This document shows positions 1 through 64,000 of a stretch of DNA of 64,000 nucleotides, piece after piece (position 1 is the stretch's first letter; every line of letters begins with the position of its first letter). The position numbers and the translations under genes were made by a program. Origin of the DNA: Felis catus. Lineage: Eukaryota. The stretch is taken from the NCBI RefSeq assembly GCF_018350175.1, contig NC_058383.1, positions 7,874,001-7,938,000 of the forward strand, in the 5' to 3' direction. The notes beneath the pieces are model-generated. The model searched no databases. It saw nothing but the letters and a program-made list of their open reading frames with translations, and was not told the DNA's origin.

Positions 1-2199
1 CTCCTATGGGGGTCCCACTCCGGCCTCCTATGCTACAGCCAGCACCCCCGCCGGTCCTGCCTTCCCTGTGCAAGTGAAGGTGGCACAACCGGTGAGAGGC
101 TGTGGCCCCCCAAGGCGGGGGGCCTCTCAGGCCTCCGGGGCCCTCCCGGGCCCCCACTTTCCTCTCCCAGGCCGAGGTGAAGTGTGGGGGGCTGGCTATA
201 GGAGCCACCGTGAGCCAGGTCCAGGGGGTAAAGAGGAGGCCGCAGGAGGAGGACGAGGTGGCAGGTACGGACCCCAGGTAAGTCCCGGGTAACTGGGATT
301 TGGGGTCCTCACAGACAACTGGATACTGATTGGGTGGGTGGGAGTGGTGTCTAATGCCCTTGTTGTCAGAGGCCTGTCGGGTTGGTGCTCTGGGTGAGCA
401 CGCTGTGCTGGTCAGAAAATATAAGCGGGCAGGGCTAGGGCTGTTCACTGGCTCCTGGAGGTGTGCCCCTGGGCCCGGCGCTGAGACCTTCTCAGATGAG
501 ACTTCTGGGTGGAATTGCCTGGTCACCTTCAGGAAGTTTGACAGCACAGAGAGCTAGAGGTAGGGCTGAACCCCTGATTCCCTCCTCTCAGGTCCCCCTG
601 AGCCAGCCTCCTGAAGAGGAGCTTGAGAGGCTGACCAAGAAGCTGGTGCACGACATGAACCACCCTCCCACGGGGGAGTACTTTGGTGAGCTGACCCGAG
701 GTGGGAAGGGGGCTGGAGAGTCAGAGGGCCAGAGAATCTACCTTTCTCTTCTGTACTGACTCACCTTGTCCTTCCTTGTCCCCAGGGCGGTGTGGCGGCT
801 GTGGAGAAGATGTGGTTGGGGATGGGGCCGGGGTTGTGGCCCTGGACCGTGTCTTTCACGTCGGCTGCTTTGTGTGTTCTACGTGCCGGGCCCAGCTTCG
901 GGGCCAGCACTTCTATGCCGTGGAGAGAAGGGCATACTGTGAGAGCTGCTACGTGGTGAGTAGGTGGGCTGGGGGTGTCAACAGCAGGAGGCAGGAGGCT
1001 TCCATCTAAGGTGGGGACCATATGCCCGAGCCCCATAAAACGTACAGAGCTCAAAGGGGGGGGGCGCTAAACTGACACATAAGAAGGGAGGGATTATAAA
1101 AGTCGCTAAATACTGGCTGCTGGAGGGAAAGGACAATGGTCCCTTACAAATGCCAGACATTTATTTTAGAGTTAAGGGAATGTGTTAAATTCCCACACCG
1201 CCACCCCTGTGGAGCACCTATGACTACTGAAGGAAACTGAAGCTGAGACTAAGTCACTTATCTGGGAGGCTGCTGTGCTAGGACTTCTACGCAGATCTGT
1301 TCAAGGCCACTTTTCAATGAATCCCTTGCAGGGGGCTATGTAAACAGATGGGTGGGCCAGCGGGCCTCCCCAGCCCCAAACCTCCTACCCTCCTTCTTGT
1401 TAGGCCACCCTGGAGAAGTGCTCCACATGCTCCCAACCCATCCTGGACCGGATCCTACGGGCGATGGGGAAGGCCTACCACCCTAGCTGCTTTACCTGTG
1501 TGGTGTGCCACCGTGGCCTCGATGGTATCCCTTTCACGGTGGATGCCACCAGCCAGATCCACTGCATTGAGGACTTCCACAGGTCAGGCTGGGTCTCCCA
1601 CCTTTGTCTCAGATGTCTGACCTTCCCCATCTTCCCCATTTGTCCTTCATGCCCCAGCACTGGTCTCCCACCCCTGGCCTGGTCTCTTTCTTGTTAACAT
1701 CACTCTCTTTTCTAAGATCTAAGACCATACCCCTGGTCTCTCCCGTTCCCTCGTGTATCCTACCTTCTCTGGGCTCCATGGTTAGTCACCTCCAACCCTG
1801 GGGCTTGACAGCCTCCTTGGTTCCCTCCTGACCCAGGAAGTTTGCCCCACGATGCTCAGTATGTGGTGGGGCCATCATGCCTGAGCCAGGTCAGGAGGAG
1901 ACCGTACGAATCGTTGCTCTGGATCGCAGTTTTCACGTTGGCTGTTATAAGTGCGAGGTCAGGGGCCTGGGCAAGGGGAAGCGGGGGTTCTTGGAGTCTG
2001 GGGTGCTGGATATGGTAGAACCCAGGGATCCAGGCCTGATAGAAAGCTGTTGCTTCTGTCTCAACAGGAGTGTGGGCTGCTGCTCTCTTCCGAGGGTGAG
2101 TGTCAGGGCTGTTACCCGCTGGATGGGCACATCTTGTGCAAGGCTTGCAGTGCCTGGCGCATCCAGGAGCTCTCAGCCACTGTCACCACTGACTGCTGA
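1..2199 (+). CDS. TRIP6: Thyroid receptor-interacting protein 6 (zyxin family, 3 LIM domains); 3' part, 5' end outside window
   Basis: GT-AG exons <1-277, 592-685, 786-955, 1404-1582, 1837-1957, 2068-2199 splice in frame: [10 protein letters not shown]...[26 protein letters not shown], three LIM domains (CGGCGEDV...[10 protein letters not shown]; CSTCSQPI...[10 protein letters not shown]; CSVCGGAI...[10 protein letters not shown]) and C-terminal PDZ ligand TTDC-stop. Confidence 0.97.
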
Positions 2200-2979
2200 G
2201 TCTCCCCAGAAGCACCTGTTGCATTCTCCCACCCTCTCTGGCATCTACCCTTACAACTTTGTCACCAAATGCTGTCTCCTCTTCCTCCAATCATGAAATA
2301 ATAATCCCTCAAGAGTTTACAAAACCCACTGAAGCGCGTCGTCTCATCTGATTCTCACAGCAGCCTAACACACGCACAACTGTTGCACCTCCCTGCGTTT
2401 TTATAGAAGTGATCTCAGATGACATGATTCCCAAATGGCAGTACCAAGGTCAGAGCCTGGGTCTTCTTGGTCCTAGTCCTGGTTTTTGGCAACTACACTG
2501 TACACCCTCTCCCCGTGCTGGGAGTGAGCTGCGGCATGCTCCAGGGAGACAGCATCTCCTACTCTTAAGCCTCACACTCCACTCCCTGAACAAGGACTTG
2601 GGTGTTATCTCCCGGGTGGTGATGCATTTAATCTGGGGCAAGCCAGACTCCCCCTGTTGATCAAGACTTCAACCTATAGCCTATCCCAACCAAGCATTGG
2701 TTGGGGATAAGACAGATTTGCCGGTTTCGCTTACAAGACGGGGCGCCTCTGTTGAGATACAGCAGTCACAGGGCTTTGCATATGGTGCATACTGAGGCAG
2801 CAAAAAGCCTGGTTCTCTGCTGCAGCACAAAATGGTGGGAGATGCTTTAAAATGGTTGCTCCACCCCGCTAAACGCCTGCATTCCCCAACTCCCTGCCCT
2901 GCGCCAGGAGGAGAAAACCGCCCCGATGAGGTCAGGAGGCGCCCAAGCAGGGTGGCTGGGGGGACAACAACTGGACACG

Positions 2980-3490
2980 AACTGGTTGCGACCCCGGACA
3001 CATCCGAGTGACAACGACCTTCGACCTCAACGGGAGGACGCGCTCCTTCACGCCCATAAGGCTCTACAACCCGGCCGAGGTTTCGCTTGGTCCACCTCGG
3101 CTCCCGTAATTTCTCTCGTCCGCGCGCAGTTCTCGTTCCAGAGAGCACGCGAGACTTCCGGTCCCCGCCCCTTCCCATCATCCCGCGGTGCTCCCAGCCT
3201 CTCGCTGTGTGCTTTAAGTTCCAGTTCAGGCCGCGGGGGACTACTTTGTGGTTGGGGCCCCGTCCCGACGGTGACGCAGGCGCAGCGCGAGCGGCGCGCG
3301 CCGACCGCCCATCCCCGGCTGTCCCACTTTTCTTCTCCTCTCCTCGGCCTTCTCGCTGAGAGCCTCGCGTCTCCCTCTCACCGTCCGCGCCGCCCTCGTC
3401 GCGCGCCCGAGGCGAGAGGAGGGCCCAGCTCTCCCGGAAAACTAGCCCGCGGGAGCGCGAGACTAACGGCCGCGAAGCTCCCAGGTGGGG
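2980..3490 (+). promoter_or_regulatory. SRRT: CpG-island promoter and probable non-coding exon 1 of SRRT
   Basis: CpG-dense, TATA-less, ETS-like ACTTCCGG near 3154; donor CCAG|GTGGGG at 3484/3485 precedes the ATG-bearing exon (acceptor 3740/3741). TSS not determinable from sequence. Confidence 0.7.
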
Positions 3491-3758
3491 GAGGGGCGGG
3501 GCCTGGAGAGTCGGGGCTGCGGCGGGCGGGAGGGAGGGGGTTCGGGCGGGCGTGGGCAGGGAGTTCCTGGGGGCGAGTGTCGGAGCCGTCCACCTGCGCG
3601 GGAAGAGGGCTTGGGATGGCGGGGACAGTGGAAGGCTGGCCTTTGCGGAGGGAGGCGGGCGTGCTGCCCCGGAGCAGCTCTGGGTCCTTTCCTGCCCTGG
3701 TCATTGTTCCGCACCCTGACCACCTCTGTCCGGGCTCCAGGCCCCCTCACACCGCACC

Positions 3759-6700
3759 ATGGGGGACAGTGACGACGAGTACGACCGAAGGCGCAGGGAC
3801 AAGTTTAGAAGAGAGCGCAGCGACTATGACCGTTCTCGCGAAAGAGATGAAAGACGTCGAGGAGACGATTGGAATGACCGGTAAGACTTCCTTTTCTTAG
3901 TTTTCTCCCCCTATCTCATTCTTTTGCACTCCTCCCTCGTTGCATTGCCTTTATTCGTTATATAGGGCGAACCACATGAAGTCGCTTATGCTTGACCGTT
4001 TCCGGTCGGTCAACCTATTCGCTGTTTGCCAAAGAGCTAGCTAGCTATGGCTTGATTTTGAAACGTATATGAAGTCAAAGCAGTAGACCTAAGAGTTGGA
4101 GTATGAAGAAGTAATGTTTTTAAAATGCATGCATTTTCTTGTTTGTAAATTATTCCTCAGAGGTGTGGATTCAAAGGAAGTGACGCTTTCGAATTGACTT
4201 GACTTGGAGAGGTTGTCAGATCAGACCTGTTCCCTGGCAGAATATGGTTAAATATCTTGTAGTTGTCTTCCCTAAAATCAGAAAGAGTTCTTTGGACAGT
4301 GATGGTTAGGTTAGTTGGTTAGGTTTGACTTAGCTAGTCATTAGTTTTCTGGGATGTTCTGGAGTTAATTATCATTAAGGTGTTTCCACAGAGAGAGGTG
4401 ATTTCAAACAAACTAATGAAGTTAAGGGCAACCGCGCAAAATTTTGTAAATATAAAGGACACCACAAATCTAATCAGCAATATCAGTGCTGATGACGCTT
4501 GACTTGGAAACATTACCAGAAAAAAAGAAAAAAAAAAAAAAGCTTGAGGTGACTTACTGTAATAGTATTTAGTCATTCAGTGTCCTTTTGAAAAAACAGT
4601 TCGGGAAATCATTCAATTTGTATCTCTTCACTGGGGGGACTGTCGCTCTTTGTTTTCCCTGGTTTCTCTAAGAAAAAAGAAAATCAAAATTGTTCTGAAT
4701 TCTGAAGATAGGTAGGAAGTGTTTGTTGTAATTAAAGAGTTTATCGTCTGGAGCTTGGAGTGGGGGGCAAAATGGCCTTGGGTGTGCCCTGCAATTGAGT
4801 GTATATAAGAGATCATCCTAAAGATGGTTAAGTGTTGAAAGAACAGATCTTAGAACGGAGGGGAGAGTAGAGGTGGAGGTTATATGTCAGAGAGAGCTGC
4901 AGGAAAGTGGCCCTTAGCAAGACTTGGAAAGATGATTGGGAATTCCCCAGACACAGATTGAGTGAATAGTTTGGAGTTGGGGACATAACACTGTGTGCAG
5001 AAAAGAACCCATAGTCTAGTTTTTTTAGGGTAGTGGTTCTCAAAATGTGGTCCACAGACCCTCGGGATCTGTGGTGTTATAACTGTATTTTTCATAGTAA
5101 CTTGAAGGAGTATGGTCATTTTCTCTGTTGGTTCATAGTATTGGGGGGAAAACCATTGGTGTCTTAGTGCAAATAAAGGCAGTGGCACCAAACAGTTAAA
5201 AAAAAAAAAAACACAAACAAAACAGGTTCACTTAATGTCCTTGATGAAGTAGTAAAAATTTTAAATTCTGTTAAGTTGAATTTTTGTCTATGTGTCTCCG
5301 TAACACACACGATGAGTGAGAAATCTGCATGAAGCATTTATGCAGCGTATAGGAGTACAGTGGTTATCTCAAAGAAGAGCTGAGTTTGGAGTTGAACTAA
5401 CAGGTGTGTGGTTGCTTTGGTGAGATGTCGTTTTTACCTGAACGAAAGATTATTGGACAGTGGTTATTCCTGTTTGGGTATTTGAGACATTTTTTTTGAA
5501 AAAAGACTAAGGATCTATGTTACTTCAAGGAAAATTGTTAGCTTTGTTGCCAGTGAGGAAGTGGAACTTGGCAGTGAAAATTGAAATTTTAGAAAACTTT
5601 TATCTACCAGTGTGAGTTTGACAGCCTCCCATTACTTTAAGACTTTTCTGATGAGTTAGGTGGTAATACTAATAAATATAATGTTTTGATATCGTATGAT
5701 GAAATGTGCCAAGATCCATTCACAGAGCAAGATAGAACAATGGATTTAAATGTAGCAGAGTAGAAAATATTCCTTGTGGGACACCTGGGGGGCTCAGTAG
5801 TTAAATGTCCAAGTCTTTTTTTTTTTTTTTTTTTAACATTTGTTTTTGAGAGGGGGCGGGGGTAGAGAGTATGTGAGTGGAAGAGGGGCAGAGAGGGGGA
5901 CAGAAGATCCAAAGTGGGCTCTGTGCCGACAGCAGAGAGCCTGATGTGGGGCTTGAGCTCACAAACCACTCAAGAGAGATCATGACCTTGAGCCTAAGTG
6001 GGCTGCTTAACCGACTGGCTGTCCAAGTGCCTTAAACGTCCAACTCTGGTTTTCGGCTCAGGTCATGATCTCACAGTTTGTGATATTGAGCCCCTCCTCT
6101 GCCTCTGTGCTGACAGCATGGAGCCTGCTTGGGGTTCTCTTTCTCCCTTTCTCCCCCTCCCCTGCTCTTGCATGCACCTGCTCTCTTTCTCTCTCAAAAT
6201 AAGTAAATAAACATTTTTTAAAAAGGTGAGGGGGTGCTGCCTAGGTGGCTCATTCAGTTGAGCGTCCAACTTTGGCTCAGGTCATGATCTCATGGTTCGT
6301 GAGTTTGAATCCTGCGTCGGGCTCTGTGGTGACAGCTCAGAGCCTGGAGCCTGCTTTGGATTCTGTGCCTCCCTCTTTCTCTGCCTCTTCCCTGCTCATG
6401 CTCTGTGTCTCTTTGTGTCAAAAATAAATATAACCATTAAAAATAATAATAAATAAAGAAAAGAAACTATCTCTTGTCAAGTTTTCGGTAGTATCAAAGA
6501 ATATCCCTAGTTTTTTGAGAAGACTATTAAAAGGATTCCCTTTTCCATCTGCCTATCTGTGAGGCTAGATTTTCTTCATATTTTCAACCAAACAATGCAT
6601 TACAGTAGATTGAATGTAGAAGCAAATGTGAGAATCCAGCTGTCTGTATTAAGCCAGGCCTTGAAAAGATTTGTTAAATGTAAAAACAATGTCACTTTTC

Positions 6701-9700
6701 TCATTAAATGTTGTTTTGGAAAATAGCTGTATATTCATAAAAAGATGTAATTTATGTTGATATGTAACTTCACAATTAATAGGTGTTAATTTTTTGTTTT
6801 AGTTTATTAATTTTTTTTTTTTTTGAGAGCAAGTGCGAGCGAGCAGAGGAGGGGCAGAGGGAGAGGGAGACACAGAACCTGAAGCAGGCTCCAGGCTCTG
6901 AGCTGTCAGCATAGAGCCCGAAGTGGGGCTCGAACCCACGAACCGTGAGATCATGACCTGAGCCAAAGTCGGACGCTCAACCGACTGAGCCACCCAGGTG
7001 TCTCTTTGTTTTAATTTTGAGTATAGTATTGATGCCATCCACATAAGCAAAAACTCTTTGATGTGCACAATAGCGTTATTTATTTTTTAAATGTTTGTTT
7101 ACTTTTGAGGGAGAGAGTGTGTGAGCGGGGAAGGGGCAAAGAGAGGGAGACAGAGAATTCCAGTGAGGCTGTGCTGTCAGCGCAGAGCCTGATGCAGGGC
7201 TCAGACTCAGGAACCGTGAGATCATGACCTGAGCCGAAACCAAGAGTTGGATGCTTCAGGTGCCCCTGCACAGTAATTTTAAAGAGCGTAAGGTGGGGAT
7301 GGGGGACTCAAGACCAAAAGTTGGAAAACTGCTGGGTTAGAACAAAGGATTTTCTTTTTAAGGTTGGGATGGAGATGGCGGGTGACTAGTGGAGAGGCTG
7401 GAATGACAGACAGCAGGAGCCAAGGTTATGAAGAGTTTGTATACTGGCATTTAGCAAGGAAGGGCATGGCTTGGTCACCTCTGTGTTTGAGACAGATCGC
7501 TTTGACAGTAGAGGAGTGGGAGGGACCAGAGGTGGATACACTGATGTTGTGGTTACAGGAGAGAGGACCAGGGTCAGGGCACAGGGACTAGGGAAGTTGG
7601 CGGGCAGGGCAAGGAAGAGGAAAGCCTTGATAGGCACTGAGGCAGAGGATTAAGAAACCAGTAACAAATGAGGGGTGAGGGTGACACTTGATAAGTCGGA
7701 TACCTGGTGATGTGCTGATACACCCGAGAGTGGGAAACGGGACGAGGGAGGCAAGTTTGGGCTTGAAGTGTTAGAAATGACAGGCTCAGTTCTGACCTGA
7801 ATTTGAGTGGCAGTGGCCATAGTGGTGGGCGTTTGGTGCTGGTCTGGAGGAACAGTTGGGACAGCCATCAGTGTGCGGGTGACGGCTGAAGCGATGGCAG
7901 TAGGCAAGTTTGTTTCTGTTTAGAGAATGGTTTTGTAATTGTAGGCTTTTAGTCTGGTGTCTCAGGATAGGAAGGGCATGTCTAGGAGTGTAAGCCGGCT
8001 GTGTCCTCTGACCGTTACTTGTTCTTAATCGCCAGAGAGTGGGACCGTGGCCGGGAGCGTCGCAGTCGGGGTGAATATCGGGACTATGACCGGAATCGGC
8101 GAGAGCGCTTCTCTCCTCCCCGCCATGAACTCAGCCCCCCACAAAAGCGCATGAGGCGAGACTGGTGAGGTGGCAACGGTTTCTCTGCCTTCTCTCCTTA
8201 GCCTCAGTTCCACCGGGCCTTGGCTGTCTGTTGGCACTTTGGCTGAGGACTGTGTCATTTCCTTTCCTATAGGAAGTTGGAGGACTTCCTATAAACCCCC
8301 CTTTTTTTGTCCCTTTAAACCCTTGGGTGAGAGCCCACATTCCATATGCCCCTTCCTCTGTCCCGTCTTCCTTCGTGCTCTGGAGACATGATGCCCTTCT
8401 CTGTCTGACTTTTGTGTCCCCTACCCTCAGGGANNNNNNNNNNNNNNNNNNNNNNNNNNNNNNNNNNNNNNNNNNNNNNNNNNNNNNNNNNNNNNNNNNN
8501 NNNNNNNNNNNNNNNNNNNNNNNNNNNNNNNNNNNNNNNNNNNNNNNNNNNNNNNNNNNNNNNNNNNNNNNNCCAGGTAAAGACCTGGGGTTCTGGGGTT
8601 CCTGGGAAAAGGGAGTTGTTAGGTTCGGGGGATGGATTGGGGTTGCCAGAGACCGCAGCTGGAGCCAGGAAGTGGGTTAGGTACAGAGGGGTGCCTGTGG
8701 GGGCGGGAAGCAGTTGGTGCCTATGGTGTGTGTCCGTGGTGGGCAAAGGAAGGGGGCAGCTGGCTACCTCGGCCCCCCCATCCCCCCCACCCTCTTCCCC
8801 CACAACCAAGACTTCCTGACCGGGCCCCCCCCAGGCTGGGCAGCATCGCAGAGATTGACTTGGGTGTGCCACCACCGGTGATGAAGACTTTCAAGGAGTT
8901 TCTCCTGTCATTGGATGACTCTGTGGACGAGACTGAGGCTGTAAAGCGTTACAATGACTATAAGCTGGATTTTCGAAGGCAGCAGATGCAAGATTTCTTT
9001 TTGGCTCATAAAGATGAGGAGTGGTGAGTGCCCCCGTTTTCCTCCTGTCTGTTCCCTAGCATGTGTCCCCTGGCCCCGCCAGTGGAGCCTGCAGCCCTGT
9101 CCTCTCCCATTTTCCCCGATCCAGAACTTCCTGGGGGCGGGGGATGGGAAGGACAACAGCATTGGCTGATGGGTTCTCCTCCTCACTTCACCGTCTGCCA
9201 CGGCCTCCCGCCCCACCTCGCTTCCCCTCTGTCCTCAGTGAGTGGGACACCTCCAGGCAGCTGGCCAGAGCCACCTGTTCCCTTGGGGCAGCAGACAGAC
9301 TGCTTCCCACTTGCTGGTATTGGGTCATTGCCATCCCTGATCGCCGGGACCCTGTGTGGCTGTGGTGTTCTCCCAAAAGCAACGAGTGAATCCAGACAAG
9401 AAAAAGCAAAGATCTCAGGGTCGTTTGACAGAAAAGAATTTTGAATTTTTTTTCCTTTTGTNNNNNNNNNNNNNNNNNNNNNNNNNNNNNNNNNNNNNNN
9501 NNNNNNNNNNNNNNNNNNNNNNNNNNNNNNNNNNNNNNNNNNNNNNNNNNNNNNNNNNNNNNNNNNNNNNNNNNNNNNNNNNNNNNNNNNNNNNNNNNNN
9601 NNNNNNNNNNNNNNNNNNNNNNNNNNNNNNNNNNNNNNNNNNNNNNNNNCGCGCTGCCCCGGCCAGGCAGACAGGCAGGGCACCGCTGTGCACAATGCAG

Positions 9701-12700
9701 CGGTTTAGCTGAATGTGATTGCTCAGGCAGCTAGTCAGTCAGGGCCCCCACCGCGGAGCCCCGCGGGGGTGGGGCATCTGGGCCGGGACGCCCCAGCCAG
9801 GAGCCAGCCGGTGGCCCACCTGCCAGCATGGGCCCTGGGCGCGGCTAGTTAAATCTTGAGCTCTGTTTGACCAAGCGGCCAAGGTAAAGATCCTGGAGGT
9901 GACGCCTGCGGCTTTCCTTTCCTCTCACGCTCAACTTGTGGTTCTGTTTTGTCTGTCACTGTTCCCTCTTTCTTCTTTCTCTGTGTCCTGGTCTCATCCT
10001 CTCATGTACCTTTTGTTCTTTCTTTGTCTCTGTCCTTGCACCTCACCTAACATTTCTTTCCTCTGGTTTTTTCAGTTTCTCTGACCTTTAGTTGTTTTTC
10101 CCTTTGTTTTCGATTTCTGGGACTTTCTCACACTTTCCTTTTCTGTTTTTTCTCATACTCCTTTCTTCTGCGCCCCCCCCCCCCCCTATTATAAATGTTT
10201 CCTTTTCATGCTCCACCCTGATCCTCCGCCTGCCTCTCTCTCCCCCTGTGGGCAGTACCTGAGGTTACAAGGGCACTTCAGTTTCTCCCTTTGGTCTTTT
10301 CCTGTCCCTCCACCATCTCCTTTTCTTCCCAAGGGGGAGAAAGCTTTTCTGCCTTTTTTGGCTTTTCCTGTCTGGTGCATTTCAGGTTTCCCTCTGTCTT
10401 CCACCTAGGGATGGAGGGAGTTGGTGGGAGCAGTCCTTTTAATTACTCTAGTTTGGGTTTTACAAGGAGAGGGAGGTTCTTTGGGGCCTACTATTTCCTT
10501 AGCCTTCCTCTTGGAAGCTTTGGGAAACTACACTTTTTCAAGTTAGTGTTTCCCAGAGACTCAGGGCGATCATTCTGCCTCTCTAACCCTGGCCTCTCCC
10601 TGTAGTCGTTGCTCTTCCCAAATCCAGAGCTCTTAGTTCCTGGCTCTCCCCCAAATCTTCTCCGAGCAGACCTTCTGGTTCCTTTTGGGGGTATTGGGTG
10701 GTTCTAGTGCACCCCTCTCCCCAGTCTTTCTGCTTTCATGGTTTTATGTGGGTGTGAGAGGATGGGGGCTAAGCCCTGACCTTCCTGGGCCCCTCCCCAT
10801 GTCCTGGCCCTGGCATCCAGTGACTATTTTGTCTCTTCCCCTCCCCACTTCCTTTCCCAGGTTTCGGTCTAAGTACCACCCAGATGAGGTGGGGAAGCGT
10901 CGGCAGGAGGCCCGGGGGGCCCTGCAAAACAGACTGAGGGTATTCCTGTCCCTCATGGAGAGTGGCTGGTTTGATAATCTTCTCTTGGACATAGACAAAG
11001 CTGATGCCATCGTCAAGATGCTGGATGCAGGTGTGTAGATTGGGAGGGGAAGACGGTGTCTGGTAACCAAGATCTTGGCTGGGAAATAGAAGTCCATTGA
11101 CAAACCAGAGGCAGAAGGTCACAGCCCTGGGATTGTGACCTCTGCTCCCTTTGTTGGCAGCTGTGATTAAGATGGAAGGAGGGACGGAGAACGATCTGCG
11201 CATCCTGGAGCAGGAGGAGGAGGAGGAGCAGGCGGGAAAGCCTGGGGAGCCCAGCAAGAAAGAGGAAGGCCGGGCTGGACCAGGCCTGGGGGATGGAGAG
11301 CGCAAGGCCAATGATAAGGACGACAAGAAAGAAGACGGCAAACAGGTCTGCGGGCTGGGCTTGCTGGGTGCTGCCTGTGAGCACCTGGGGAGGAGAATAG
11401 AGCAGCTTCCGTGGCGGGGGTGGGGGGACCGGAAGGTTGTATCCTGGTCCAGGGAGAGGTGGAGGCAGACTTCTGGGCTCAGCTGTAGGGGAGGGGCGGG
11501 GCTCTGATACAGATTGAAGGGAAGATTGACATGCCTGTGATTGTCTTTTTACCTGCAGGCTGAAAATGACATTTCTAATGATGACAAAACTAAGAAATCT
11601 GAGGGTGATGGGGACAAGGAAGAGAAGAAAGACGACTCTGAGAAAGATGCCAAAAAGGTAGGGTAGGGGCACCTGGTGACTCAGTCTGTTGAATGTCCAG
11701 TTTTGGCTCAGGCCATGATCCTGTGGTTTGTGGGTTCGAGCTCGCATCAGGCTCGCTGGTGTCAGCACAGCCTGCTTTGGATCCTCTGTTCCCCTCTCTC
11801 TGCCCCTCCCCGCTTGCACTTTCTCTCTCTCTCAAAAATAAATCTTAAGGGCGCCTTCGTGGCTGAGTCAGTTAAGTGTCCAACTTCGGTTCGGGTCATG
11901 ATCTCACGGTTCACGAGTTCAAGCTCCACGTTGGGCTGTGTGCTGACAGCTGAGTCTGGAACCTGCTTCAGATTCTGTGTCTGTCTCTTTGCTGCCCCTC
12001 CCTGCTCGTGCTCCGTTTCTAAAAAAATAAAACATTAAAAAAAATAAATTTAAAAAAGTGTTAAAAAAAAACAAAAAACAAAAGTAGGGTGTTTCTTGCT
12101 CGGGGGTCAGTGTCAGGACTGGGGTCCTGGCTATCTGACTCCCCTTGTCTTGCTGTGCCTCTCACAGAGTAGCAAGAAGCGGAATAGGAAGCACAGCGGT
12201 GACGACAGCTTTGACGAAGGCAGCGTGTCCGAGTCGGAGTCCGAGTCCGAGAGTGGCCAAGCTGAGGAAGAGAAGGAAGAGGCTGGTAGGTTTTATTCTG
12301 TTTCTGTTCCATTCTCTTCCTACTGAATAGGGGTAGGGGAGGTGACGGTGGGTGAAATTGATAAAGGGGGGGGGGGCTTTGGGGAGATGATGTAGCAGGA
12401 GTTTGACAGCTTCTCTATCTTCCCTTTCAACATTGACAAATAAAAATTCACCAACTCCCACCACTTCCTGCATAGAAGAAGCACTCAAGGAAAAGGAGAA
12501 GCCCAAAGAAGAAGAAAGGGAGAAGCCTAAGGACACTCCGGGGCTGGAATGTAAACCCCGCCCCCTCCATAAGACTTGCTCCCTGTTCATGCGCAACATC
12601 GCACCCAACATCTCGAGGGCAGAGATCATTTCTGTGAGTGGGGAGAGCGCTACTGGGGGCAGGAATGGCATCCGGGCTCCATCTTTGGTGGTGGGAAGAA

Positions 12701-15200
12701 GATAATCTGGCTCTGCTTCTAGCATATCCCTATTTCTCTAATAGGGAAGCCCCCTTCTCGCGGGCCCGGGTCTTTTGTGGGCAGGCCCCGGTTGCATCAT
12801 TGCTCTTAACGTCCTTTGTTGGTCTTTCCTTGCTTGAGTAAAGATTCAAAGACGATTCTAGGGTTCTGAGGACGTGGGGATTAGAGGAAGAAGCGTAACG
12901 TGACTCGCTCAGTGGGGTTTCTGTTCCTCTGCTTTTCCAGCTTTGTAAAAGATACCCCGGCTTCATGCGTGTGGCGCTGTCAGAACCCCAGCCTGAGAGG
13001 AGGTGAGGAATGGAGAGAAGAGTGACCCTGGATACCCTGGAGATAAGGTGCAGGGGAAGGCTAATGGCCAGCATCTCCTCCACCAGCCAGGATTATGCTG
13101 ACCCTTTCTTTTGTAGGTTTTTCCGCCGCGGCTGGGTGACCTTTGATCGCAGTGTTAACATCAAAGAGATCTGTTGGAACCTGCAGAATATCCGAGTAAG
13201 TGCGGAATGGGCTCTCAGTTGCACACAACCTCGGATTCCTTTGTTCTTTGATTCACCCGTCGAGCCCCCTATTTCATCCACTCAGTCTGCTCACATTAAG
13301 AATATGCTAGGGGCGCCTGGGTGGCGCAGTCGGTTAAGCGTCCGACTTCAGCCAGGTCACGATCTCGCGGTCCGTGAGTTCGAGCCCTGCGTCAGGCTCT
13401 GGGCTGATGGCTCGGAGCCTGGAGCCTGTTTCCGATTCTGTGTCTCCCTCTCTCTCTGCCCCTCCCCCGTTCATGCTCTGTTTCTCTCTGTCCCACAAAT
13501 AAATAAAAACCGTTGAAAAAAACATTAAAAAAAAAAAAAAAAAAAAGAACATGCTGTTGTCTCTGGGCTGGGCTCTGGGGCTGTTACTGCGAGTAAGACT
13601 TCTGGTCCCTTTTCTCCGTGAGCTCAGTCTAATCACTGATCTAATTAGTAGGCCAGTCTTTGAGTTGCTGCTTTTTGGGGCAAGTGTTGGTAAGCTTTTT
13701 GTTCCCTCCAGCTCCGAGAATGTGAGCTGAGCCCTGGTGTGAACAGAGACCTGACCCGTCGAGTCCGCAACATCAATGGCATTACCCAGCACAAGCAGAT
13801 CGTGCGCAACGACATCAAGTTGGCAGCCAAACTGATCCATACGCTGGATGACAGGACCCAGCTCTGGGCCTCTGAGCCTGGGACACCTCCTCTGCCAACA
13901 GTCAGTGACTCCCCGTGGAACTTTTTCAAAAGCAGTCATGTCGTCTGCTTGGGCACCTCTGGTCTTGTCTCACTTGATCTGTAGTGTTGACCCCTTGTAC
14001 TTGGGCTCTCTATCTGGGCAGCACCTCCAGCTTCCAGCAGGACAGGTTGGCATTAGTGATGATTTGCTAGGGATAGAATGAATAAAAAAAGACAAACAAT
14101 GAAACAGTGGTAATAGGCCCAGTGAACCCTGGATTCCTTTCTGCTTCACGTGAAGAGGTTCCTGGGCTTCTCTGCCTCACCTGTTCTTTTTCCTCCCCAC
14201 CAGAGTCTGCCCTCCCAGAACCCAATCTTGAAGAATATCACGGACTATCTGATTGAGGAAGTGAGCGCGGAGGAGGAGGAGCTGCTCGGGAGCAGTGGGG
14301 GGGCCCCCCCTGAGGAGCCCCCTAAGGAGGGGAACCCGGCAGAGATCAACGTGGAGCGGGATGAGAAACTGATCAAGGTGCCCGCGAGAGCAGAGTGTGG
14401 CAAGAGCAGGCGGGCAGGATCCTCCTGGTTTAGAGCATCGGAGGGGCAAGAGTGTGGTGAACTCACAGCTGCTCATTTCTCTTAGGTTTTGGACAAACTC
14501 CTCCTCTATTTGCGCATCGTGCATTCCCTGGATTATTATAACACGTGCGAGTACCCCAATGAGGATGAAATGCCCAACCGCTGTGGCATCATCCACGTTC
14601 GTGGGCCCATGCCACCCAACCGCATTAGTCATGGAGAAGGTGGGCTCCCAGCTTCCCCAGTCCTGATTCCCCTTTGGTTTCCCTTTCTCTTCAGCTGCCT
14701 CTGGCCTTAGATGTGTTTGGATAGCAGTGCCCTACCACCCTCTCCTTTTATCCCCTCCTTTTTGATTGTCGATGCCAGCGTGGGGCTCAAACTCACAACC
14801 CTGAGATCAGCAGTCACGTGCTGTAGTGACTGAGCCAGCCAGGTGCCCCTTATCTCTTATTCCTTGCTTCTGGCTCCCCTCTCCAACCTGTCGTCTGTTC
14901 CAAATCGCAGTGCTAGAGTGGCAGAAGACATTCGAGGAGAAGCTGGCTCCACTGCTGAGTGTACGGGAATCTCTTTCAGAGGAAGAGGCTCAGAAGATGG
15001 GTCGCAAAGACCCCGAGCAGGAAGTGGAAAAGTTTGTCACCTCTAACACTCAGGAACTGGGCAAGGATAAGTGGCTATGCCCTCTCAGTGGCAAGAAATT
15101 CAAGGTCTGGGATGTTAGGGAGTTGTGTGCTAGACCTGTGGGAGGAGGGGGTGGAGCCAGAAGCCTCCTCAGGCCTGGGGAGGAATGGGCTCCGTGGAAT

Positions 15201-15233
<33 letters not shown>

Positions 15234-16172
15234 GTGATCATCCTTCCACGTTGCTTGCCGTGTTCTGACTGACCCTTTTCCCCTTTACTCAGGGCCCTGA
15301 GTTTGTACGCAAACATATCTTCAACAAGCATGCAGAGAAAATTGAGGAAGTGAAGAAGGAGGTGGCGTTTTTTAACAACTTTCTCACTGATGCCAAGCGC
15401 CCAGCTCTGCCCGAGATCAAGCCAGCCCAGCCACCTGGCCCTGCCCAGAGTAAGATACGATCCATGAGGGTCTGCCACATTCCCTCTCCCTTGACTATTC
15501 AAGGACTCTGGTTCTCATACCTTGTGGTCCTCAGAAAACTTGTATCCCACTCTCAGGCCATATTCCTAAAAGCCAGTTGTCATTCCCCATTGCCTCCCCC
15601 CCCCCCCCCCCCCCGCAGTAATTCATGTTCCTGTCCATGTTGTACTCCCCCCAGGCCTGACCCCGGGACTCCCCTACCCACACCAGACTCCACAGGGCCT
15701 GATGCCCTATGGTCAGCCCCGGCCCCCCATCTTGGGCTATGGAGGTAAGTATAGGAGGGACATGAAAAGGCTTGGTGGATTATGAGGGGCTGGGAGAAAG
15801 GGAACTTAACCAAGGTGTAGTTGAGGTCACAGGTTTTCGACTCAACAGTGATCTCTCTCATAGCTGGTGCCGTCCGCCCTGCAGTCCCCACGGGAGGGCC
15901 TCCATACCCTCATGCCCCCTATGGTGCTGGTCGAGGGAACTATGATGCCTTTCGAGGCCAAGGAGGTTATCCTGGGAAGCCTCGAAACAGGTGAGAATGA
16001 GCTAAGGTGTGATGTGCAAGCTTTCTTGCCCTCTTTAAGCTCTCTTTTAGGGACCTTCAACTCTCCTTCTGTCTTACCTCTTTTTTTATCTCCCAGGATG
16101 GTCCGAGGAGACCCACGGGCTATTGTGGAGTACCGTGACCTGGATGCTCCAGATGATGTGGATTTCTTTTGA
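3759..16172 (+). CDS. SRRT: Serrate RNA effector / ARS2, complete, 19 coding exons
   Basis: Coding exons 3759-3880, 8036-8164, 8431-8576 (mostly N), 8835-9023, 10861-11030, 11161-11345, 11559-11657, 12168-12285, 12476-12633, 12941-13002, 13117-13195, 13712-13900, 14204-14377, 14486-14639, 14911-15104, 15293-15449, 15655(15643)-15744, 15864-15990, 16097-16172. Starts [21 protein letters not shown], ends [13 protein letters not shown]. With the gap exon at 147 nt and the 15643 acceptor the sum is 2631 nt = 876 aa. Confidence 0.97.
5778..6224 (+). mobile_element. CAN-SINE with a second SINE (5816-6031, minus strand) nested inside
   Basis: GGGACACCTGG head, TC tract and A tail split by an inverted SINE; near-duplicate TTAAATGTCCAAGTC / TTAAACGTCCAACTC at 5801-5815 and 6032-6046. 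Confidence 0.85.
6230..6466 (+). mobile_element. Feliform CAN-SINE
   Basis: tRNA-derived head (GGTGGCTCATTCAGTTGAGCGTCC, GGTCATGATCTC), TC tract, AATAAA-A tail. Confidence 0.9.
6795..7266 (-). mobile_element. Two CAN-SINEs (6795-7004, 7077-7266)
   Basis: Poly-T, GA tract, GAGATCATGACCTGAGC and CCACCCAGGTG(C/T)C ends, read on the plus strand. Confidence 0.9.
8434..8572. other. Assembly gap (139 N) covering most of SRRT coding exon 3
   Basis: N run between intact acceptor CAG|GGA and donor CCAG|GTAA; the resulting 146 nt exon must be a multiple of 3, so the gap is mis-sized. Confidence 0.95.
9462..9649. other. Assembly gap (188 N) in SRRT intron 5
   Basis: N run. Confidence 0.99.
11666..12083 (+). 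mobile_element. Two tandem CAN-SINEs (11666-11845, 11849-12083) starting 8 nt after a SRRT donor
   Basis: Two heads (GGGGCACCTGG, GGGCGCCTTCG), TC tracts and A tails. Confidence 0.9.
13310..13544 (+). mobile_element. Young felid CAN-SINE with TSD
   Basis: CpG-intact head GGGGCGCCTGGGTGGCGCAGTCGGTTAAGCG, long A tail, flanks AAGAATATGCT / AAGAACATGCT. Confidence 0.95.
14759..14850 (-). mobile_element. Short tRNA-derived SINE fragment
   Basis: GGGGCTCAAACTCAC...GACTGAGCCAGCCAGGTGCCCC. Confidence 0.75.
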
Positions 16173-16259
16173 GCTTTTCCTCATTCCTGGTATCGTCTAT
16201 ACTTGTGACTGCCTCCTCCCATCCAGTTGAGAATTTTTTGTACGTTCAACCCTACTGCC

Positions 16260-16265
16260 AATAAA
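16260..16265 (+). terminator. SRRT: SRRT polyadenylation signal AATAAA
   Basis: First AATAAA, 88 nt after the stop codon. Confidence 0.85.
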
Positions 16266-16288
16266 AGCACTTCCATAGTGACTGACTG

Positions 16289-16294
16289 TTTATT
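16289..16294 (-). terminator. UFSP1: UFSP1 (and probably distal ACHE) polyadenylation signal AATAAA
   Basis: TTTATT on plus strand, about 155 nt after the UFSP1 stop. Confidence 0.8.
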
Positions 16295-16449
16295 ACATAC
16301 CACCCCAAATTCTCCCCCCCCCCCCCCCAAGATGGGCTCGGGCCATCCATTTTATGGACTTCAAAGGCCCAGGGTAGCTTTTACGTTTAAGAAAGGGGGT
16401 AGGTGACTGTGTTTGGGGCCAGAGACCTCTCAGTTCTGGGACCTTAGCC

Positions 16450-17106
16450 TCAGTCCAGTGCGTGCTGCTGCTTTTGGGAGTTGCGGCTGGTCAAACACAG
16501 GTTGTAGAAGGAGTTGTGGTCAAAGGCTGTGCCCACCTCTCTCCATCCCACCCACCCAGCAGCCTGTAGTTCACTAGGGTTTTTCGCGGCACCCCAGAAG
16601 TGAGGGTCCAGTATCAGAACATAGGCTTCCGTGCCTGATCCCAGGCAAACCCCCAGCAAGGCCTTGGACTGGGCGTCCGCATCCCCCCCAACCATTACAG
16701 GCCCCCCGCCCCCTGCGAAGTGGGAGTAAAGCCTCTCCAGTTCCCCCTGAAGCCCTGCTCCACGGGGTATGTGACATAGGCGCCCCTGGGGCCCTCCGAA
16801 GTGGTCGAGACAGAGACTGGCTTCTACACAACCGATCCAGCTCTGGGAGCCCCGGAACCCGGGGGGCTTGTCGCCCATGTCCTCCAGGGCCGCCTGCACT
16901 TCGGCCAGCCCGGGCACGCCCGCGGGCCGGCCCTCTGGCCATGAGCACAGCGTCTGCAGGGTGCGGTAGCCGCAGCCCCAGCCCCGGTCGTCCAAGCCGT
17001 CGCAGCCGTAGTGATAGTAAAGGTAGTGGCCCGAGAGGAGGGCCAGGCGAGCGGGGCCGCGGCCGGGCGGGGCCAGGCCCAGGTGGACGTCCTTCAGCGG
17101 CTCCAG
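16450..17106 (-). CDS. UFSP1: UFM1-specific protease 1, intronless, 218 aa from a CUG start
   Basis: [24 protein letters not shown] (catalytic Cys 16972-16974) and LDPH box (16600-16611). First in-frame ATG (16878) is downstream of the Cys; ACCGCC-CTG-G at 17106. The ORF-track start at 17181 is TTG. Confidence 0.9.
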
Positions 17107-17279
17107 GGCGGTCGGCGGGCGCGGCGGTGGCCGAGACCAGGCCGATGTGTCCTGGCGGCGCGGAGGGAACTCCGGCTCCAACTCTCCCTCTCTACCCTGG
17201 GTGTTGGGCTAGTCGCAGGCAGGACCGGCGCGCGGGCTCTGCGGACGCTCTCGCCCGGTGTCCGGTGGCGGCAACAGCG

Positions 17280-17500
17280 GCGCGACCCGCGTGGGCTGAG
17301 AAGACAGCGATCCCCGAGGCTCCCACAATGCACCGCCGCGCCGCCGTCGTGGTTACTGCGCGGGCGCGAGCCCCGCCTCCTAGGGCGGGGCGGTGGGAGC
17401 GGGCGCGCTCCGCCCCACTACCGAGATCCGCAAGTTCACCTAGCTCTGCACCCGCCCCTCCGTCTACTCAGTCCTGGTGTTTGAGGCCCTCTCCCCGCTC
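17280..17500 (-). promoter_or_regulatory. UFSP1: GC-box CpG promoter of UFSP1, directly behind the ACHE poly(A) signal
   Basis: Several GGGCGG/CCGCCC boxes at 17370-17460, high CpG density. Confidence 0.6.
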
Positions 17501-17532
17501 CCTAGTCGCGCACACTCCTGTGGCTGTAACAG

Positions 17533-17538
17533 TTTATT
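17533..17538 (-). terminator. ACHE: ACHE proximal polyadenylation signal AATAAA
   Basis: Minus-strand CCAATAAACTGTTACAGCC downstream of the exon-6 3' UTR. Confidence 0.85.
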
Positions 17539-17682
17539 GGCAGCCCAGAGGGGCCAAGGCACCGCGGGGGGGGGGGGGGGGGGGGGGAGGGGGGAGGGGG
17601 GCTCGGCCCGAAACATGCAGAGGACGGGGAGCCTCCGGGGAAAGTCGGGGAGGTGGGCTTCTCTGTGTTATATCCCAGCCCT

Positions 17683-17692
17683 TAAATAAATA
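17683..17692 (-). promoter_or_regulatory. ACHE: AU-rich element in ACHE 3' UTR
   Basis: UAUUUAUUUA in CTAGCTGTATATACTATTTATTTAAGGGCTGGG; an ELAV/HuD-bound ARE is established for the ACHE 3' UTR. Confidence 0.7.
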
Positions 17693-17744
17693 GTATATAC
17701 AGCTAGGGGGCCGGGCGGGGCGGGCAGGGCGGGGAGACGTAGGG

Positions 17745-17884
17745 NNNNNNNNNNNNNNNNNNNNNNNNNNNNNNNNNNNNNNNNNNNNNNNNNNNNNNNN
17801 NNNNNNNNNNNNNNNNNNNNNNNNNNNNNNNNNNNNNNNNNNNNNNNNNNNNNNNNNNNNNNNNNNNNNNNNNNNNNNNNNNNN
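17745..17884 (-). other. ACHE: Assembly gap (140 N) where the ACHE exon-6 (T peptide) coding sequence should lie
   Basis: Pyrimidine-rich intron end on one side, exon-6 3' UTR on the other; the 122-nt T-peptide CDS is found nowhere else and fits the gap. Confidence 0.85.
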
Positions 17885-18486
17885 CCAGGGCGCCCGGCAA
17901 ATGGGTTGGAGGAGGACAAGGGGAAGGTCGGGGAACGTACAAGGTGGGGGGCGTGAGTGCAGGAGGATACAAGGAGAACGCAGGATGGCACGTAGGACGG
18001 TGGAAAGAGGACCAGAAGAATACGCGAAAGACGAAGACCAGAGGAAGGATGAAGGTGGAGGCGGAGCCAGAGAAGGATGGCGGGAAGGAAGGCGGAGGGA
18101 GGAGAAAATGACCGGAAGATAGGGGGGCAGAAAGGATCAGAAGAGGGAGGATCCGTGGGTTGTGGGGAAAAGAGAAGAGACAGAAATGGTTGACGGTTAT
18201 AGCCCCTCAAGGGGGTGCTATCTAGCTCCTGGCCCTCCCTCTCGGCCCCCCCCCCCCCCCCCCCCAGGCTCAGGCTCCAAATAATTCCATTTAAACAACA
18301 AAGTCGTGTGGGTCCCTGAGACGGGTCGTAAGTCACCACCCCCTCGCAGCACTGGCCAGTTTGAGTCTCTCTGTTTGAGGAAGGAAGGTGCGCTGGGTCG
18401 GAGATCCCTGAGTGGGGCCCTTCCCCACTGTCCGACCACTCATTAGAGGAGGGGCCCCCTGAGGCCGGAGGGGTAAGTGGCCTTGG

Positions 18487-18614
18487 TCACAGCCGCAGGA
18501 GTCGGGAGAGGAGGAGGAAGAGGAGGAGAAGGAGGGGCAGGGAAAGGCCGGGCCTGGGCCTCGGGGCAGCCTCCCCGTGGGCGGGGCCTGAGCAGGTGCT
18601 GGGAGCCTTCGAGG
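18487..18614 (-). CDS. ACHE: ACHE exon 5 (H variant, GPI-anchor signal)
   Basis: Acceptor CAG at 18615-18617; [42 protein letters not shown]-stop, 42 aa with one Cys and a hydrophobic tail. Confidence 0.9.
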
Positions 18615-18727
18615 CTGGGGGGGGGAGAAGAGAGGGGTTACACCCGGCCCGCTCCCACTCCCCTCTCTCTCTTCACTCCCCCTTTCTGCCCTCTCCCGCC
18701 AGCCCCTGCCCGCTGGCCCCTGCCTAC

Positions 18728-18897
18728 CGGTTGCGCTGAGCAATTTGGGTAGGAAGCGGTTCCAGAAAGCGCAGGCCTGGGCGCGCAGCCCTCGCCGAAC
18801 CTCCAGCGGCCGCAGGTCCAGGCTCACATACTGCTGCGCGCCCGCCGTGTATGGTGGCCACTGCGGGACTTTGGGGTCTCGGGGGTCATTGGGGTCC
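18728..18897 (-). CDS. ACHE: ACHE exon 4
   Basis: 170 nt, AG/GT; [56 protein letters not shown]. Confidence 0.97.
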
Positions 18898-19430
18898 CTT
18901 TGGAAGGAAAGGGCAGGCTCAGCCTGGGGCAAGCCTGCCTCCCCCTCCCCTGCCCTTGGGACTGTGGCCTGGAGACCCAGAGCAGGAGGAGGCGGGCTGC
19001 TTCCTGACCCCCCCCCCCCCCCCCCCCCCCCCGCGCCGTGCCCTTTTTTGCTCCGTGGAGAGCCCATCCCCTCCTTCCCACCACCGCCTTCGGCCCTCCT
19101 TCTGGTCTCCCGAATCCCCCATCATCTGGAGCCAACCCTTTCCTCTGCCCTCCCTCTTTCTGCCTTTCCTTGTTTTACCCCTCCATCTTTGTCTTTGTTT
19201 CTCCACTTAAAAAACTGAGCCCTTACTATGTAACCAGGCCCAGTCCTCTTTCTTACAAACATCTTGTTTGCTTTTGCCAACACCCATGTGCTGTCCCATT
19301 TCCGGTCCCCTTTTTGGGACAGGTAAACTGGTGTGTGAGTATCCATGCATATGTGCATGCCACACAGCTGCCACAATCACCACTGGGCCGACTGAATCCA
19401 GTTCTGTACAGTTCAAGCTCCTCAGTACTA

Positions 19431-20255
<825 letters not shown>

Positions 20256-20468
20256 CTATAAGGTTGGGGAAGGGACAGAGAGAAAGAGAAAATGCACCCA
20301 CGTTTCCTTTTCTCTCTGTCCCACTGACCACCCTGGGATCTGAGGTCTCAGGGAGGAGGGTTTGGCCAGGGGCCAGAAGCCCAGGCCTTTGGGAGTTGGG
20401 TCTTGAGGTGCCTTCATGCCTGGGTCCCTGGGGGTGTGGGGTATGGGAGAACAGGCCTAGAGGAGTCA

Positions 20469-21632
<1,164 letters not shown>

Positions 21633-22469
21633 TTAGGTAACACTCTTGCCCAGGGGTTATCACTGAGCTGCAGAGGAGGTGGGGCAGGTTGGGAGAGAAA
21701 TGGAGAGAGACAGGCAGAGACAAGGACACAGACAGGGAGAAGCAAGAGGGGACAGAGACAGGCACACAGACACAACACCCAGACAGATGAACGCAGGGAA
21801 CCCAGATGAGGCCAGAGATGGGGGCAATACCTTCCCGAAGCTGCCCCACAGAGGGCCCACCACCCTCACCTCCTTCCCCCGACGGGGTGGACTGCGTTGG
21901 GCCCGGCGTGAGCAGTGTGGGCACCCACACCAGAGATCGCAGTCCACACACAGGCCACCCGACAGGGGCGGGGCCCTCACTGACGGGAGGCGCTGATGGG
22001 GAAGCTTGCGGTGGCGTGAAGGCGCAGGCTCTCTGGCGTTGGCCAGGGTCGGGGACCCTGGGGGGTGGGTTGGGCATCAAGGGTGTGGGAGCTGCAGGTC
22101 CCGGGGCACCCCAAATCCCGCTTACTCCCCACCCTGCCCCACCCTGCCCTTCCTCATCCACTGTCCGGCACGGGGTACCCGTGGGTGCCGGTCAGCTGCG
22201 CACTCGCCTCGCCCAGCCTCAGGGAACAGGCTCGTCAGCCCCGTCCCCCCCAGGACTCGAGTCCCCCATCCATCCGATGCTGAGGGGCACGCTGCCGCCA
22301 GTGGGGGGCAGTAGAGACCGAGAAAAGGACGGCGCTCCCCGCCCCGAGTCCGGGAGCCGGGAACTTGGGGCGGGGGTCTGGAGGCTCGCGGGCCTTGCGA
22401 AGGGGTCTGAAGGGCGGCGAACCCGGACGCCTGTCTTCTCGGAGCTCCGGAGATCCCCGGCTGCAGGGG

Positions 22470-22710
22470 CGAGGGGGCTATTTTGGGGCAGCAGCTGCTG
22501 CGGTTCCGGCATCTCCAGCCAAGGGATCAAAATTCCCCGGGTCGGAACTCCCCCCCTCTCTCGGCGGTCACCTCTCACCCAGCCAACACCCGCCGCCCTG
22601 CGGCTGGGGGGTGGTGGTGGTGGTGCTGGAGATTAACTAGGAAACCCGAGTGAGGCTAATTATAACTCGGGGCTTCCGCTGAGCCTCCCCTTTCCCCAAA
22701 ATAGAGACGG
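22470..22710. promoter_or_regulatory. ACHE: Candidate ACHE intron-1 muscle/synapse enhancer
   Basis: E-box CAGCTG 22492-22497, N-box TTCCGG 22504-22509, MEF2 consensus CTAATTATAA 22656-22665; an intron-1 muscle enhancer is established for mammalian ACHE. Confidence 0.65.
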
Positions 22711-23145
22711 AGTCCCCGTGGGAGGGGGACGCCTGGGCCTGGAAGGGGGCTTCGGCTGGGCGCTGCGCAGGGGCGCTGCGGTTGCGGGATCTGGAGGGGG
22801 GGCAGCCAGCCCGGCGCCAGGAACCTGCGCAGCTCGGGTTCCGCCCCAAGCAGGGGGCGTCGGCCAGTGGTCTCAGACTTGGGCGGGCGGGGGAAGGGAC
22901 GCTCGGGGGTCCCCACAGGAATTCCAGAGCAGAGGCGGCGGCCGGCCCCGCGGGGTGCAGGCTCCCGCGCGGGCGACCGTAAGTATTCGGCGGAAAGGCA
23001 AGAGTTAAGGATGAGTGTGGGGCGGCGGGGGGCGTCGCTGGGCAGGCCCGGGGGCGCGGGGGGCGTCCCGTTTGGGGGCCTGGATCCCTCCGAGAGCGCA
23101 CATTTTCCCCGGACGCGGAATGGGCCGCGGGCCGGGGGAGGGTCC

Positions 23146-23363
23146 NNNNNNNNNNNNNNNNNNNNNNNNNNNNNNNNNNNNNNNNNNNNNNNNNNNNNNN
23201 NNNNNNNNNNNNNNNNNNNNNNNNNNNNNNNNNNNNNNNNNNNNNNNNNNNNNNNNNNNNNNNNNNNNNNNNNNNNNNNNNNNNNNNNNNNNNNNNNNNN
23301 NNNNNNNNNNNNNNNNNNNNNNNNNNNNNNNNNNNNNNNNNNNNNNNNNNNNNNNNNNNNNNN
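23146..23363. other. Assembly gap (~218 N), probably containing the main non-coding ACHE exon 1
   Basis: N run inside the ACHE CpG island; the canonical exon 1 and its donor were not found elsewhere. Confidence 0.65.
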
Positions 23364-24900
23364 CTGCCACCTGCCCTCCCTCTCCCTCCCTCGGAGCCGA
23401 GACCCGGAGACCCCGGGGCCCAGACGGGTTCCAGTGACAGACGCCGACAGACGGACAGACACACGGTGACACGACCGAAAGACCCGCCGCGGCGGAGCAG
23501 ACACGCACAGTGTCAGACGGACAGAAGCTGCGGAGACACACGCAGACGGACACTCGCATGCAGTGACAGCTCCAGACAGAGACCGACATTCACAGACGGA
23601 CGGACACACGCTCGGACACACTGACAACCTCAGTCGGGGCTGGGGCTGAATAAGTGAACATCCTTGGCCACGACACGGGAGGTGGGGGTGGCACGGGAGG
23701 ACTGGCACGTTGAAAGTGTGGCTGAGGACCCCCTTAGGGGAGAAAAGGTGACGTGCGACACTCCTGGGGGATGAGGGCACACCTGTGGGAATGAAGATGA
23801 GACCATGAGATCACGAGTGGAAATGAAGGGGGGGCCCACGGAAGAAGACCCTCGGGGGGGGGGAGGGAGGGGTGACTCGGGGACACCCCAGAAGGCCAAA
23901 CGTGGTGGCGCGCGCAAGGCTGCGGGGCGAGGCCGCACTCCGCTGCCGCAGTGGAAACTTCCGGAACCCCCGCGGGTGGGTTTGCACTGGTTCCCTGACG
24001 GGTGACCTGGGACTTTCGTCACCAGGGTCCGGTCGGGGCATGACATCACCAGACCAGGCTCTCATTGGCCGCCGCGGCCAGCAGGTGGGAGCGGCCTGGA
24101 CCCGGAGCCCCCAGCCTGATCGGTAGGGCCTGAGCGGCCAGGACCCCCACGACCCACCCTCCGGAGGGTCACCCATGGGAACAGTGCGGCCGCGGCGGCG
24201 TCCCCACGCCCGAGGTGAGGGTGGCAAAGGCGCGCCGCGGTGTGCCCGCAGGAGAGCGCCGCGCGGAGAGGCCTTCCACTCCCGGAGCGTTGGGCTCAGG
24301 CGCCCACGGCCCACTGCGTGGGAGACCGGCCGGCGCGGGCGAGCGTCGGGGCGTGCGTGCGCGCGGCGGTGCGGGGTTTTGCGCGGGGCGTGCGGGCGCG
24401 CGCACGTTGACTCGGGCGCCCAGCGCCCCGCAGCGTCCCGGCCCGCGGCCGCTGGTCCGCTGCAGCTAAGGGTCGGCGTCCCCGGGTCTCCGGGGCGGGC
24501 GGGCGGGCGGGGGGGGTCTCCGGGGGGGTCCCCCGAATCCAGAGACGTTCCCTGCCCCGGGCTGCGCAGTCCTGGCTCTCCAAGCTGGATGCCCCCTCCT
24601 GCCTCCCTCCCCCGGCGCCTGCCAGTCACGCGGGAAGCGACCGCCCCAGGCCCGGCGACCCGCGCTGGGTCCCCTCTCCGCTCTCGCACGACGGCCGCCA
24701 GGTGGCGCCAAAAGGAGCCTCTTCGGGCCTCGGAGACCGGGATGGGGCGCGGGGTGCGGCGATTAACCTCACCACGGTCTGTTCCCACCGTGTTCACTTT
24801 CTGCCCTCCGCTCTTTACGCACCCCAAATACCCCGCGTGGACACCGAGGTTCCCTACATCCGGCTTTCAACGTCCTGGCCCCACTGGTGGAGAGCTCCCC
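23364..24900 (-). promoter_or_regulatory. ACHE: ACHE CpG-island promoter region with alternative first exons
   Basis: Very CpG-dense; palindromic N-box TTCCGGAA 23959-23966, CRE-like TGACATCA 24041-24048, minus-strand CCAAT near 24064-24068. Confidence 0.75.
23887..24046 (-). other. ACHE: Homolog of the N-AChE (N-terminally extended) alternative first exon
   Basis: MSCPDRTLVTKVPGHPSGNQCKPTRGGSGSFHCGSGVRPRPAALRAPPRLAFW closely resembles the human N-AChE extension as recalled; donor GGG|GTGTCC at 23887 is inferred. Confidence 0.7.
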
Positions 24901-25139
24901 ATGGTTGCAAACCACGTCCCCAGTTCCCCTCCCTAAAGAGCAGGCATAGGGCTGTGGGTTTGGGTAAGGGGCAGAAACATGGACAGTCGGTGTTGCTGAG
25001 GGAGAAAAGACTCCGAGGCAGGTTTCTGAGCGCAGGCGTCTCACCTGACTTTTCAAATCATGAGGCCCTAAGGAGGTCAGGGACCACGTTAGTTATGAGC
25101 TAGTGATACCTTACGTGACTCGGAAGGTGAAAGGACAAG

Positions 25140-25297
25140 GCACGGTTCGTGGGGTCGAGCCTCGCGATGGGCTCTGAGCTGGCAGCGTGGAGCCTGCTTG
25201 GGAGTCTCTCTCTCCCCCTCTCTCCCTGCTCCTCCCCTGCTCGTGCTCGCTCGCTCTCTCCCTCTCTGTCTCTCAAAATAAATAACAAACATTAAAG
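25140..25297 (+). mobile_element. 5'-truncated CAN-SINE
   Basis: GGAGCCTGCTTGGGAGTCTCTC, TC tract, AAATAAATAA tail. Confidence 0.85.
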
Positions 25298-25629
25298 AAG
25301 GAGAGAATGTCTAATCAGAGGAATCTACGAGTCTGCATGGAGTCCCAGGGCATGCAGTTCCTGGGCCTGCGTAGTCCGTGCGGCTAGGGTTCTATGGCTG
25401 CAAGAGGATCTGAGAGATGTTCTGAGGGGCCACAGGTGTGTCCTCAGCCTGAGGTTTGTCCCAGGATTGTGAGGATGGAGGAGGCCATGCAGATTGTGTC
25501 CCATCTCAGACAGTCTTTAAATTAGCAAGGAGCCACCTGAGAGAGCCAGGATAGAGGATCCACATGGCAGTAGAGTCAACCTTGGCCTGCAGGTCTTGAT
25601 TCCTGGGTTCTCGCCCAGTGCTCTGCTGT

Positions 25630-25695
25630 CAGGGAGACTTCTGGGAAGTCCCACTCCTCGTCTGGGCCTCAGTCTCCCCATGTGTAAAATGGTGG
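25630..25695. mobile_element. MIR core fragment
   Basis: CTGGGCCTCAGTCTCCCCATGTGTAAAATGG resembles the MIR core. Confidence 0.5.
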
Positions 25696-26468
25696 GTTGG
25701 ACTTGAGTGTCCATCGGAATCACGAGGACCACCAGAGGGACTGATCCATCTGGGGTTGGGTGGCGTCCTTAACGTGTGCGGTTTTAGTAAGTCGTTAGGA
25801 CAGTCCCGTGAGGGTGGTCTGAGGCTCACAGGAGGAGCATTCTGGACCAGGTGTCCCCGCAGTCAGTCCAAACTGACCTTTTGAGGACCAACAGCCTGTG
25901 TGGGTCAGAAGAAGGTGCTGCTGGCCAGTCAACAGGTACATGGGCTAACAGGGACGCCCTTGGCCACAAAGGGAGATGGTCACAGATTTGAGCCTGTTCT
26001 TAAAAATGCATAGAAATTTCAGGAACGTTCCTCTTTTACCTTGAGCTTCTCCCTAACCTTTAACACAGGGACCTCACCTATCTAGCCACGACACCTTTCC
26101 CTATATGGTTCGACATAGTAACCTCCCCCGCATCCTCTCTGACCCCACCCTCCACAGCTGTCACCACAGGGGTGTCCTTGATTCTCCCATGGAAGAATCT
26201 GTTCATCCAGGAGTCAGCCTTGCATCGACCACCGGTCACACACACTGCACTTTGGTTTATAGTGCATTGGCCAGAACTTAATCCTAAGGTCGTAACTGGC
26301 TACGCCAGATGGTCAGAGATGTAGTTTTTGTTCTACGTATTCACCTAAAACTTGGCGGTTCTAATACTAAGGGAGGAAAGGGAGCGGACGCTGGGGGATA
26401 GCCGTCCTCTGCCAAGCCCACAATGCCTGCCTTTGCCTCCTTTAGTGTAGGACTGAAACACACTTCTA

Positions 26469-26646
26469 CTTTTTAAAAAATATTTATTTGTGAGAGGGGG
26501 AGGGGCAGAGAGGGAGGCGGACAGAGGATTGGAAGCAGACTCTGTGCTGACAGCCAAGAGCCCGACTCGGGGCTCGAACCCACAAACCACGAGATAACGA
26601 CCTGAGCCGAAGTCGATGCTTAACCGACTGAGCCACCCAGGCGTCC
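26469..26646 (-). mobile_element. CAN-SINE with 16-bp TSD
   Basis: CTGAAACACACTTCTA at 26453-26468 and 26647-26662. Confidence 0.93.
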
Positions 26647-26663
26647 CTGAAACACACTTCTAA

Positions 26664-27050
26664 AATGCAATTTGCAACAACGTGGATGGAACTAGAATGT
26701 ATTATGCTAAGCGGAATAAGTCAGAGAAAGACAGATAGCATATGATTTCACTCGTGGAATTTAAGAAACACAACAGAGGAACATAGGGGTAGGGAAGGAA
26801 AAATAAGGTAAAACAGAGAGGGAGGCAAACCATTAAGAGACTCTTAAATACAGAGAAGGAACTGAGGGTTGCTGGAGGGGAGGCGGGGGGGGGCATGGGC
26901 TAAATGGGTGATGAGTATTAAGGAGGGCACTTGTCGGGATGAACACTGTGTGTTATACGCAAGTGATAAATCACTAAATTCTACTCCTGAAACCATTATT
27001 ACACTATGTATTAGTTAACTTGGGATTTAAATAAAAATTTTAAAAAAGGA
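26664..27050 (+). mobile_element. Carnivore LINE-1 3' end
   Basis: ATTTGCAACAACGTGGATGGAACTAGA...ATGCTAAGCGGAATAAGTCAGAGAAAGAC, G-rich tract, AAATAAAAA tail. Confidence 0.9.
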
Positions 27051-27162
27051 AAACGAAAAAGGGCTCAACTCTGGCATGGCGCCCCCAACATCTTCTCTCA
27101 TCCCACCGCACATCTTCCCACCGCACTCTGTGATTTTTGTGGGCCGTGACCCCCTGCTCCAG

Positions 27163-27234
27163 CTGCTTTCCCACGGAAACGACTGTTTCCCACGCCATCC
27201 GCTGGAGGGCGCTGGTCGGGAGGCTGAGGCCCTG

Positions 27235-27282
<48 letters not shown>

Positions 27283-27420
27283 GCGTTGAGCGTCTTCGTC
27301 GCGAGCTTCCAGAGAAGGGGCGGCCAAGGCGAGAGCGCGCGGGGGGGGGGGGCGGCAAAGGGGTCCCAGACACGCGGCGGCCCGGCTCTGGCGACGCAGC
27401 GCCCAGACCCGGGTCCTCCC
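27163..27420 (+). pseudogene. Isolated MUC3-like transmembrane-exon relic (copy A)
   Basis: GTGACCCCCTGCTCCAG|CTGCTTTCCCACGGA matches the copy-B acceptor at 46444-46475; RWRALVG, poly-Leu, VALSVFV; shared intronic GCGGCAAAGGGGTCCC; frameshift, deletion, donor GC. Confidence 0.85.
27232..27279 (+). repeat. CTG trinucleotide repeat: CTGCTGTTG(CTG)13
   Basis: Counted directly; pure run 27241-27279. Confidence 0.97.
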
Positions 27421-29039
27421 ACCCTCCCCGCGTGCAGAGCAAGGCGGGGGTTGTTGGTCCCGGATGTCCTCAGGGGCTGCCCCCTCCTAAGGCTGGGGGG
27501 CGCCAGATGAGGCCACTGCCCCATCCCCATTCAGCGGGGTCCTTGACCTGAAGAGTGGGGGCATGAGCCTCGCAAGACACTTTCCTCCCCTCGCTCCACC
27601 CCATCCTGTGACCCCTTCTGAAGACTGGCCTAAAATGCATACTTGATCCAAGTTACACGAGTTCACATGATTCCTGCTCAGAATCGCCCATCCACCCTAT
27701 TTGTACCTTTTTCCTCTTTTGCCAGTTTTGAGCATTTCACACAACGTAGAGCCTGTCTCTGGATAGACTCGTTTTATTGTCACAGCTCTGTGAAATATTT
27801 AACCGCTTTTTAGTATTCCCTATGCAGTTAACCAAACATCCTTTGGCTTATTCTCACCCCCTTTCTGGCTGGGGGGAGGGTGGAGTGGGGGTGGCATATC
27901 CTTGTGCCGCCGGATTGGGTGATTACAGACATCAGTCCGCTTCTCGGGGTTGATCTCTGCTGGTGAGCTGTAATGGTTCCCAAAGGAGTCACATGTGTTA
28001 TTTCAGCGGGAGTGCATTTAGCCCCACGTTTACCATTTATCTGCCCTGATGTCAGAACCTCAGAGCAACTCAGGATCCTCAAAGGAGCTCAGCATCCACC
28101 TGACGGGGTCTCTGGTGTCCTGATCCGCTCCCTGCTCAGATCCTGGTTCCACACAGGCACCAGCCACCACGGATGCTGGTTTTGGTTTAAATGTTAGCAA
28201 GGCATGTTGGATGACTCCTGGGAAACAGCTGGTGAGGTCGCCCTGGGTACTGTCTGCGTTTGGCACCCAGGGGGCTCCTGAAAACATTCCCAGCTGCTCC
28301 CGGCTGCCCTGCAGATATCAGCCAGCCAGTGAGAGCCATCCCAGGGCAGAGGTTCCTTGGATGAACCTGGCTGTGGTTCCAGTGACAGGAAGCATCAGAC
28401 ACACAAGTTGGGGGGAGGGCTTTCTGGGATCCCTCATCTTGTCTGGGGACAGCGCAGGCTGGCTGCAAGGTCGGCTGTATGGCCAGCGGTCCTGTGGACA
28501 GCTGGAGCCCCGGGGTGAATATCCACAATACTGGGGACACCAGAGTGGGGTCGGTGAGTGGCCCAGACCCAGCGTTATGTCCACATTAGTGTTTACTGGG
28601 GGCTTGTAGTTTAGCAGCCGCTGGCCCCGATGCTTTGCTAAACGTTTAATTCTGGCTGATGACGTTTGCAGTGGCCGGGTGTACCTGTTCTTTATCCTTG
28701 GAATGGAACAGTCGGGAAATCGAAACTGATGCACACGGAGGTTACGTTTTTGCTTACGTCCTCAGCTGATAAGTGGAGGCCCTGGATTCAGATTGAGAAC
28801 TCTGTCCTGTGATAGGGTTGGCTTGCTTTGGAGTCACTCGTCTTTTCTGTGACTTCCAGGTAATTAACTCCCGGCGTCCAAGACAAGAAAAAGCGTGGGG
28901 CAGGTCTCTGCACAAGTCTCCTGTGCTTCCTGGACACTTCCTCCCTGCCTCCCACTCTCCAGAGACCACCTCCCTTCTGTCCCTCCTCCCTCGCCCTCCA
29001 TTTCTCTCCCTCCCTCTCAGGCCTCACTCGGGTCTGGGT

Positions 29040-29548
29040 GAGAGGCCCCAGCAAGTGGGGACGGGGCAGAGAGTGAGGGAGAGAGAGAATCCCAAGCAGG
29101 CTCTGCTCCGTCAGTGCAGAGCCCGATGTGGGGCTTGAATCCGTGAAACTGTGAGATCATGACCTGAGCCGAAACCAAGAGTCAGGGGCTTAACCAACTG
29201 AGCCACCCAGGTACCCCTTTAATGTTTATTTTTGAGAGAGAGAGAGAGGATGGGGGGAAAGAGATAAAGAGGGAGAGAACAGGGCACAAACGGGAGGGGC
29301 AGAGAGAGAGGGAGACAAAGAATCCAAAGCAGGCTCCAGGCTCTGAGCTGTCAGCACAGAGCCCGATGTGGGGCTCCAGCTCACAAACTGCGAGGCCATG
29401 ACCTGAGCCAAAGTTGGACGCTTAACACACCTAGGTGCCCCTCAACTTCTTTTTTAAAAAGTAAGGTCTACACCCGATGTGGGGCTCAAACCCACGACCC
29501 TGAGCTCAAGGGTCGCATGCTCTACCAACTGACCCAGCCGGGAGCCCC
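29040..29548 (-). mobile_element. Three stacked SINEs (29040-29218, 29221-29442, 29450-29548)
   Basis: Repeated GAGATCATGACCTGAGC-like and CCAGGT(A/G)CCCC motifs, GA tracts, T tails. Confidence 0.88.
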
Positions 29549-30669
29549 CATAAATTCTTAAATAAACAAACAAAGCTAGGAGAAAACGTGTGCTTTACAG
29601 AAGTAACTTTTCCAACCCGAAAACAAACCAACCCAAACCAAAGCAGACTTTGGAAACAACAAGATTGTAAGTAACAGGAAGTAAAAACTGAGTGGCTGCT
29701 TATAGCCTTTGCTACTCAGCAAATGGTTCATCAGTTTGGTTCAAAGCTTCAATCGTATTTTAAGTGAGTGTTTACTGTTCAGTATTCTGTTGATACTCAT
29801 GGCGCCCCCAGTATTTATACGAAAGCAGTGGCTGTTCCTGGACTGACTGTGGGGTAGGCGTGTGTTAACAGAACTTTCTGAGACACCAGGCTCTGGAAGA
29901 AAACTAGACAAGAGGGAAGAAATAAATGTCAGCGAGAGGTAAGACTCAATTTCCCTGATTTGATACCACTTTGTTGAACCATCAGAAAAGTCCTCAACCT
30001 AACCTGGACTGCCTCGCACCCAATCGTCAGAAGTCAATGATCATATGAGAAATGTTTGCATAAACTTTTTGTGAGTTTTTTTTTTTTTAAACTCTATAAA
30101 TGGTGCCATTCATTTCTCTAACTTAACATAAGCATTTTCTCTTAAGGGGATAAAGCCTATGCTTAAGTTTACTAGGACCTTTGTTCTCTTTGGAATCAGA
30201 AACAATAGCATATGAGGTCATATTATCTTCGGGAAACTGGCAAGCCGTTGCCCTCTCGTTCCCTCCCTGGACTTCCCTTTCTCAAGCCAGAGTGTTTATA
30301 TTAAGTCATAAAGCCTGGGATGAATTTATAGAAACTGTATTAAAGCAGGAGTGATAAAGTGAGATTACCAATAAGAAAGTTAAAAACAGAACTGGCTGGT
30401 ACTTGGAAATGTTACTTTATGGTCTTAGGTTCCTGAGTAGCGTGAGCAGAGCACTTGATTTTATTCTAGGAATCACTCTGCATGCATAAAACAAACAAGG
30501 AAGGAGAGAGGGAGAGACACGCAGAGAGAGAGATTAATGGGGAAAGTTACACACGGCATAAACCTCCCCTGGAAACAGAAGTTTCAAAAACCATTTTGAA
30601 AACCATTTTACCCATGACAATCCTGAGTCATAGACATACCACAGACATACAGATGACCGCCAGGCACAG

Positions 30670-32202
30670 GAAAAGCTGCTCAATATCACTCGTCAGGAAA
30701 ATGCAAATCAAAACCACAATGAGAGCTCATCTCACACCTGTTAGAACAGCTGTCCTCAAAAACACAGGAAATAACAAGTGCTGGCGAGGATGCAGGGAAA
30801 AGGAAACCCATGTGCACTGTGGGTGGGGGCGTAAATTAAATTGGTGGAGCTGCTCTGGAAACAGGATGGAGGTCCCTCAAAAAATGAAAAATAGAACTAA
30901 CATAGAGTCCAGCAATCCCACTTCTGGGTATTTATTAAAGGAAACAAAAACACTAACTTGAAAAGATATCTGCACCCCTCCCTTCACCCGTTATTTGCAG
31001 TGTTATTCACAATGACCAAGACATGGGAACAACATGGGCTCCTGGGTGGCTCAGTCAGTTGAGCTTCTGACTCCTGGTTTTTGCTCAGGTCATGATCCCA
31101 GGGTCATGGGATTGAACCCTGCATCAGGCTCCACACTGAGCACTGATCCTGCTCAAGTCTCTCTCTCTCTGCCCCTCTCCCTGGCTCGTGCTCTCTCTCA
31201 AATAAAAAAAATAATAAAAAATAAAAGTTGCTAAAAGTATACATAAAAAAAAAAGACAAGGGGCGCCTGGGCGGTTAAGCGTCCAACTTTGGCTCAGGTC
31301 ATGATCTAACGGCTTGTGAGTTCGAGCCCTGCATCGGGCTCTGTGCTGACAGCTCGGAGCCTGGAGCCTGAATCGGATTCTGTGTCATCCTCTCTTTCTC
31401 TGCCCCTCCTCCACTCGTGCTCTGTCTCTGTCTCTCTCAAANNNNNNNNNNNNNNNNNNNNNNNNNNNNNNNNNNNNNNNNNNNNNNNNNNNNNNNNNNN
31501 NNNNNNNNNNNNNNNNNNNNNNNNNNNNNNNNNNNNNNNNNNNNNNNNNNNNNNNNNNNNNNNNNNNNNNNNNNNNNNNNNNNNNNNNNNNNNNNNNNNN
31601 NNNNNNNNNNNNNNNNNNNNNNNNNNNNNNNTAAGTGAAACATAACTCAGAGAAAGACAGGTAGCATATGATCTCACTTATATGTAGAATCTAAAAAAAC
31701 CAACAAAACAAAACTGATCTCATAATGCAGAGAACAAATTGGTGGTTGCCAAAGGTGGGGGGTGGAGCGGAGGGAGGGTGAAATGAGTAAAGGTCAAAAG
31801 GTACAAACTTCCAGTTACAAATAAGGAAGTCCTGGGGCACCTGGGTGACTCAGTTGGTTGAGCGTCCAACTTTGGCTCAGGTCATGATCTTGCGGTTCGT
31901 GAGTTCGAGCCCCACATCAGACTCACTGCTGTCAGGCTGTCAGTGCAGAGCCCGCTTCAGATCCTCTGTTCCCCTCTCTCTGCCACTCCTCACTTGCACT
32001 CTCCCAAAAATAAATAAATATTAAAAAAATAGAAATATTAAAAAAAAAAAGTAAGTCCTGGGGATGGGACCATGTGACATGGTTAGCAATACTGAACTGT
32101 GTATTTGACAGTTGCTAAGAGCGTGGGTCTCAGAAGTTCTCATCACAAGAAAAAGATGTGTATGTAGCAATGGATGTTAACTACACTCGTGTGGTAATCA
32201 TT

Positions 32203-32205
<3 letters not shown>
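30670..32205 (+). mobile_element. Old LINE-1 (ORF2 C-terminus plus 3' UTR) interrupted by three SINEs (31035-31255, 31260 into gap, 31835-32052)
   Basis: ATGCAAATCAAAACCACAATGAG..., decayed KMQIKTTMR...HCGW motif, CCAGCAATCCCACTTCTGGGTAT; L1 3' UTR resumes at 31632 and 32055. Confidence 0.88.
31442..31631. other. Assembly gap (190 N)
   Basis: N run starting at a SINE tail. Confidence 0.99.

Positions 32206-32206
<1 letters not shown>

Positions 32207-32248
<42 letters not shown>
32207..32248. repeat. (TA)21 microsatellite
   Basis: Counted directly. Confidence 0.97.
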
Positions 32249-32249
<1 letters not shown>

Positions 32250-32251
<2 letters not shown>

Positions 32252-32565
32252 CCCCATCTCCCACCATTACTGATGCGGGGCTTGAACTCACAAACTGTGA
32301 GATTATGACCTGAGCTAAAGTCGGAGGCTCAACTGACTGAGCCACCCAGGCGCCCCTCTTCTTGTTTTAAAAGTTTATTTACTTATTTTGAGAGCGAGAG
32401 AGAGTGTGAGCTCAAGTGGGGGGAGGGGGCAGAGAGTCAGGGGGGAGAGAGAGAATTCCACAGAGCCTGACGCGGGGCTTGAACCTATACACTGCTAGAT
32501 CATGATCTGAGCCAAAACCAAGAGTTGGATGCTTAACCGACTGAGCCCCCCCACCCCCCGGCACC
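32250..32565 (-). mobile_element. Two SINEs (32250-32355, 32358-32565)
   Basis: Diagnostic CAN-SINE motifs on the minus strand. Confidence 0.85.
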
Positions 32566-32972
32566 CTTGTCTTAATCTCTTCTACAAAGTGTCTAGAAAT
32601 GACACCAGATGTTACCGTCTCTGCTCCTCACACCATGCCACATATTCACACAGGACCCCATGTTGAAGGTACCTCCTTCCCACTTCCAGGGCTTCTGTGA
32701 GCACATTGCCAAATGTCCTCGGTTCTGGGGGAGGGGGCCTCCCCCCACTTTTCTGACATAACTGCAGCGTCCAGTTTCTCCATTATAGGAGTTTCCTCTC
32801 CTTCACTATGGGTAGTTCTCCCATAACCTTGACTACTGGGTTGAGCCCATCGGCACCCCAGATTCTATCATCTCCATTAGCACAGCTCTGAGAAGCACCC
32901 AAAGACCAGCCGGGGACTTGGTCCTATCTGCCAGGGTCGCTGATAAACCACAGCTACCACCAGGATCCCAGC

Positions 32973-33411
32973 TGTGATAGGTTGTCATTGTTCAGTATAT
33001 TTGTTTTCCCTCCCTGGAGTGGATTATATCTCCCCACCCCACTGATAGCAGGCTTGGCATCAGAAGCGTGGTGCCTCTCCCCGAGGAGACATTCCTGTCC
33101 TTCAAACTCAGGGCGACTCGCTTTGTGACTTGCTTTGGCCAACAGAGTGTGCGTGGAAGGTATGAGGGTCATGTCTGCAAAGAAGCCTTAGGAGCCAGCC
33201 CATGGCTTTGTCATCTGTCATTTCGCACTGCTATGCTATGAGACTGCAGTGTCCCAGATAGGGGCTGCTCCGTCAGCCTGGGTCCCTGAGTGAAGAGCAC
33301 AGACTTTAGGGTGGACGAGGAGAATGAGTGAGAAAGAAACCTTTGCTGCGTAAGCCACTGGGTCTTCAGGATTGTTTATCTCAGCATCACCTGGTGTCTC
33401 CTGACTAATCA
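32973..33411 (+). mobile_element. MaLR solo LTR, MLT1 type (H/I/J-like)
   Basis: TG...CA ends, TGTGACTTGCTTTGGCCAA, GGCTGCTCCGTCAGCCTGGGTCCC, 3' GAGAAAGAAACCTTTGCTGCGTAAGCCACTG...CTGACTAATCA. Subfamily by resemblance only. Confidence 0.8.
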
Positions 33412-33823
33412 CTGGTTCCACTCGTCTCAAAGCCGAGTATCAGCTTTTCACCTGCCATCATCCAAATCGGCGCCCCCTTCCCCACTCATCATGACTTCAG
33501 AGACAACTGTGGTCAGCACCTTGACTCCTACTACCTGACGCCATCCATGATAATTGCTACCACAATTCAGATTATGACACAGTGCAGGGGACGGTGAGCA
33601 CTTTGACCTAACCTCTCCAGCAAGCCTGACTCACTCGCGGGGAGAGAGGGAGTGACCTGCCCTTGGTCTTATTTTTACACTTTGTCCCTAAACATTGGCT
33701 TTTGGGGGGTGGTTCCAGCCTGTACTTTCCCGGATTCGTGTCTTCCCCCAGGTACCTGTGACAATGGTGGGACCTTGGAGAGAGGCCAGTGCCCCTCACT
33801 GTTTTCCCATGAACTGCACTTTA

Positions 33824-34044
33824 TTTTTTTTTTATTTTTTTTTAACGTTTGTTTATTTTTGAGACAGAGAGAGACAGAGCATGAACGGGGGAGGGACAGA
33901 GAGAGGGAGACACAGAATCCAAAACAGGCTCTAGGCTCTGAGCTGTCAGCACAGAGCCCGAAGCGGGGCTCGAACTCACGGACCGCGAGATCATGACCTG
34001 AGCCGAAGTCGGCCGCTTAACCGACTGAGCCACCCAGGCGCCCC
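33824..34044 (-). mobile_element. Young felid CAN-SINE with 14-bp TSD, inside the relic EGF exon
   Basis: TGAACTGCACTTTA at 33810-33823 and 34045-34058. Confidence 0.95.
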
Positions 34045-35092
34045 TGAACTGCACTTTAATGTCACCTGGCCTGTGGGGTGAGGTGCTGGTGCTGGAAAGG
34101 GGTCACTTGGTAGGTGTCACCAATGATGGGGCTAACCTCACTACCCTCAGCCCCAGTCTGCCCACCTCTGCCTCTTCTCCCCAGAAGGCTTCTTGTCTGT
34201 CTCGAACCCTGCCCGGGGCCATTTTCATTTCTGGATGCCCCTCTGGGTCTCGGTTGTACACGCGCGGGCTCCAGAAAGGCTAAATCTGACGCAGTGGCGC
34301 CTCCCAGCCCCAGGGTAGCACGGTGGCACAAGTGGCTGAGGCGGTTGCTGCCGTGTTGCTTCCTTTCCAGGTTTCTCACGAAGCCTGGGGCCCAGCATGG
34401 GGAGGCGACATTCTCCAACGGCAGCAAGGGGACTGCCTCCAGCAGTTTTCGAGGGACTGTCCCTTCCCCTGGTCAGGTGGGGCTCCGCGAGCTCGGGAGG
34501 CAAAGTGGCCACTGCCCCAGCTCAGAATGCACAGGTGTCACCTTCCCCTCCTGGGGAGGCATTCAGATGACTAATACCTGCCACGAAATGATTATTAAGT
34601 GCCACGGGAGAGATGTCGGTAGCAAGCACCATTACATCTCGGGAATGAGAGAGGTCACTTCCTGATCACACATGGCTTCCTGGTGGAGGAGGGAAAGGGT
34701 GGATGGGGAGGAATCAGGGGCCTGATGCTGGGTTGGGACCCATCTCCCCGGGAGCCCGGTGACCCCCTGCAGCAGGGTCCGTTCGCCTCTGTGTCCTCAG
34801 CACAGTGACTGGCATATTGTGCTTTGTGCCCAACACTGGTGCTTGACCATAAATCCCATCCCGCGGAGATTCTTCTGAAAAACAACGAATACCTTTCCGA
34901 AAACAAACGTTTTCGTATTGTGCCAACTGGTCAAAGATGTTAAGAAATCGAAGTGGAGGATTCCAAGAAGGCCTCAGCTCCCTGTGGGCTCCTTCCCCCG
35001 AGCCTCCTCTGCTGGGTTGCTGTCCAGCCCTGGGCACGCCCTCCTCTGGCTGATTTATCTTTTTATTCCTTTGCTCACTTCCCCAACTGGAC

Positions 35093-35154
35093 CACACACA
35101 CGCACGCACACACACACACATACACACACACACGCGCACACACACACACACGCA
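35093..35154. repeat. Imperfect (CA)n/(CG)n microsatellite
   Basis: Seen directly. Confidence 0.9.
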
Positions 35155-35839
35155 CTCAGAGGCCAGAGAAAGATGCAGCGCGACCCGAAGAGGCCAGGTG
35201 CGTGTCTGGTGCTTAGCCAGCCCTGCTTGGTGAGTACCCACAGTGCCCCATGTTTGCAATTCCTTCAGCGACTCTGGGTCGTGACGCGCTCGCCCGTGAG
35301 ACGTGAGAGGCACACACCTTCAAGGAGCTCCCAGTGAGCCTGGCATAGGTGAGCTTGCCAGCCATCCCCCGGCCCAGTCCCTGCCCCGCACGTCTCGGGT
35401 CTCAAAGAAAGAGAAGGATTCACAGGGTTCCCCTCGGCGAAGACTCCAAGGCCTGAGGGATTACTGTATGGAATTTTATATTCATAATTTTATATTCTTT
35501 TCTTTGTAGAGAAACCCCCAATTGTGGCGAATGGCACTTTGACCTCTGCCTTCAAATATTTGCCCCTGGACTCAAGTCCTTTGCTACACCCGCCTCTACC
35601 TCCTCCGAGCTTTCTGGACCCCCTTCACTCTTCAGGTCACCGGAACAGAGGCACCATCTAACTGTGTCACCTTGTGTTGGAGCTGACGTCACCTCCTGGT
35701 CTGAATTCACATGGGAAAGCCATTTCTTGACTGAATGGGACTTCCATGAAAGAATCCCCCTGCATTACCTTATGTTTGAAATTATTATTGTTACTGGCTT
35801 TTTTACTGATAGGAAGCATTCATTTTTAAAAACTGTGGT

Positions 35840-36005
35840 AGGGGCGCCTGGGTGGCTCAGTCGGTTGAGCGTCCGACTTCAGCTCAGGTCACGATCTCAC
35901 GGACCGTGAGTTCGAGCCCCGCGTCGGGCTCTGGGCTGACTGCTCAGAGCCTGGAGCCTGTTTCCGATTCTGTGTCTCCCTCTCTCTCTGCCCCTCCCCC
36001 GTTCA
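35840..36005 (+). mobile_element. Young CAN-SINE running into a gap
   Basis: GGGGCGCCTGGGTGGCTCAGTCGGTTGAGCG head; tail lost in Ns. Confidence 0.93.
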
Positions 36006-36155
36006 NNNNNNNNNNNNNNNNNNNNNNNNNNNNNNNNNNNNNNNNNNNNNNNNNNNNNNNNNNNNNNNNNNNNNNNNNNNNNNNNNNNNNNNNNNNNNNN
36101 NNNNNNNNNNNNNNNNNNNNNNNNNNNNNNNNNNNNNNNNNNNNNNNNNNNNNNN
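36006..36155. other. Assembly gap (150 N)
   Basis: N run. Confidence 0.99.
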
Positions 36156-36487
36156 GTCACCACCACCCATTTGTGTAGCTCCTCTCGTCTTGTAAAACTG
36201 AAATTCTATGCTCATTCAATAACAATTTCCCGTTTTCTCCCCCCACCCCCTCCTCACCAGCCTCTGGGAACCACTATTCACTTTCAACAGTGATCTCAAT
36301 AGAGATCGTTTGTCTCTGGGATCGCGAGTCTCTTGTAGACACAGTTGGAGTGTGAGTTTTTACCCATTCTGCTCATTTCTGTCTCTTGACTTTCATTTCA
36401 CCTTGGAGGACGCCTTGAAACATTTCTTGAAGGACAAGTCAGTGGTCATGAACTCTCTCAGCTTTTGTTTATCTGGGAATGTCTCTT

Positions 36488-36632
36488 TTTTTTAATGTTT
36501 GTTTTTGAGACAGAGACAGAGACAGAGACAGAGACAGAGAGGAGGGAATGGGCAGAGAAAGACGGAGACACAGAATCCAAAGCAGGCTCTGAGCTGTCAT
36601 CACAGAGCCTGATGTGGGGCTCGAACTCATGA
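36488..36632 (-). mobile_element. Truncated CAN-SINE with (GACAGA)n
   Basis: T tail, GAGACAGAGACA repeats, GGGGCTCGAACTCATGA. Confidence 0.85.
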
Positions 36633-39600
36633 GCTTTGGTTGTAGGCTTTCAGTCCAAGTCGTGGTAAGGGCAGGATGGAGACAGGGAAGAGAAAGGGGC
36701 AGAGGGAGTGAGGGGAACAAGTTTTCACCTCTCTCTCCTGCAGCTGGGACTGAAAATAAGGAAAGGCTGTGAGAGTCAGCCCCAGACTCCAGAATCCAAG
36801 GTCTTGACCAAGTGTATTCCCCATCCAGTTTTGCTGCTTCTTGGGAGGGGGGTGGTGCTGGGGAGGGGAAAGGTAGGGTCCAAGGAACTGCTCTGAGTGG
36901 CCCAGGTAGGCTGGGGGTCGGGCTGCCAGCAGCTCTCCCCATCTGACACCTCCTGGGCTAGTCTTGTCTCCTTGATGTCTTCCCTTCCCACAGCAGTGAG
37001 GTCAGATACCTGGAGGAGGGGGAGAGAGGAGTGAGGTGGACGGTGCAGAGGTGAACCTGTGCTTGGCCCCCACGTCCAGCAGGGTAGCTAACCGTGCCTT
37101 TCAGTTCCTGCTGGGTGCTGCTCTGTGCGAAGGGCTGCTTCCCGTAGCTGCCCCCGGTTCTGGCTCCTGCTCTGCCGCTGCACCAGACCCATAAAGCTGC
37201 TCAGGCTCCTCGACTTCCTCAGGGTGCTCAGGACCTCCACGGGGGCCAGAGGTGAGGGGGGCGGGCGGGAAAAGGGCTGCAGCGACCCTCTGGATATTCC
37301 AGGGCAGAGGTGTGTGGGGGGAAGTGACTCTGAAGCCTAAGGGGAGGCTCAGGAGGGATTCCTCAGAGCTTTGTGTGCAGGGGGCACTGAGACGGGGGAG
37401 GAGGAAGAAAGCCGGGTCCAGCTGGTGCCGCTCTCCATCCAGGACCAGGCAGGTGGCAGGTGTATGCATCGGGAGGGTGGGCATAACCTCTTTCCGGAAG
37501 AGTGCTCTTCCCACTTTGATTTGGTTTCCTGAGCCCCACATCTCTTCTGTCCTTCCCCCTACCAGCCCCAGTGCTCCCTCCTCTCTGGACTCTTCCTTTA
37601 CTTCTGGTGGTGCTTTCTCCATGATAGCCTTGACTCTGCCCCTGGAGGCGTCTCCTCTCTCTGGAGACGTCTCTGCCTTTGATCTCTGTCCCCTCCTCCA
37701 GCTCTGTCCCTATCTCTCCCACCCCCCACCCAGCCCATGTTTCTGGGCACAGCTGTCATTGGCAGGGCTGGGTTGGGGAGGGATACTGATTGCTTCCAAA
37801 AGGTTGGGTGTGTACCATCCAGTGTGAGGTCCAGGGCCTTCTCTCTTCTATTCCTTAGGAACTCCACAATTCCTCTGTATTTCCCTTTCCTCTGTCTCCT
37901 GGGGTCTGCTCCTGAACCCCAGTCCTAGACCTTCCTAACCTAGGAGCCCACAGGCCATCCTCTCACTTACCTCTAAGGCTACCTCCTGGCTCTAGAAGCT
38001 CCAACCCAGGGATCTTCATAATCCTCACCCCCATCTCCCTGACACACCCAGCTAGGCTGAGAAATGAAACCCCAGCTCTCAGAACAAAGATGTATTGAGT
38101 CCAAGGTGAAGAAGAGGCTGATGCTGAGGAGGTCTGGGCACTTCCTGCTTGCAACCACTGTCGCTGCAGGAGTCTCCCCGCCACTCAGCCCCAGCATTAT
38201 GAGATCTCTGACCCTCACTCTTACCCCCTGTAAAATGGGGTTGATGATTATGGAGTGAGGGGTTTATGTTTGTAAACTAATTAACCCAGTGGTCAAAATA
38301 AAGTGGGTGATAGAAAATATGTCTGTTTTCGTTAACACTTACTGCAAAACCTTCAGATTTTTGGGACCCATGCCTATCTGTTCAAAGCTTCCTTCTCTGT
38401 CCAGTCTCTTGGCCTACTAGTGTGGTCCTCTCTCCCTGTCCTTCAATCTCAATAAAGTCTGAGCCTCAGTCTCTGGTTTTCCCTTTGCAGCTCTCCGTGC
38501 AGATATCCCCTCTCTGACCCAATGGCTCCTGTGTCTATGATGTGTTGCCACCCCCAGCCTGGGCTTGGCTGGGCTCCCTTGGAAGAGGAAAGTTAGCCCA
38601 GACAGCAGTGTGTCATAGGGAGAAGGACAGCGGAGAGCCAAAGGGCGGGACTATGGGCAGCAGGGGGTGGAAGAGGAAGGAACAGAGTAAGGGAAACATG
38701 CATGTGTGGGGAAAGGGGTGGGGTGGAAGGACCCTCAGCTGAACCTGCGTGTTCAGCACAGCCATCCCAGGGCTAGAAAGTTCCCACTCAGAAGAGGAGG
38801 GCAAGGGACCGAGGGCACCCTCTTCAGAACCTCAAAGGCCCTAGCCCCAAGCTGCCTCTGATGGAGGGACAAGCAATGGAACTTCCTACCTTCTGCGAAA
38901 CATATCTGGAAAATGGCATGGTAGTAAAAAGCTTACATGGTGTTTAGAGTAATGAAACAACCTGCAAACGAATCCCTCTGTTCTCTCGTCAATACAGGCA
39001 CTTTCCCCATGGACGCATCCACTTCCGCTGAGCTTCTCCTCGGAGCAGGAGTGGCTCACACCGCTCTCAGCAACTCCCCCACGCTCCAAAGGCACAGCAA
39101 GGTGGCCACTCACCGTCCCCAGCAGGGCCTCTCCAGCTGCCAACAGTAGGGAACGCACACTTAAAATTTCCACCACCTCCCCCTACTTTAAACCTATTTC
39201 TGAAGCAGTGCTCAAAACTACAGTCAAGACCAACACCTCAACCATCCCGATGTCCAAGTTTGTCATCAAGGCTGAAACCACTCCACCCACCCTCATTGTC
39301 TACACGAGCACCATAAAGTGTATCAATCCCACGAGCCTTATAATCACTGCCGCTTACCCTGCCACCACCTGCATGACCCCAACTACCACCAAGAGACTCA
39401 CCTCTGCCATGATCTCTCCTCCCATGACCATTACCACTCTGGGGAAGACTCTCACAGCCATGGCCCTACTCTCTTCCTCTGTCCCAACCACGCACACAAC
39501 CTTCCATATGCCCACATCCTCTACAACTGGTAACACAAACAGGATTAGCCTGACCACAGCAAGCATTCATACAACCAGGTCTCTTACCCCAATAATCGCT

Positions 39601-42600
39601 TCTACCTCTATTGCCCCTTCTCTAACTGCCACGAACATCTCGGCAACAGTAACTGATCACAACTCTTCACCCATCGCCAGTACCGTCTTGATTATGACCA
39701 ACACTTCACTTCCTAACACCACCGTTACATTTAAAACAGTGACTGCCACCACTCATGATCCCACATCAACAAGTGTATTAACAACCCCTACAACACAAAG
39801 TGTATATCTGCTTCCACTGAAGTGACTGCCACGCTAAGTACACCAACAACAATCGCTTTGAAAACAATGAGCTCCACGGAAATGAAGCTTACGTGACAGA
39901 AACTCCTTCAACTTCTCCAGGCATGTCATCAATCACCCCAACAAATACAACTGTTTCTGCTACATCTACCACCTCTGAAACCGCCCTGGAACCCATTACC
40001 ACCCACATGACATTCACAACCACAGAACCACACTTCTCCACTGCAGCCACTACACACATGGGGAAGACAACCATCACACCTCATGCCACACCCCCTGGAA
40101 AACCACACTTATTCCTACACAGGACATTTCCACAGCGTCTTTCATGACAGAAATTACTTCTCCTCCCACAATCGCATCATTAATTACTCCCAGGAATACA
40201 GTCAATTCTCTGACATCAACCTCTTCTACCCCAGTGACCGCCAATCCCTTGACATCAGCCACGAGTATGTGTCTGTCTTCTCCACCTGCCCCATACACAA
40301 AACCAGTCTCCAGTTGGATCGCAAACATTACCCCTATATCTACCTTGATTATTGCTCCCTATAACCCACACCATGTCCACCCCTACATCTCCCACTATTA
40401 CTGGCACCATAGCTGCAACTGAAATCACCACTCCTATCAACACTTCCACCATTGCCACCTTGAACACAGCCTCTTTGCCCATTTCCTCCACTCTAGAAAC
40501 TGCCTCCAATGCTACTACAATCTTGGTAACAACCACCACCCCTAAAATACCACACAGTCCTCCAGGAGTCACTTCTTCAAATATCTACTCTACAGGAAGC
40601 ACGACCACATCAGCAATAACCCCATCTCCCACCACTGGTACCCCGAGGCTAGCCGTCACCATAAACTCATCCTCTGTTAGTACAGGCATGCCTGCCTCAA
40701 CACTGACAACCATCACCCCCACATCCAGGGGTACCAATGGTTCATTCATTACCATTCCTGACCTCACCTCTACAAGCACTGTTTTCAAAATGTCCACAAT
40801 CCCCACATGTATCATCCCATCTCCCCCAGCCTCCCAAAATACAGACACAACATGCAGTGTCATCACAACCTCTTCCACAAGGCTTACTCTGGCGCCCATG
40901 CTCACCAGTACCCACAGCACTCCCCCTCCCACCCTTGCTACACACACTCCAGTTACATATGCAGGCTCATCTTCCACGTCTACCAGCAGCAATGGGACCA
41001 TTCGGACAGAGAGTACTACCTCAACTGCAACGAGCACAAATACATCACACACAAATGCTAAATCCACCCCGGCACCCACTACCACTGACACACACACAGC
41101 ATCCCCGACCACAGGACGACCCTCTTCTACTAGATTTACTACATACACAGGCAAGGTGACTGTCACACCCTCTCATGCCACATCCACCTGGAAAACCACA
41201 CTTACTCATACAGGGGATGTTTGGACACAGTCTCTCACCATGGAGATTACTTCTCCTCTTGCAACTGCATCATCAATCACTCCCATGAATATGGTCAATT
41301 CTCTGACATTTATCACCTCTACTCCAGTCACCACCAATACTGTGACATCAGCCATGAGTATGAGTCTATCTTCTCCACCTGCCCCAACCGCAGTCAGTCT
41401 CCTCTTTGACAACAAACGCTACCCCTGTATCCACCTTGATTACTACCTTCCCTAGTACCCATGCTGCATTCACCCCTACAGTCACCATGGCCACAACTGA
41501 AATCACCACTCCCACAAACACTTCTATCTCTGCTACCTCGAGCACAGCCACTTCACCCACTCTCTCTGCCCCAGAAACAGCCATAACTGTTACTAGAGTG
41601 TTGGTAACACCCACCCCCACAATGTCACACAGTACATCTTGTGTTTCTCCTACACTTTCTTTCCCTACTCTGAGTACATCTACAGACGCGCTGACTACTT
41701 CTTTCGGTACTATTTCCTTTTCAATACCCACAACAATAATGTCCTCTTCTCTATCCTCCGCCAGTGTAAATTCAATGCTCACGACCACCCCTAACTCTCT
41801 TCCTACATTCTCACCTCTCTCTGGTATGGAAAATACAGGGACTTCTGTCACTGCTTTCACTACTCTTTTTTCATCCGAAACTACAAGAACTTCTCCAACC
41901 ATGTCTTCTCTAAAAGACCTTTGCGACTGAAACAACCACCACTTGTTTTATTTCTTCTACTACCCCATGTCCAGAATCTATATCAGTTACGATAGTGCCT
42001 GCCTCTCCCACTACTTCATGTATGGAAATGGGTCCAAGTAGTGAAGTTACTTCGATGCCTAACATCCCAATGTCAGTGTTCACCTCTACTACTGAGATGG
42101 CTACCTCCCCTAGTTCCACCAGTATGACAACTGTGTTTCCTAGGCATACGGACACTTCTGCTCCCGTTCTGGAAACGCATCCTACCAACAGCATAATGGA
42201 TGCTCCTAGTTCTATCAGCATTGGGACTGTCCCCAATTACACGGTTTTGATAAGCACTCAAAGACCCACCAGTGGAAGCTGGATGAGCACCAATTCTGTA
42301 ACCGTCCCACATATGCCTGGCTTCATGAGCCTCCCACTGACCATGAAACCAAGCAGCAGGTTTCCAACTGCCATGGTGGCTTCAATCAAGTTGACTCACT
42401 CCACCCCACCCACCATCAAGATTCCAGAAGCACCGGTAGTCATCTCTCAGACTACCACCACCTTTATGTCACCCAGGGCAACTTCAACCACTACTCAGAT
42501 GACCACACAGTCTAGACCGACTACACCTCAGGTTGGACTTACTGCTTCCCTGTTCCGTCTTCTCTCTCCCCTAATAAATTTCTGTGTCACCAAGGGCAAA

Positions 42601-43065
42601 CCCTATCCTGAACTTCCCTTTCTTACTGTGTTGCCCAGGCACCTGTGACCATGGTGGCACCTGGATGCTAGGCCTATGCCACTGCCCTTTGGGGTTCTCT
42701 GGGGACCACTGTGAGCTCCAGGAGATCAGGTGCCAGAATGGAGGTAAATGGGATGGCCTCAAGTGCCACTTCCCTAGCATCTTCCATGGCTACTGTTGGA
42801 GTTTGTGGTGGAAGAGGTGGATCTGGGTGAGTTGTCAGAGCCCTGCCTTTTGCACTTTCTCCTGGGAGGTGCCACTGGCTCTCTCTGGGCCCAGCCCTGC
42901 GGTTACCTGTTAGTATTCATGCCATTTTGCCTAATTCTGCCATTCTTGCCTTCTCTCTCATGCTTCCCTCTACCTCATCTCATGCCCCTTTTTCACCCTC
43001 ACCTCCAGGAGGTGGTTGGACCACACTCCTTCCTGTGGTCTCCTCCCAGTCTGGGCTGCTCCGAG

Positions 43066-43833
43066 CTGTATTAATTTCTAATTGCCACTGTAACAAATTA
43101 TACAAACTTAGCGGCTGAGATAATGCAAATTTATTATCTTACAATTCTGTAGAGTAGGAGTCTAACGTGAGTCTTACTGGGCTAACATCAAGGTGTCGGC
43201 AGGGCTGTGTTCTTCTCTGAAGGCTTTAGGGGAGAATCCATTTCTTTGCCCTTTTCAGGTTCTGAAGCCTCTCACATTCCTGGTCTCAAGGCTCCCTCTC
43301 TCCATCTTCAAAGCCAGCAACATTTCATCTCTGTGTCTTTTTTTTTTTCAAAAAATATTTTTAAGTTTATTTATTTTTGACAGAGAGAGAGGCAGAGAAT
43401 GAGCAGGGGAGAGGCAGAGAGAGATGGAGACACAGACTCAGAAGCAGGATACAGGCTCTGAGTTGTCAGCACAGAGCCTGACGCGGGGCTCGAACTCACA
43501 AACTGCGAGATCATGACCTGAGCTGAAGTCAGATGTTGAACCAACTGAGCCACCCAGGCGCTCCATCTGTGTCTTTCTTCTGTAGTCACATTTTCTTGTG
43601 ACTGATTCTGACCTCCTGTCTTTCTCTTCCACTGTTAAGGACTCTTGTGATTATGTTGAGCCCACCCAATAATCCACGTTAATTTTCCCATTTTAGTCAG
43701 ATGATTAGCAATTTTAATCTACATACAATCTTGATTCCTCCTTGCCATGCAGCATAACATATCCAGAGGTTCTGGGGACTAAGACATAGGCATCTTTGGG
43801 AGCCGTCATTCTGCCTCCCACTGAGGCAGACAA
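43066..43833 (-). mobile_element. MLT1-type LTR split by a CAN-SINE (43336-43561)
   Basis: ACAAACTTAGCGGCTG...ATCAAGGTGTCGGCAGGGCTG...CATCTTCAAAGCCAGCAAC...CATCTTTGGGAGCCGTCATTCTGCC; CATC..TGTGTCTTT on both sides of the SINE. Confidence 0.8.
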
Positions 43834-45414
43834 GGGAGAGACCACAGGTCTGACTGCTGTGCCTCCTTACCTCTAACCTTTCCCTCACCTTGGCACAACT
43901 TATCCTAGAAGTCCTATCTCCTTTCCCCCTACCATTCATTCAGTCTTCAGGGAACATGGAGAGGAGTGATAGGATGAACCTCTGGATTGTGGTGGTGGCA
44001 ATGGTGGTGAAGTGACCAGAACAGGGCATATTGTGCGCAGACACTGTGGGTGCTGAAGGGGATATGGAGGTGTCTGTTGACCAGGAGATCTCCCCTGACC
44101 TCAATGACAACACTTCCAAGGCCTACGAGGATTTCAGCGACACCTTCTGGAATCAGGTGACGGGGAAGGGGAGGGAACTCAAGGGTCTTTCCTTGAAGTT
44201 GAGCTTGGGCATCTGGGTGCACTCAGGTCATGAGGTTCAGGTGCAAGTGGAAGTGCAAGGATCCTGGCATTTCGGATGCAGAAGATTTACCAAAATGTGC
44301 AAGGATTCAAGGATGTGGAGATCCTGTCCCTGAGGCAGGAGACCCTTTTGGGGCTATGGAGGTAGTGTTGGGTGGGGGAAGGAGAATGAAGGGTGGGGGA
44401 ATGGAGAAGCCATCCTTTCCTTTTGGAATCAATCAGATTTCAAAAAGAGAGAGGTGGAAGTAGGACATAGGGGAACTAATAACTCCATGGGGAATTTTTT
44501 GGATCATTTTCTGTAGTCATTTCTCTGTAGGAGAGATGCCACCTTCCTTTTGAAGCATGGTTGGAAAGACAGAGATTACATGGGACATGCAGGGAGGTGG
44601 CGCATAAAGGCTTATGGGAAGCCTGGTGTCTGGACAGTAGCTGGTTTCTCTCTGGCTGGCACCTGGCCTGCTGAGTGGTCAGCCCGAGTGAGGCAAAGTG
44701 CCCAGGAGGGCCTGGTTTGATAATGGCTTGATGCAAGGCAGGAGAATGTCAATCATTCCTTGTCTTGCCTTCCAGGCTGACCAAGTCAGGGATGCTGGTG
44801 GGTCCTGAAAATAATGTGTCTGGAATCCCAACTCATTGCCTCTGCCTTCCTCTCACACCAGCGCACTTGTGGTTGGTCCTGGAGGTGACCTTCTAAAGAC
44901 CTATGTGCCCCAGGCCTGGGCACCCTGTAAGACACCCAATCTTCTCGATCCCCTCAGGAATGGCAGCATTGTGGTGCCCTTTAGCCTCCAGCTGGAGAGT
45001 GAGTATGAGAAGGTGAAGACAGTCTTGAAGGAGGAGATCCAGAATGTCAGCCACAATGGGGACAGCTGCCGGAGTGACTAGAGTAAGCCAAGACCGGAGG
45101 GAGGGGTTGGGGCAGAGCCACCAGCTTGGAGAGGAGCCTCTGGGCTCCGGTGCCAGCCCTGGGGTAGGCCTACAGCCAACTGGGCCAAGGATGGGGTTAA
45201 GGAGGGGCTAGTCCGAACCTGGGTGCTGGGGAAGACTCCTTGAAAGTTCTGCTCCAAGTTTTCAGGATGGCTGAGGATGCTTGCTTATTCGGGGGAGATG
45301 AGAGAGGCAAGAGTCACCTTCCCTTGCAGCCCCTCCACATGTCCCCCACAGTGGCAGAGCCCTCTCTGCCCCTCCCCAGGCTTCCCTGCTCTGCTTCCCT
45401 GTCCCTGACCCTCT

Positions 45415-45427
45415 ATTTATTTTTTAA

Positions 45428-45496
<69 letters not shown>

Positions 45497-45642
45497 AGCA
45501 GGGGAGGCGCAGAAAGAGGGAGACTGGGAATCCCAAGCAGGCTCTGCACTGACAGTGCAGCTCAGTGTCATGAACTATGAGATCATGACCTGAGCCCAGT
45601 TCAAGAGTCCAAGGCTTAACTGACTGAGCCACCCAGGCGCCC
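45415..45642 (-). mobile_element. CAN-SINE carrying a compound microsatellite (TG)14(AG)15 at 45431-45488
   Basis: Counted directly; SINE motifs follow. Confidence 0.92.
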
Positions 45643-47574
45643 CTGTCCCTGACCCTTTAACCTCTCTCAATTCCACCTGTGCCTGTGTCCCCCCTAGCCC
45701 TGTGTTTTAGGCCTGACTCCATCAAGGTGACCAATGACACCAGGAAGGAGCTGACCCTGGAAGGTAAGGGTGGGCAAAGGGATGAGTGGCCCCCGGAGGT
45801 CGTGACTCTCCCACCGCGGACATCTGCCCATTGACATTCTTGGGGAGGAGGGAAGACCTTTCAGGAGGCAAGTGGTGTGGCCCCGGCAGGGCTGTCCTTC
45901 CTGGAGCTTATTAGCTTCTCACCTGAGGACCAGCAGGGAAGGTGAGGGTCTTAGGGGCCGACCCTCCCCTCATCTAATCTCAGGGTCCACTCCACCACAC
46001 CCCACCCTCGGAAACATAGTTTCTCCCATCTGTTTTCAGCGTGATTATAACCAGGCCCCTGAATAGAGTGGATGAGGTCCTTGTCTCTCTGCACCCCCCT
46101 CCCACCTCCAGCCATCTGTCGCCGCCCCACTGCCAAAGGCTATGAGGATTTCTTCTTCCCCTCGGTGGAGGAGAACCGGCTCCGCTGCGTCACCAAATGC
46201 ACGTCGGGCGTGGATGGCGCCATCGACTGTCACCAAGGCCAGCGCCTTGTGGAGAGGAGCGGTCCCGCTCGCCGGTGAGGCCCTGAGCACCCGCGGGAGC
46301 CCCGCCCACCGCCCGCCCGGCCCGCGGCCCCGCCCCCTCGCCCCCCACCCCGGGGGGGCCCCCCCCCCCGCCCACCTGCCGGCGCCCACGGAGTCCAAGT
46401 ATGTTAGCCGACCCGCCCAGATGGTGGTGAGGGTCTGTGACCTGTGACCCCTGCTCCAGCTGCTTCTCCACGGACACGCGCTGGTTTTCGGGCCCGCGCT
46501 GCGAGGTGGCTGTCGCCTGGAGGGCACTGGTCGGGGGCCTGACGGGGGCCGCGGCTCTGCGGCTGCTGGCGCTGAGCATCTTCGTTGCTCGCTACAGCAC
46601 AGCCGGCCGAGGCGGAGGCAGGGAGCGCGTTGGGGGTGGGCGTGAGGGCGGCAAAGGGGTCCCCCCGCTGGGGCGGTCCTGCTCTGCCAGCGCGTCGCCC
46701 CAACTCAGGTCCTGGGGCGGCGACGGACGTGCGATGAGGACACTGTGGGGACGTTTTCGGACTTGGGCTTGGAGGACGAGCGAACAGGTGAGTCCTGCCT
46801 CCCGGGGAGGGGGGCAGAGGCTTCCCCGGGCGCCACTGCGGGCCTGGGGAGGACCCAACTACCTCCCTTGCCCGAGGCAGACACGGACCTCCTGCCGGGA
46901 AGCTTGAGTAGCCACTTCCCTGGGCACCCCCCGAAGGAGGCGCGGGTCCCGCACGCGCCATCCCTACAGGGCAGGCACTGGGCACAGGAGCCCCCCTCCC
47001 AGGCCTTGCTTTCCCCACCCTTCCTTCCCTTCTCCTTTCCTGCCCTTCTCCTCTCTTTCCTCCTGTTCTCCCCCCACCCCCCGCCCGCCCTTTTCTCTCT
47101 CTCTAGTCAAGGATGAAAACTTCCAGGTGGCCTTGGAGGACGTGGACATCAATGCGAGCGCGAGGGCGCCAAGGGGGGATGGTGAGGAGCTCTCCCAGAT
47201 CCAGGTCCAGAAGCCCTCCCGCCAGCCACCAGGGCAGGGGCCGGGCTAGGACCAGGAGGCAGTGGCTTTCCAGCCAGTCTGAGCAGGGTGGCTCCCTGTT
47301 CCCACTCCCTCTTTCACACATATTCTGTGGCGGGTGCACATCCAGAGACCTGAGGTGGCCTCCTCCTTGCTGTGGGCCCTGCGCCTCCCCCTCCCCCCTC
47401 CCCTGCCCCCTACCCCCAACGGTAGGAAGGAACCATACACACCGCATCCGTTTTGAGAGATGGCCCGAGGACTCGTGCAGCGCCGTCTCCCGGTTACCTT
47501 GGGCAAGATCCGACCAGCCCCCGATCCTCATCCTTCTCCCAGCTTGGGTGAAACCCACCTGGAGACCCGGTTCA

Positions 47575-47680
47575 AACCCAGGCTCCTCCACTGTGGGACC
47601 TCGGGCAAGTCAGTAACTTCTCTGAACCTGTAAAATGAGTATAGCATACTCGTGCTGATACCTTGAACGATTGTGGCGAA
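47575..47680. mobile_element. MIR fragment in the former MUC3 3' UTR
   Basis: CTGTGGGACCTCGGGCAAGTCAGTAACTTCTCTGAACCTGTAAAATGAG. Confidence 0.55.
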
Positions 47681-49509
47681 AACTAGATGTGCTCCGGCAG
47701 ATCTCTGTCCCAGTGCACCTTCCTGTGTCCCCACATGCTTCAGGGGTCTCGGACCTCAGTCTCTATTCTCCTATGCCTGTCCCCACCCGCAGCTGGAACC
47801 ACCCTCCCTCCTGCTCCCTATGGAACTCCTTGCCGCGTCCCTTGCCCCCACCCTTAAATCTCCCCCCTGTGAACCCACTGCTTGACTCACTCCATGCCCC
47901 AGCCCCCAGCCCCAAGTCTCCCCCAGTTTGTCCCTTCCCCTGACTTTATGACTTCAGCCCTAAATTCTTACCCCTATCCCAGTGCCCCCACCCTAAATCC
48001 TCCCTCCTCCCCTGACACCCGGTTTCCAGTTATGTACAGATGTCCCTTGCCCCTCAGGCCCCCCGCTGCTGCTTCCCAGGCCCTGGTCTCCTGTTCTGAG
48101 GCTCCATTCCTTCTCCCTCCCGAGGACACTGGACCCCAGTTTTCCGGGGCCTCAAGAATGAGCAGAAGTGGAGCCCTGAGATGGAGAAGCCCTCTCAGCT
48201 CCTTGGCCTCGTTCCTCTGTCTCCCCTGTCCCCTCCCACCCTTCCTCACCGCTCCCCTCTCCCTAGCCTCGCCCCCATCCCTGCAGTAACCTCAGGGGCC
48301 AGAAGTCCCCAGCCTCCTCTGCAGGAACATCTCATGTGCAGACAGGAAGCCTGCCAGCCTCCAGTTCTCCCGTGTGAACGCAATATGGCATTTCTTGTAA
48401 AAGAAGTTGCTCCGTGTCTTTCTGCTTCTTATCTCATGGCACCTCCACTTGGAGAACAGGGACTTCCAGAGGATACGTGGGAGGGCCTGGGAACACCAGT
48501 TTCTCCCAGCAAGCAAGGAAGGCATCTGCGGGCTGTCCTCAGGGCCATGACTTTCCTCCTAGAGCTCGGGGCCTGTTTTCTTAGAGAGTAGGTGGCTGGG
48601 GGAGCCACCAGTTCAGCAGCAGGTGGGGGCCTGTTGGGTTTATCCTCTGTGCCCTTCCTCCCTTGGCATAGGAAGGTCAGGGCTGGGTCGGGGGGTGGGG
48701 GGTGGGAGGCCCAGGCTACGTCAGCTGCCATTTGCACTGGTGGGTAAATCTGGTCTCCCCAAAGATCTTGGGCCTCCCCAAGCTTGGGTGGCACATACAC
48801 TCACGCCAGAGTCTGTCATGCTTTGGCGTGGGCCCTCCCATTCCCACGACTGTGGGTAGCTGGCCTGGAGCTGAGGGTGCTTGGGGCTGACAGAATGAGG
48901 TTCTTTGGGTAGGGGTTTGGAAAAAGCCCCTGAGTTCTTTGCCCTGGACAGGAGAGGGACTGGCGTGGCTGGGGGTGGAGACCAGGACCATAAAGCCTCA
49001 GGTGTGAATGGGAGCCCCACCCAGGAGAAGGGTTGGTGGTTGCGAGCCTGGGGAGGGGGGAGGCACTGGAAGTTTGGAAGGGGCCAGCTTGAGGTAGATG
49101 ATGGAGAAGGAAGGCTGGAAGAAAGAGGGGCTCCTCAGGGGTGGGGTGCAGGGTCCTTCTCTCAGCCTGGCCTGTGGCTGGCCGGTCCTGGAAGGGCCGT
49201 CACTCCTCCCTCCATAGTTACCCTCTCCCTGCCATTTCTTGGCCCCCGCCCCTTGGTAACCGTCAGACACTCTTCGCGCCTCTGGCCTCCGGTCCCTCCC
49301 TCTCACTCTGCCCCACCCATGACTCTGGCTTCCACTGGAGAGACCCTGGCTGTGGGCGGTCAGCTTTCCTGGAGTTAGACGGGAAGGTTGATAGGCTGCC
49401 CTTTGGCCAACTCCCTGTGGTCACCACACACCATCCACCCAGCCCCATCACCGCGCCCCTACTCTGGGCCAGGCGCTGACCTTCCCCAAGGCAAAGATCT
49501 CCGGGGTCC

Positions 49510-49517
49510 TTTAAATA
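49510..49517 (+). promoter_or_regulatory. MUC12: TATA-like box of the MUC12-like gene
   Basis: TTTAAATA about 80 nt upstream of the signal-peptide ATG, in GC-rich flanks. Confidence 0.6.
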
Positions 49518-49597
49518 GCTGGATCCCTCCCTGGGAGCTCTCATTTCTTGGTCCCTCCTCATGAGGGAAGACCTTGCGTCCAGGGCCCCATCGGGAG

Positions 49598-49661
49598 ATG
49601 CTGGTGATCTGGATCCTGACACTGGGTCTCTGGCTCTGGGCACCTGCCCCAGTGACACGGG
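49598..49661 (+). CDS. MUC12: Mucin-12-like exon 1 (signal peptide)
   Basis: MLVIWILTLGLWLWAPAPVTR+G, phase-1 donor G|GTGAGT; resembles recalled human MUC12 MLVIWILTLALRLCASVTTVTP; fits ACHE-MUC3-MUC12 synteny. Confidence 0.85.
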
Positions 49662-50729
49662 GTGAGTGAGACTGGGGCTGGCACTCCCTGGGGGGCCAAT
49701 GCATGCTGGCCTCAGGCAGGGTTCAGGTGGCTGGCTTCCTCCTTTTCCCTCACTCCCTTTGCAGGGGACGGGGCTGCCAAAGAGCTGGACCTGGGCTGTG
49801 ACCTCATCTTACCTTTGGGGGTGCTAAAGGGGTCACTCTGGAGACGTGTGGGTCCAGAGCAAGGGGCATGGCCTGTGTTGTGCAGTTGATGACCTATGCC
49901 AAGCCCTGACCCGGGGGCTGAAAGGGGGCTGGCCTCCCCCCGTCTCCCCTCTCCAGCCTTCCCCCTGCGGGGAACGGGGACTTTTTCTTCACTTGGATGG
50001 TGGCCTCTGCCTGCCTTCGTCCTGTGGCCTGCATCTGCCCAGGAGGCCGGGTCTTTCCAAAGAGGCACCGAACGGGCTGCCAGCCCTGGGGGAAGGAAGG
50101 ATCCAGCATTTAGCAGCTTCTCCCTTGCGTGGGGAGAGCTCAGGAGACCCTGGAAAACCCCTCTAGTTACAAATGGTTGGAGGGCTGGGGGGGAGACACA
50201 GGCTCTGGGTCCTTGTTGAGCCTGTCATGGCCATTTCTCTGGGAAGCAACTGGTTTCAAGCTAATTTCCCGTGGGGTCCCTCACCAGAGCAGACTTTCTG
50301 AGCCCCCACCCCAGAGACCAGGAAAAACCGGAGGGAAGGGGTGGGCAGGACAGATGCTGGGGTGAGGAGTGTGGGGGGGAGTGAGCCCAAGGCCCCAGGT
50401 AGAAGAGGGGGCTTTTGAGTTGAAGGCCCTGTAGGGTTGTGGGAAGGGGTGGCGAGTGGGCAGGGGGAGATGGGGAAGGGAGTCTTTGGTGCCCTGCAGG
50501 GCAATAGTGAGATAACCCACGCAGGGAGTTCTGAGACGTCCCCCTCACGAACACGGGCCCTTAGGCGCCACCATACCCTCAAGTACCTGCTTCTCCCCTG
50601 CCCGGACACCTTTGAGGCCCAGAAGCGCAGCCCTTGGGAGTTGCCAATGGGCAAGGATGAGAGGCTGCGAGTGTGAACTTTGTGGATTTCAGGACACCAA
50701 GAAAGTACATTAATGATAGCTATAGTAGC

Positions 50730-51205
50730 TTTTAAAAAAAAATGTTTATTTAGTTTTGAGAGACACAGAGAGAAAGATAGAGTGTGAGCAGAGGAGGGGC
50801 AGAGAGGGGGACACAGAATCCGAAGCAGGCCCCAGGCTCGGAGCTGTCAGCACAGAGCCCTGTGCGGGGCTCAAACCCATGAACTGTGAGATCATGACAG
50901 GAGCTGAAGTCAGATGCCTAACTGACTGAGCCACCCAGGTGCCCCTATATTAGCTTTTTTAAAAGAAAGTTTATTTATTTATTTTGAGAGAGAGCATGTG
51001 CATGCGTGTGCACACGCGTGCACACACACGCACACACACACACAAAGAGCAGGGCACAGAGAGAGGGAGAGAGAGAATCCCAAAGCAGGCTCCGTGTTGT
51101 CAGTGTGGAGGCTGATGGCGGGCTTAATCCCATGAGCCATGAGATCAGGACCTGAGCTGAAATCAAGAGTCAGATGCTCAACCGATCGAGCCACCCAGGT
51201 GCCCC
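50730..51205 (-). mobile_element. Two tandem CAN-SINEs (50730-50945, 50955-51205)
   Basis: Diagnostic motifs; the second carries CA/CG repeats. Confidence 0.9.
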
Positions 51206-51949
51206 ATAGAGATATTAGCTTTAAGGCAAAATCCAGAGAACAGGAAGCTATGAGTGGGGTCACCGTCAGGAGGGGTCCTCCCTGTCCCTGCTCCCCAGGC
51301 AGCCCCCAGGTCTCTCTCTGGTCAGGCTGTTGGGGGAGAGGGGTGGTGGTGGTGATGATGACAGTGATGTTTAAGGGTCCAACAATCAGCAGGTGCATTG
51401 CCTCTGTGTACCTTACGGTGAGTTAGAGATAATCAGCACTAGCGGAGACCCCCTGTTCCTAAGGCGCTCAGTGTTGTGTGGAAAGGATAACACCGACTCG
51501 AGTGAGCCCATTGGCATGCAAGAGTCAGAAAGCATCTCTCTCTAAGTGCAGAGAGCTGTCAGGAGTGGAGAGGTCAGGCAAGTAGAGCCATTCCAGAAGA
51601 CTCCAGAAGGTCTGATGATACCCAGAGCGCCCCCCCCCCGCCTCCCACCCACAGAGGGCTGTTCGCAATGTCATTTCACAGCATATAGCACATATGACTC
51701 TCACAAGGAAGATTGTGTAAGGAAGTGGAGGCAGACAGGTGACTGAGGCTCAGAGAGTGATCTATCTGGGGCCGCACAGCAAATAATTAACAAGGTGCCA
51801 CCCATTTGACAGAAGGTTTGTACTGCCCCATCCCTGAACTGGAGGACCTCAGCCCTCTGCACCCCCCACCCCCACCCCCACCCCCCGCTTGTATTCTGGG
51901 AGGGGTTCAGATATCAGGTCAGAGACTCTGGCTGGCACCTATAGTTTTC

Positions 51950-52148
51950 TTTCTTTTTCCTTTTATTTATTTTGGGGAGAGCGCAAGCTGGGGAGGGGCA
52001 GACAGAGGGGGACAGATGATTGGAAGAGGGTTCTGCACCGACAGGCTGACAGCAGCAAGCTTGATGTGAGGCTTGAACTTGCGAATCGCACGATCGTGAC
52101 CTGAGCTGAAGTCAGACGCTCAACCGACTGAGCCACTCAGGGACCCCT
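51950..52148 (-). mobile_element. CAN-SINE
   Basis: Diagnostic motifs; CCTATAGTTTTCTTTCT occurs on both flanks. Confidence 0.88.
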
Positions 52149-53229
52149 ATAGTTTTCTTTCTAATTTGTGCCCTCCTCTGGGTACTCCAGTTCACTGTGA
52201 GGACTGATGAGGTTTTGGACAAGCAAACAGTAGGGAGAAGGAGTGCCAACCTGAGAAGGCAGGAAAAACACCGGGACAGGGCCGTGCAGGGGACATGTGC
52301 GTAGGAATGCCCCAAAAGTAGGGGCGCCTGTGCGGGATGGCGCGTCGGGAAAGCGAGGGAGCGCCCCTGGGCGACCAAGGCATTAAAGCCTGATGGAGGC
52401 TTTTGGACACCAGAGGACCTCTGTGGCCTGAGCAGGGGTGGATTGCCCTGCCAGGGTGGATGCCCTGAGAGCCATTGTGGCGTGGCTCCAGCCGGGAGCC
52501 TCCCTTCGCCGGATGATGGGCTGTGGGGGCCCCGGGAGAGGCTGCCCTAGAGCCTGTGTGAGTGAGAGGGCAGGAGCCTCTTTCTGGTGCTTGACGGAGG
52601 TGACCATGGAGATTCTGGGGGTAGCTGTCCTCCAGACCCGGGGCTCGGGGGCGGATGTGAATAGGGCACAGTCTAGAATTCTCCATTCTCTATGAGCTAC
52701 AGGGCCCACAAAGACCACACAATGCTGTGGATCGACATGAGATTTGGAAGCCCGTGTCCTGTTTCGTGTACACGAAGTTCTAAAGTGTTCACGGGAAGGG
52801 TATGGGGGGGAAGCTCCTCGGGCTGGCTGGGGGACAGGGTAGAAGTGTGTGTCGTGGAGGGGCTGGGGCCGGGGCCTGAGGGGTCAGAGCTCTGTGGCCT
52901 AGAAAGATGAAGGCGGAAGTAGAAACGCCCAAGCGCAAAATCGAGAAGAGTGTGGTGAGGCTGACAACAGATTTGTCCACAATAGACAAAGGGACAACCT
53001 TTGAAACTTGCCTGGAATAAATTTCGAGCAATTAAAAGGAAGTGTTTTACACGGACGGTAATAAACTTACTGAGCAAACACAAGAGGCCTGCTCTGCCTG
53101 GGCAGGTGCTCGGTGCTCGGGATGAGGGAGGATGAATAAGCCAGTTTATAGTCAGGTTTATTAGATGGCACCATGGAAACAGTACAGAAAGGACCGCCAC
53201 CCAAGCCCGGTGGTGCTGGAGCTCAGAGA

Positions 53230-53805
53230 GGGGCTCGCCTCCATGGAGGGATCCTGTCTTGCCTCCTCCGGCTTCTGGTGGCCCCGGCGTTCCTTGGCCG
53301 TGGTGGTGTAACTCTGATCTCTGCTCTCATCTTTGCGCGACCTCCTTCCCTGTGTGTACAATCTTCTTCTCCCTTCTCTCCTAAGGATATGAGTATTTGG
53401 ATTTAGGGTCAGCCTTAAGTTTAGGAGGATCCAATCCTGAGGTGCTTAACTTGATCACATCTGCCAAGACCTTCTTTCTTTTTATTTTTCTTTTTATTAT
53501 TTTTTAAGGTTTATTTATTTTTGAGAGAGAAAGACAGTGCAAGTGGGGGAGGGGCAGAGAGAGAGGGAGCCCCAGATTCCGAAGCAGGCTCCAGGCTCTG
53601 AGCTGTCGGCACAGAGCCCAGTGTGGGGCTTGAACCCACAAACTGTGAGATCATGACCTGAGCCGAAGTCAGATGCTTAACCGGCTGAGCCCCCCAGGGG
53701 CCCCTCCAAAGACCTTCTTTCCAAATTAGGTCACATTCCCAGGGGGCTCTGGGGTTAGGACTGCCACATATCTTTTGGGGGCAGTGGGGGATACAATTCA
53801 ATCTG
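53230..53805 (-). mobile_element. MLT1-type LTR split by a CAN-SINE (53478-53703)
   Basis: GCCTCCTCCGGCTTCTGGTGGCC...GGATTTAGGG...ACATCTGCCAAGACC...GGTCACATTC...GGGGGATACAATTCAA; AGACCTTCTTT duplicated around the SINE. Confidence 0.8.
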
Positions 53806-54539
53806 TTCCACCAAGCTTCCACGGCAACCAGAGCAGCTGTCCTGTCTTCAGGGAGGCTGTGGGCAGGGGGAGGGGAGAGAGCTGGGGCGGCTTGGCCTGG
53901 CCTCAGCCCTACTGCCACTCTGCCAGGTGGGATCGGCCTTAGAGAAAAGGAGACAGGCCCAAGCCACTGAGCTCATGCATGGCAGGGCTGAAAGTGCTCC
54001 CGGGGCTGGGTGACCAAAGCACATCCCAGTGGCTCCACACTCTTTCTCTTGTAGAATCTTCTAGAGGGAGCAGTGTGGTCAGGGCAGGCATCATTCACTT
54101 CCCTTTTCCAGGGGGAAATGGACGTTTGGAGAGGGTAACTGCACGAGCTCCTACAGCTGTGTAGTGGCTGATCCTGGAGGCACTCATGGGCCCCGCTCGC
54201 ACCCTAGGCTTCGGGGCTGCTCCTGTGGGCCCCATTGACTGAGTCCACCTCAGGCACCAATGTATTTTGGAGGTGGCAGGAGGAAACAGTCTCACGTCTT
54301 GGTGGCGGTCTTCAGACTTGCTTTCTAGGGCTGTTCCCCAAGAAGGCCACCAAGTGAAAGACTTGGCCAGCTACCTGGCTGCCTTATTCCACTGCTTAGC
54401 TTTTTAAGAAAATCTAAACACCCGTAATGCAAAGAAGTAAAAACTGTCAACAGGGCAGGAAAGTAGCAAATTTTGCTTGTTTGGTAGGAGAGCTAGTGTC
54501 TTTGATGGTGAGTTAATGCAACTGCAACATGGGCAAATA

Positions 54540-54872
54540 CGGTTGACCCCTGAACGACACAGGGGTTGGGGCGCTGACCGCTGTGTAGTCGAAAATCCCC
54601 ATGTTACTCTCGACTCCCACAAAACGTAGCTACTCACAGCCTTACTGTTGACCAGAAGCCTAACCGATAACATAAACAGCCAATTGACACATATTTTGGG
54701 TGTTCTGTGTATTATATACCGCATTTCTACGATAAAGTGAGCTAGAGAAAAGAAAGTATTATATTACAAAAATCATAAAGAAGAGAAAATACATTTACAG
54801 TGCTGTCCTGGAAAAGATCTGTGGGCAAGTGGACCCACGCAGTTCAAAGCCGTGCTATTCAAGGGTCAGCTG
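54540..54872. mobile_element. Tigger1-type non-autonomous DNA transposon (333 bp)
   Basis: Inverted termini CGGTTGACCCCTGAAC / ATTCAAGGGTCAGCTG, TA on both flanks (54538-54539, 54873-54874). Confidence 0.85.
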
Positions 54873-55187
54873 TAGACCATTTTTGTTAAGCATTTTGATC
54901 ACGAGAGTGTGAGGAATCCCAGCTTGGGAATCATTAACCATGAGTGATTTTCCTGCATTTTCCAAGGTGTTGGATACATCTAACCTTTTATTTTTATGAT
55001 ACCATGAGTGCATATTTGTTGTATAACAGGGAAAATATAGGCAAACAAAAGGAAGAAAATTTTGCTTAACCTTACCACTCAGAGAAACATTGTGAACATT
55101 TTCGTATATTTCTGAGTATGTGTTTAGATTTATTCTATTGGCAGTATGTGTTTTAATGGCCATCAATATTCCGTTCTTTTTTTATAC

Positions 55188-55927
55188 ATATAAATTTTTT
55201 AATGTTTATTTATTTTTGAAAGAGAGAGCCGTCAGCACAGAGCCTGACGCGGGGCTCGAACTCATGAACCGTGAGATCATGACCTGAGCTGAAGTCAGAT
55301 GCTTAACTGACTGAGCCACCCAGGTGCCCCTCAATATTCCATTCTATGGAAGATTATAGTTCTCCAATCAGTCTCTTCTTCCTCTAACCCTGGACACTTT
55401 TAGCCTATTCATCATTATAATAAATAATGATGTAATAAACATTCTTGGAAGAAAAAATTTAAAAATCTGCATCAAGTTACTGTGTTTATTTTTTAAGGAA
55501 GTTATCCTCTTTTTTAAAAAAATTATTTATTTTGAGAGAGAAAGCTTTGGTGGGGAGGGGCAGATAGAGGGGGGGGATATCAAGCAGGCTCTGCACTGTC
55601 AGCACAGAGTCTGATATGGGGATGGGGAGCTCGAACTCATGAACTGTGAGATCATGACCTGAGCCAAAGTCAGATGCTTAACATACTGAGCCACCCAGAC
55701 ATCCCAGGTTACTTTATTTTAGAATCGACGTCTAAAAGTGGGATCACTAAGAATGGTACAAGTCTGCCGATGGTCCCTGGTGCATATTTTCAAATTATTC
55801 TTTGGGGGCACCTGGTTGGCTCAGTCAGTTTAGTGTCCAACTCTTGATTTCAGCTCAGGTCATGATCCCATGGTTGTGGGATTAAGCCCCTGTCAGGCTC
55901 CGTGCTGAGCACGGAGCCTGCTTGGGA

Positions 55928-55989
<62 letters not shown>

Positions 55990-56032
55990 ATTTCTTCTGC
56001 TCCTCCCCACTCTCTAAAATAAAAAAAAAATT
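55188..56032. mobile_element. Three SINEs (55188-55330 -, 55505-55707 -, 55804-56032 +); (TC)24 at 55933-55980
   Basis: Diagnostic motifs; repeat counted directly. Confidence 0.88.
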
Positions 56033-59000
56033 CTCCTTTGGAAATATAATACCAAGTGAAGTCCATGGACACCCAACACCTGCTGTCATTATCATTTAAT
56101 ATCCCAATTAAATGGGGGTGCAATTTGATAGGTAAAAATAAGTAGCATCTTGCTTTGTTTTGAATTTCTTTGCTCACCGGTGAAGTTTATTTACTTTTTT
56201 CTTCTTGTAGGCTGGTTGACCATTTGAAATTCTTTCCTTGGAGAATGGCTGTGCTTCTCCTTTGTCCAGCTTCCTAGGGGAGCATCCCTGACCCTGGAGG
56301 TTGCCTTTGGGAAGGACAACTTCACCTGCTCTGCCGCATCCTTTGGGGGCACCATTGCCACCAGAATCCTGGGCTGGGAGGGATCTGATGCTCTTCAGCC
56401 AGGGCACTGTTTCCTTGTCCCTCCCAGGAGTGAGTGAAAGCCTTGAGCACTGAAGGAGTTGCCCGCCAGGAGGTGGGAGGTGCAGCAGAGCCTATACCTT
56501 GGGGGTCCCTCTTAGTGAACAGGAAGAGGAGGAGCGAGAAGGATAATAAGGGTGTGGTGATGTCTTGGAACCTGAAGGGTATGAGAGATTCCAGAAGGTG
56601 GGAGGGCAGCTAGGTGAGATGGACAGGGATTCAGGCACTCAGAGCTCATCAGTGTGCCCTGAGAGGCAGCTGTAGTAGAGATGTGGATATTTTAAGGACA
56701 GATTGAATGGCAACTAAATAGAGTAAACGGTATGAATCCAGGAATAAAAATGAAAGACAGCAGGATGTCCGAAGTCCATTTCGATGAGTGTCCTGGCCTT
56801 AGTTGGGGTCCCTGGTGGCCCTCCATGTCCCTGCCATGGCCTCACCAATCTCTGTGCCTCTACCCTTGTTGCCCCTTCACTCCAGGGCTCTCTTCTTCTA
56901 AGGTACAGTTGGGACCATGGCCTTTTCGCTGGGCATTCTTCACTCACTGTTGCTCCGCCAAGTCCAGAGCTGGCCTCACCCCTGCTTTACTAGCCTTTGC
57001 TCCGCCCCACTTCTCTCTCTTGGATGCTATCCTGCCAGCTGGGTGAGCTTGGAGAGAATTTAACCTTTGGAACTCTAGTTAATATTTGAGATCGAAATAG
57101 TAATGCCTGCCTCACAGAATAGTATTATGTAACATTAAAACATTAGGAAGAAGGGTCCAGTGGACTTTCCAGTAATCATTTACTCATTTACTTCAGAAAT
57201 GCTCATTGAACACCCACTGTGGGTCAGGCTGAACAGGACAGAAGTGCTCTCTGTGACTGGGGAGATTCTGCTCTGGGGAGGGGTGAGGGTCAGTGGATTG
57301 TGCAGGCAGTTCCCTACACAACCACTGAGTTCCAGTTGTGATAAGGCTAGTATGGGACTCTGATAGGCGGCCAATATATGCCAGCCCTCCCCACCTCTAT
57401 TCATTCTTTGTGATTCAGTTAGAGACACCACCATAAACTGCCTTTATGTGTCTTTTCATTGTTTGACTTGTCACAACAAACACAGTCTACTTTTATAACT
57501 TAAAGAGTCCAATAAAATTTATAATGCCTAAATCCATGAAACTCTTTTAAAGAATGGGAAAATAGCAGCCCAGATATTACTTTCTTTTTGAAGTCTTTCT
57601 TGATAAGAAAGGCATAGGGACTGTTCCCTCCCTCCTCACACCCCCCGCCATGGTCGCTCCCACCTCCCTTACATGTGGACCTCCACTACCCCCACATTGC
57701 CCTGGGGGGCCAGGAGCCCCAGCGAGGACTGGTTTGGGGGGGGGCTGAGTGGCTGGCTATCCCCAGCGTCCAGCATGGTTCTGGCAGTCACAAGGAACTT
57801 CTCTTTGGATGAGAGCCTGGACAAGGGTGGGGCAGAGCTGAGAAGCGGCTTTCCCAGGGGCACACAAGGTAGAGAGATTGAGGACTGCAGTAGCCTCTAG
57901 GTCAGATACAAAGAGGGCTTCAGAGGGGCAAGTGGATGAGGTGCCCTCAGAGGCAGGAGGACAGAGTGGCCAAGGCTCAAGGGAAGCGTGAGAGGAAAGA
58001 GAAAGTGGCTCTGAGGTCCTATAGCCATGCCTGGGTTTACTCTGAGCCTTGCCACACTCTGCTGTGTGTTGACCAGAGCCCCTGTGTGCTGCCTCTCTCT
58101 CTGATCCTCCTTATACCCATGACTCAAGGATGCCCCCCCACCTTGGCAGCCTCCCCAGCTCAGGCCCTCTGCTCCCATCATGCTGAATTAGGCAAAGTCT
58201 AACTTGGAGGCAAGAGGATTGGGCAAAACAAACATATCTATTGTCTTAAAAATAGCCAAGCAATCTTTTCAATCTTTCTCATTAATGTCAAATTCTAAAA
58301 GTCTTAGCCATTATTACACCTTTGACCTGAACTCATCCACCAGTGATTTGGTAGTGCTCTTCCCGAGATGATGGTCTGCAAAACCAAGGATCCAGAACTG
58401 TTGATGTGAATGACCCAACCTAATTGTCCACTCCCCACTTACCCTGGATTCCAGTCCTTGTTCAGTTCCTGGCCCCTCCCTATAACAGGGAGTGAAAATG
58501 TGGTATCTGGAATGGCAGAGGGTGGCCCTGCCCTGAAGGTTTCCATGGTCATTTCTGCCAGTGGCAAAGGTCCATCCTCACGAGAGGTGAGAAAGGCACA
58601 GTTCCAGGGCATCTTTGGGGAGGGAGGAGGAACAGACAGGAGGGACAAGAGGCTGCTTCCCCTGCCCTTTTGAGGAAGTCCCCTTATACCATCTTGTAGA
58701 ATTCCTAAGACTCCCTAGCTTTATGGCACTATTGTCACAAAGATTCCTTCCATATTTGATCCTACTCATTTCATAGGCAGGACAAAGAGGAGACAGGATT
58801 ATAGTCCCCCTTTATGTAGGAGAATAGAGTCTTACACGTGTAATCACATGTTCTAAGTGGCGAAGAGATGTCAGAATGAGACCTCCAGTCCCAGGAGGCA
58901 TTCCCAGCACTCTTACTATTAGACAACTATAGTTTATTGCATGGGCTGTGGGGCCAGGGAGGAGGAATAGCTCACCTGGGCTACAGGGTGGCCAGGTAAA

Positions 59001-59675
59001 AGTGATAGAGTGGCTAGCCCTTGAGTAAGTGTGTCTGGAGAGAAAGGACAGGCAGTGGGTGAATTATCCACGACAATGTGCTTTAGCTCTCCTATTCTTC
59101 TTGGGTCTGTGAGAATTGTTAGGATAGAGTAGGGGGAGTCTCACATGTAAGAGATGGGGAAGAGATGTCAGACTAAGTATCAGCCAGATGACTTAAGGTG
59201 ACTATGTGGTTTGCAAATCACAGAATGCGAGGAGCAAAAGAATGTGCATGGGGCATTTGTGTGCGTACAACTGTCCTTTCAAATTGATGCCAGAGTGCCC
59301 AACTAAATAAACATGTCCCAGAGTGCTTAGGGGAGAATATGTAGGCAATTTTGGGCAGAATATACATATTTTTGGAGGGCAAACAGATTTGTCAAATCCA
59401 CACCCATACAACTACTAATGCAAGTCATAAATCACAATCAACATCCAGATCCTTATCTAGTGATACCTTTCCCTCTAGACAAACTAGTATATTCCAGAAA
59501 AGACAAAAGTTCTAGATCACCTTTGGTAAGGTGTCCAAATATATAGGTTCCCTGATACTTCTTATAAGTTGTCCTTCAGTATCATAGGTTGACCAGCTAT
59601 CTGGAACAGATTGTCACTAAGATCGATTAGTGACAATTGTGAACAGATTGTCACACTCCTGCTGCCTCAGCATAG

Positions 59676-62600
59676 ACAGATTTAGGCCTCACAGAAGGAT
59701 CTACTCTGCACACAGGTACCCCTGATTTGTCCAAGAGTGCAGTTATCTCAGACAGAACCGTTACTAAAGAGGATGGACTTTCTGCTTCCACATCAAGGAC
59801 CACTGAATCCTTTACTACAAAGGATGCTCATGTACAAACAACCACGTCCTTTGCGGGGGGGTCCACTTCCTACACCTCCCCATCAGAGCTATCCACGTCA
59901 ACATTTTTCACTAACACCTCCTACAGCACAGATAATGCAAGTCCTGCCTCTGAATCCCGCATCAGTGAGCTCTCTACCCTCACTGTGGGCACTGAACGAA
60001 CAGACCCAACTCTCACAGGTGACACAACCATCCACACCTCTGTGTCAGATTCGTCTGAGACCACAGTATCACCTGAGGTTTCTCATGCCACAGGCGCTGC
60101 GAGTTCTGTAACTCCATGGAGTCCTGGAGAGGCATCCATCAGCCCAGCTGTCTCAGGACCAACCGCCACTGGCGTCACCCAGATATCCACAGACCACAGC
60201 ACCATCTCTGATTCCTCTAAACCCACGGACTCATCTGTAACCACCTTTACCAGAGAATATGGAAGTCCTGAGCCCACCTCAAGTCCCAGTGATGCCTTTT
60301 CTACTTCCAGTAGTTTTGGCCAAACCACCATGTTCTTTCCAGTGGCTTCCACAGTCTCCTCGACCCTCTCTGATTCATCAAATCCTACATTTTCACCAGA
60401 CACCCCCCATACCACTGACAAGGAAAGTCCTTCATCCTCTCTAGGTCCAGGTCCATCACCCACCAGCACTCAGGTCTCTGGACAAACAGCCACGCCTTTC
60501 ACTAAAGAGACAACTGCCTACACACACATTTCAGATTTATCAACAACACCGACTTCTGGTGAAACGTCCTACACCCAGGATGATGAAGGGACCACGTCCC
60601 CTTCGAGTCCTGGCCTGCTGTCTTCCAACCCTGGGATTTCAGGACAGACAAACACAGGCCTGACCGAGGGGCCTTCTGTCTATACAGACACACCTAATGG
60701 GTCCAAACCTACCAGTACCTCGGACAGCACAGTTACCAAGGAGGATGGAAGTTCTGCTTCCACATCTGGGCCTGCTGAATCATTTACCACTTCTGGTGTT
60801 GATCCACACACAGGCACAACTTTACCTCCAAGATCCCCTCCTTACACCACCACCTCAGAGGTGTCTGCACCCACAGTTTCGACTCACTCTTCCTACAGCA
60901 CGGATGAGGCAAGTGCTACTTCTCAGTCAAGCTCTAGTGATTTATTTACCACCAGTGTGCTCTCTGAACAATCAGCCAGGACTCTCACAGAGAAGCCAAC
61001 TGTCCACACCATTTCTGATTCATCTGAATCAACAGCTTCTTCCTACAGCCTCAGAACCCCAGGCCTTGGCAGTTCTGCAGCACCCTCGAGTCCTGGAGAA
61101 TTCCCTTCCAGCCCAGTTGGCTCACGACTGACTGCATCTACAGTCACCCAGCCATCCACAGAGCACAGCACCGTGTCTGATTCTTCTCAACCTCCAGACT
61201 CATCGGCAACCACTTATACCAAGGATGATGAAAGTCGTGTGCCTACGTCAGGTCCCACTGAATCTTTAACCACCTCTCCTGGTTCTGGACCACCAGCCTC
61301 ACCCACAGCTATGGAGTCTACTTTCTCCACAAGCATCTCAGAGTCGTCAGAATACACAGTGTCTTCCTATAGTACAGATTCTTCAACTCCATCAGACCAT
61401 GAAGGATTTCCCACCGCTTCCCTGACCACTGGACACAGCGCTACAACTTTTACTGGATTGCCCTCTGTCTTTACAACTATGCCTGATTTGTCCAAAACAA
61501 CCATTTCTTCTGAAACCTTCTATACCAGGGATGATGGAAGTGCAATGTTCCCTTCCAGTACTGGTCAGATGTCTAGCACACTCTCTGCCTCAGTACAGAC
61601 AACCACAGGCCTCATGGACGGATCCAGTGTGGATACAGGTACCACCCACTCTTCAGAACCTATAGTTTTATCACACAGCACAATGAGCAAGGAAGATGGG
61701 CTTTCTGCTTCCACATCAAGAACGACTGAATCCTTTTCTACAAATGCTGATCACAGACAAACAACTACAATTTTTGCTGAGAGGTCTACTTTCTACACCT
61801 CCCCTTCAGAGTTGTCCACGTTAACAGTTTCCACTCACACCTCTTATAGCACACATAATTCAAGTCCTGCTTCCCTATCCAGCCCCATTGAGTTCTCTAC
61901 CCCCAGTGTAATCACTGAACCAACAGACCTAACTCTCACTGGTGAGACAGCTGTCCACACCACCGTGTTGGATTTATCTGAACCCACAGTATCAGCTAAG
62001 CTTTCACAAGCCACAAGTAGTTCTGTAGCTCCATGGAGTCCTGGAGAGGCATCCATCAGCCCAGCTGTCTCAGGACAAACCACCACTGGCGTCACCCAGA
62101 TATCCACAGACCACAGCACCATATCTAATTCCTCTAAACCCACAGACTCATCTGTAACCACCTTTACCAAAGACGATGGGAGTCCTGCATCGACCTCAAG
62201 TCATAGTTTTGGCCTAACCACCATGTCCTTTCCAGTGGCTTCCACAGCCTCCTTGACTGTCTCAGATTCACCAAATCCTTCATTTTCACCAGACACCTCC
62301 CATACCACTGACAAGGAAAGTCCTTCATCTCCTCTGGGTCCAGGTCCATCACCCACCAGCACTCAGATCTCTGGACAAACAGCGACGCCTTTCACTAAAG
62401 AGATAACTGTCTACACTCAAATTTCAGATTTATCAACACCATCGTCCTCTTCTGAAACATCCTACACCAGGAATGATGGAGGGACCATGTCTGCCTCATA
62501 TCCTGGCCAGCTGTATTCCACCTCTGGGATTTCAGGACAGACAAACACAGGCCTGACCGAGGGGCCTTCTGCCTATACAGACACACCTAATGGGTCCAAA

Positions 62601-64000
62601 CCTACCAGTACCTCGGACAGCACAGTTACCAAGGAGGATGGAAGTTCTGCTTCCACATCTGGGCCTGCTGAATCATTTACCACTTCTGGTGTTGATCCAC
62701 ACACAGGCACAACTTTACCTCCAAGATCCCCTCCTTACACCACCACCTCAGAGGTGTCTGCACCCACAGTTTCGACTCACTCTTCCTACAGCACGGATGA
62801 GGCAAGTGCTACTTCTCAGTCAAGCTCTAGTGATTTATTTACCACCAGTGTGCTCTCTGAACAATCAGCCAGGACTCTCACAGAGAAGCCAACTGTCCAC
62901 ACCATTTCTGATTCATCTGAATCAACAGCTTCTTCCTACAGCCTCAGAACCCCAGGCCTTGGCAGTTCTGCAGCACCCTCGAGTCCTGGAGAATTCCCTT
63001 CCAGCCCAGTTGGCTCACGACTGACTGCATCTACAGTCACCCAGCCACCCACAGAGCACAGCACCGTGTCTGATTCTTCTCAACTTCCGGACTCATCAGC
63101 AACCACTTATACCAAGGATGATGAAAGTCATGTGTCTACATCAGGTCCCACTGAATCTTTAACCACAGGGTCTTCCTATAGTACAGATTCTACAACTCCG
63201 TCAGACCATGAAGGATTTCCCACTGCTTCCCTGACCACTGGACACAGCGCTACAACTTTTACTGGATTGCCCTCTGTCTTTACAACTATGCCTGATTTGT
63301 CCAAAACAACCATTTCTTCTGAAACCTTCTATACCAGGGATGATGGAAGTGCAATGTCCCCTTCCAATTCTGGCCATCTGTCTAGCACCCTCTCTGCCTC
63401 AGCACACACAACCACAGGCCTCGTGAAAGGATCCAGCATGGTTAAAGGTACCACTCATTCATCAGAACCTACAGTTATCTCAGAAAGCACTGTTACCAAA
63501 GAGGATGGGCTTTCTGCTTCCACATCAAAAACCACTGAATCCTTTACTACAAAGGATGATCATGTACAAACAACCACATCCATTGCTCGGGGGTCCACTT
63601 TCTACCCCCCCTCAGAGCTGTCCACACCAACATTTTCAACAACTCACACCTCCTACAGCACAGATAATGCAAGTCCTGCCTCCGAATCCAGCATCAGTGA
63701 GCTCTCTACCCTCACTGTGGTCACTGAACGAACAGACCCAACTCTCACAGGTGACACAACCGTCCACACCTCTGTGTCAGATTCGTCTGAGACCACAGTA
63801 TCACCTGAGGTTTCTCATGCCACAGGTGCTGCGAGTTCTGTAGCTCCATGGAGTCCTGGAGAGGCATCCATCAGCCCAGCTGTCTCAGGACCAACCGCCA
63901 CTGGTGTCACCCAGATATCCACAGACCACAGCACCATCTCTGATTCCTCTAAACCCACGGACTCATCTGTAACCACCTTTACCAGAGAATATGGAAGTCC
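59676..64000 (+). CDS. MUC12: Mucin-12-like large PTS exon, open to the window edge (>1,440 codons)
   Basis: Translated by hand: no stop from 59676 to 64000 in the frame GLTEGSTLHTGTPDLSKSAV...; Ser/Thr/Pro-rich with ~28-aa periodicity. Absent from the ORF track, presumably because no stop is reached. Exact acceptor uncertain (59676/59680/59686). Confidence 0.88.
59685..64000 (+). repeat. Coding higher-order tandem repeat (units start 59685, 61608, 63417)
   Basis: GGCCTC..GGATC unit starts spaced 1923 and 1809 bp; 60680-61154 is identical to 62573-63047. Confidence 0.92.

What the first reader, a model, noticed from the sequence alone, without database searches (positions are those of the whole stretch)
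32570..34110. Fossil MUC3 paralog whose coding exon is split by an ancient MLT1 LTR
PTS-end homology stops at ...CCAGGATCCCAGC, a 439-bp MLT1-type LTR follows (32973-33411), and homology resumes at CTGGTTCCACTCGTCTCAAAGCCG (LVPLVSKPS, like PLTMKPSS in copy B). The donor, short intron and GTCDNGGT exon follow. Established: MLT1 MaLR elements spread before or around the eutherian radiation. Inference: this copy died very early, so MUC3 tandem duplication predates the primate MUC3A/MUC3B pair and orthologous remnants should exist between ACHE and MUC3A in other mammals.
Basis: partly seen in the sequence, partly recalled or inferred. Interest (0 to 1): 0.7.

Follow-up and report, generated by a model that had tools for sequence, protein, structure and literature searches.

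The report
Ancient MUC3 fragment split by LTR
A cat-family genome keeps a dead 0.8-kb scrap of a duplicated gut-mucin gene (MUC3), cut in two by an old retroelement end, and its decay likely dates the duplication to about the origin of placental mammals, long before the primate MUC3A/MUC3B pair.

Summary
Window 32566-33797 is a decayed copy of the end of the MUC3 PTS exon, the short intron and the first 45 bases of the EGF exon. It is 63% identical (K2P 0.53±0.04) to the MUC3 gene downstream (copy B). A 439-base repeat (32973-33411, TG...CA, decayed 5-base target duplication) sits between two collinear flanks. The repeat is old: no close copy in the genome, longer matches at K2P 0.29-0.56, against 0.08-0.21 for carnivore SINEs. 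The name MLT1 is recalled; no repeat library could be run. The distance points to a duplication at or before the placental radiation, but trees cannot separate the carnivore stem from the placental root, and orthologues in other mammals could not be checked. Nothing shows that this was ever a whole gene: no first exon, SEA or tail exons were found, and homology ends at 33797, not 34110. No spliced RNA was seen. A second, less diverged relic (TM exon, 27136-27417) lies upstream, and copy B is itself broken. Verdict: a real, old, functionless duplicate fragment of a familiar kind, with a testable lead on the MUC3A/MUC3B pair.

The parts
32566..32972 (+). Relic of the MUC3 PTS-exon end, 5' flank (matches copy B 41942-42330); stops and frameshifts
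   Evidence: 61% identity, K2P 0.56
32968..32972 (+). Left copy of the likely 5-base target-site duplication (CCAGC)
   Evidence: 2 of 5 identical to the right copy, the 3 differences all transitions
32973..33411 (+). 439-base solo-LTR-like repeat, TG...CA, old dispersed family; MaLR/MLT1 type by recall; stops in all three + frames
33412..33416 (+). Right copy of the likely target-site duplication (CTGGT)
33417..33593 (+). Relic of the PTS-exon end, 3' flank (matches copy B 42333-42516), two frameshifts
   Evidence: E 2.3e-11; 66%, K2P 0.48
33594..33751 (+). Retained short intron, GT...AG (158 bases; 107 in copy B, 42532-42638)
   Evidence: 59%, K2P 0.63
33752..33797 (+). First 45 bases of the MUC3 EGF exon (G-T-C-D-N-G-G-T-L-E-R-G-Q-C); rest of exon not detectable
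   Evidence: 75%
33824..34044 (-). Carnivore-type SINE with an intact target duplication of about 13-14 bases, inserted just behind the relic; much younger
27136..27417 (+). Second relic: intron end, TM exon with a (CTG)16 run, and following GC-rich stretch (matches copy B 46434-46713)
   Evidence: E 2.2e-17; 78.5%, K2P 0.26±0.04
37191..47409 (+). Copy B: full-length MUC3 orthologue, itself broken (ATA at the start-codon place, frame breaks in PTS, EGF and SEA exons)

Best explanation
This is a dead piece of a DNA-level duplicate of MUC3 (PTS-exon end, intron, start of the EGF exon) with an old solo-LTR-like repeat inserted in its coding exon, and the duplication likely happened at or before the radiation of placental mammals. 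Shown: homology, collinearity, retained intron, frame breaks, old repeat family, absence of the insert from copy B. Inferred mechanism: unequal crossing-over or a local segmental duplication placed a MUC3 copy or part-copy upstream of the gene; a MaLR-type element inserted into the exon, which was possible only if the copy was already dispensable or died then; recombination between its two LTRs left one LTR; later deletions and L1/SINE insertions trimmed the rest. It has no product today.
For: Flanks significant and collinear around the insert. Intron kept, so not a retrocopy. Relic-to-B K2P 0.53±0.04 over 673 sites; in simulations 0 of 100 pairs at true distance 0.43 and 7 of 100 at 0.50 measured 0.53 or more, and about 0.6 fits best. 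Two neutral copies split at the placental root of a cat lineage would differ by about 0.4-0.45 (recalled, from no call). Repeat family old: 8 of 11 other copies aligned over 150 sites or more, K2P 0.29-0.56; copy-to-copy median 0.50 (14 of 28 pairs with 200 sites or more); SINE pairs 0.08-0.21 (7 pairs). MLT1 families other than MLT1A1 and MLT1C2 are spread across eutherians and absent from opossum (PMC10735291, passage). Relic no closer to carnivore MUC3 than to afrotherian or primate MUC3; it keeps GQC like tarsier, marmot, elephant and aardvark where carnivores have GLC. Terminal branch 1.0-1.45 substitutions per site against about 0.42 from root to copy B. RNA libraries show unspliced cover and no joints.
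Against: Trees do not fix the date: with one profile the best of 37 placements is the cetartiodactyl stem and sister-to-B is rejected (AU p 0.039), but carnivore stem (0.34) and placental root (0.59) both stand; with a profile lacking carnivores and cetartiodactyls, where most of the left flank no longer aligns, the best of 41 is the placental root and sister-to-B is not rejected (p 0.081). At 6 sites that separate Laurasiatheria from other placentals the relic has the laurasiatherian residue in 3 and the outgroup residue in 0. The left flank scores best with whales and musk deer (96-104; copy B 62), the right flank best with aardvark, tarsier and elephant. The local rate may exceed the genome average. 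The MLT1 label and the rate calibration are recalled. The target duplication matches at only 2 of 5 bases.
Confidence: 0.62

Rival explanations
1. Same relic, but younger: duplication and insertion took place on the laurasiatherian or carnivore stem, and a fast local rate inflates the distance. Orthologues would then be limited to Laurasiatheria or Carnivora.
For: Laurasiatherian, ferungulate and carnivore stems not rejected; carnivore and laurasiatherian stems not rejected; 3 of 6 laurasiatherian residues shared; high scores with whales.
Against: K2P 0.53 is far above the second relic (0.26) and copy B's own internal repeat (0.39) in the same region; repeat family equally old; 0 of 2 carnivore-specific residues shared; right flank favours Afrotheria and tarsier.
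Confidence: 0.2
2. The two relics are what is left of an old tandem pair: the TM relic is the tail of a gene in the MUC3A position, copy B is in the MUC3B position, and the LTR-split relic lies in what primates keep as the MUC3A-MUC3B spacer. The primate pair would then be old and made alike by conversion, or re-made by crossing-over between the TM relic and MUC3.
For: TM relic to copy B first exon is 9.8 kb here; MUC3A-MUC3B spacer is 10,939 bases in human, 11,810 on average in catarrhines; copy B to next mucin start is about 2.2 kb here against 2,469-2,491 for MUC3B-MUC12 (PMC9578598 passages). The TM relic includes intron sequence and lies upstream of the PTS relic, so one unrearranged copy cannot explain both. 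The paper leaves the age of MUC3B open.
Against: Only a size match; the interval here holds over 2 kb of carnivore SINEs. No tail exons follow the TM relic and nothing mucin-like lies between it and ACHE. Cattle and New World monkeys are reported with one MUC3 (PMC3056801, PMC9578598). This concerns the setting of the relic, and does not exclude the best explanation.
Confidence: 0.15
3. The relic is the orthologue of a MUC3-like gene still intact in some other mammals (for example the single-EGF gene of whales and ruminants).
For: Best scores with whale proteins (PTS part 204-206; seal 119); cetartiodactyl stem is the top placement; the relic reads GQC-PSLFS, reminiscent of the single-EGF form.
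Against: Whale proteins are 62-65% identical to copy B but 36-38% to the relic; the profile behind held 6 cetartiodactyls in 19; placements inside the group are rejected; 3 shared against 3 outgroup residues at 10 sites; no protein among the 169 held stood out as a closer partner.
Confidence: 0.05
4. Chance likeness of low-complexity sequence on both sides of an ordinary repeat.
For: Self-blastn missed it; the left flank alone is weak against a narrower profile (35.6).
Against: Scores beyond all shuffles at DNA and protein level, correct order of exon, intron and exon, exact collinearity across the insert.
Confidence: 0.01

Closest known systems
Mammalian MUC3 (MUC3A/MUC3B) of the ACHE-MUC3-MUC12-MUC17-TRIM56 cluster (PMC9578598, PMC13643018; passages read); models such as P0001 seal, P0016 tarsier, P0017 elephant
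   Same: Unique PTS-end sequence, short intron, PGTCDNGGT start of the EGF exon, same strand and cluster.
   Different: Only 0.8 kb; frame broken; LTR in the exon; 30-46% amino-acid identity to every MUC3 tested; no first exon, SEA, TM or tail exons in order.
Catarrhine MUC3A/MUC3B tandem pair (PMC9578598)
   Same: Tandem duplication of MUC3 in the same cluster.
   Different: The pair is 87% and 94% identical at its ends and both genes are expressed; this relic is 63% identical to its neighbour and dead, so it is a separate, older event unless conversion reset the primate pair.
MLT1 (ERVL-MaLR) solo LTRs (PMC10735291, PMC5753468; passages read)
   Same: About 440 bases, TG...CA ends, likely 5-base target duplication, decayed poly(A)-signal position near the 3' end, old dispersed family.
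   Different: Subfamily not tested against any library; likeness to the MLT1I/MLT1J group is recalled.

Membership tests
MUC3-derived unprocessed pseudogene fragment | Significant homology to MUC3 rather than MUC12 or MUC17 | tested here: met
   Tiles from 36.9-125 kb (copy B, MUC12, MUC17) hit the relic only from copy B 41942-42684, apart from one hit that runs into the adjacent SINE; protein scores highest for MUC3 models
MUC3-derived unprocessed pseudogene fragment | Intron kept in place (DNA duplicate, not retrocopy) | tested here: met
MUC3-derived unprocessed pseudogene fragment | Reading frame destroyed | tested here: met
   Four frameshifts in the flanks; stops in all frames of the insert
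Once-complete MUC3 paralogue | Remnants of first exon, SEA, second EGF, TM and tail exons in gene order | tested here: not met
   None found at 24.7-36.9 kb except a TM relic upstream, in the wrong order; later deletion cannot be excluded
Once-complete MUC3 paralogue | Spliced transcript | tested here: not met
   0 joints in 4 runs; 3 reads in 12.9 million records of one poly(A) run, tissue not given; weak test
MaLR/MLT1 solo LTR | TG...CA ends and 350-500 base length | tested here: met
   the size range is recalled
MaLR/MLT1 solo LTR | 5-base target-site duplication | tested here: inconclusive
   CCAGC / CTGGT: 2 of 5 identical, 3 transitions, two of them as CpG decay would give
MaLR/MLT1 solo LTR | Dispersed, old family sharing the same 3' end | tested here: met
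   11 other copies on 8 contigs, a lower bound; 3 of 11 alignments end at 33409
MaLR/MLT1 solo LTR | Poly(A) signal near the 3' end | tested here: inconclusive
   AAGAAA here; AATAAA at the matching place in 2 of 8 copies, near-variants in most others
MaLR/MLT1 solo LTR | Match to a Dfam/Repbase MLT1 model | not testable with these tools
   No repeat library; the supplement of PMC10735291 gave 717 characters of text and no hit
Pan-placental ancestral locus | Orthologous relic and LTR junctions in other orders | not testable with these tools
   Only this mammalian genome is held; run search finds near-identical holders only

The most novel reading that the evidence does not exclude
MUC3 was already tandemly multiplied in the ancestor of placental mammals. 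This genome keeps two fossils of that array: an LTR-killed copy and the tail of a gene in the MUC3A position, about one MUC3A-MUC3B spacer upstream of the gene in the MUC3B position. The primate pair would then be an old arrangement kept alike by conversion, or one rebuilt by crossing-over at the old TM relic, and the LTR-split fossil should lie inside the human MUC3A-MUC3B spacer.
Probability: 0.15. Interest if true: 0.55.

Novelty: new member of a known kind. Interest (0 to 1): 0.3.

Why it matters
When MUC3 first duplicated is stated as open in the paper that described MUC3B (PMC9578598). A relic stamped by a datable LTR gives a cheap test: one alignment of this interval to long-read assemblies of other mammals shows whether MUC3 duplication goes back to the first placentals and whether the primate pair reuses an old arrangement. 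The fragment itself has no function in evidence, and old duplicate fragments with LTR insertions are common in mammalian gene clusters, so the interest is modest and mostly for mucin evolution.

Tried and rejected
Self-blastn of the window missed the relic; sensitive scoring was needed. Genome searches with the right flank and the 5' part of the repeat found only themselves; the tool skips common words and is not sensitive at 63% identity. No Rfam family at 26-38 kb. No further MUC3 remnants behind the SINE, in 34060-35820, or in 27420-30640; the one above-shuffle score there is a pyrimidine-rich stretch. A weak protein hit at 30563-30670 (E 0.31) runs into L1-like sequence (recalled) and was rejected. 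The idea that the EGF exon continues behind the SINE to a donor near 34078 was not supported (85 of 500 shuffles). The free tree put the relic with star-nosed mole at 57% support: uninformative. A branch-by-branch test of which derived bases the relic shares with copy B was not done, so that question stays open. No RNA comparison of the relic with copy B or with a silent control stretch was obtained. The original MaLR paper was not held. No paper gave a cat-lineage neutral rate. Searches for a prior description found none: and passages; supplements of PMC9578598 were listed but not read, bioRxiv supplements are closed, and genome-browser annotations could not be seen, so the relic may be recorded there. 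Look-ups of earlier scan notes gave nothing for this locus; one search listed fish and mussel mucins only.

Full report
Setting. The window is G000:C41:7874001-7938000. It reads as a cat-family genome: carnivore-type SINEs throughout (Can-SINEs are Carnivora-specific, PMC6230240 passage), and a Lynx pardinus model shares the odd EGF-exon end of the downstream gene. ACHE on the minus strand near 19.6-21.6 kb is recognised by eye (name recalled, no family scan). Then come a TM-exon relic (27136-27417), the relic in question (32566-33797), a full-length MUC3 (copy B, 37191-47409), and a mucin that starts at 49598. With 120 kb of downstream DNA, tblastn shows two more SEA mucins, with EGF exons near extended positions 68.7 kb and 102.7 kb. 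By order these are MUC12 and MUC17 (cluster order from PMC9578598, passages).

Observation. Both flanks of the insert align to copy B above all 100 dinucleotide shuffles (3262 against max 2479; 6772 against max 1924), while the insert does not. nhmmer tiles confirm this (E 4.4e-7, 4.3e-19) and end the homology at 33797. A frameshift-aware alignment to a profile of 19 mammalian MUC3 proteins, copy B excluded, scores 55, 47 and 68 for the three blocks against maxima of 34, 26 and 28 in 12 shuffles each. The left block ends at column 131 and the right begins at 136, matching the 16 or so bases between them (lemming, lynx, fin whale and Rice's whale rows dropped, hippo and one duplicate seal row not included). 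The intron is kept, with GT at 33594 and AG at 33750. So this is a DNA-level duplicate.

The insert. It is 439 bases, TG...CA, flanked by CCAGC and CTGGT, which differ by three transitions. The genome search gave 12 matches, 11 of them elsewhere, all partial (a lower bound). Extended pairwise, the 8 of 11 with 150 or more aligned sites lie at K2P 0.29-0.56; the three short ones at 0.21-0.32. Among 8 copies, the 14 of 28 pairs with 200 or more sites have a median of 0.50. Seven SINE pairs in the window lie at 0.08-0.21. Three alignments stop at 33409, which supports the 3' end; none starts before 33026, so the 5' end is less firm. Two of 8 copies have AATAAA where this copy has AAGAAA. The label MLT1, nearest the MLT1I/MLT1J group, is my recall; no library was available. 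PMC10735291 (passages) states that MaLR members other than the primate ones, MLT1A1 and MLT1C2 are widespread in eutherians and absent from opossum.

Age. Relic to copy B: 63.0% identity, K2P 0.53±0.04 over 673 sites. Simulated pairs realigned the same way reach 0.53 in 0 of 100 cases at true distance 0.43, 7 of 100 at 0.50 and about half at 0.60. From recalled mammalian branch lengths, neutral copies in a cat lineage would differ by about 0.2 if split at the carnivore crown, 0.35 at the laurasiatherian root and 0.4-0.45 at the placental root; I found no paper to cite for this. In the same region copy B's internal PTS repeat lies at 0.39 and the TM relic at 0.26. At protein level the relic is 31-33% identical to seal, panda and copy B and 34-38% to tarsier, elephant, aardvark and whales, while copy B is 82% to seal and 55-56% to elephant, aardvark and tarsier. 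The relic keeps GQC at the first EGF, as tarsier, marmot, elephant and aardvark do; carnivores have GLC. The insert is missing from copy B and from the open frames of the other mammals' MUC3, so the duplication is at least as old as the insertion (inference).

What goes against a firm date. Placement tests depend on the alignment. In one search (37 placements) the best is the cetartiodactyl stem; sister-to-B is rejected (AU p 0.039), but carnivore, laurasiatherian and euarchontoglire stems and the placental root all stand. In one search (41 placements; profile without carnivores and cetartiodactyls; narwhal, ibex and P0022 also dropped, five taxa added; most of the left flank unaligned) the best is the placental root and sister-to-B is not rejected (p 0.081). 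Diagnostic residues are few and mixed: 0 of 2 carnivore states, 3 of 6 laurasiatherian states with 0 outgroup states, 3 of 10 cetartiodactyl states with 3 outgroup states, and 1 of 1 afrotherian state. Single-protein scores favour whales and musk deer on the left flank and aardvark, tarsier and elephant on the right. I put a date at or before the placental radiation at about 0.6-0.7.

Whole gene or fragment. No first exon, SEA, second EGF or tail exon was found between 24.7 and 36.9 kb; only 3.4 kb separate the relic from copy B's first exon. The TM relic lies upstream, in the wrong order for one gene, and is much less diverged, in its intron parts too (81-85%). So there were two upstream copies, or one was rearranged. 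Whether the LTR killed a working gene or landed in a dead fragment cannot be told. A profile search of 1.84 billion representatives (best 150 listed, 10 named) and two homologue searches gave no protein that is clearly the relic's living orthologue; no marsupial was among the named proteins.

Expression. Five runs on record as RNA held part of the stretch. Two metatranscriptome runs cover LTR and intron without any joint, as DNA would; a poly(A) run gave 3 reads in 12.9 million records, about 2 in 100 of the run; one run of a second organism label holds the whole stretch with 5 differences and a 5-base gap. There is no sign of a spliced product; the test is weak.

A lead. The TM relic ends 9.8 kb before copy B's first exon, and copy B ends about 2.2 kb before the next mucin. 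In catarrhines the MUC3A-MUC3B spacer is 10.9-11.8 kb and MUC3B-MUC12 about 2.5 kb, and the authors could not date MUC3B (PMC9578598, passages). If this is not chance, the orthologue of the LTR-split relic should be sought in the human MUC3A-MUC3B spacer, not only between ACHE and MUC3A. It is a size match only.

What was read. Passages: PMC9578598, PMC13643018, PMC10735291, PMC3056801, PMC5753468, PMC13345508, PMC6230240, PMC2230682 and bioRxiv 10.64898/2026.06.30.735536 (TOGA2, which reports MUC3A across placental orders). None of these passages mentions a relic upstream of MUC3. Supplements were not read except one empty search.

Verdict. Observation confirmed with a shorter 3' end; interpretation partly supported. 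An old, dead duplicate fragment with a solo LTR is a known kind of thing; this instance was not found described. Interest 0.3.

Noticed in passing
window 37191-47409: The full-length MUC3 (copy B) is broken: ATA in place of the start codon, 22-38 stops per frame in the 3.5-kb PTS exon (longest open stretch 368 codons), a frameshift in the EGF exon, a stop at the end of the 44956-45078 exon. The Lynx pardinus model P0008 shows the same odd EGF end, while seal and panda models have whole C-terminal parts: MUC3 may be lost in the cat family.
   Followed up: partly
window 27136-27417: Second MUC3 relic (intron end, TM exon, GC-rich tail), K2P 0.26 to copy B, with the leucine codons expanded to a (CTG)16 run; lies upstream of the PTS relic.
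   Followed up: partly
window 39932-40675 and 41015-41750: Internal imperfect repeat of copy B's PTS exon, period about 1083 bases, K2P 0.39.
   Followed up: no
proteins P0004, P0005, P0007, P0010, P0011, P0013-P0015: Whale and ruminant MUC3 models have one EGF unit before the SEA domain where other mammals have two; it looks like a fusion of the two units.
   Followed up: no
window 49598-64000 and loci L013-L014: MUC12-type gene with a long open PTS frame and repeats of about 1.9 kb and 0.97 kb; looks intact here, followed by a MUC17-type gene in L015-L017.
   Followed up: no
window 43060-43800 and 53200-53790: Two further LTR-like repeats (MLT1 type by recall, minus strand) in mucin introns, each split by a SINE.
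   Followed up: no
window 33168-33638: Five base differences and a 5-base deletion at 33229 in contigs of other runs: the relic varies among individuals or close relatives.
   Followed up: no

What the first reader, a model, noticed from the sequence alone, without database searches (positions are those of the whole stretch)
37191..47375. Complete MUC3A-type mucin gene disabled at nearly every exon: probable MUC3A loss in this felid
Seen in sequence: the start codon reads ATA; the PTS exon is broken into at least six frames; the EGF exon is 188 nt (1-nt deletion near 42797) and lacks a Cys; acceptors are CGG at 44273-44275 and 47331-47333; donor is GC at 44335; about 8 codons are missing right after the SEA cleavage motif GSIVV; in-frame TAG at 45079-45081; two EGF2 Cys are Arg (46243, 46270); an Arg sits in the TM helix; the TM donor is lost; the cytoplasmic exon is frameshifted; the stop reads TGG so the PDZ ligand is gone. 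Too many independent lesions to be assembly error. Inference: a major intestinal glycocalyx mucin was lost in an obligate carnivore while neighbouring MUC12 stayed open. I cannot tell if this is already reported.
Basis: partly seen in the sequence, partly recalled or inferred. Interest (0 to 1): 0.78.

Follow-up and report, generated by a model that had tools for sequence, protein, structure and literature searches.

The report
Dead MUC3A mucin gene in cats
The cat-family copy of MUC3A, a gene for one of the large sugar-coated proteins that line the gut surface, sits in its normal place but is broken in all 12 exons; other cat species share the damage, and gene models from dogs, seals, sea lions and the panda are damaged in other ways.

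Summary

- **Lesions:** ATA in place of the start; a 3.5 kb PTS (Pro/Thr/Ser-rich) exon that changes frame at least 6 times; a 188-nt EGF1 exon with a frameshift and Cys>Phe; lost splice sites; a 24-nt deletion just after GSIVV; an in-frame TAG; two Cys>Arg in EGF2; a shortened TM helix containing Arg; a frameshifted tail; TGG in place of the stop.
- **Identity:** the best matches of the EGF2 exon used as query are all mucin-3A/3B models.
- **Not an assembly error:** 14 DNA runs from 5 studies hold 97-98% of the sampled words. Models from three other felids (Lynx pardinus, Iriomote cat, one unnamed) share most lesions and add private ones.
- **Neighbour:** the gene downstream is MUC12.

Best reading: a fixed unitary pseudogene (a dead gene with no working copy left), older than the split of these felids.

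The link to obligate carnivory is not supported. Sea lions share an EGF2 frameshift. True seals and the panda share a last-exon change that removes the PDZ ligand. Canid models lack a conserved Cys and are truncated.

The window's MUC12 has a TAG at 59673-59675, which counts only under some acceptor choices.

No read-level or RNA evidence was obtained, and no orthologous DNA could be fetched. I found no published report.

The parts
37191..37251 (+). Exon 1 relic (signal peptide); ATA where the start codon should be; GT donor at 37252-37253
   Evidence: sequence. IKLLRLLDFLRVLRTSTGAR aligns with MQLLR(V/L)LL.. of the hippo P0113, capuchin P0149 and donkey P0107/P0136 models, Ile opposite Met.
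38998..42531 (+). Exon 2 relic (PTS/mucin domain), 3.5 kb, in at least 7 frame segments; no tandem-repeat array
   Evidence: frame path f0>f1>f2>f1>f2>f0>f1; the panda N-terminus aligns at 39007-39606 and the end of its PTS at 41914-42525; no tandem repeats; one old 1.09 kb internal duplication. Human exon 2 is 8.8-15.9 kb and mouse 12.4 kb.
42639..42826 (+). Exon 3 relic (first EGF-like region), 188 nt; 1-nt deletion near 42797; Cys>Phe (CHFPS)
   Evidence: Pfam gives weak EGF hits only. Shared with lynx P0001.
44041..44156 (+). Exon 4 (SEA part A), frame and splice sites intact
   Evidence: DTVGAEGDMEVSVDQEISPDLNDNTSKAYEDFSDTFWNQ.
44276..44334 (+). Exon 5 (SEA part B); preceded by CGG (44273-44275) instead of CAG; followed by a GC donor (44335-44336)
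   Evidence: Felid models start this exon 6 nt later, at an internal AG.
44958..45082 (+). Exon 6 (SEA part C with the GSIVV autocleavage motif); 24-nt deletion right after GSIVV; in-frame TAG at 45079-45081
   Evidence: Every non-felid reference has D/VY(L/V)V(L/Q)L(E/K)(L/M/F) after GSIVV and Gln where the window has TAG. The deletion is shared by lynx, Iriomote cat and P0101.
45698..45763 (+). Exon 7 (linker LCFRPDSIKV..), intact
46112..46274 (+). Exon 8 (second EGF-like region); Cys>Arg at 46243-46245 and 46270-46272
   Evidence: This exon was the query of the representative search, whose best hits are all mucin-3A/3B models.
46460..46621 (+). Exon 9 (transmembrane segment); 4 residues shorter, Arg inside the helix; expected donor (46622-46623) reads GG
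   Evidence: The lynx model reads on through this point.
46709..46787 (+). Exon 10 (cytoplasmic); about 13 nt missing, frame changes between SWGGDGR and DEDTVGTF
47107..47158 (+). Exon 11 (VKDENFQVALEDVDIN..); expected donor reads CG (inferred)
   Evidence: The boundary is inferred from the references..DTNVR|VHI..
47334..47375 (+). Exon 12 (VHIQRPEVASSLLW); preceded by CGG (47331-47333); TGG (47373-47375) where orthologues stop, so there is no C-terminal PDZ ligand
   Evidence: The same ending is seen in lynx P0001.
49598..49664 (+). Context: MUC12 exon 1 (signal peptide MLVIWILTLGLWLWAPA..)
   Evidence: 70% identical to the start of pangolin mucin-12 P0189.
59647..63998 (+). Context: MUC12 PTS exon, open from 59676 to the window end (1441 codons); TAG at 59673-59675
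   Evidence: best named hits are mucin-12-like Eumetopias and mucin-12 Manis; felid-type models run from this PTS into a MUC12-type EGF; roughly 950-bp repeat units; the TAG and the candidate acceptors.

Best explanation
This is the felid orthologue of MUC3A (MUC3), now a unitary pseudogene, meaning a dead gene with no working copy left.

The gene keeps its ancestral place and its 12-exon layout: signal peptide, PTS exon, EGF, SEA, EGF, TM, tail. It cannot make a membrane mucin for several reasons:
- It has no start codon.
- The mucin domain cannot be read in one frame.
- The SEA domain has lost the strand that follows its autocleavage site.
- Three structural cysteines are gone.
- There is a premature stop.
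- The membrane anchor and the tail are damaged.
- The C-terminal PDZ ligand is read through.

The lesions are fixed. Most arose before the window species, lynx and Prionailurus diverged, and each lineage then added private ones, as expected under neutral decay. Seven of ten point lesions are A/T to G/C changes in a 65% G+C stretch, which fits GC-biased drift on unconstrained DNA (inference).

Shown: orthology, the lesions, their sharing among felids, and MUC12 next door. Inferred: that no protein is made, that other membrane mucins (MUC12, MUC17, MUC13) cover the function, and the rough age.
For: - **Synteny:** TRIP6, SRRT, UFSP1 and ACHE lie upstream (ACHE matches Pfam COesterase at 2e-115). 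MUC12 lies downstream. This matches the published order ACHE-MUC3-MUC12-MUC17 (PMC9578598).
- **Identity:** in an HMMER scan of 1.84 billion representatives with the EGF2 exon, the hits at E<=1e-10 (down to about 56% identity) that I checked for names are almost all mucin-3A/3B models (one is labelled mucin-17) or unnamed contig ORFs. Named MUC12-type proteins align at only 28-33%.
- **Lesions:** read directly and confirmed against intact orthologues.
- **Exon count:** all 12 exons that the paper reports for MUC3A are recognisable.
- **Shared among felids:** Lynx pardinus VFV18695.1, Prionailurus iriomotensis GAB5582755.1 and an unnamed felid model all carry the 24-nt SEA deletion; the lynx model also shows the EGF1 frame break, CHFPS, PARR and ..SSLLW, and the unnamed model reads the tail of EGF1 in the shifted frame. 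They hop frames in the PTS exon and add private frameshifts. The lynx and Iriomote cat models get no SEA Pfam hit, whereas most orthologues do.
- **Independent DNA:** 14 runs from 5 studies hold 0.97-0.98 of 519 sampled words of 42500-47400. The dozen or so lesions in that stretch would cost more words than that if they were errors.
- **No felid RefSeq protein:** among MUC3 models of 170-1347 aa, dozens of other mammals are represented but no felid RefSeq entry appears.
Against: - At conserved columns the window differs from the non-carnivore consensus at only 22/195 sites. That is inside the range of species with intact models (7-24%), so amino-acid divergence alone does not show long neutral evolution.
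- Only this 64 kb window could be read, so an intact copy elsewhere in the genome is not excluded. Full-length models above 1347 aa were outside the reach of the protein searches.
- No read-level check succeeded, and no orthologous DNA could be fetched.
- Gut metatranscriptome contigs hold up to 84% of the 4.9 kb stretch. The locus may therefore still be transcribed, or those runs may carry host DNA.
Confidence: 0.85

Rival explanations
1. The 37-47 kb gene is a decayed duplicate, and the working MUC3 orthologue lies elsewhere in the felid genome.
For: The locus has a history of duplication. Older MUC3-like relics sit upstream: a TM-like exon at 27134-27348 and a PTS-end plus EGF1 relic at 33452-33813 (note s1-162526). 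Catarrhine primates carry two MUC3 genes. My protein searches could not see models longer than 1347 aa.
Against: This gene occupies the ancestral slot directly between ACHE and MUC12. Nothing else MUC3-like lies between 47.4 and 59.6 kb. An old felid model jumps from this gene's EGF2 straight into the MUC12 C-terminus. The only felid MUC3 proteins in the databases are patchworks of this same broken locus.
Confidence: 0.07
2. The lesions are assembly or sequencing errors in a repeat-rich, G+C-rich gene that is hard to assemble.
For: Mucin loci are often misassembled. Six N runs lie elsewhere in the window.
Against: No N run lies inside 37191-47375. Fourteen DNA runs from five studies hold 97-98% of the sampled words. 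Three other felid species show the same lesions in independent assemblies. The lesions include a 24-nt deletion, point changes and lost splice sites, not only homopolymer slips.
Confidence: 0.02
3. The locus still does something, for example as a non-coding RNA or as a short secreted fragment translated from an internal start.
For: Gut and feline metatranscriptome contigs hold 7-84% of the stretch, necessarily including intron sequence. Exons 4, 7 and 8 keep good splice sites.
Against: There is no start codon and no intact signal peptide exon. No open frame joins more than two exons. The felid copies differ from one another by private frameshifts, which argues against constraint. The RNA runs may simply carry host DNA.
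Confidence: 0.05

Closest known systems
MUC3A / MUC3 (membrane mucin of the 7q22-type MUC3-MUC12-MUC17 cluster)
   Same: Same position next to ACHE. Same 12-exon layout. Per-exon identity to intact MUC3 models runs from about 55% to 100% where the match is real. GSIVV motif, EGF-SEA-EGF-TM order and the VHIQRPE.. last exon are all present.
   Different: No start codon. A PTS exon of 3.5 kb with no tandem array and at least 6 frame changes, against 8.8-15.9 kb in human and 12.4 kb in mouse. SEA deletion, premature stop, lost cysteines, damaged TM and tail, no stop and no PDZ ligand.
Unitary pseudogenes from lineage-specific gene loss in Carnivora (from general knowledge, not tested here: TAS1R2 in cats)
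   Same: A single-copy gene at its ancestral locus, with introns kept, many independent disabling mutations, and shared across related species.
   Different: The gene is a structural gut-surface mucin with close paralogues next door. No dietary rationale is evident, because caniform relatives with other diets also show damage.
MUC12, the neighbouring paralogue in the same window
   Same: Same family and architecture, same strand, 2.2 kb downstream (exon 1 at 49598).
   Different: Its PTS exon is open for at least 1441 codons and keeps roughly 950-bp repeat units up to 97% alike. Its C-terminus is intact in a felid model.

Membership tests
MUC3-type SEA-domain membrane mucin (functional member) | Start codon and signal peptide exon | tested here: not met
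   ATA sits opposite the Met of five orthologue models, and there is no in-frame ATG upstream in that open stretch.
MUC3-type SEA-domain membrane mucin (functional member) | One long PTS exon readable in a single frame | tested here: not met
   At least 7 frame segments, stops in all frames, and no tandem array.
MUC3-type SEA-domain membrane mucin (functional member) | Complete SEA domain with the G|S(I/V)VV site and the following strand | tested here: not met
   GSIVV is kept, but the next 8 residues are deleted and a TAG ends the exon. No SEA Pfam hit was found for the exon pieces or for the felid models.
MUC3-type SEA-domain membrane mucin (functional member) | EGF-like regions with all conserved cysteines | tested here: not met
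   Cys>Phe in EGF1 and two Cys>Arg in EGF2, plus the EGF1 frameshift.
MUC3-type SEA-domain membrane mucin (functional member) | Hydrophobic TM helix, cytoplasmic tail and class I PDZ ligand at the C-terminus | tested here: not met
   The TM segment is 4 residues shorter and contains Arg. Its donor is lost, the tail is frameshifted and the stop reads TGG. The PDZ motif is described in PMC9578598.
MUC3A orthologue (by descent) | Position between ACHE and MUC12, and best similarity to MUC3 rather than MUC12/MUC17 | tested here: met
   The cluster order comes from PMC9578598.
Unitary pseudogene | Multiple independent disabling mutations at the ancestral locus, with introns retained | tested here: met
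   More than 15 lesions across 12 exons.
Unitary pseudogene | Lesions fixed and shared among related species | tested here: met
   Lynx, Iriomote cat and a third felid model share them. Fourteen DNA runs hold the sequence.
Unitary pseudogene | No functional copy elsewhere in the genome | tested here: inconclusive
   None in the window and none among protein models of 170-1347 aa. The rest of the genome could not be searched.
Processed (retrotransposed) pseudogene | Intronless copy away from the parent locus | tested here: not met
   All introns are present and the locus is syntenic.

The most novel reading that the evidence does not exclude
MUC3A is failing across the whole order Carnivora, not only in cats. 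Felids have a fully decayed gene. Sea lions (Callorhinus, Eumetopias) share an EGF2 frameshift that removes the membrane anchor. Canids have lost a conserved SEA cysteine and yield only truncated models. True seals and the panda share a last-exon change that deletes the PDZ ligand.

If so, constraint was relaxed at or near the base of Carnivora, after the split from pangolins (whose MUC3A is reported intact), and the order builds its enterocyte glycocalyx without MUC3. The TAG at the start of this genome's MUC12 PTS exon raises the question of whether a second cluster member is also at risk here.
Probability: 0.4. Interest if true: 0.65.

Novelty: new member of a known kind. Interest (0 to 1): 0.5.

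Why it matters
MUC3, MUC12 and MUC17 form the dense glycocalyx on enterocyte microvilli, which is the last barrier between gut bacteria and the epithelium. A natural, fixed knockout of MUC3 in cats, and perhaps in other carnivorans, matters for three reasons.

- It shows the cluster is partly redundant.
- It bears on the use of cats and dogs as models of intestinal disease and on reading their gut RNA-seq. Reads and gene models labelled MUC3A in felids come from a dead locus, and one old model fuses it to MUC12.
- It provides a comparative system for asking what MUC3 does that MUC12 and MUC17 do not.

It is one more lineage-specific gene loss, not a new kind of biology.

Tried and rejected
- **Read laying:** There is therefore no read-level check of the lesions and no splicing or expression evidence. 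Local scripts run after that call that searched the window used a copy with those bases masked.
- **The look-up of encoding contigs:** All cross-species statements rest on protein models.
- **Pfam on single exon pieces:** only weak EGF hits. The pieces are too short to be informative about SEA.
- **Literature:** seven searches found no report of MUC3A loss in felids or carnivorans. Only general MUC3 cluster papers turned up.
- **Out-of-frame PTS stretches as evidence of decay in seal and panda:** considered and rejected. The same artefact occurs in models of species with intact C-termini (sifaka, whale, desman).
- **Arg residues in the exon 1 peptide as decay:** considered and rejected, because hippo and donkey models have them too.
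- **Joined spliced model:** none was built or searched. Every exon was searched or aligned on its own, by reference.
- **N runs:** left untouched.
- **Primate-like ORF P0011:** returned and possibly from human-derived contigs. I did not use it, compare it or search further with it.
- **My recollection of the human MUC3A C-terminus:** served only as an early lead. Every comparison in this report uses non-human sequences that the tools returned.
Full report
**Setting.** The window carries TRIP6, SRRT, UFSP1 and ACHE, then a mucin at 37.2-47.4 kb (+), then a second mucin whose PTS frame is open from 59676 to the window end. ACHE at 18.3-21.6 kb on the minus strand matches Pfam COesterase at 2e-115. 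This is the published layout of the MUC3 cluster: ACHE at the 5' side, then MUC3, MUC12 and MUC17 (PMC9578598). No N run lies inside the finding.

**Checking the observation.** I read each exon with its three frames. I then aligned each exon on its own to intact, non-human MUC3 models that the searches returned: pig P0007, tenrec P0008, whale P0015, elephant seal P0099, panda P0005, horse, bat, dugong, alpaca and two lemuriform primates. All 12 exons that PMC9578598 reports for MUC3A are recognisable.

- ATA at 37191-37193, opposite the Met of 'MQLL..' in hippo, capuchin and donkey models.
- A PTS exon (38998-42531) whose Ser/Thr/Pro-rich frame runs f0>f1>f2>f1>f2>f0>f1.
- A 188-nt EGF1 exon (42639-42826) that slips frame near 42797 and reads CHFPS where orthologues read CHCPS.
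- CGG at 44273-44275 and GC at 44335-44336 flanking the 59-nt exon 5.
- Eight codons missing immediately after GSIVV.
- TAG at 45079-45081, where orthologues have Gln.
- CGC at 46243 and 46270, where all orthologues have Cys.
- A TM segment four residues shorter, with Arg in AAALRLLAL, and GG where its donor should be.
- A frame change in exon 10, with about 13 nt missing.
- CGG at 47331-47333 and TGG at 47373-47375, where orthologues stop after ..(S/T)SS(L/V).

I add three more lesions. There is a frameshift near 39080. The end of exon 2 is out of phase with exon 3. The expected exon 11 donor reads CG.

Three softenings apply. A GC donor can be functional. An AG 6 nt inside exon 5 could substitute as the acceptor. 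Arg residues in the signal peptide also occur in the hippo and donkey models.

**What it is.** A scan of 1.84 billion representative proteins with the EGF2 exon alone (window:46111-46275) gave 21 hits at E<=1e-10. Those I looked up by name are almost all mucin-3A or mucin-3B models (one bat model is labelled mucin-17), or unnamed contig ORFs. The best was a Lynx pardinus 'intestinal mucin' at 91% identity. MUC12-type proteins align at only 28-33%.

The downstream gene is MUC12:
- Its best named relatives are mucin-12-like (Steller sea lion, 56%) and mucin-12 (pangolin, 48%).
- Felid-type models run from this same PTS into a MUC12-type EGF.
- Its signal-peptide exon lies at 49598-49664.

So the gene in question is the MUC3A orthologue, both by position and by sequence.

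**Not an artefact, and not one species.** Fourteen DNA runs from five studies hold 97-98% of 519 sampled 31-letter words of 42500-47400. About a dozen lesions lie in that stretch, and each would remove roughly three sampled words if the assembly were wrong. At most a few lesions could therefore be discordant (inference).

Three other felid models are patchworks of the same broken locus: Lynx pardinus VFV18695.1, Prionailurus iriomotensis GAB5582755.1 and an unnamed 1150-aa model, P0101. All three carry the 24-nt SEA deletion. The lynx model stops EGF1 at ..HGYCW, while P0101 reads its tail in the shifted frame. The lynx model also has CHFPS, PARR and the ..SSLLW read-through. All of them hop frames in the PTS exon.

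Each also has private changes. The Iriomote cat has its own frameshift inside EGF2. The window alone has Cys>Arg at 46243, where the lynx model keeps Cys. P0101 jumps from this gene's EGF2 into an intact MUC12-type C-terminus, so it is a fusion of a dead gene with a live neighbour.

The lynx and Iriomote cat models get no SEA Pfam hit, while most orthologues do. No felid RefSeq protein appeared among MUC3 models of 170-1347 aa, although dozens of other mammals did.

**How it works.** It does not work as a gene. There is no start codon and no single-frame mucin domain. The SEA fold has lost the strand after its cleavage site, and three cysteines are missing. A stop interrupts it. The anchor and tail are damaged, and there is no PDZ ligand.

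Seven of ten point lesions are A/T to G/C changes in a stretch with 65% G+C, which fits GC-biased drift on unconstrained DNA (inference).

The PTS exon is 3.5 kb with no tandem array and only one old 1.09 kb duplication. Human exon 2 is 8.8-15.9 kb and mouse 12.4 kb. MUC12 next door keeps roughly 950-bp units up to 97% alike in an open frame.

**Age.** The lesions shared among the felid models predate their split. At conserved columns the window differs from the non-carnivore consensus at 22/195 sites. That is inside the range of species with intact models (7-24%) and similar to the elephant seal (18/195) and panda (25/192). Substitutions alone therefore do not show great age. The count of roughly a dozen indels is what points to several million years of neutrality (a rough inference).

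**Beyond felids.** The carnivory story does not hold up, for the following reasons:

- Sea lions (Callorhinus, Eumetopias) share one EGF2 frameshift (..EENRL|PASPNALW..) that removes the rest of EGF2 and the anchor.
- True seals (two Mirounga species and Halichoerus) and the panda share an altered last exon (VHIQRPEVGL..PCPRQ) in place of the PDZ ligand.
- The grey seal reads LYFKPDS where other species read LCFKPDS.
- Dog, dingo, wolf and jackal read DSSQ where others read DSCQ. The dog, dingo and wolf models end by reading into intron 6. The jackal model lacks exon 7 and is frameshifted after EGF2.

These are protein models, not DNA, so each needs checking. Even so, two of the changes are shared across independent assemblies. 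The pangolin MUC3A is reported intact.

I did not count out-of-frame PTS stretches in the seal and panda models, because models from species with intact C-termini show the same artefact.

**MUC12 caveat.** Exon 1 of MUC12 ends in phase 1. Three acceptors are phase-compatible, with the exon starting at 59647, 59671 or 59680. The first two put the TAG at 59673-59675 in frame. Another felid-type model reads Gln there, and pangolin and sea lion have Gln in the same repeat motif. The third acceptor skips the TAG. 'MUC12 stayed open' therefore holds for at least 1441 codons, but its 5' end needs RNA evidence.

**Limits.**
I worked beside those bases afterwards and sent none of them to any search tool.
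- Gut and feline metatranscriptome contigs hold 7-84% of the 4.9 kb stretch, which includes introns. This could be unspliced RNA or host DNA, and I cannot tell which.
- Seven literature searches found no report of this loss.

**Verdict.** This is a real, fixed MUC3A pseudogene in the cat family. It is a new example of a known kind of event and of moderate interest. The more interesting open lead is that MUC3A may be failing across Carnivora as a whole.

Noticed in passing
window 27134-27348 (+): A relic of a MUC3-type TM exon ([42 protein letters not shown]) lies 10 kb upstream of the gene. Its hydrophobic stretch and the residues after it are closer to the intact pig and panda sequence than the main copy's TM exon is. 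No neighbouring relic exons were found.
   Followed up: partly
window 33452-33547 and 33748-33813 (+): Relics of a PTS-exon end (SSKSAPPSPLIMTSETTVVSTLTPTT) and an EGF1 start (PGTCDNGGTLERGQCPSLFSHE). Together with the 27 kb relic they point to older, far more decayed MUC3 copies between ACHE and MUC3A.
   Followed up: partly
window 59673-59675 (+): A TAG lies inside MUC12 exon 2 under two of three phase-compatible acceptors (exon starting at 59647 or 59671). An acceptor that starts the exon at 59680 would bypass it. Another felid-type model (P0185) reads Gln here. This could be a recent nonsense allele, an acceptor shift or an error.
   Followed up: partly
window 49598-49664 (+): The MUC12 signal-peptide exon (MLVIWILTLGLWLWAPAPVTR, GT donor) lies only 2.2 kb after the last MUC3A relic exon and 10 kb before the MUC12 PTS exon.
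   Followed up: partly
window 59662-63941 (+): The MUC12 PTS exon is built from roughly 950-bp units of two alternating types (spacing 867-972 bp). Some copies are 88-97% alike, and all are in one open frame.
   Followed up: partly
protein models P0180, P0198, P0199 (Callorhinus, Eumetopias): Both otariid species share the same frameshift inside the MUC3A EGF2 exon, so the models end without an anchor.
   Followed up: partly
protein models P0005, P0099, P0100, P0200, P0201, P0202 (panda, Mirounga x2, Halichoerus): These models share an altered last exon, VHIQRPE(V/L)GL..PCPRQ, in place of the ..(S/T)SS(L/V) PDZ ligand. This suggests one old frameshift in the common ancestor of bears and seals.
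   Followed up: partly
runs X15-X20, for window 42500-47400: Gut and feline metatranscriptome contigs hold 7-84% of the sampled words of a stretch that is about 80% intron. This could be unspliced pseudogene RNA from shed enterocytes or host DNA carry-over.
   Followed up: no
protein P0009 (unnamed contig ORF): An unidentified species has a MUC3 EGF2 exon with GQR in place of GQC and PLA in place of PTC. These are the same two cysteine positions lost in the window, but in a sequence only 72% identical to it.
   Followed up: no
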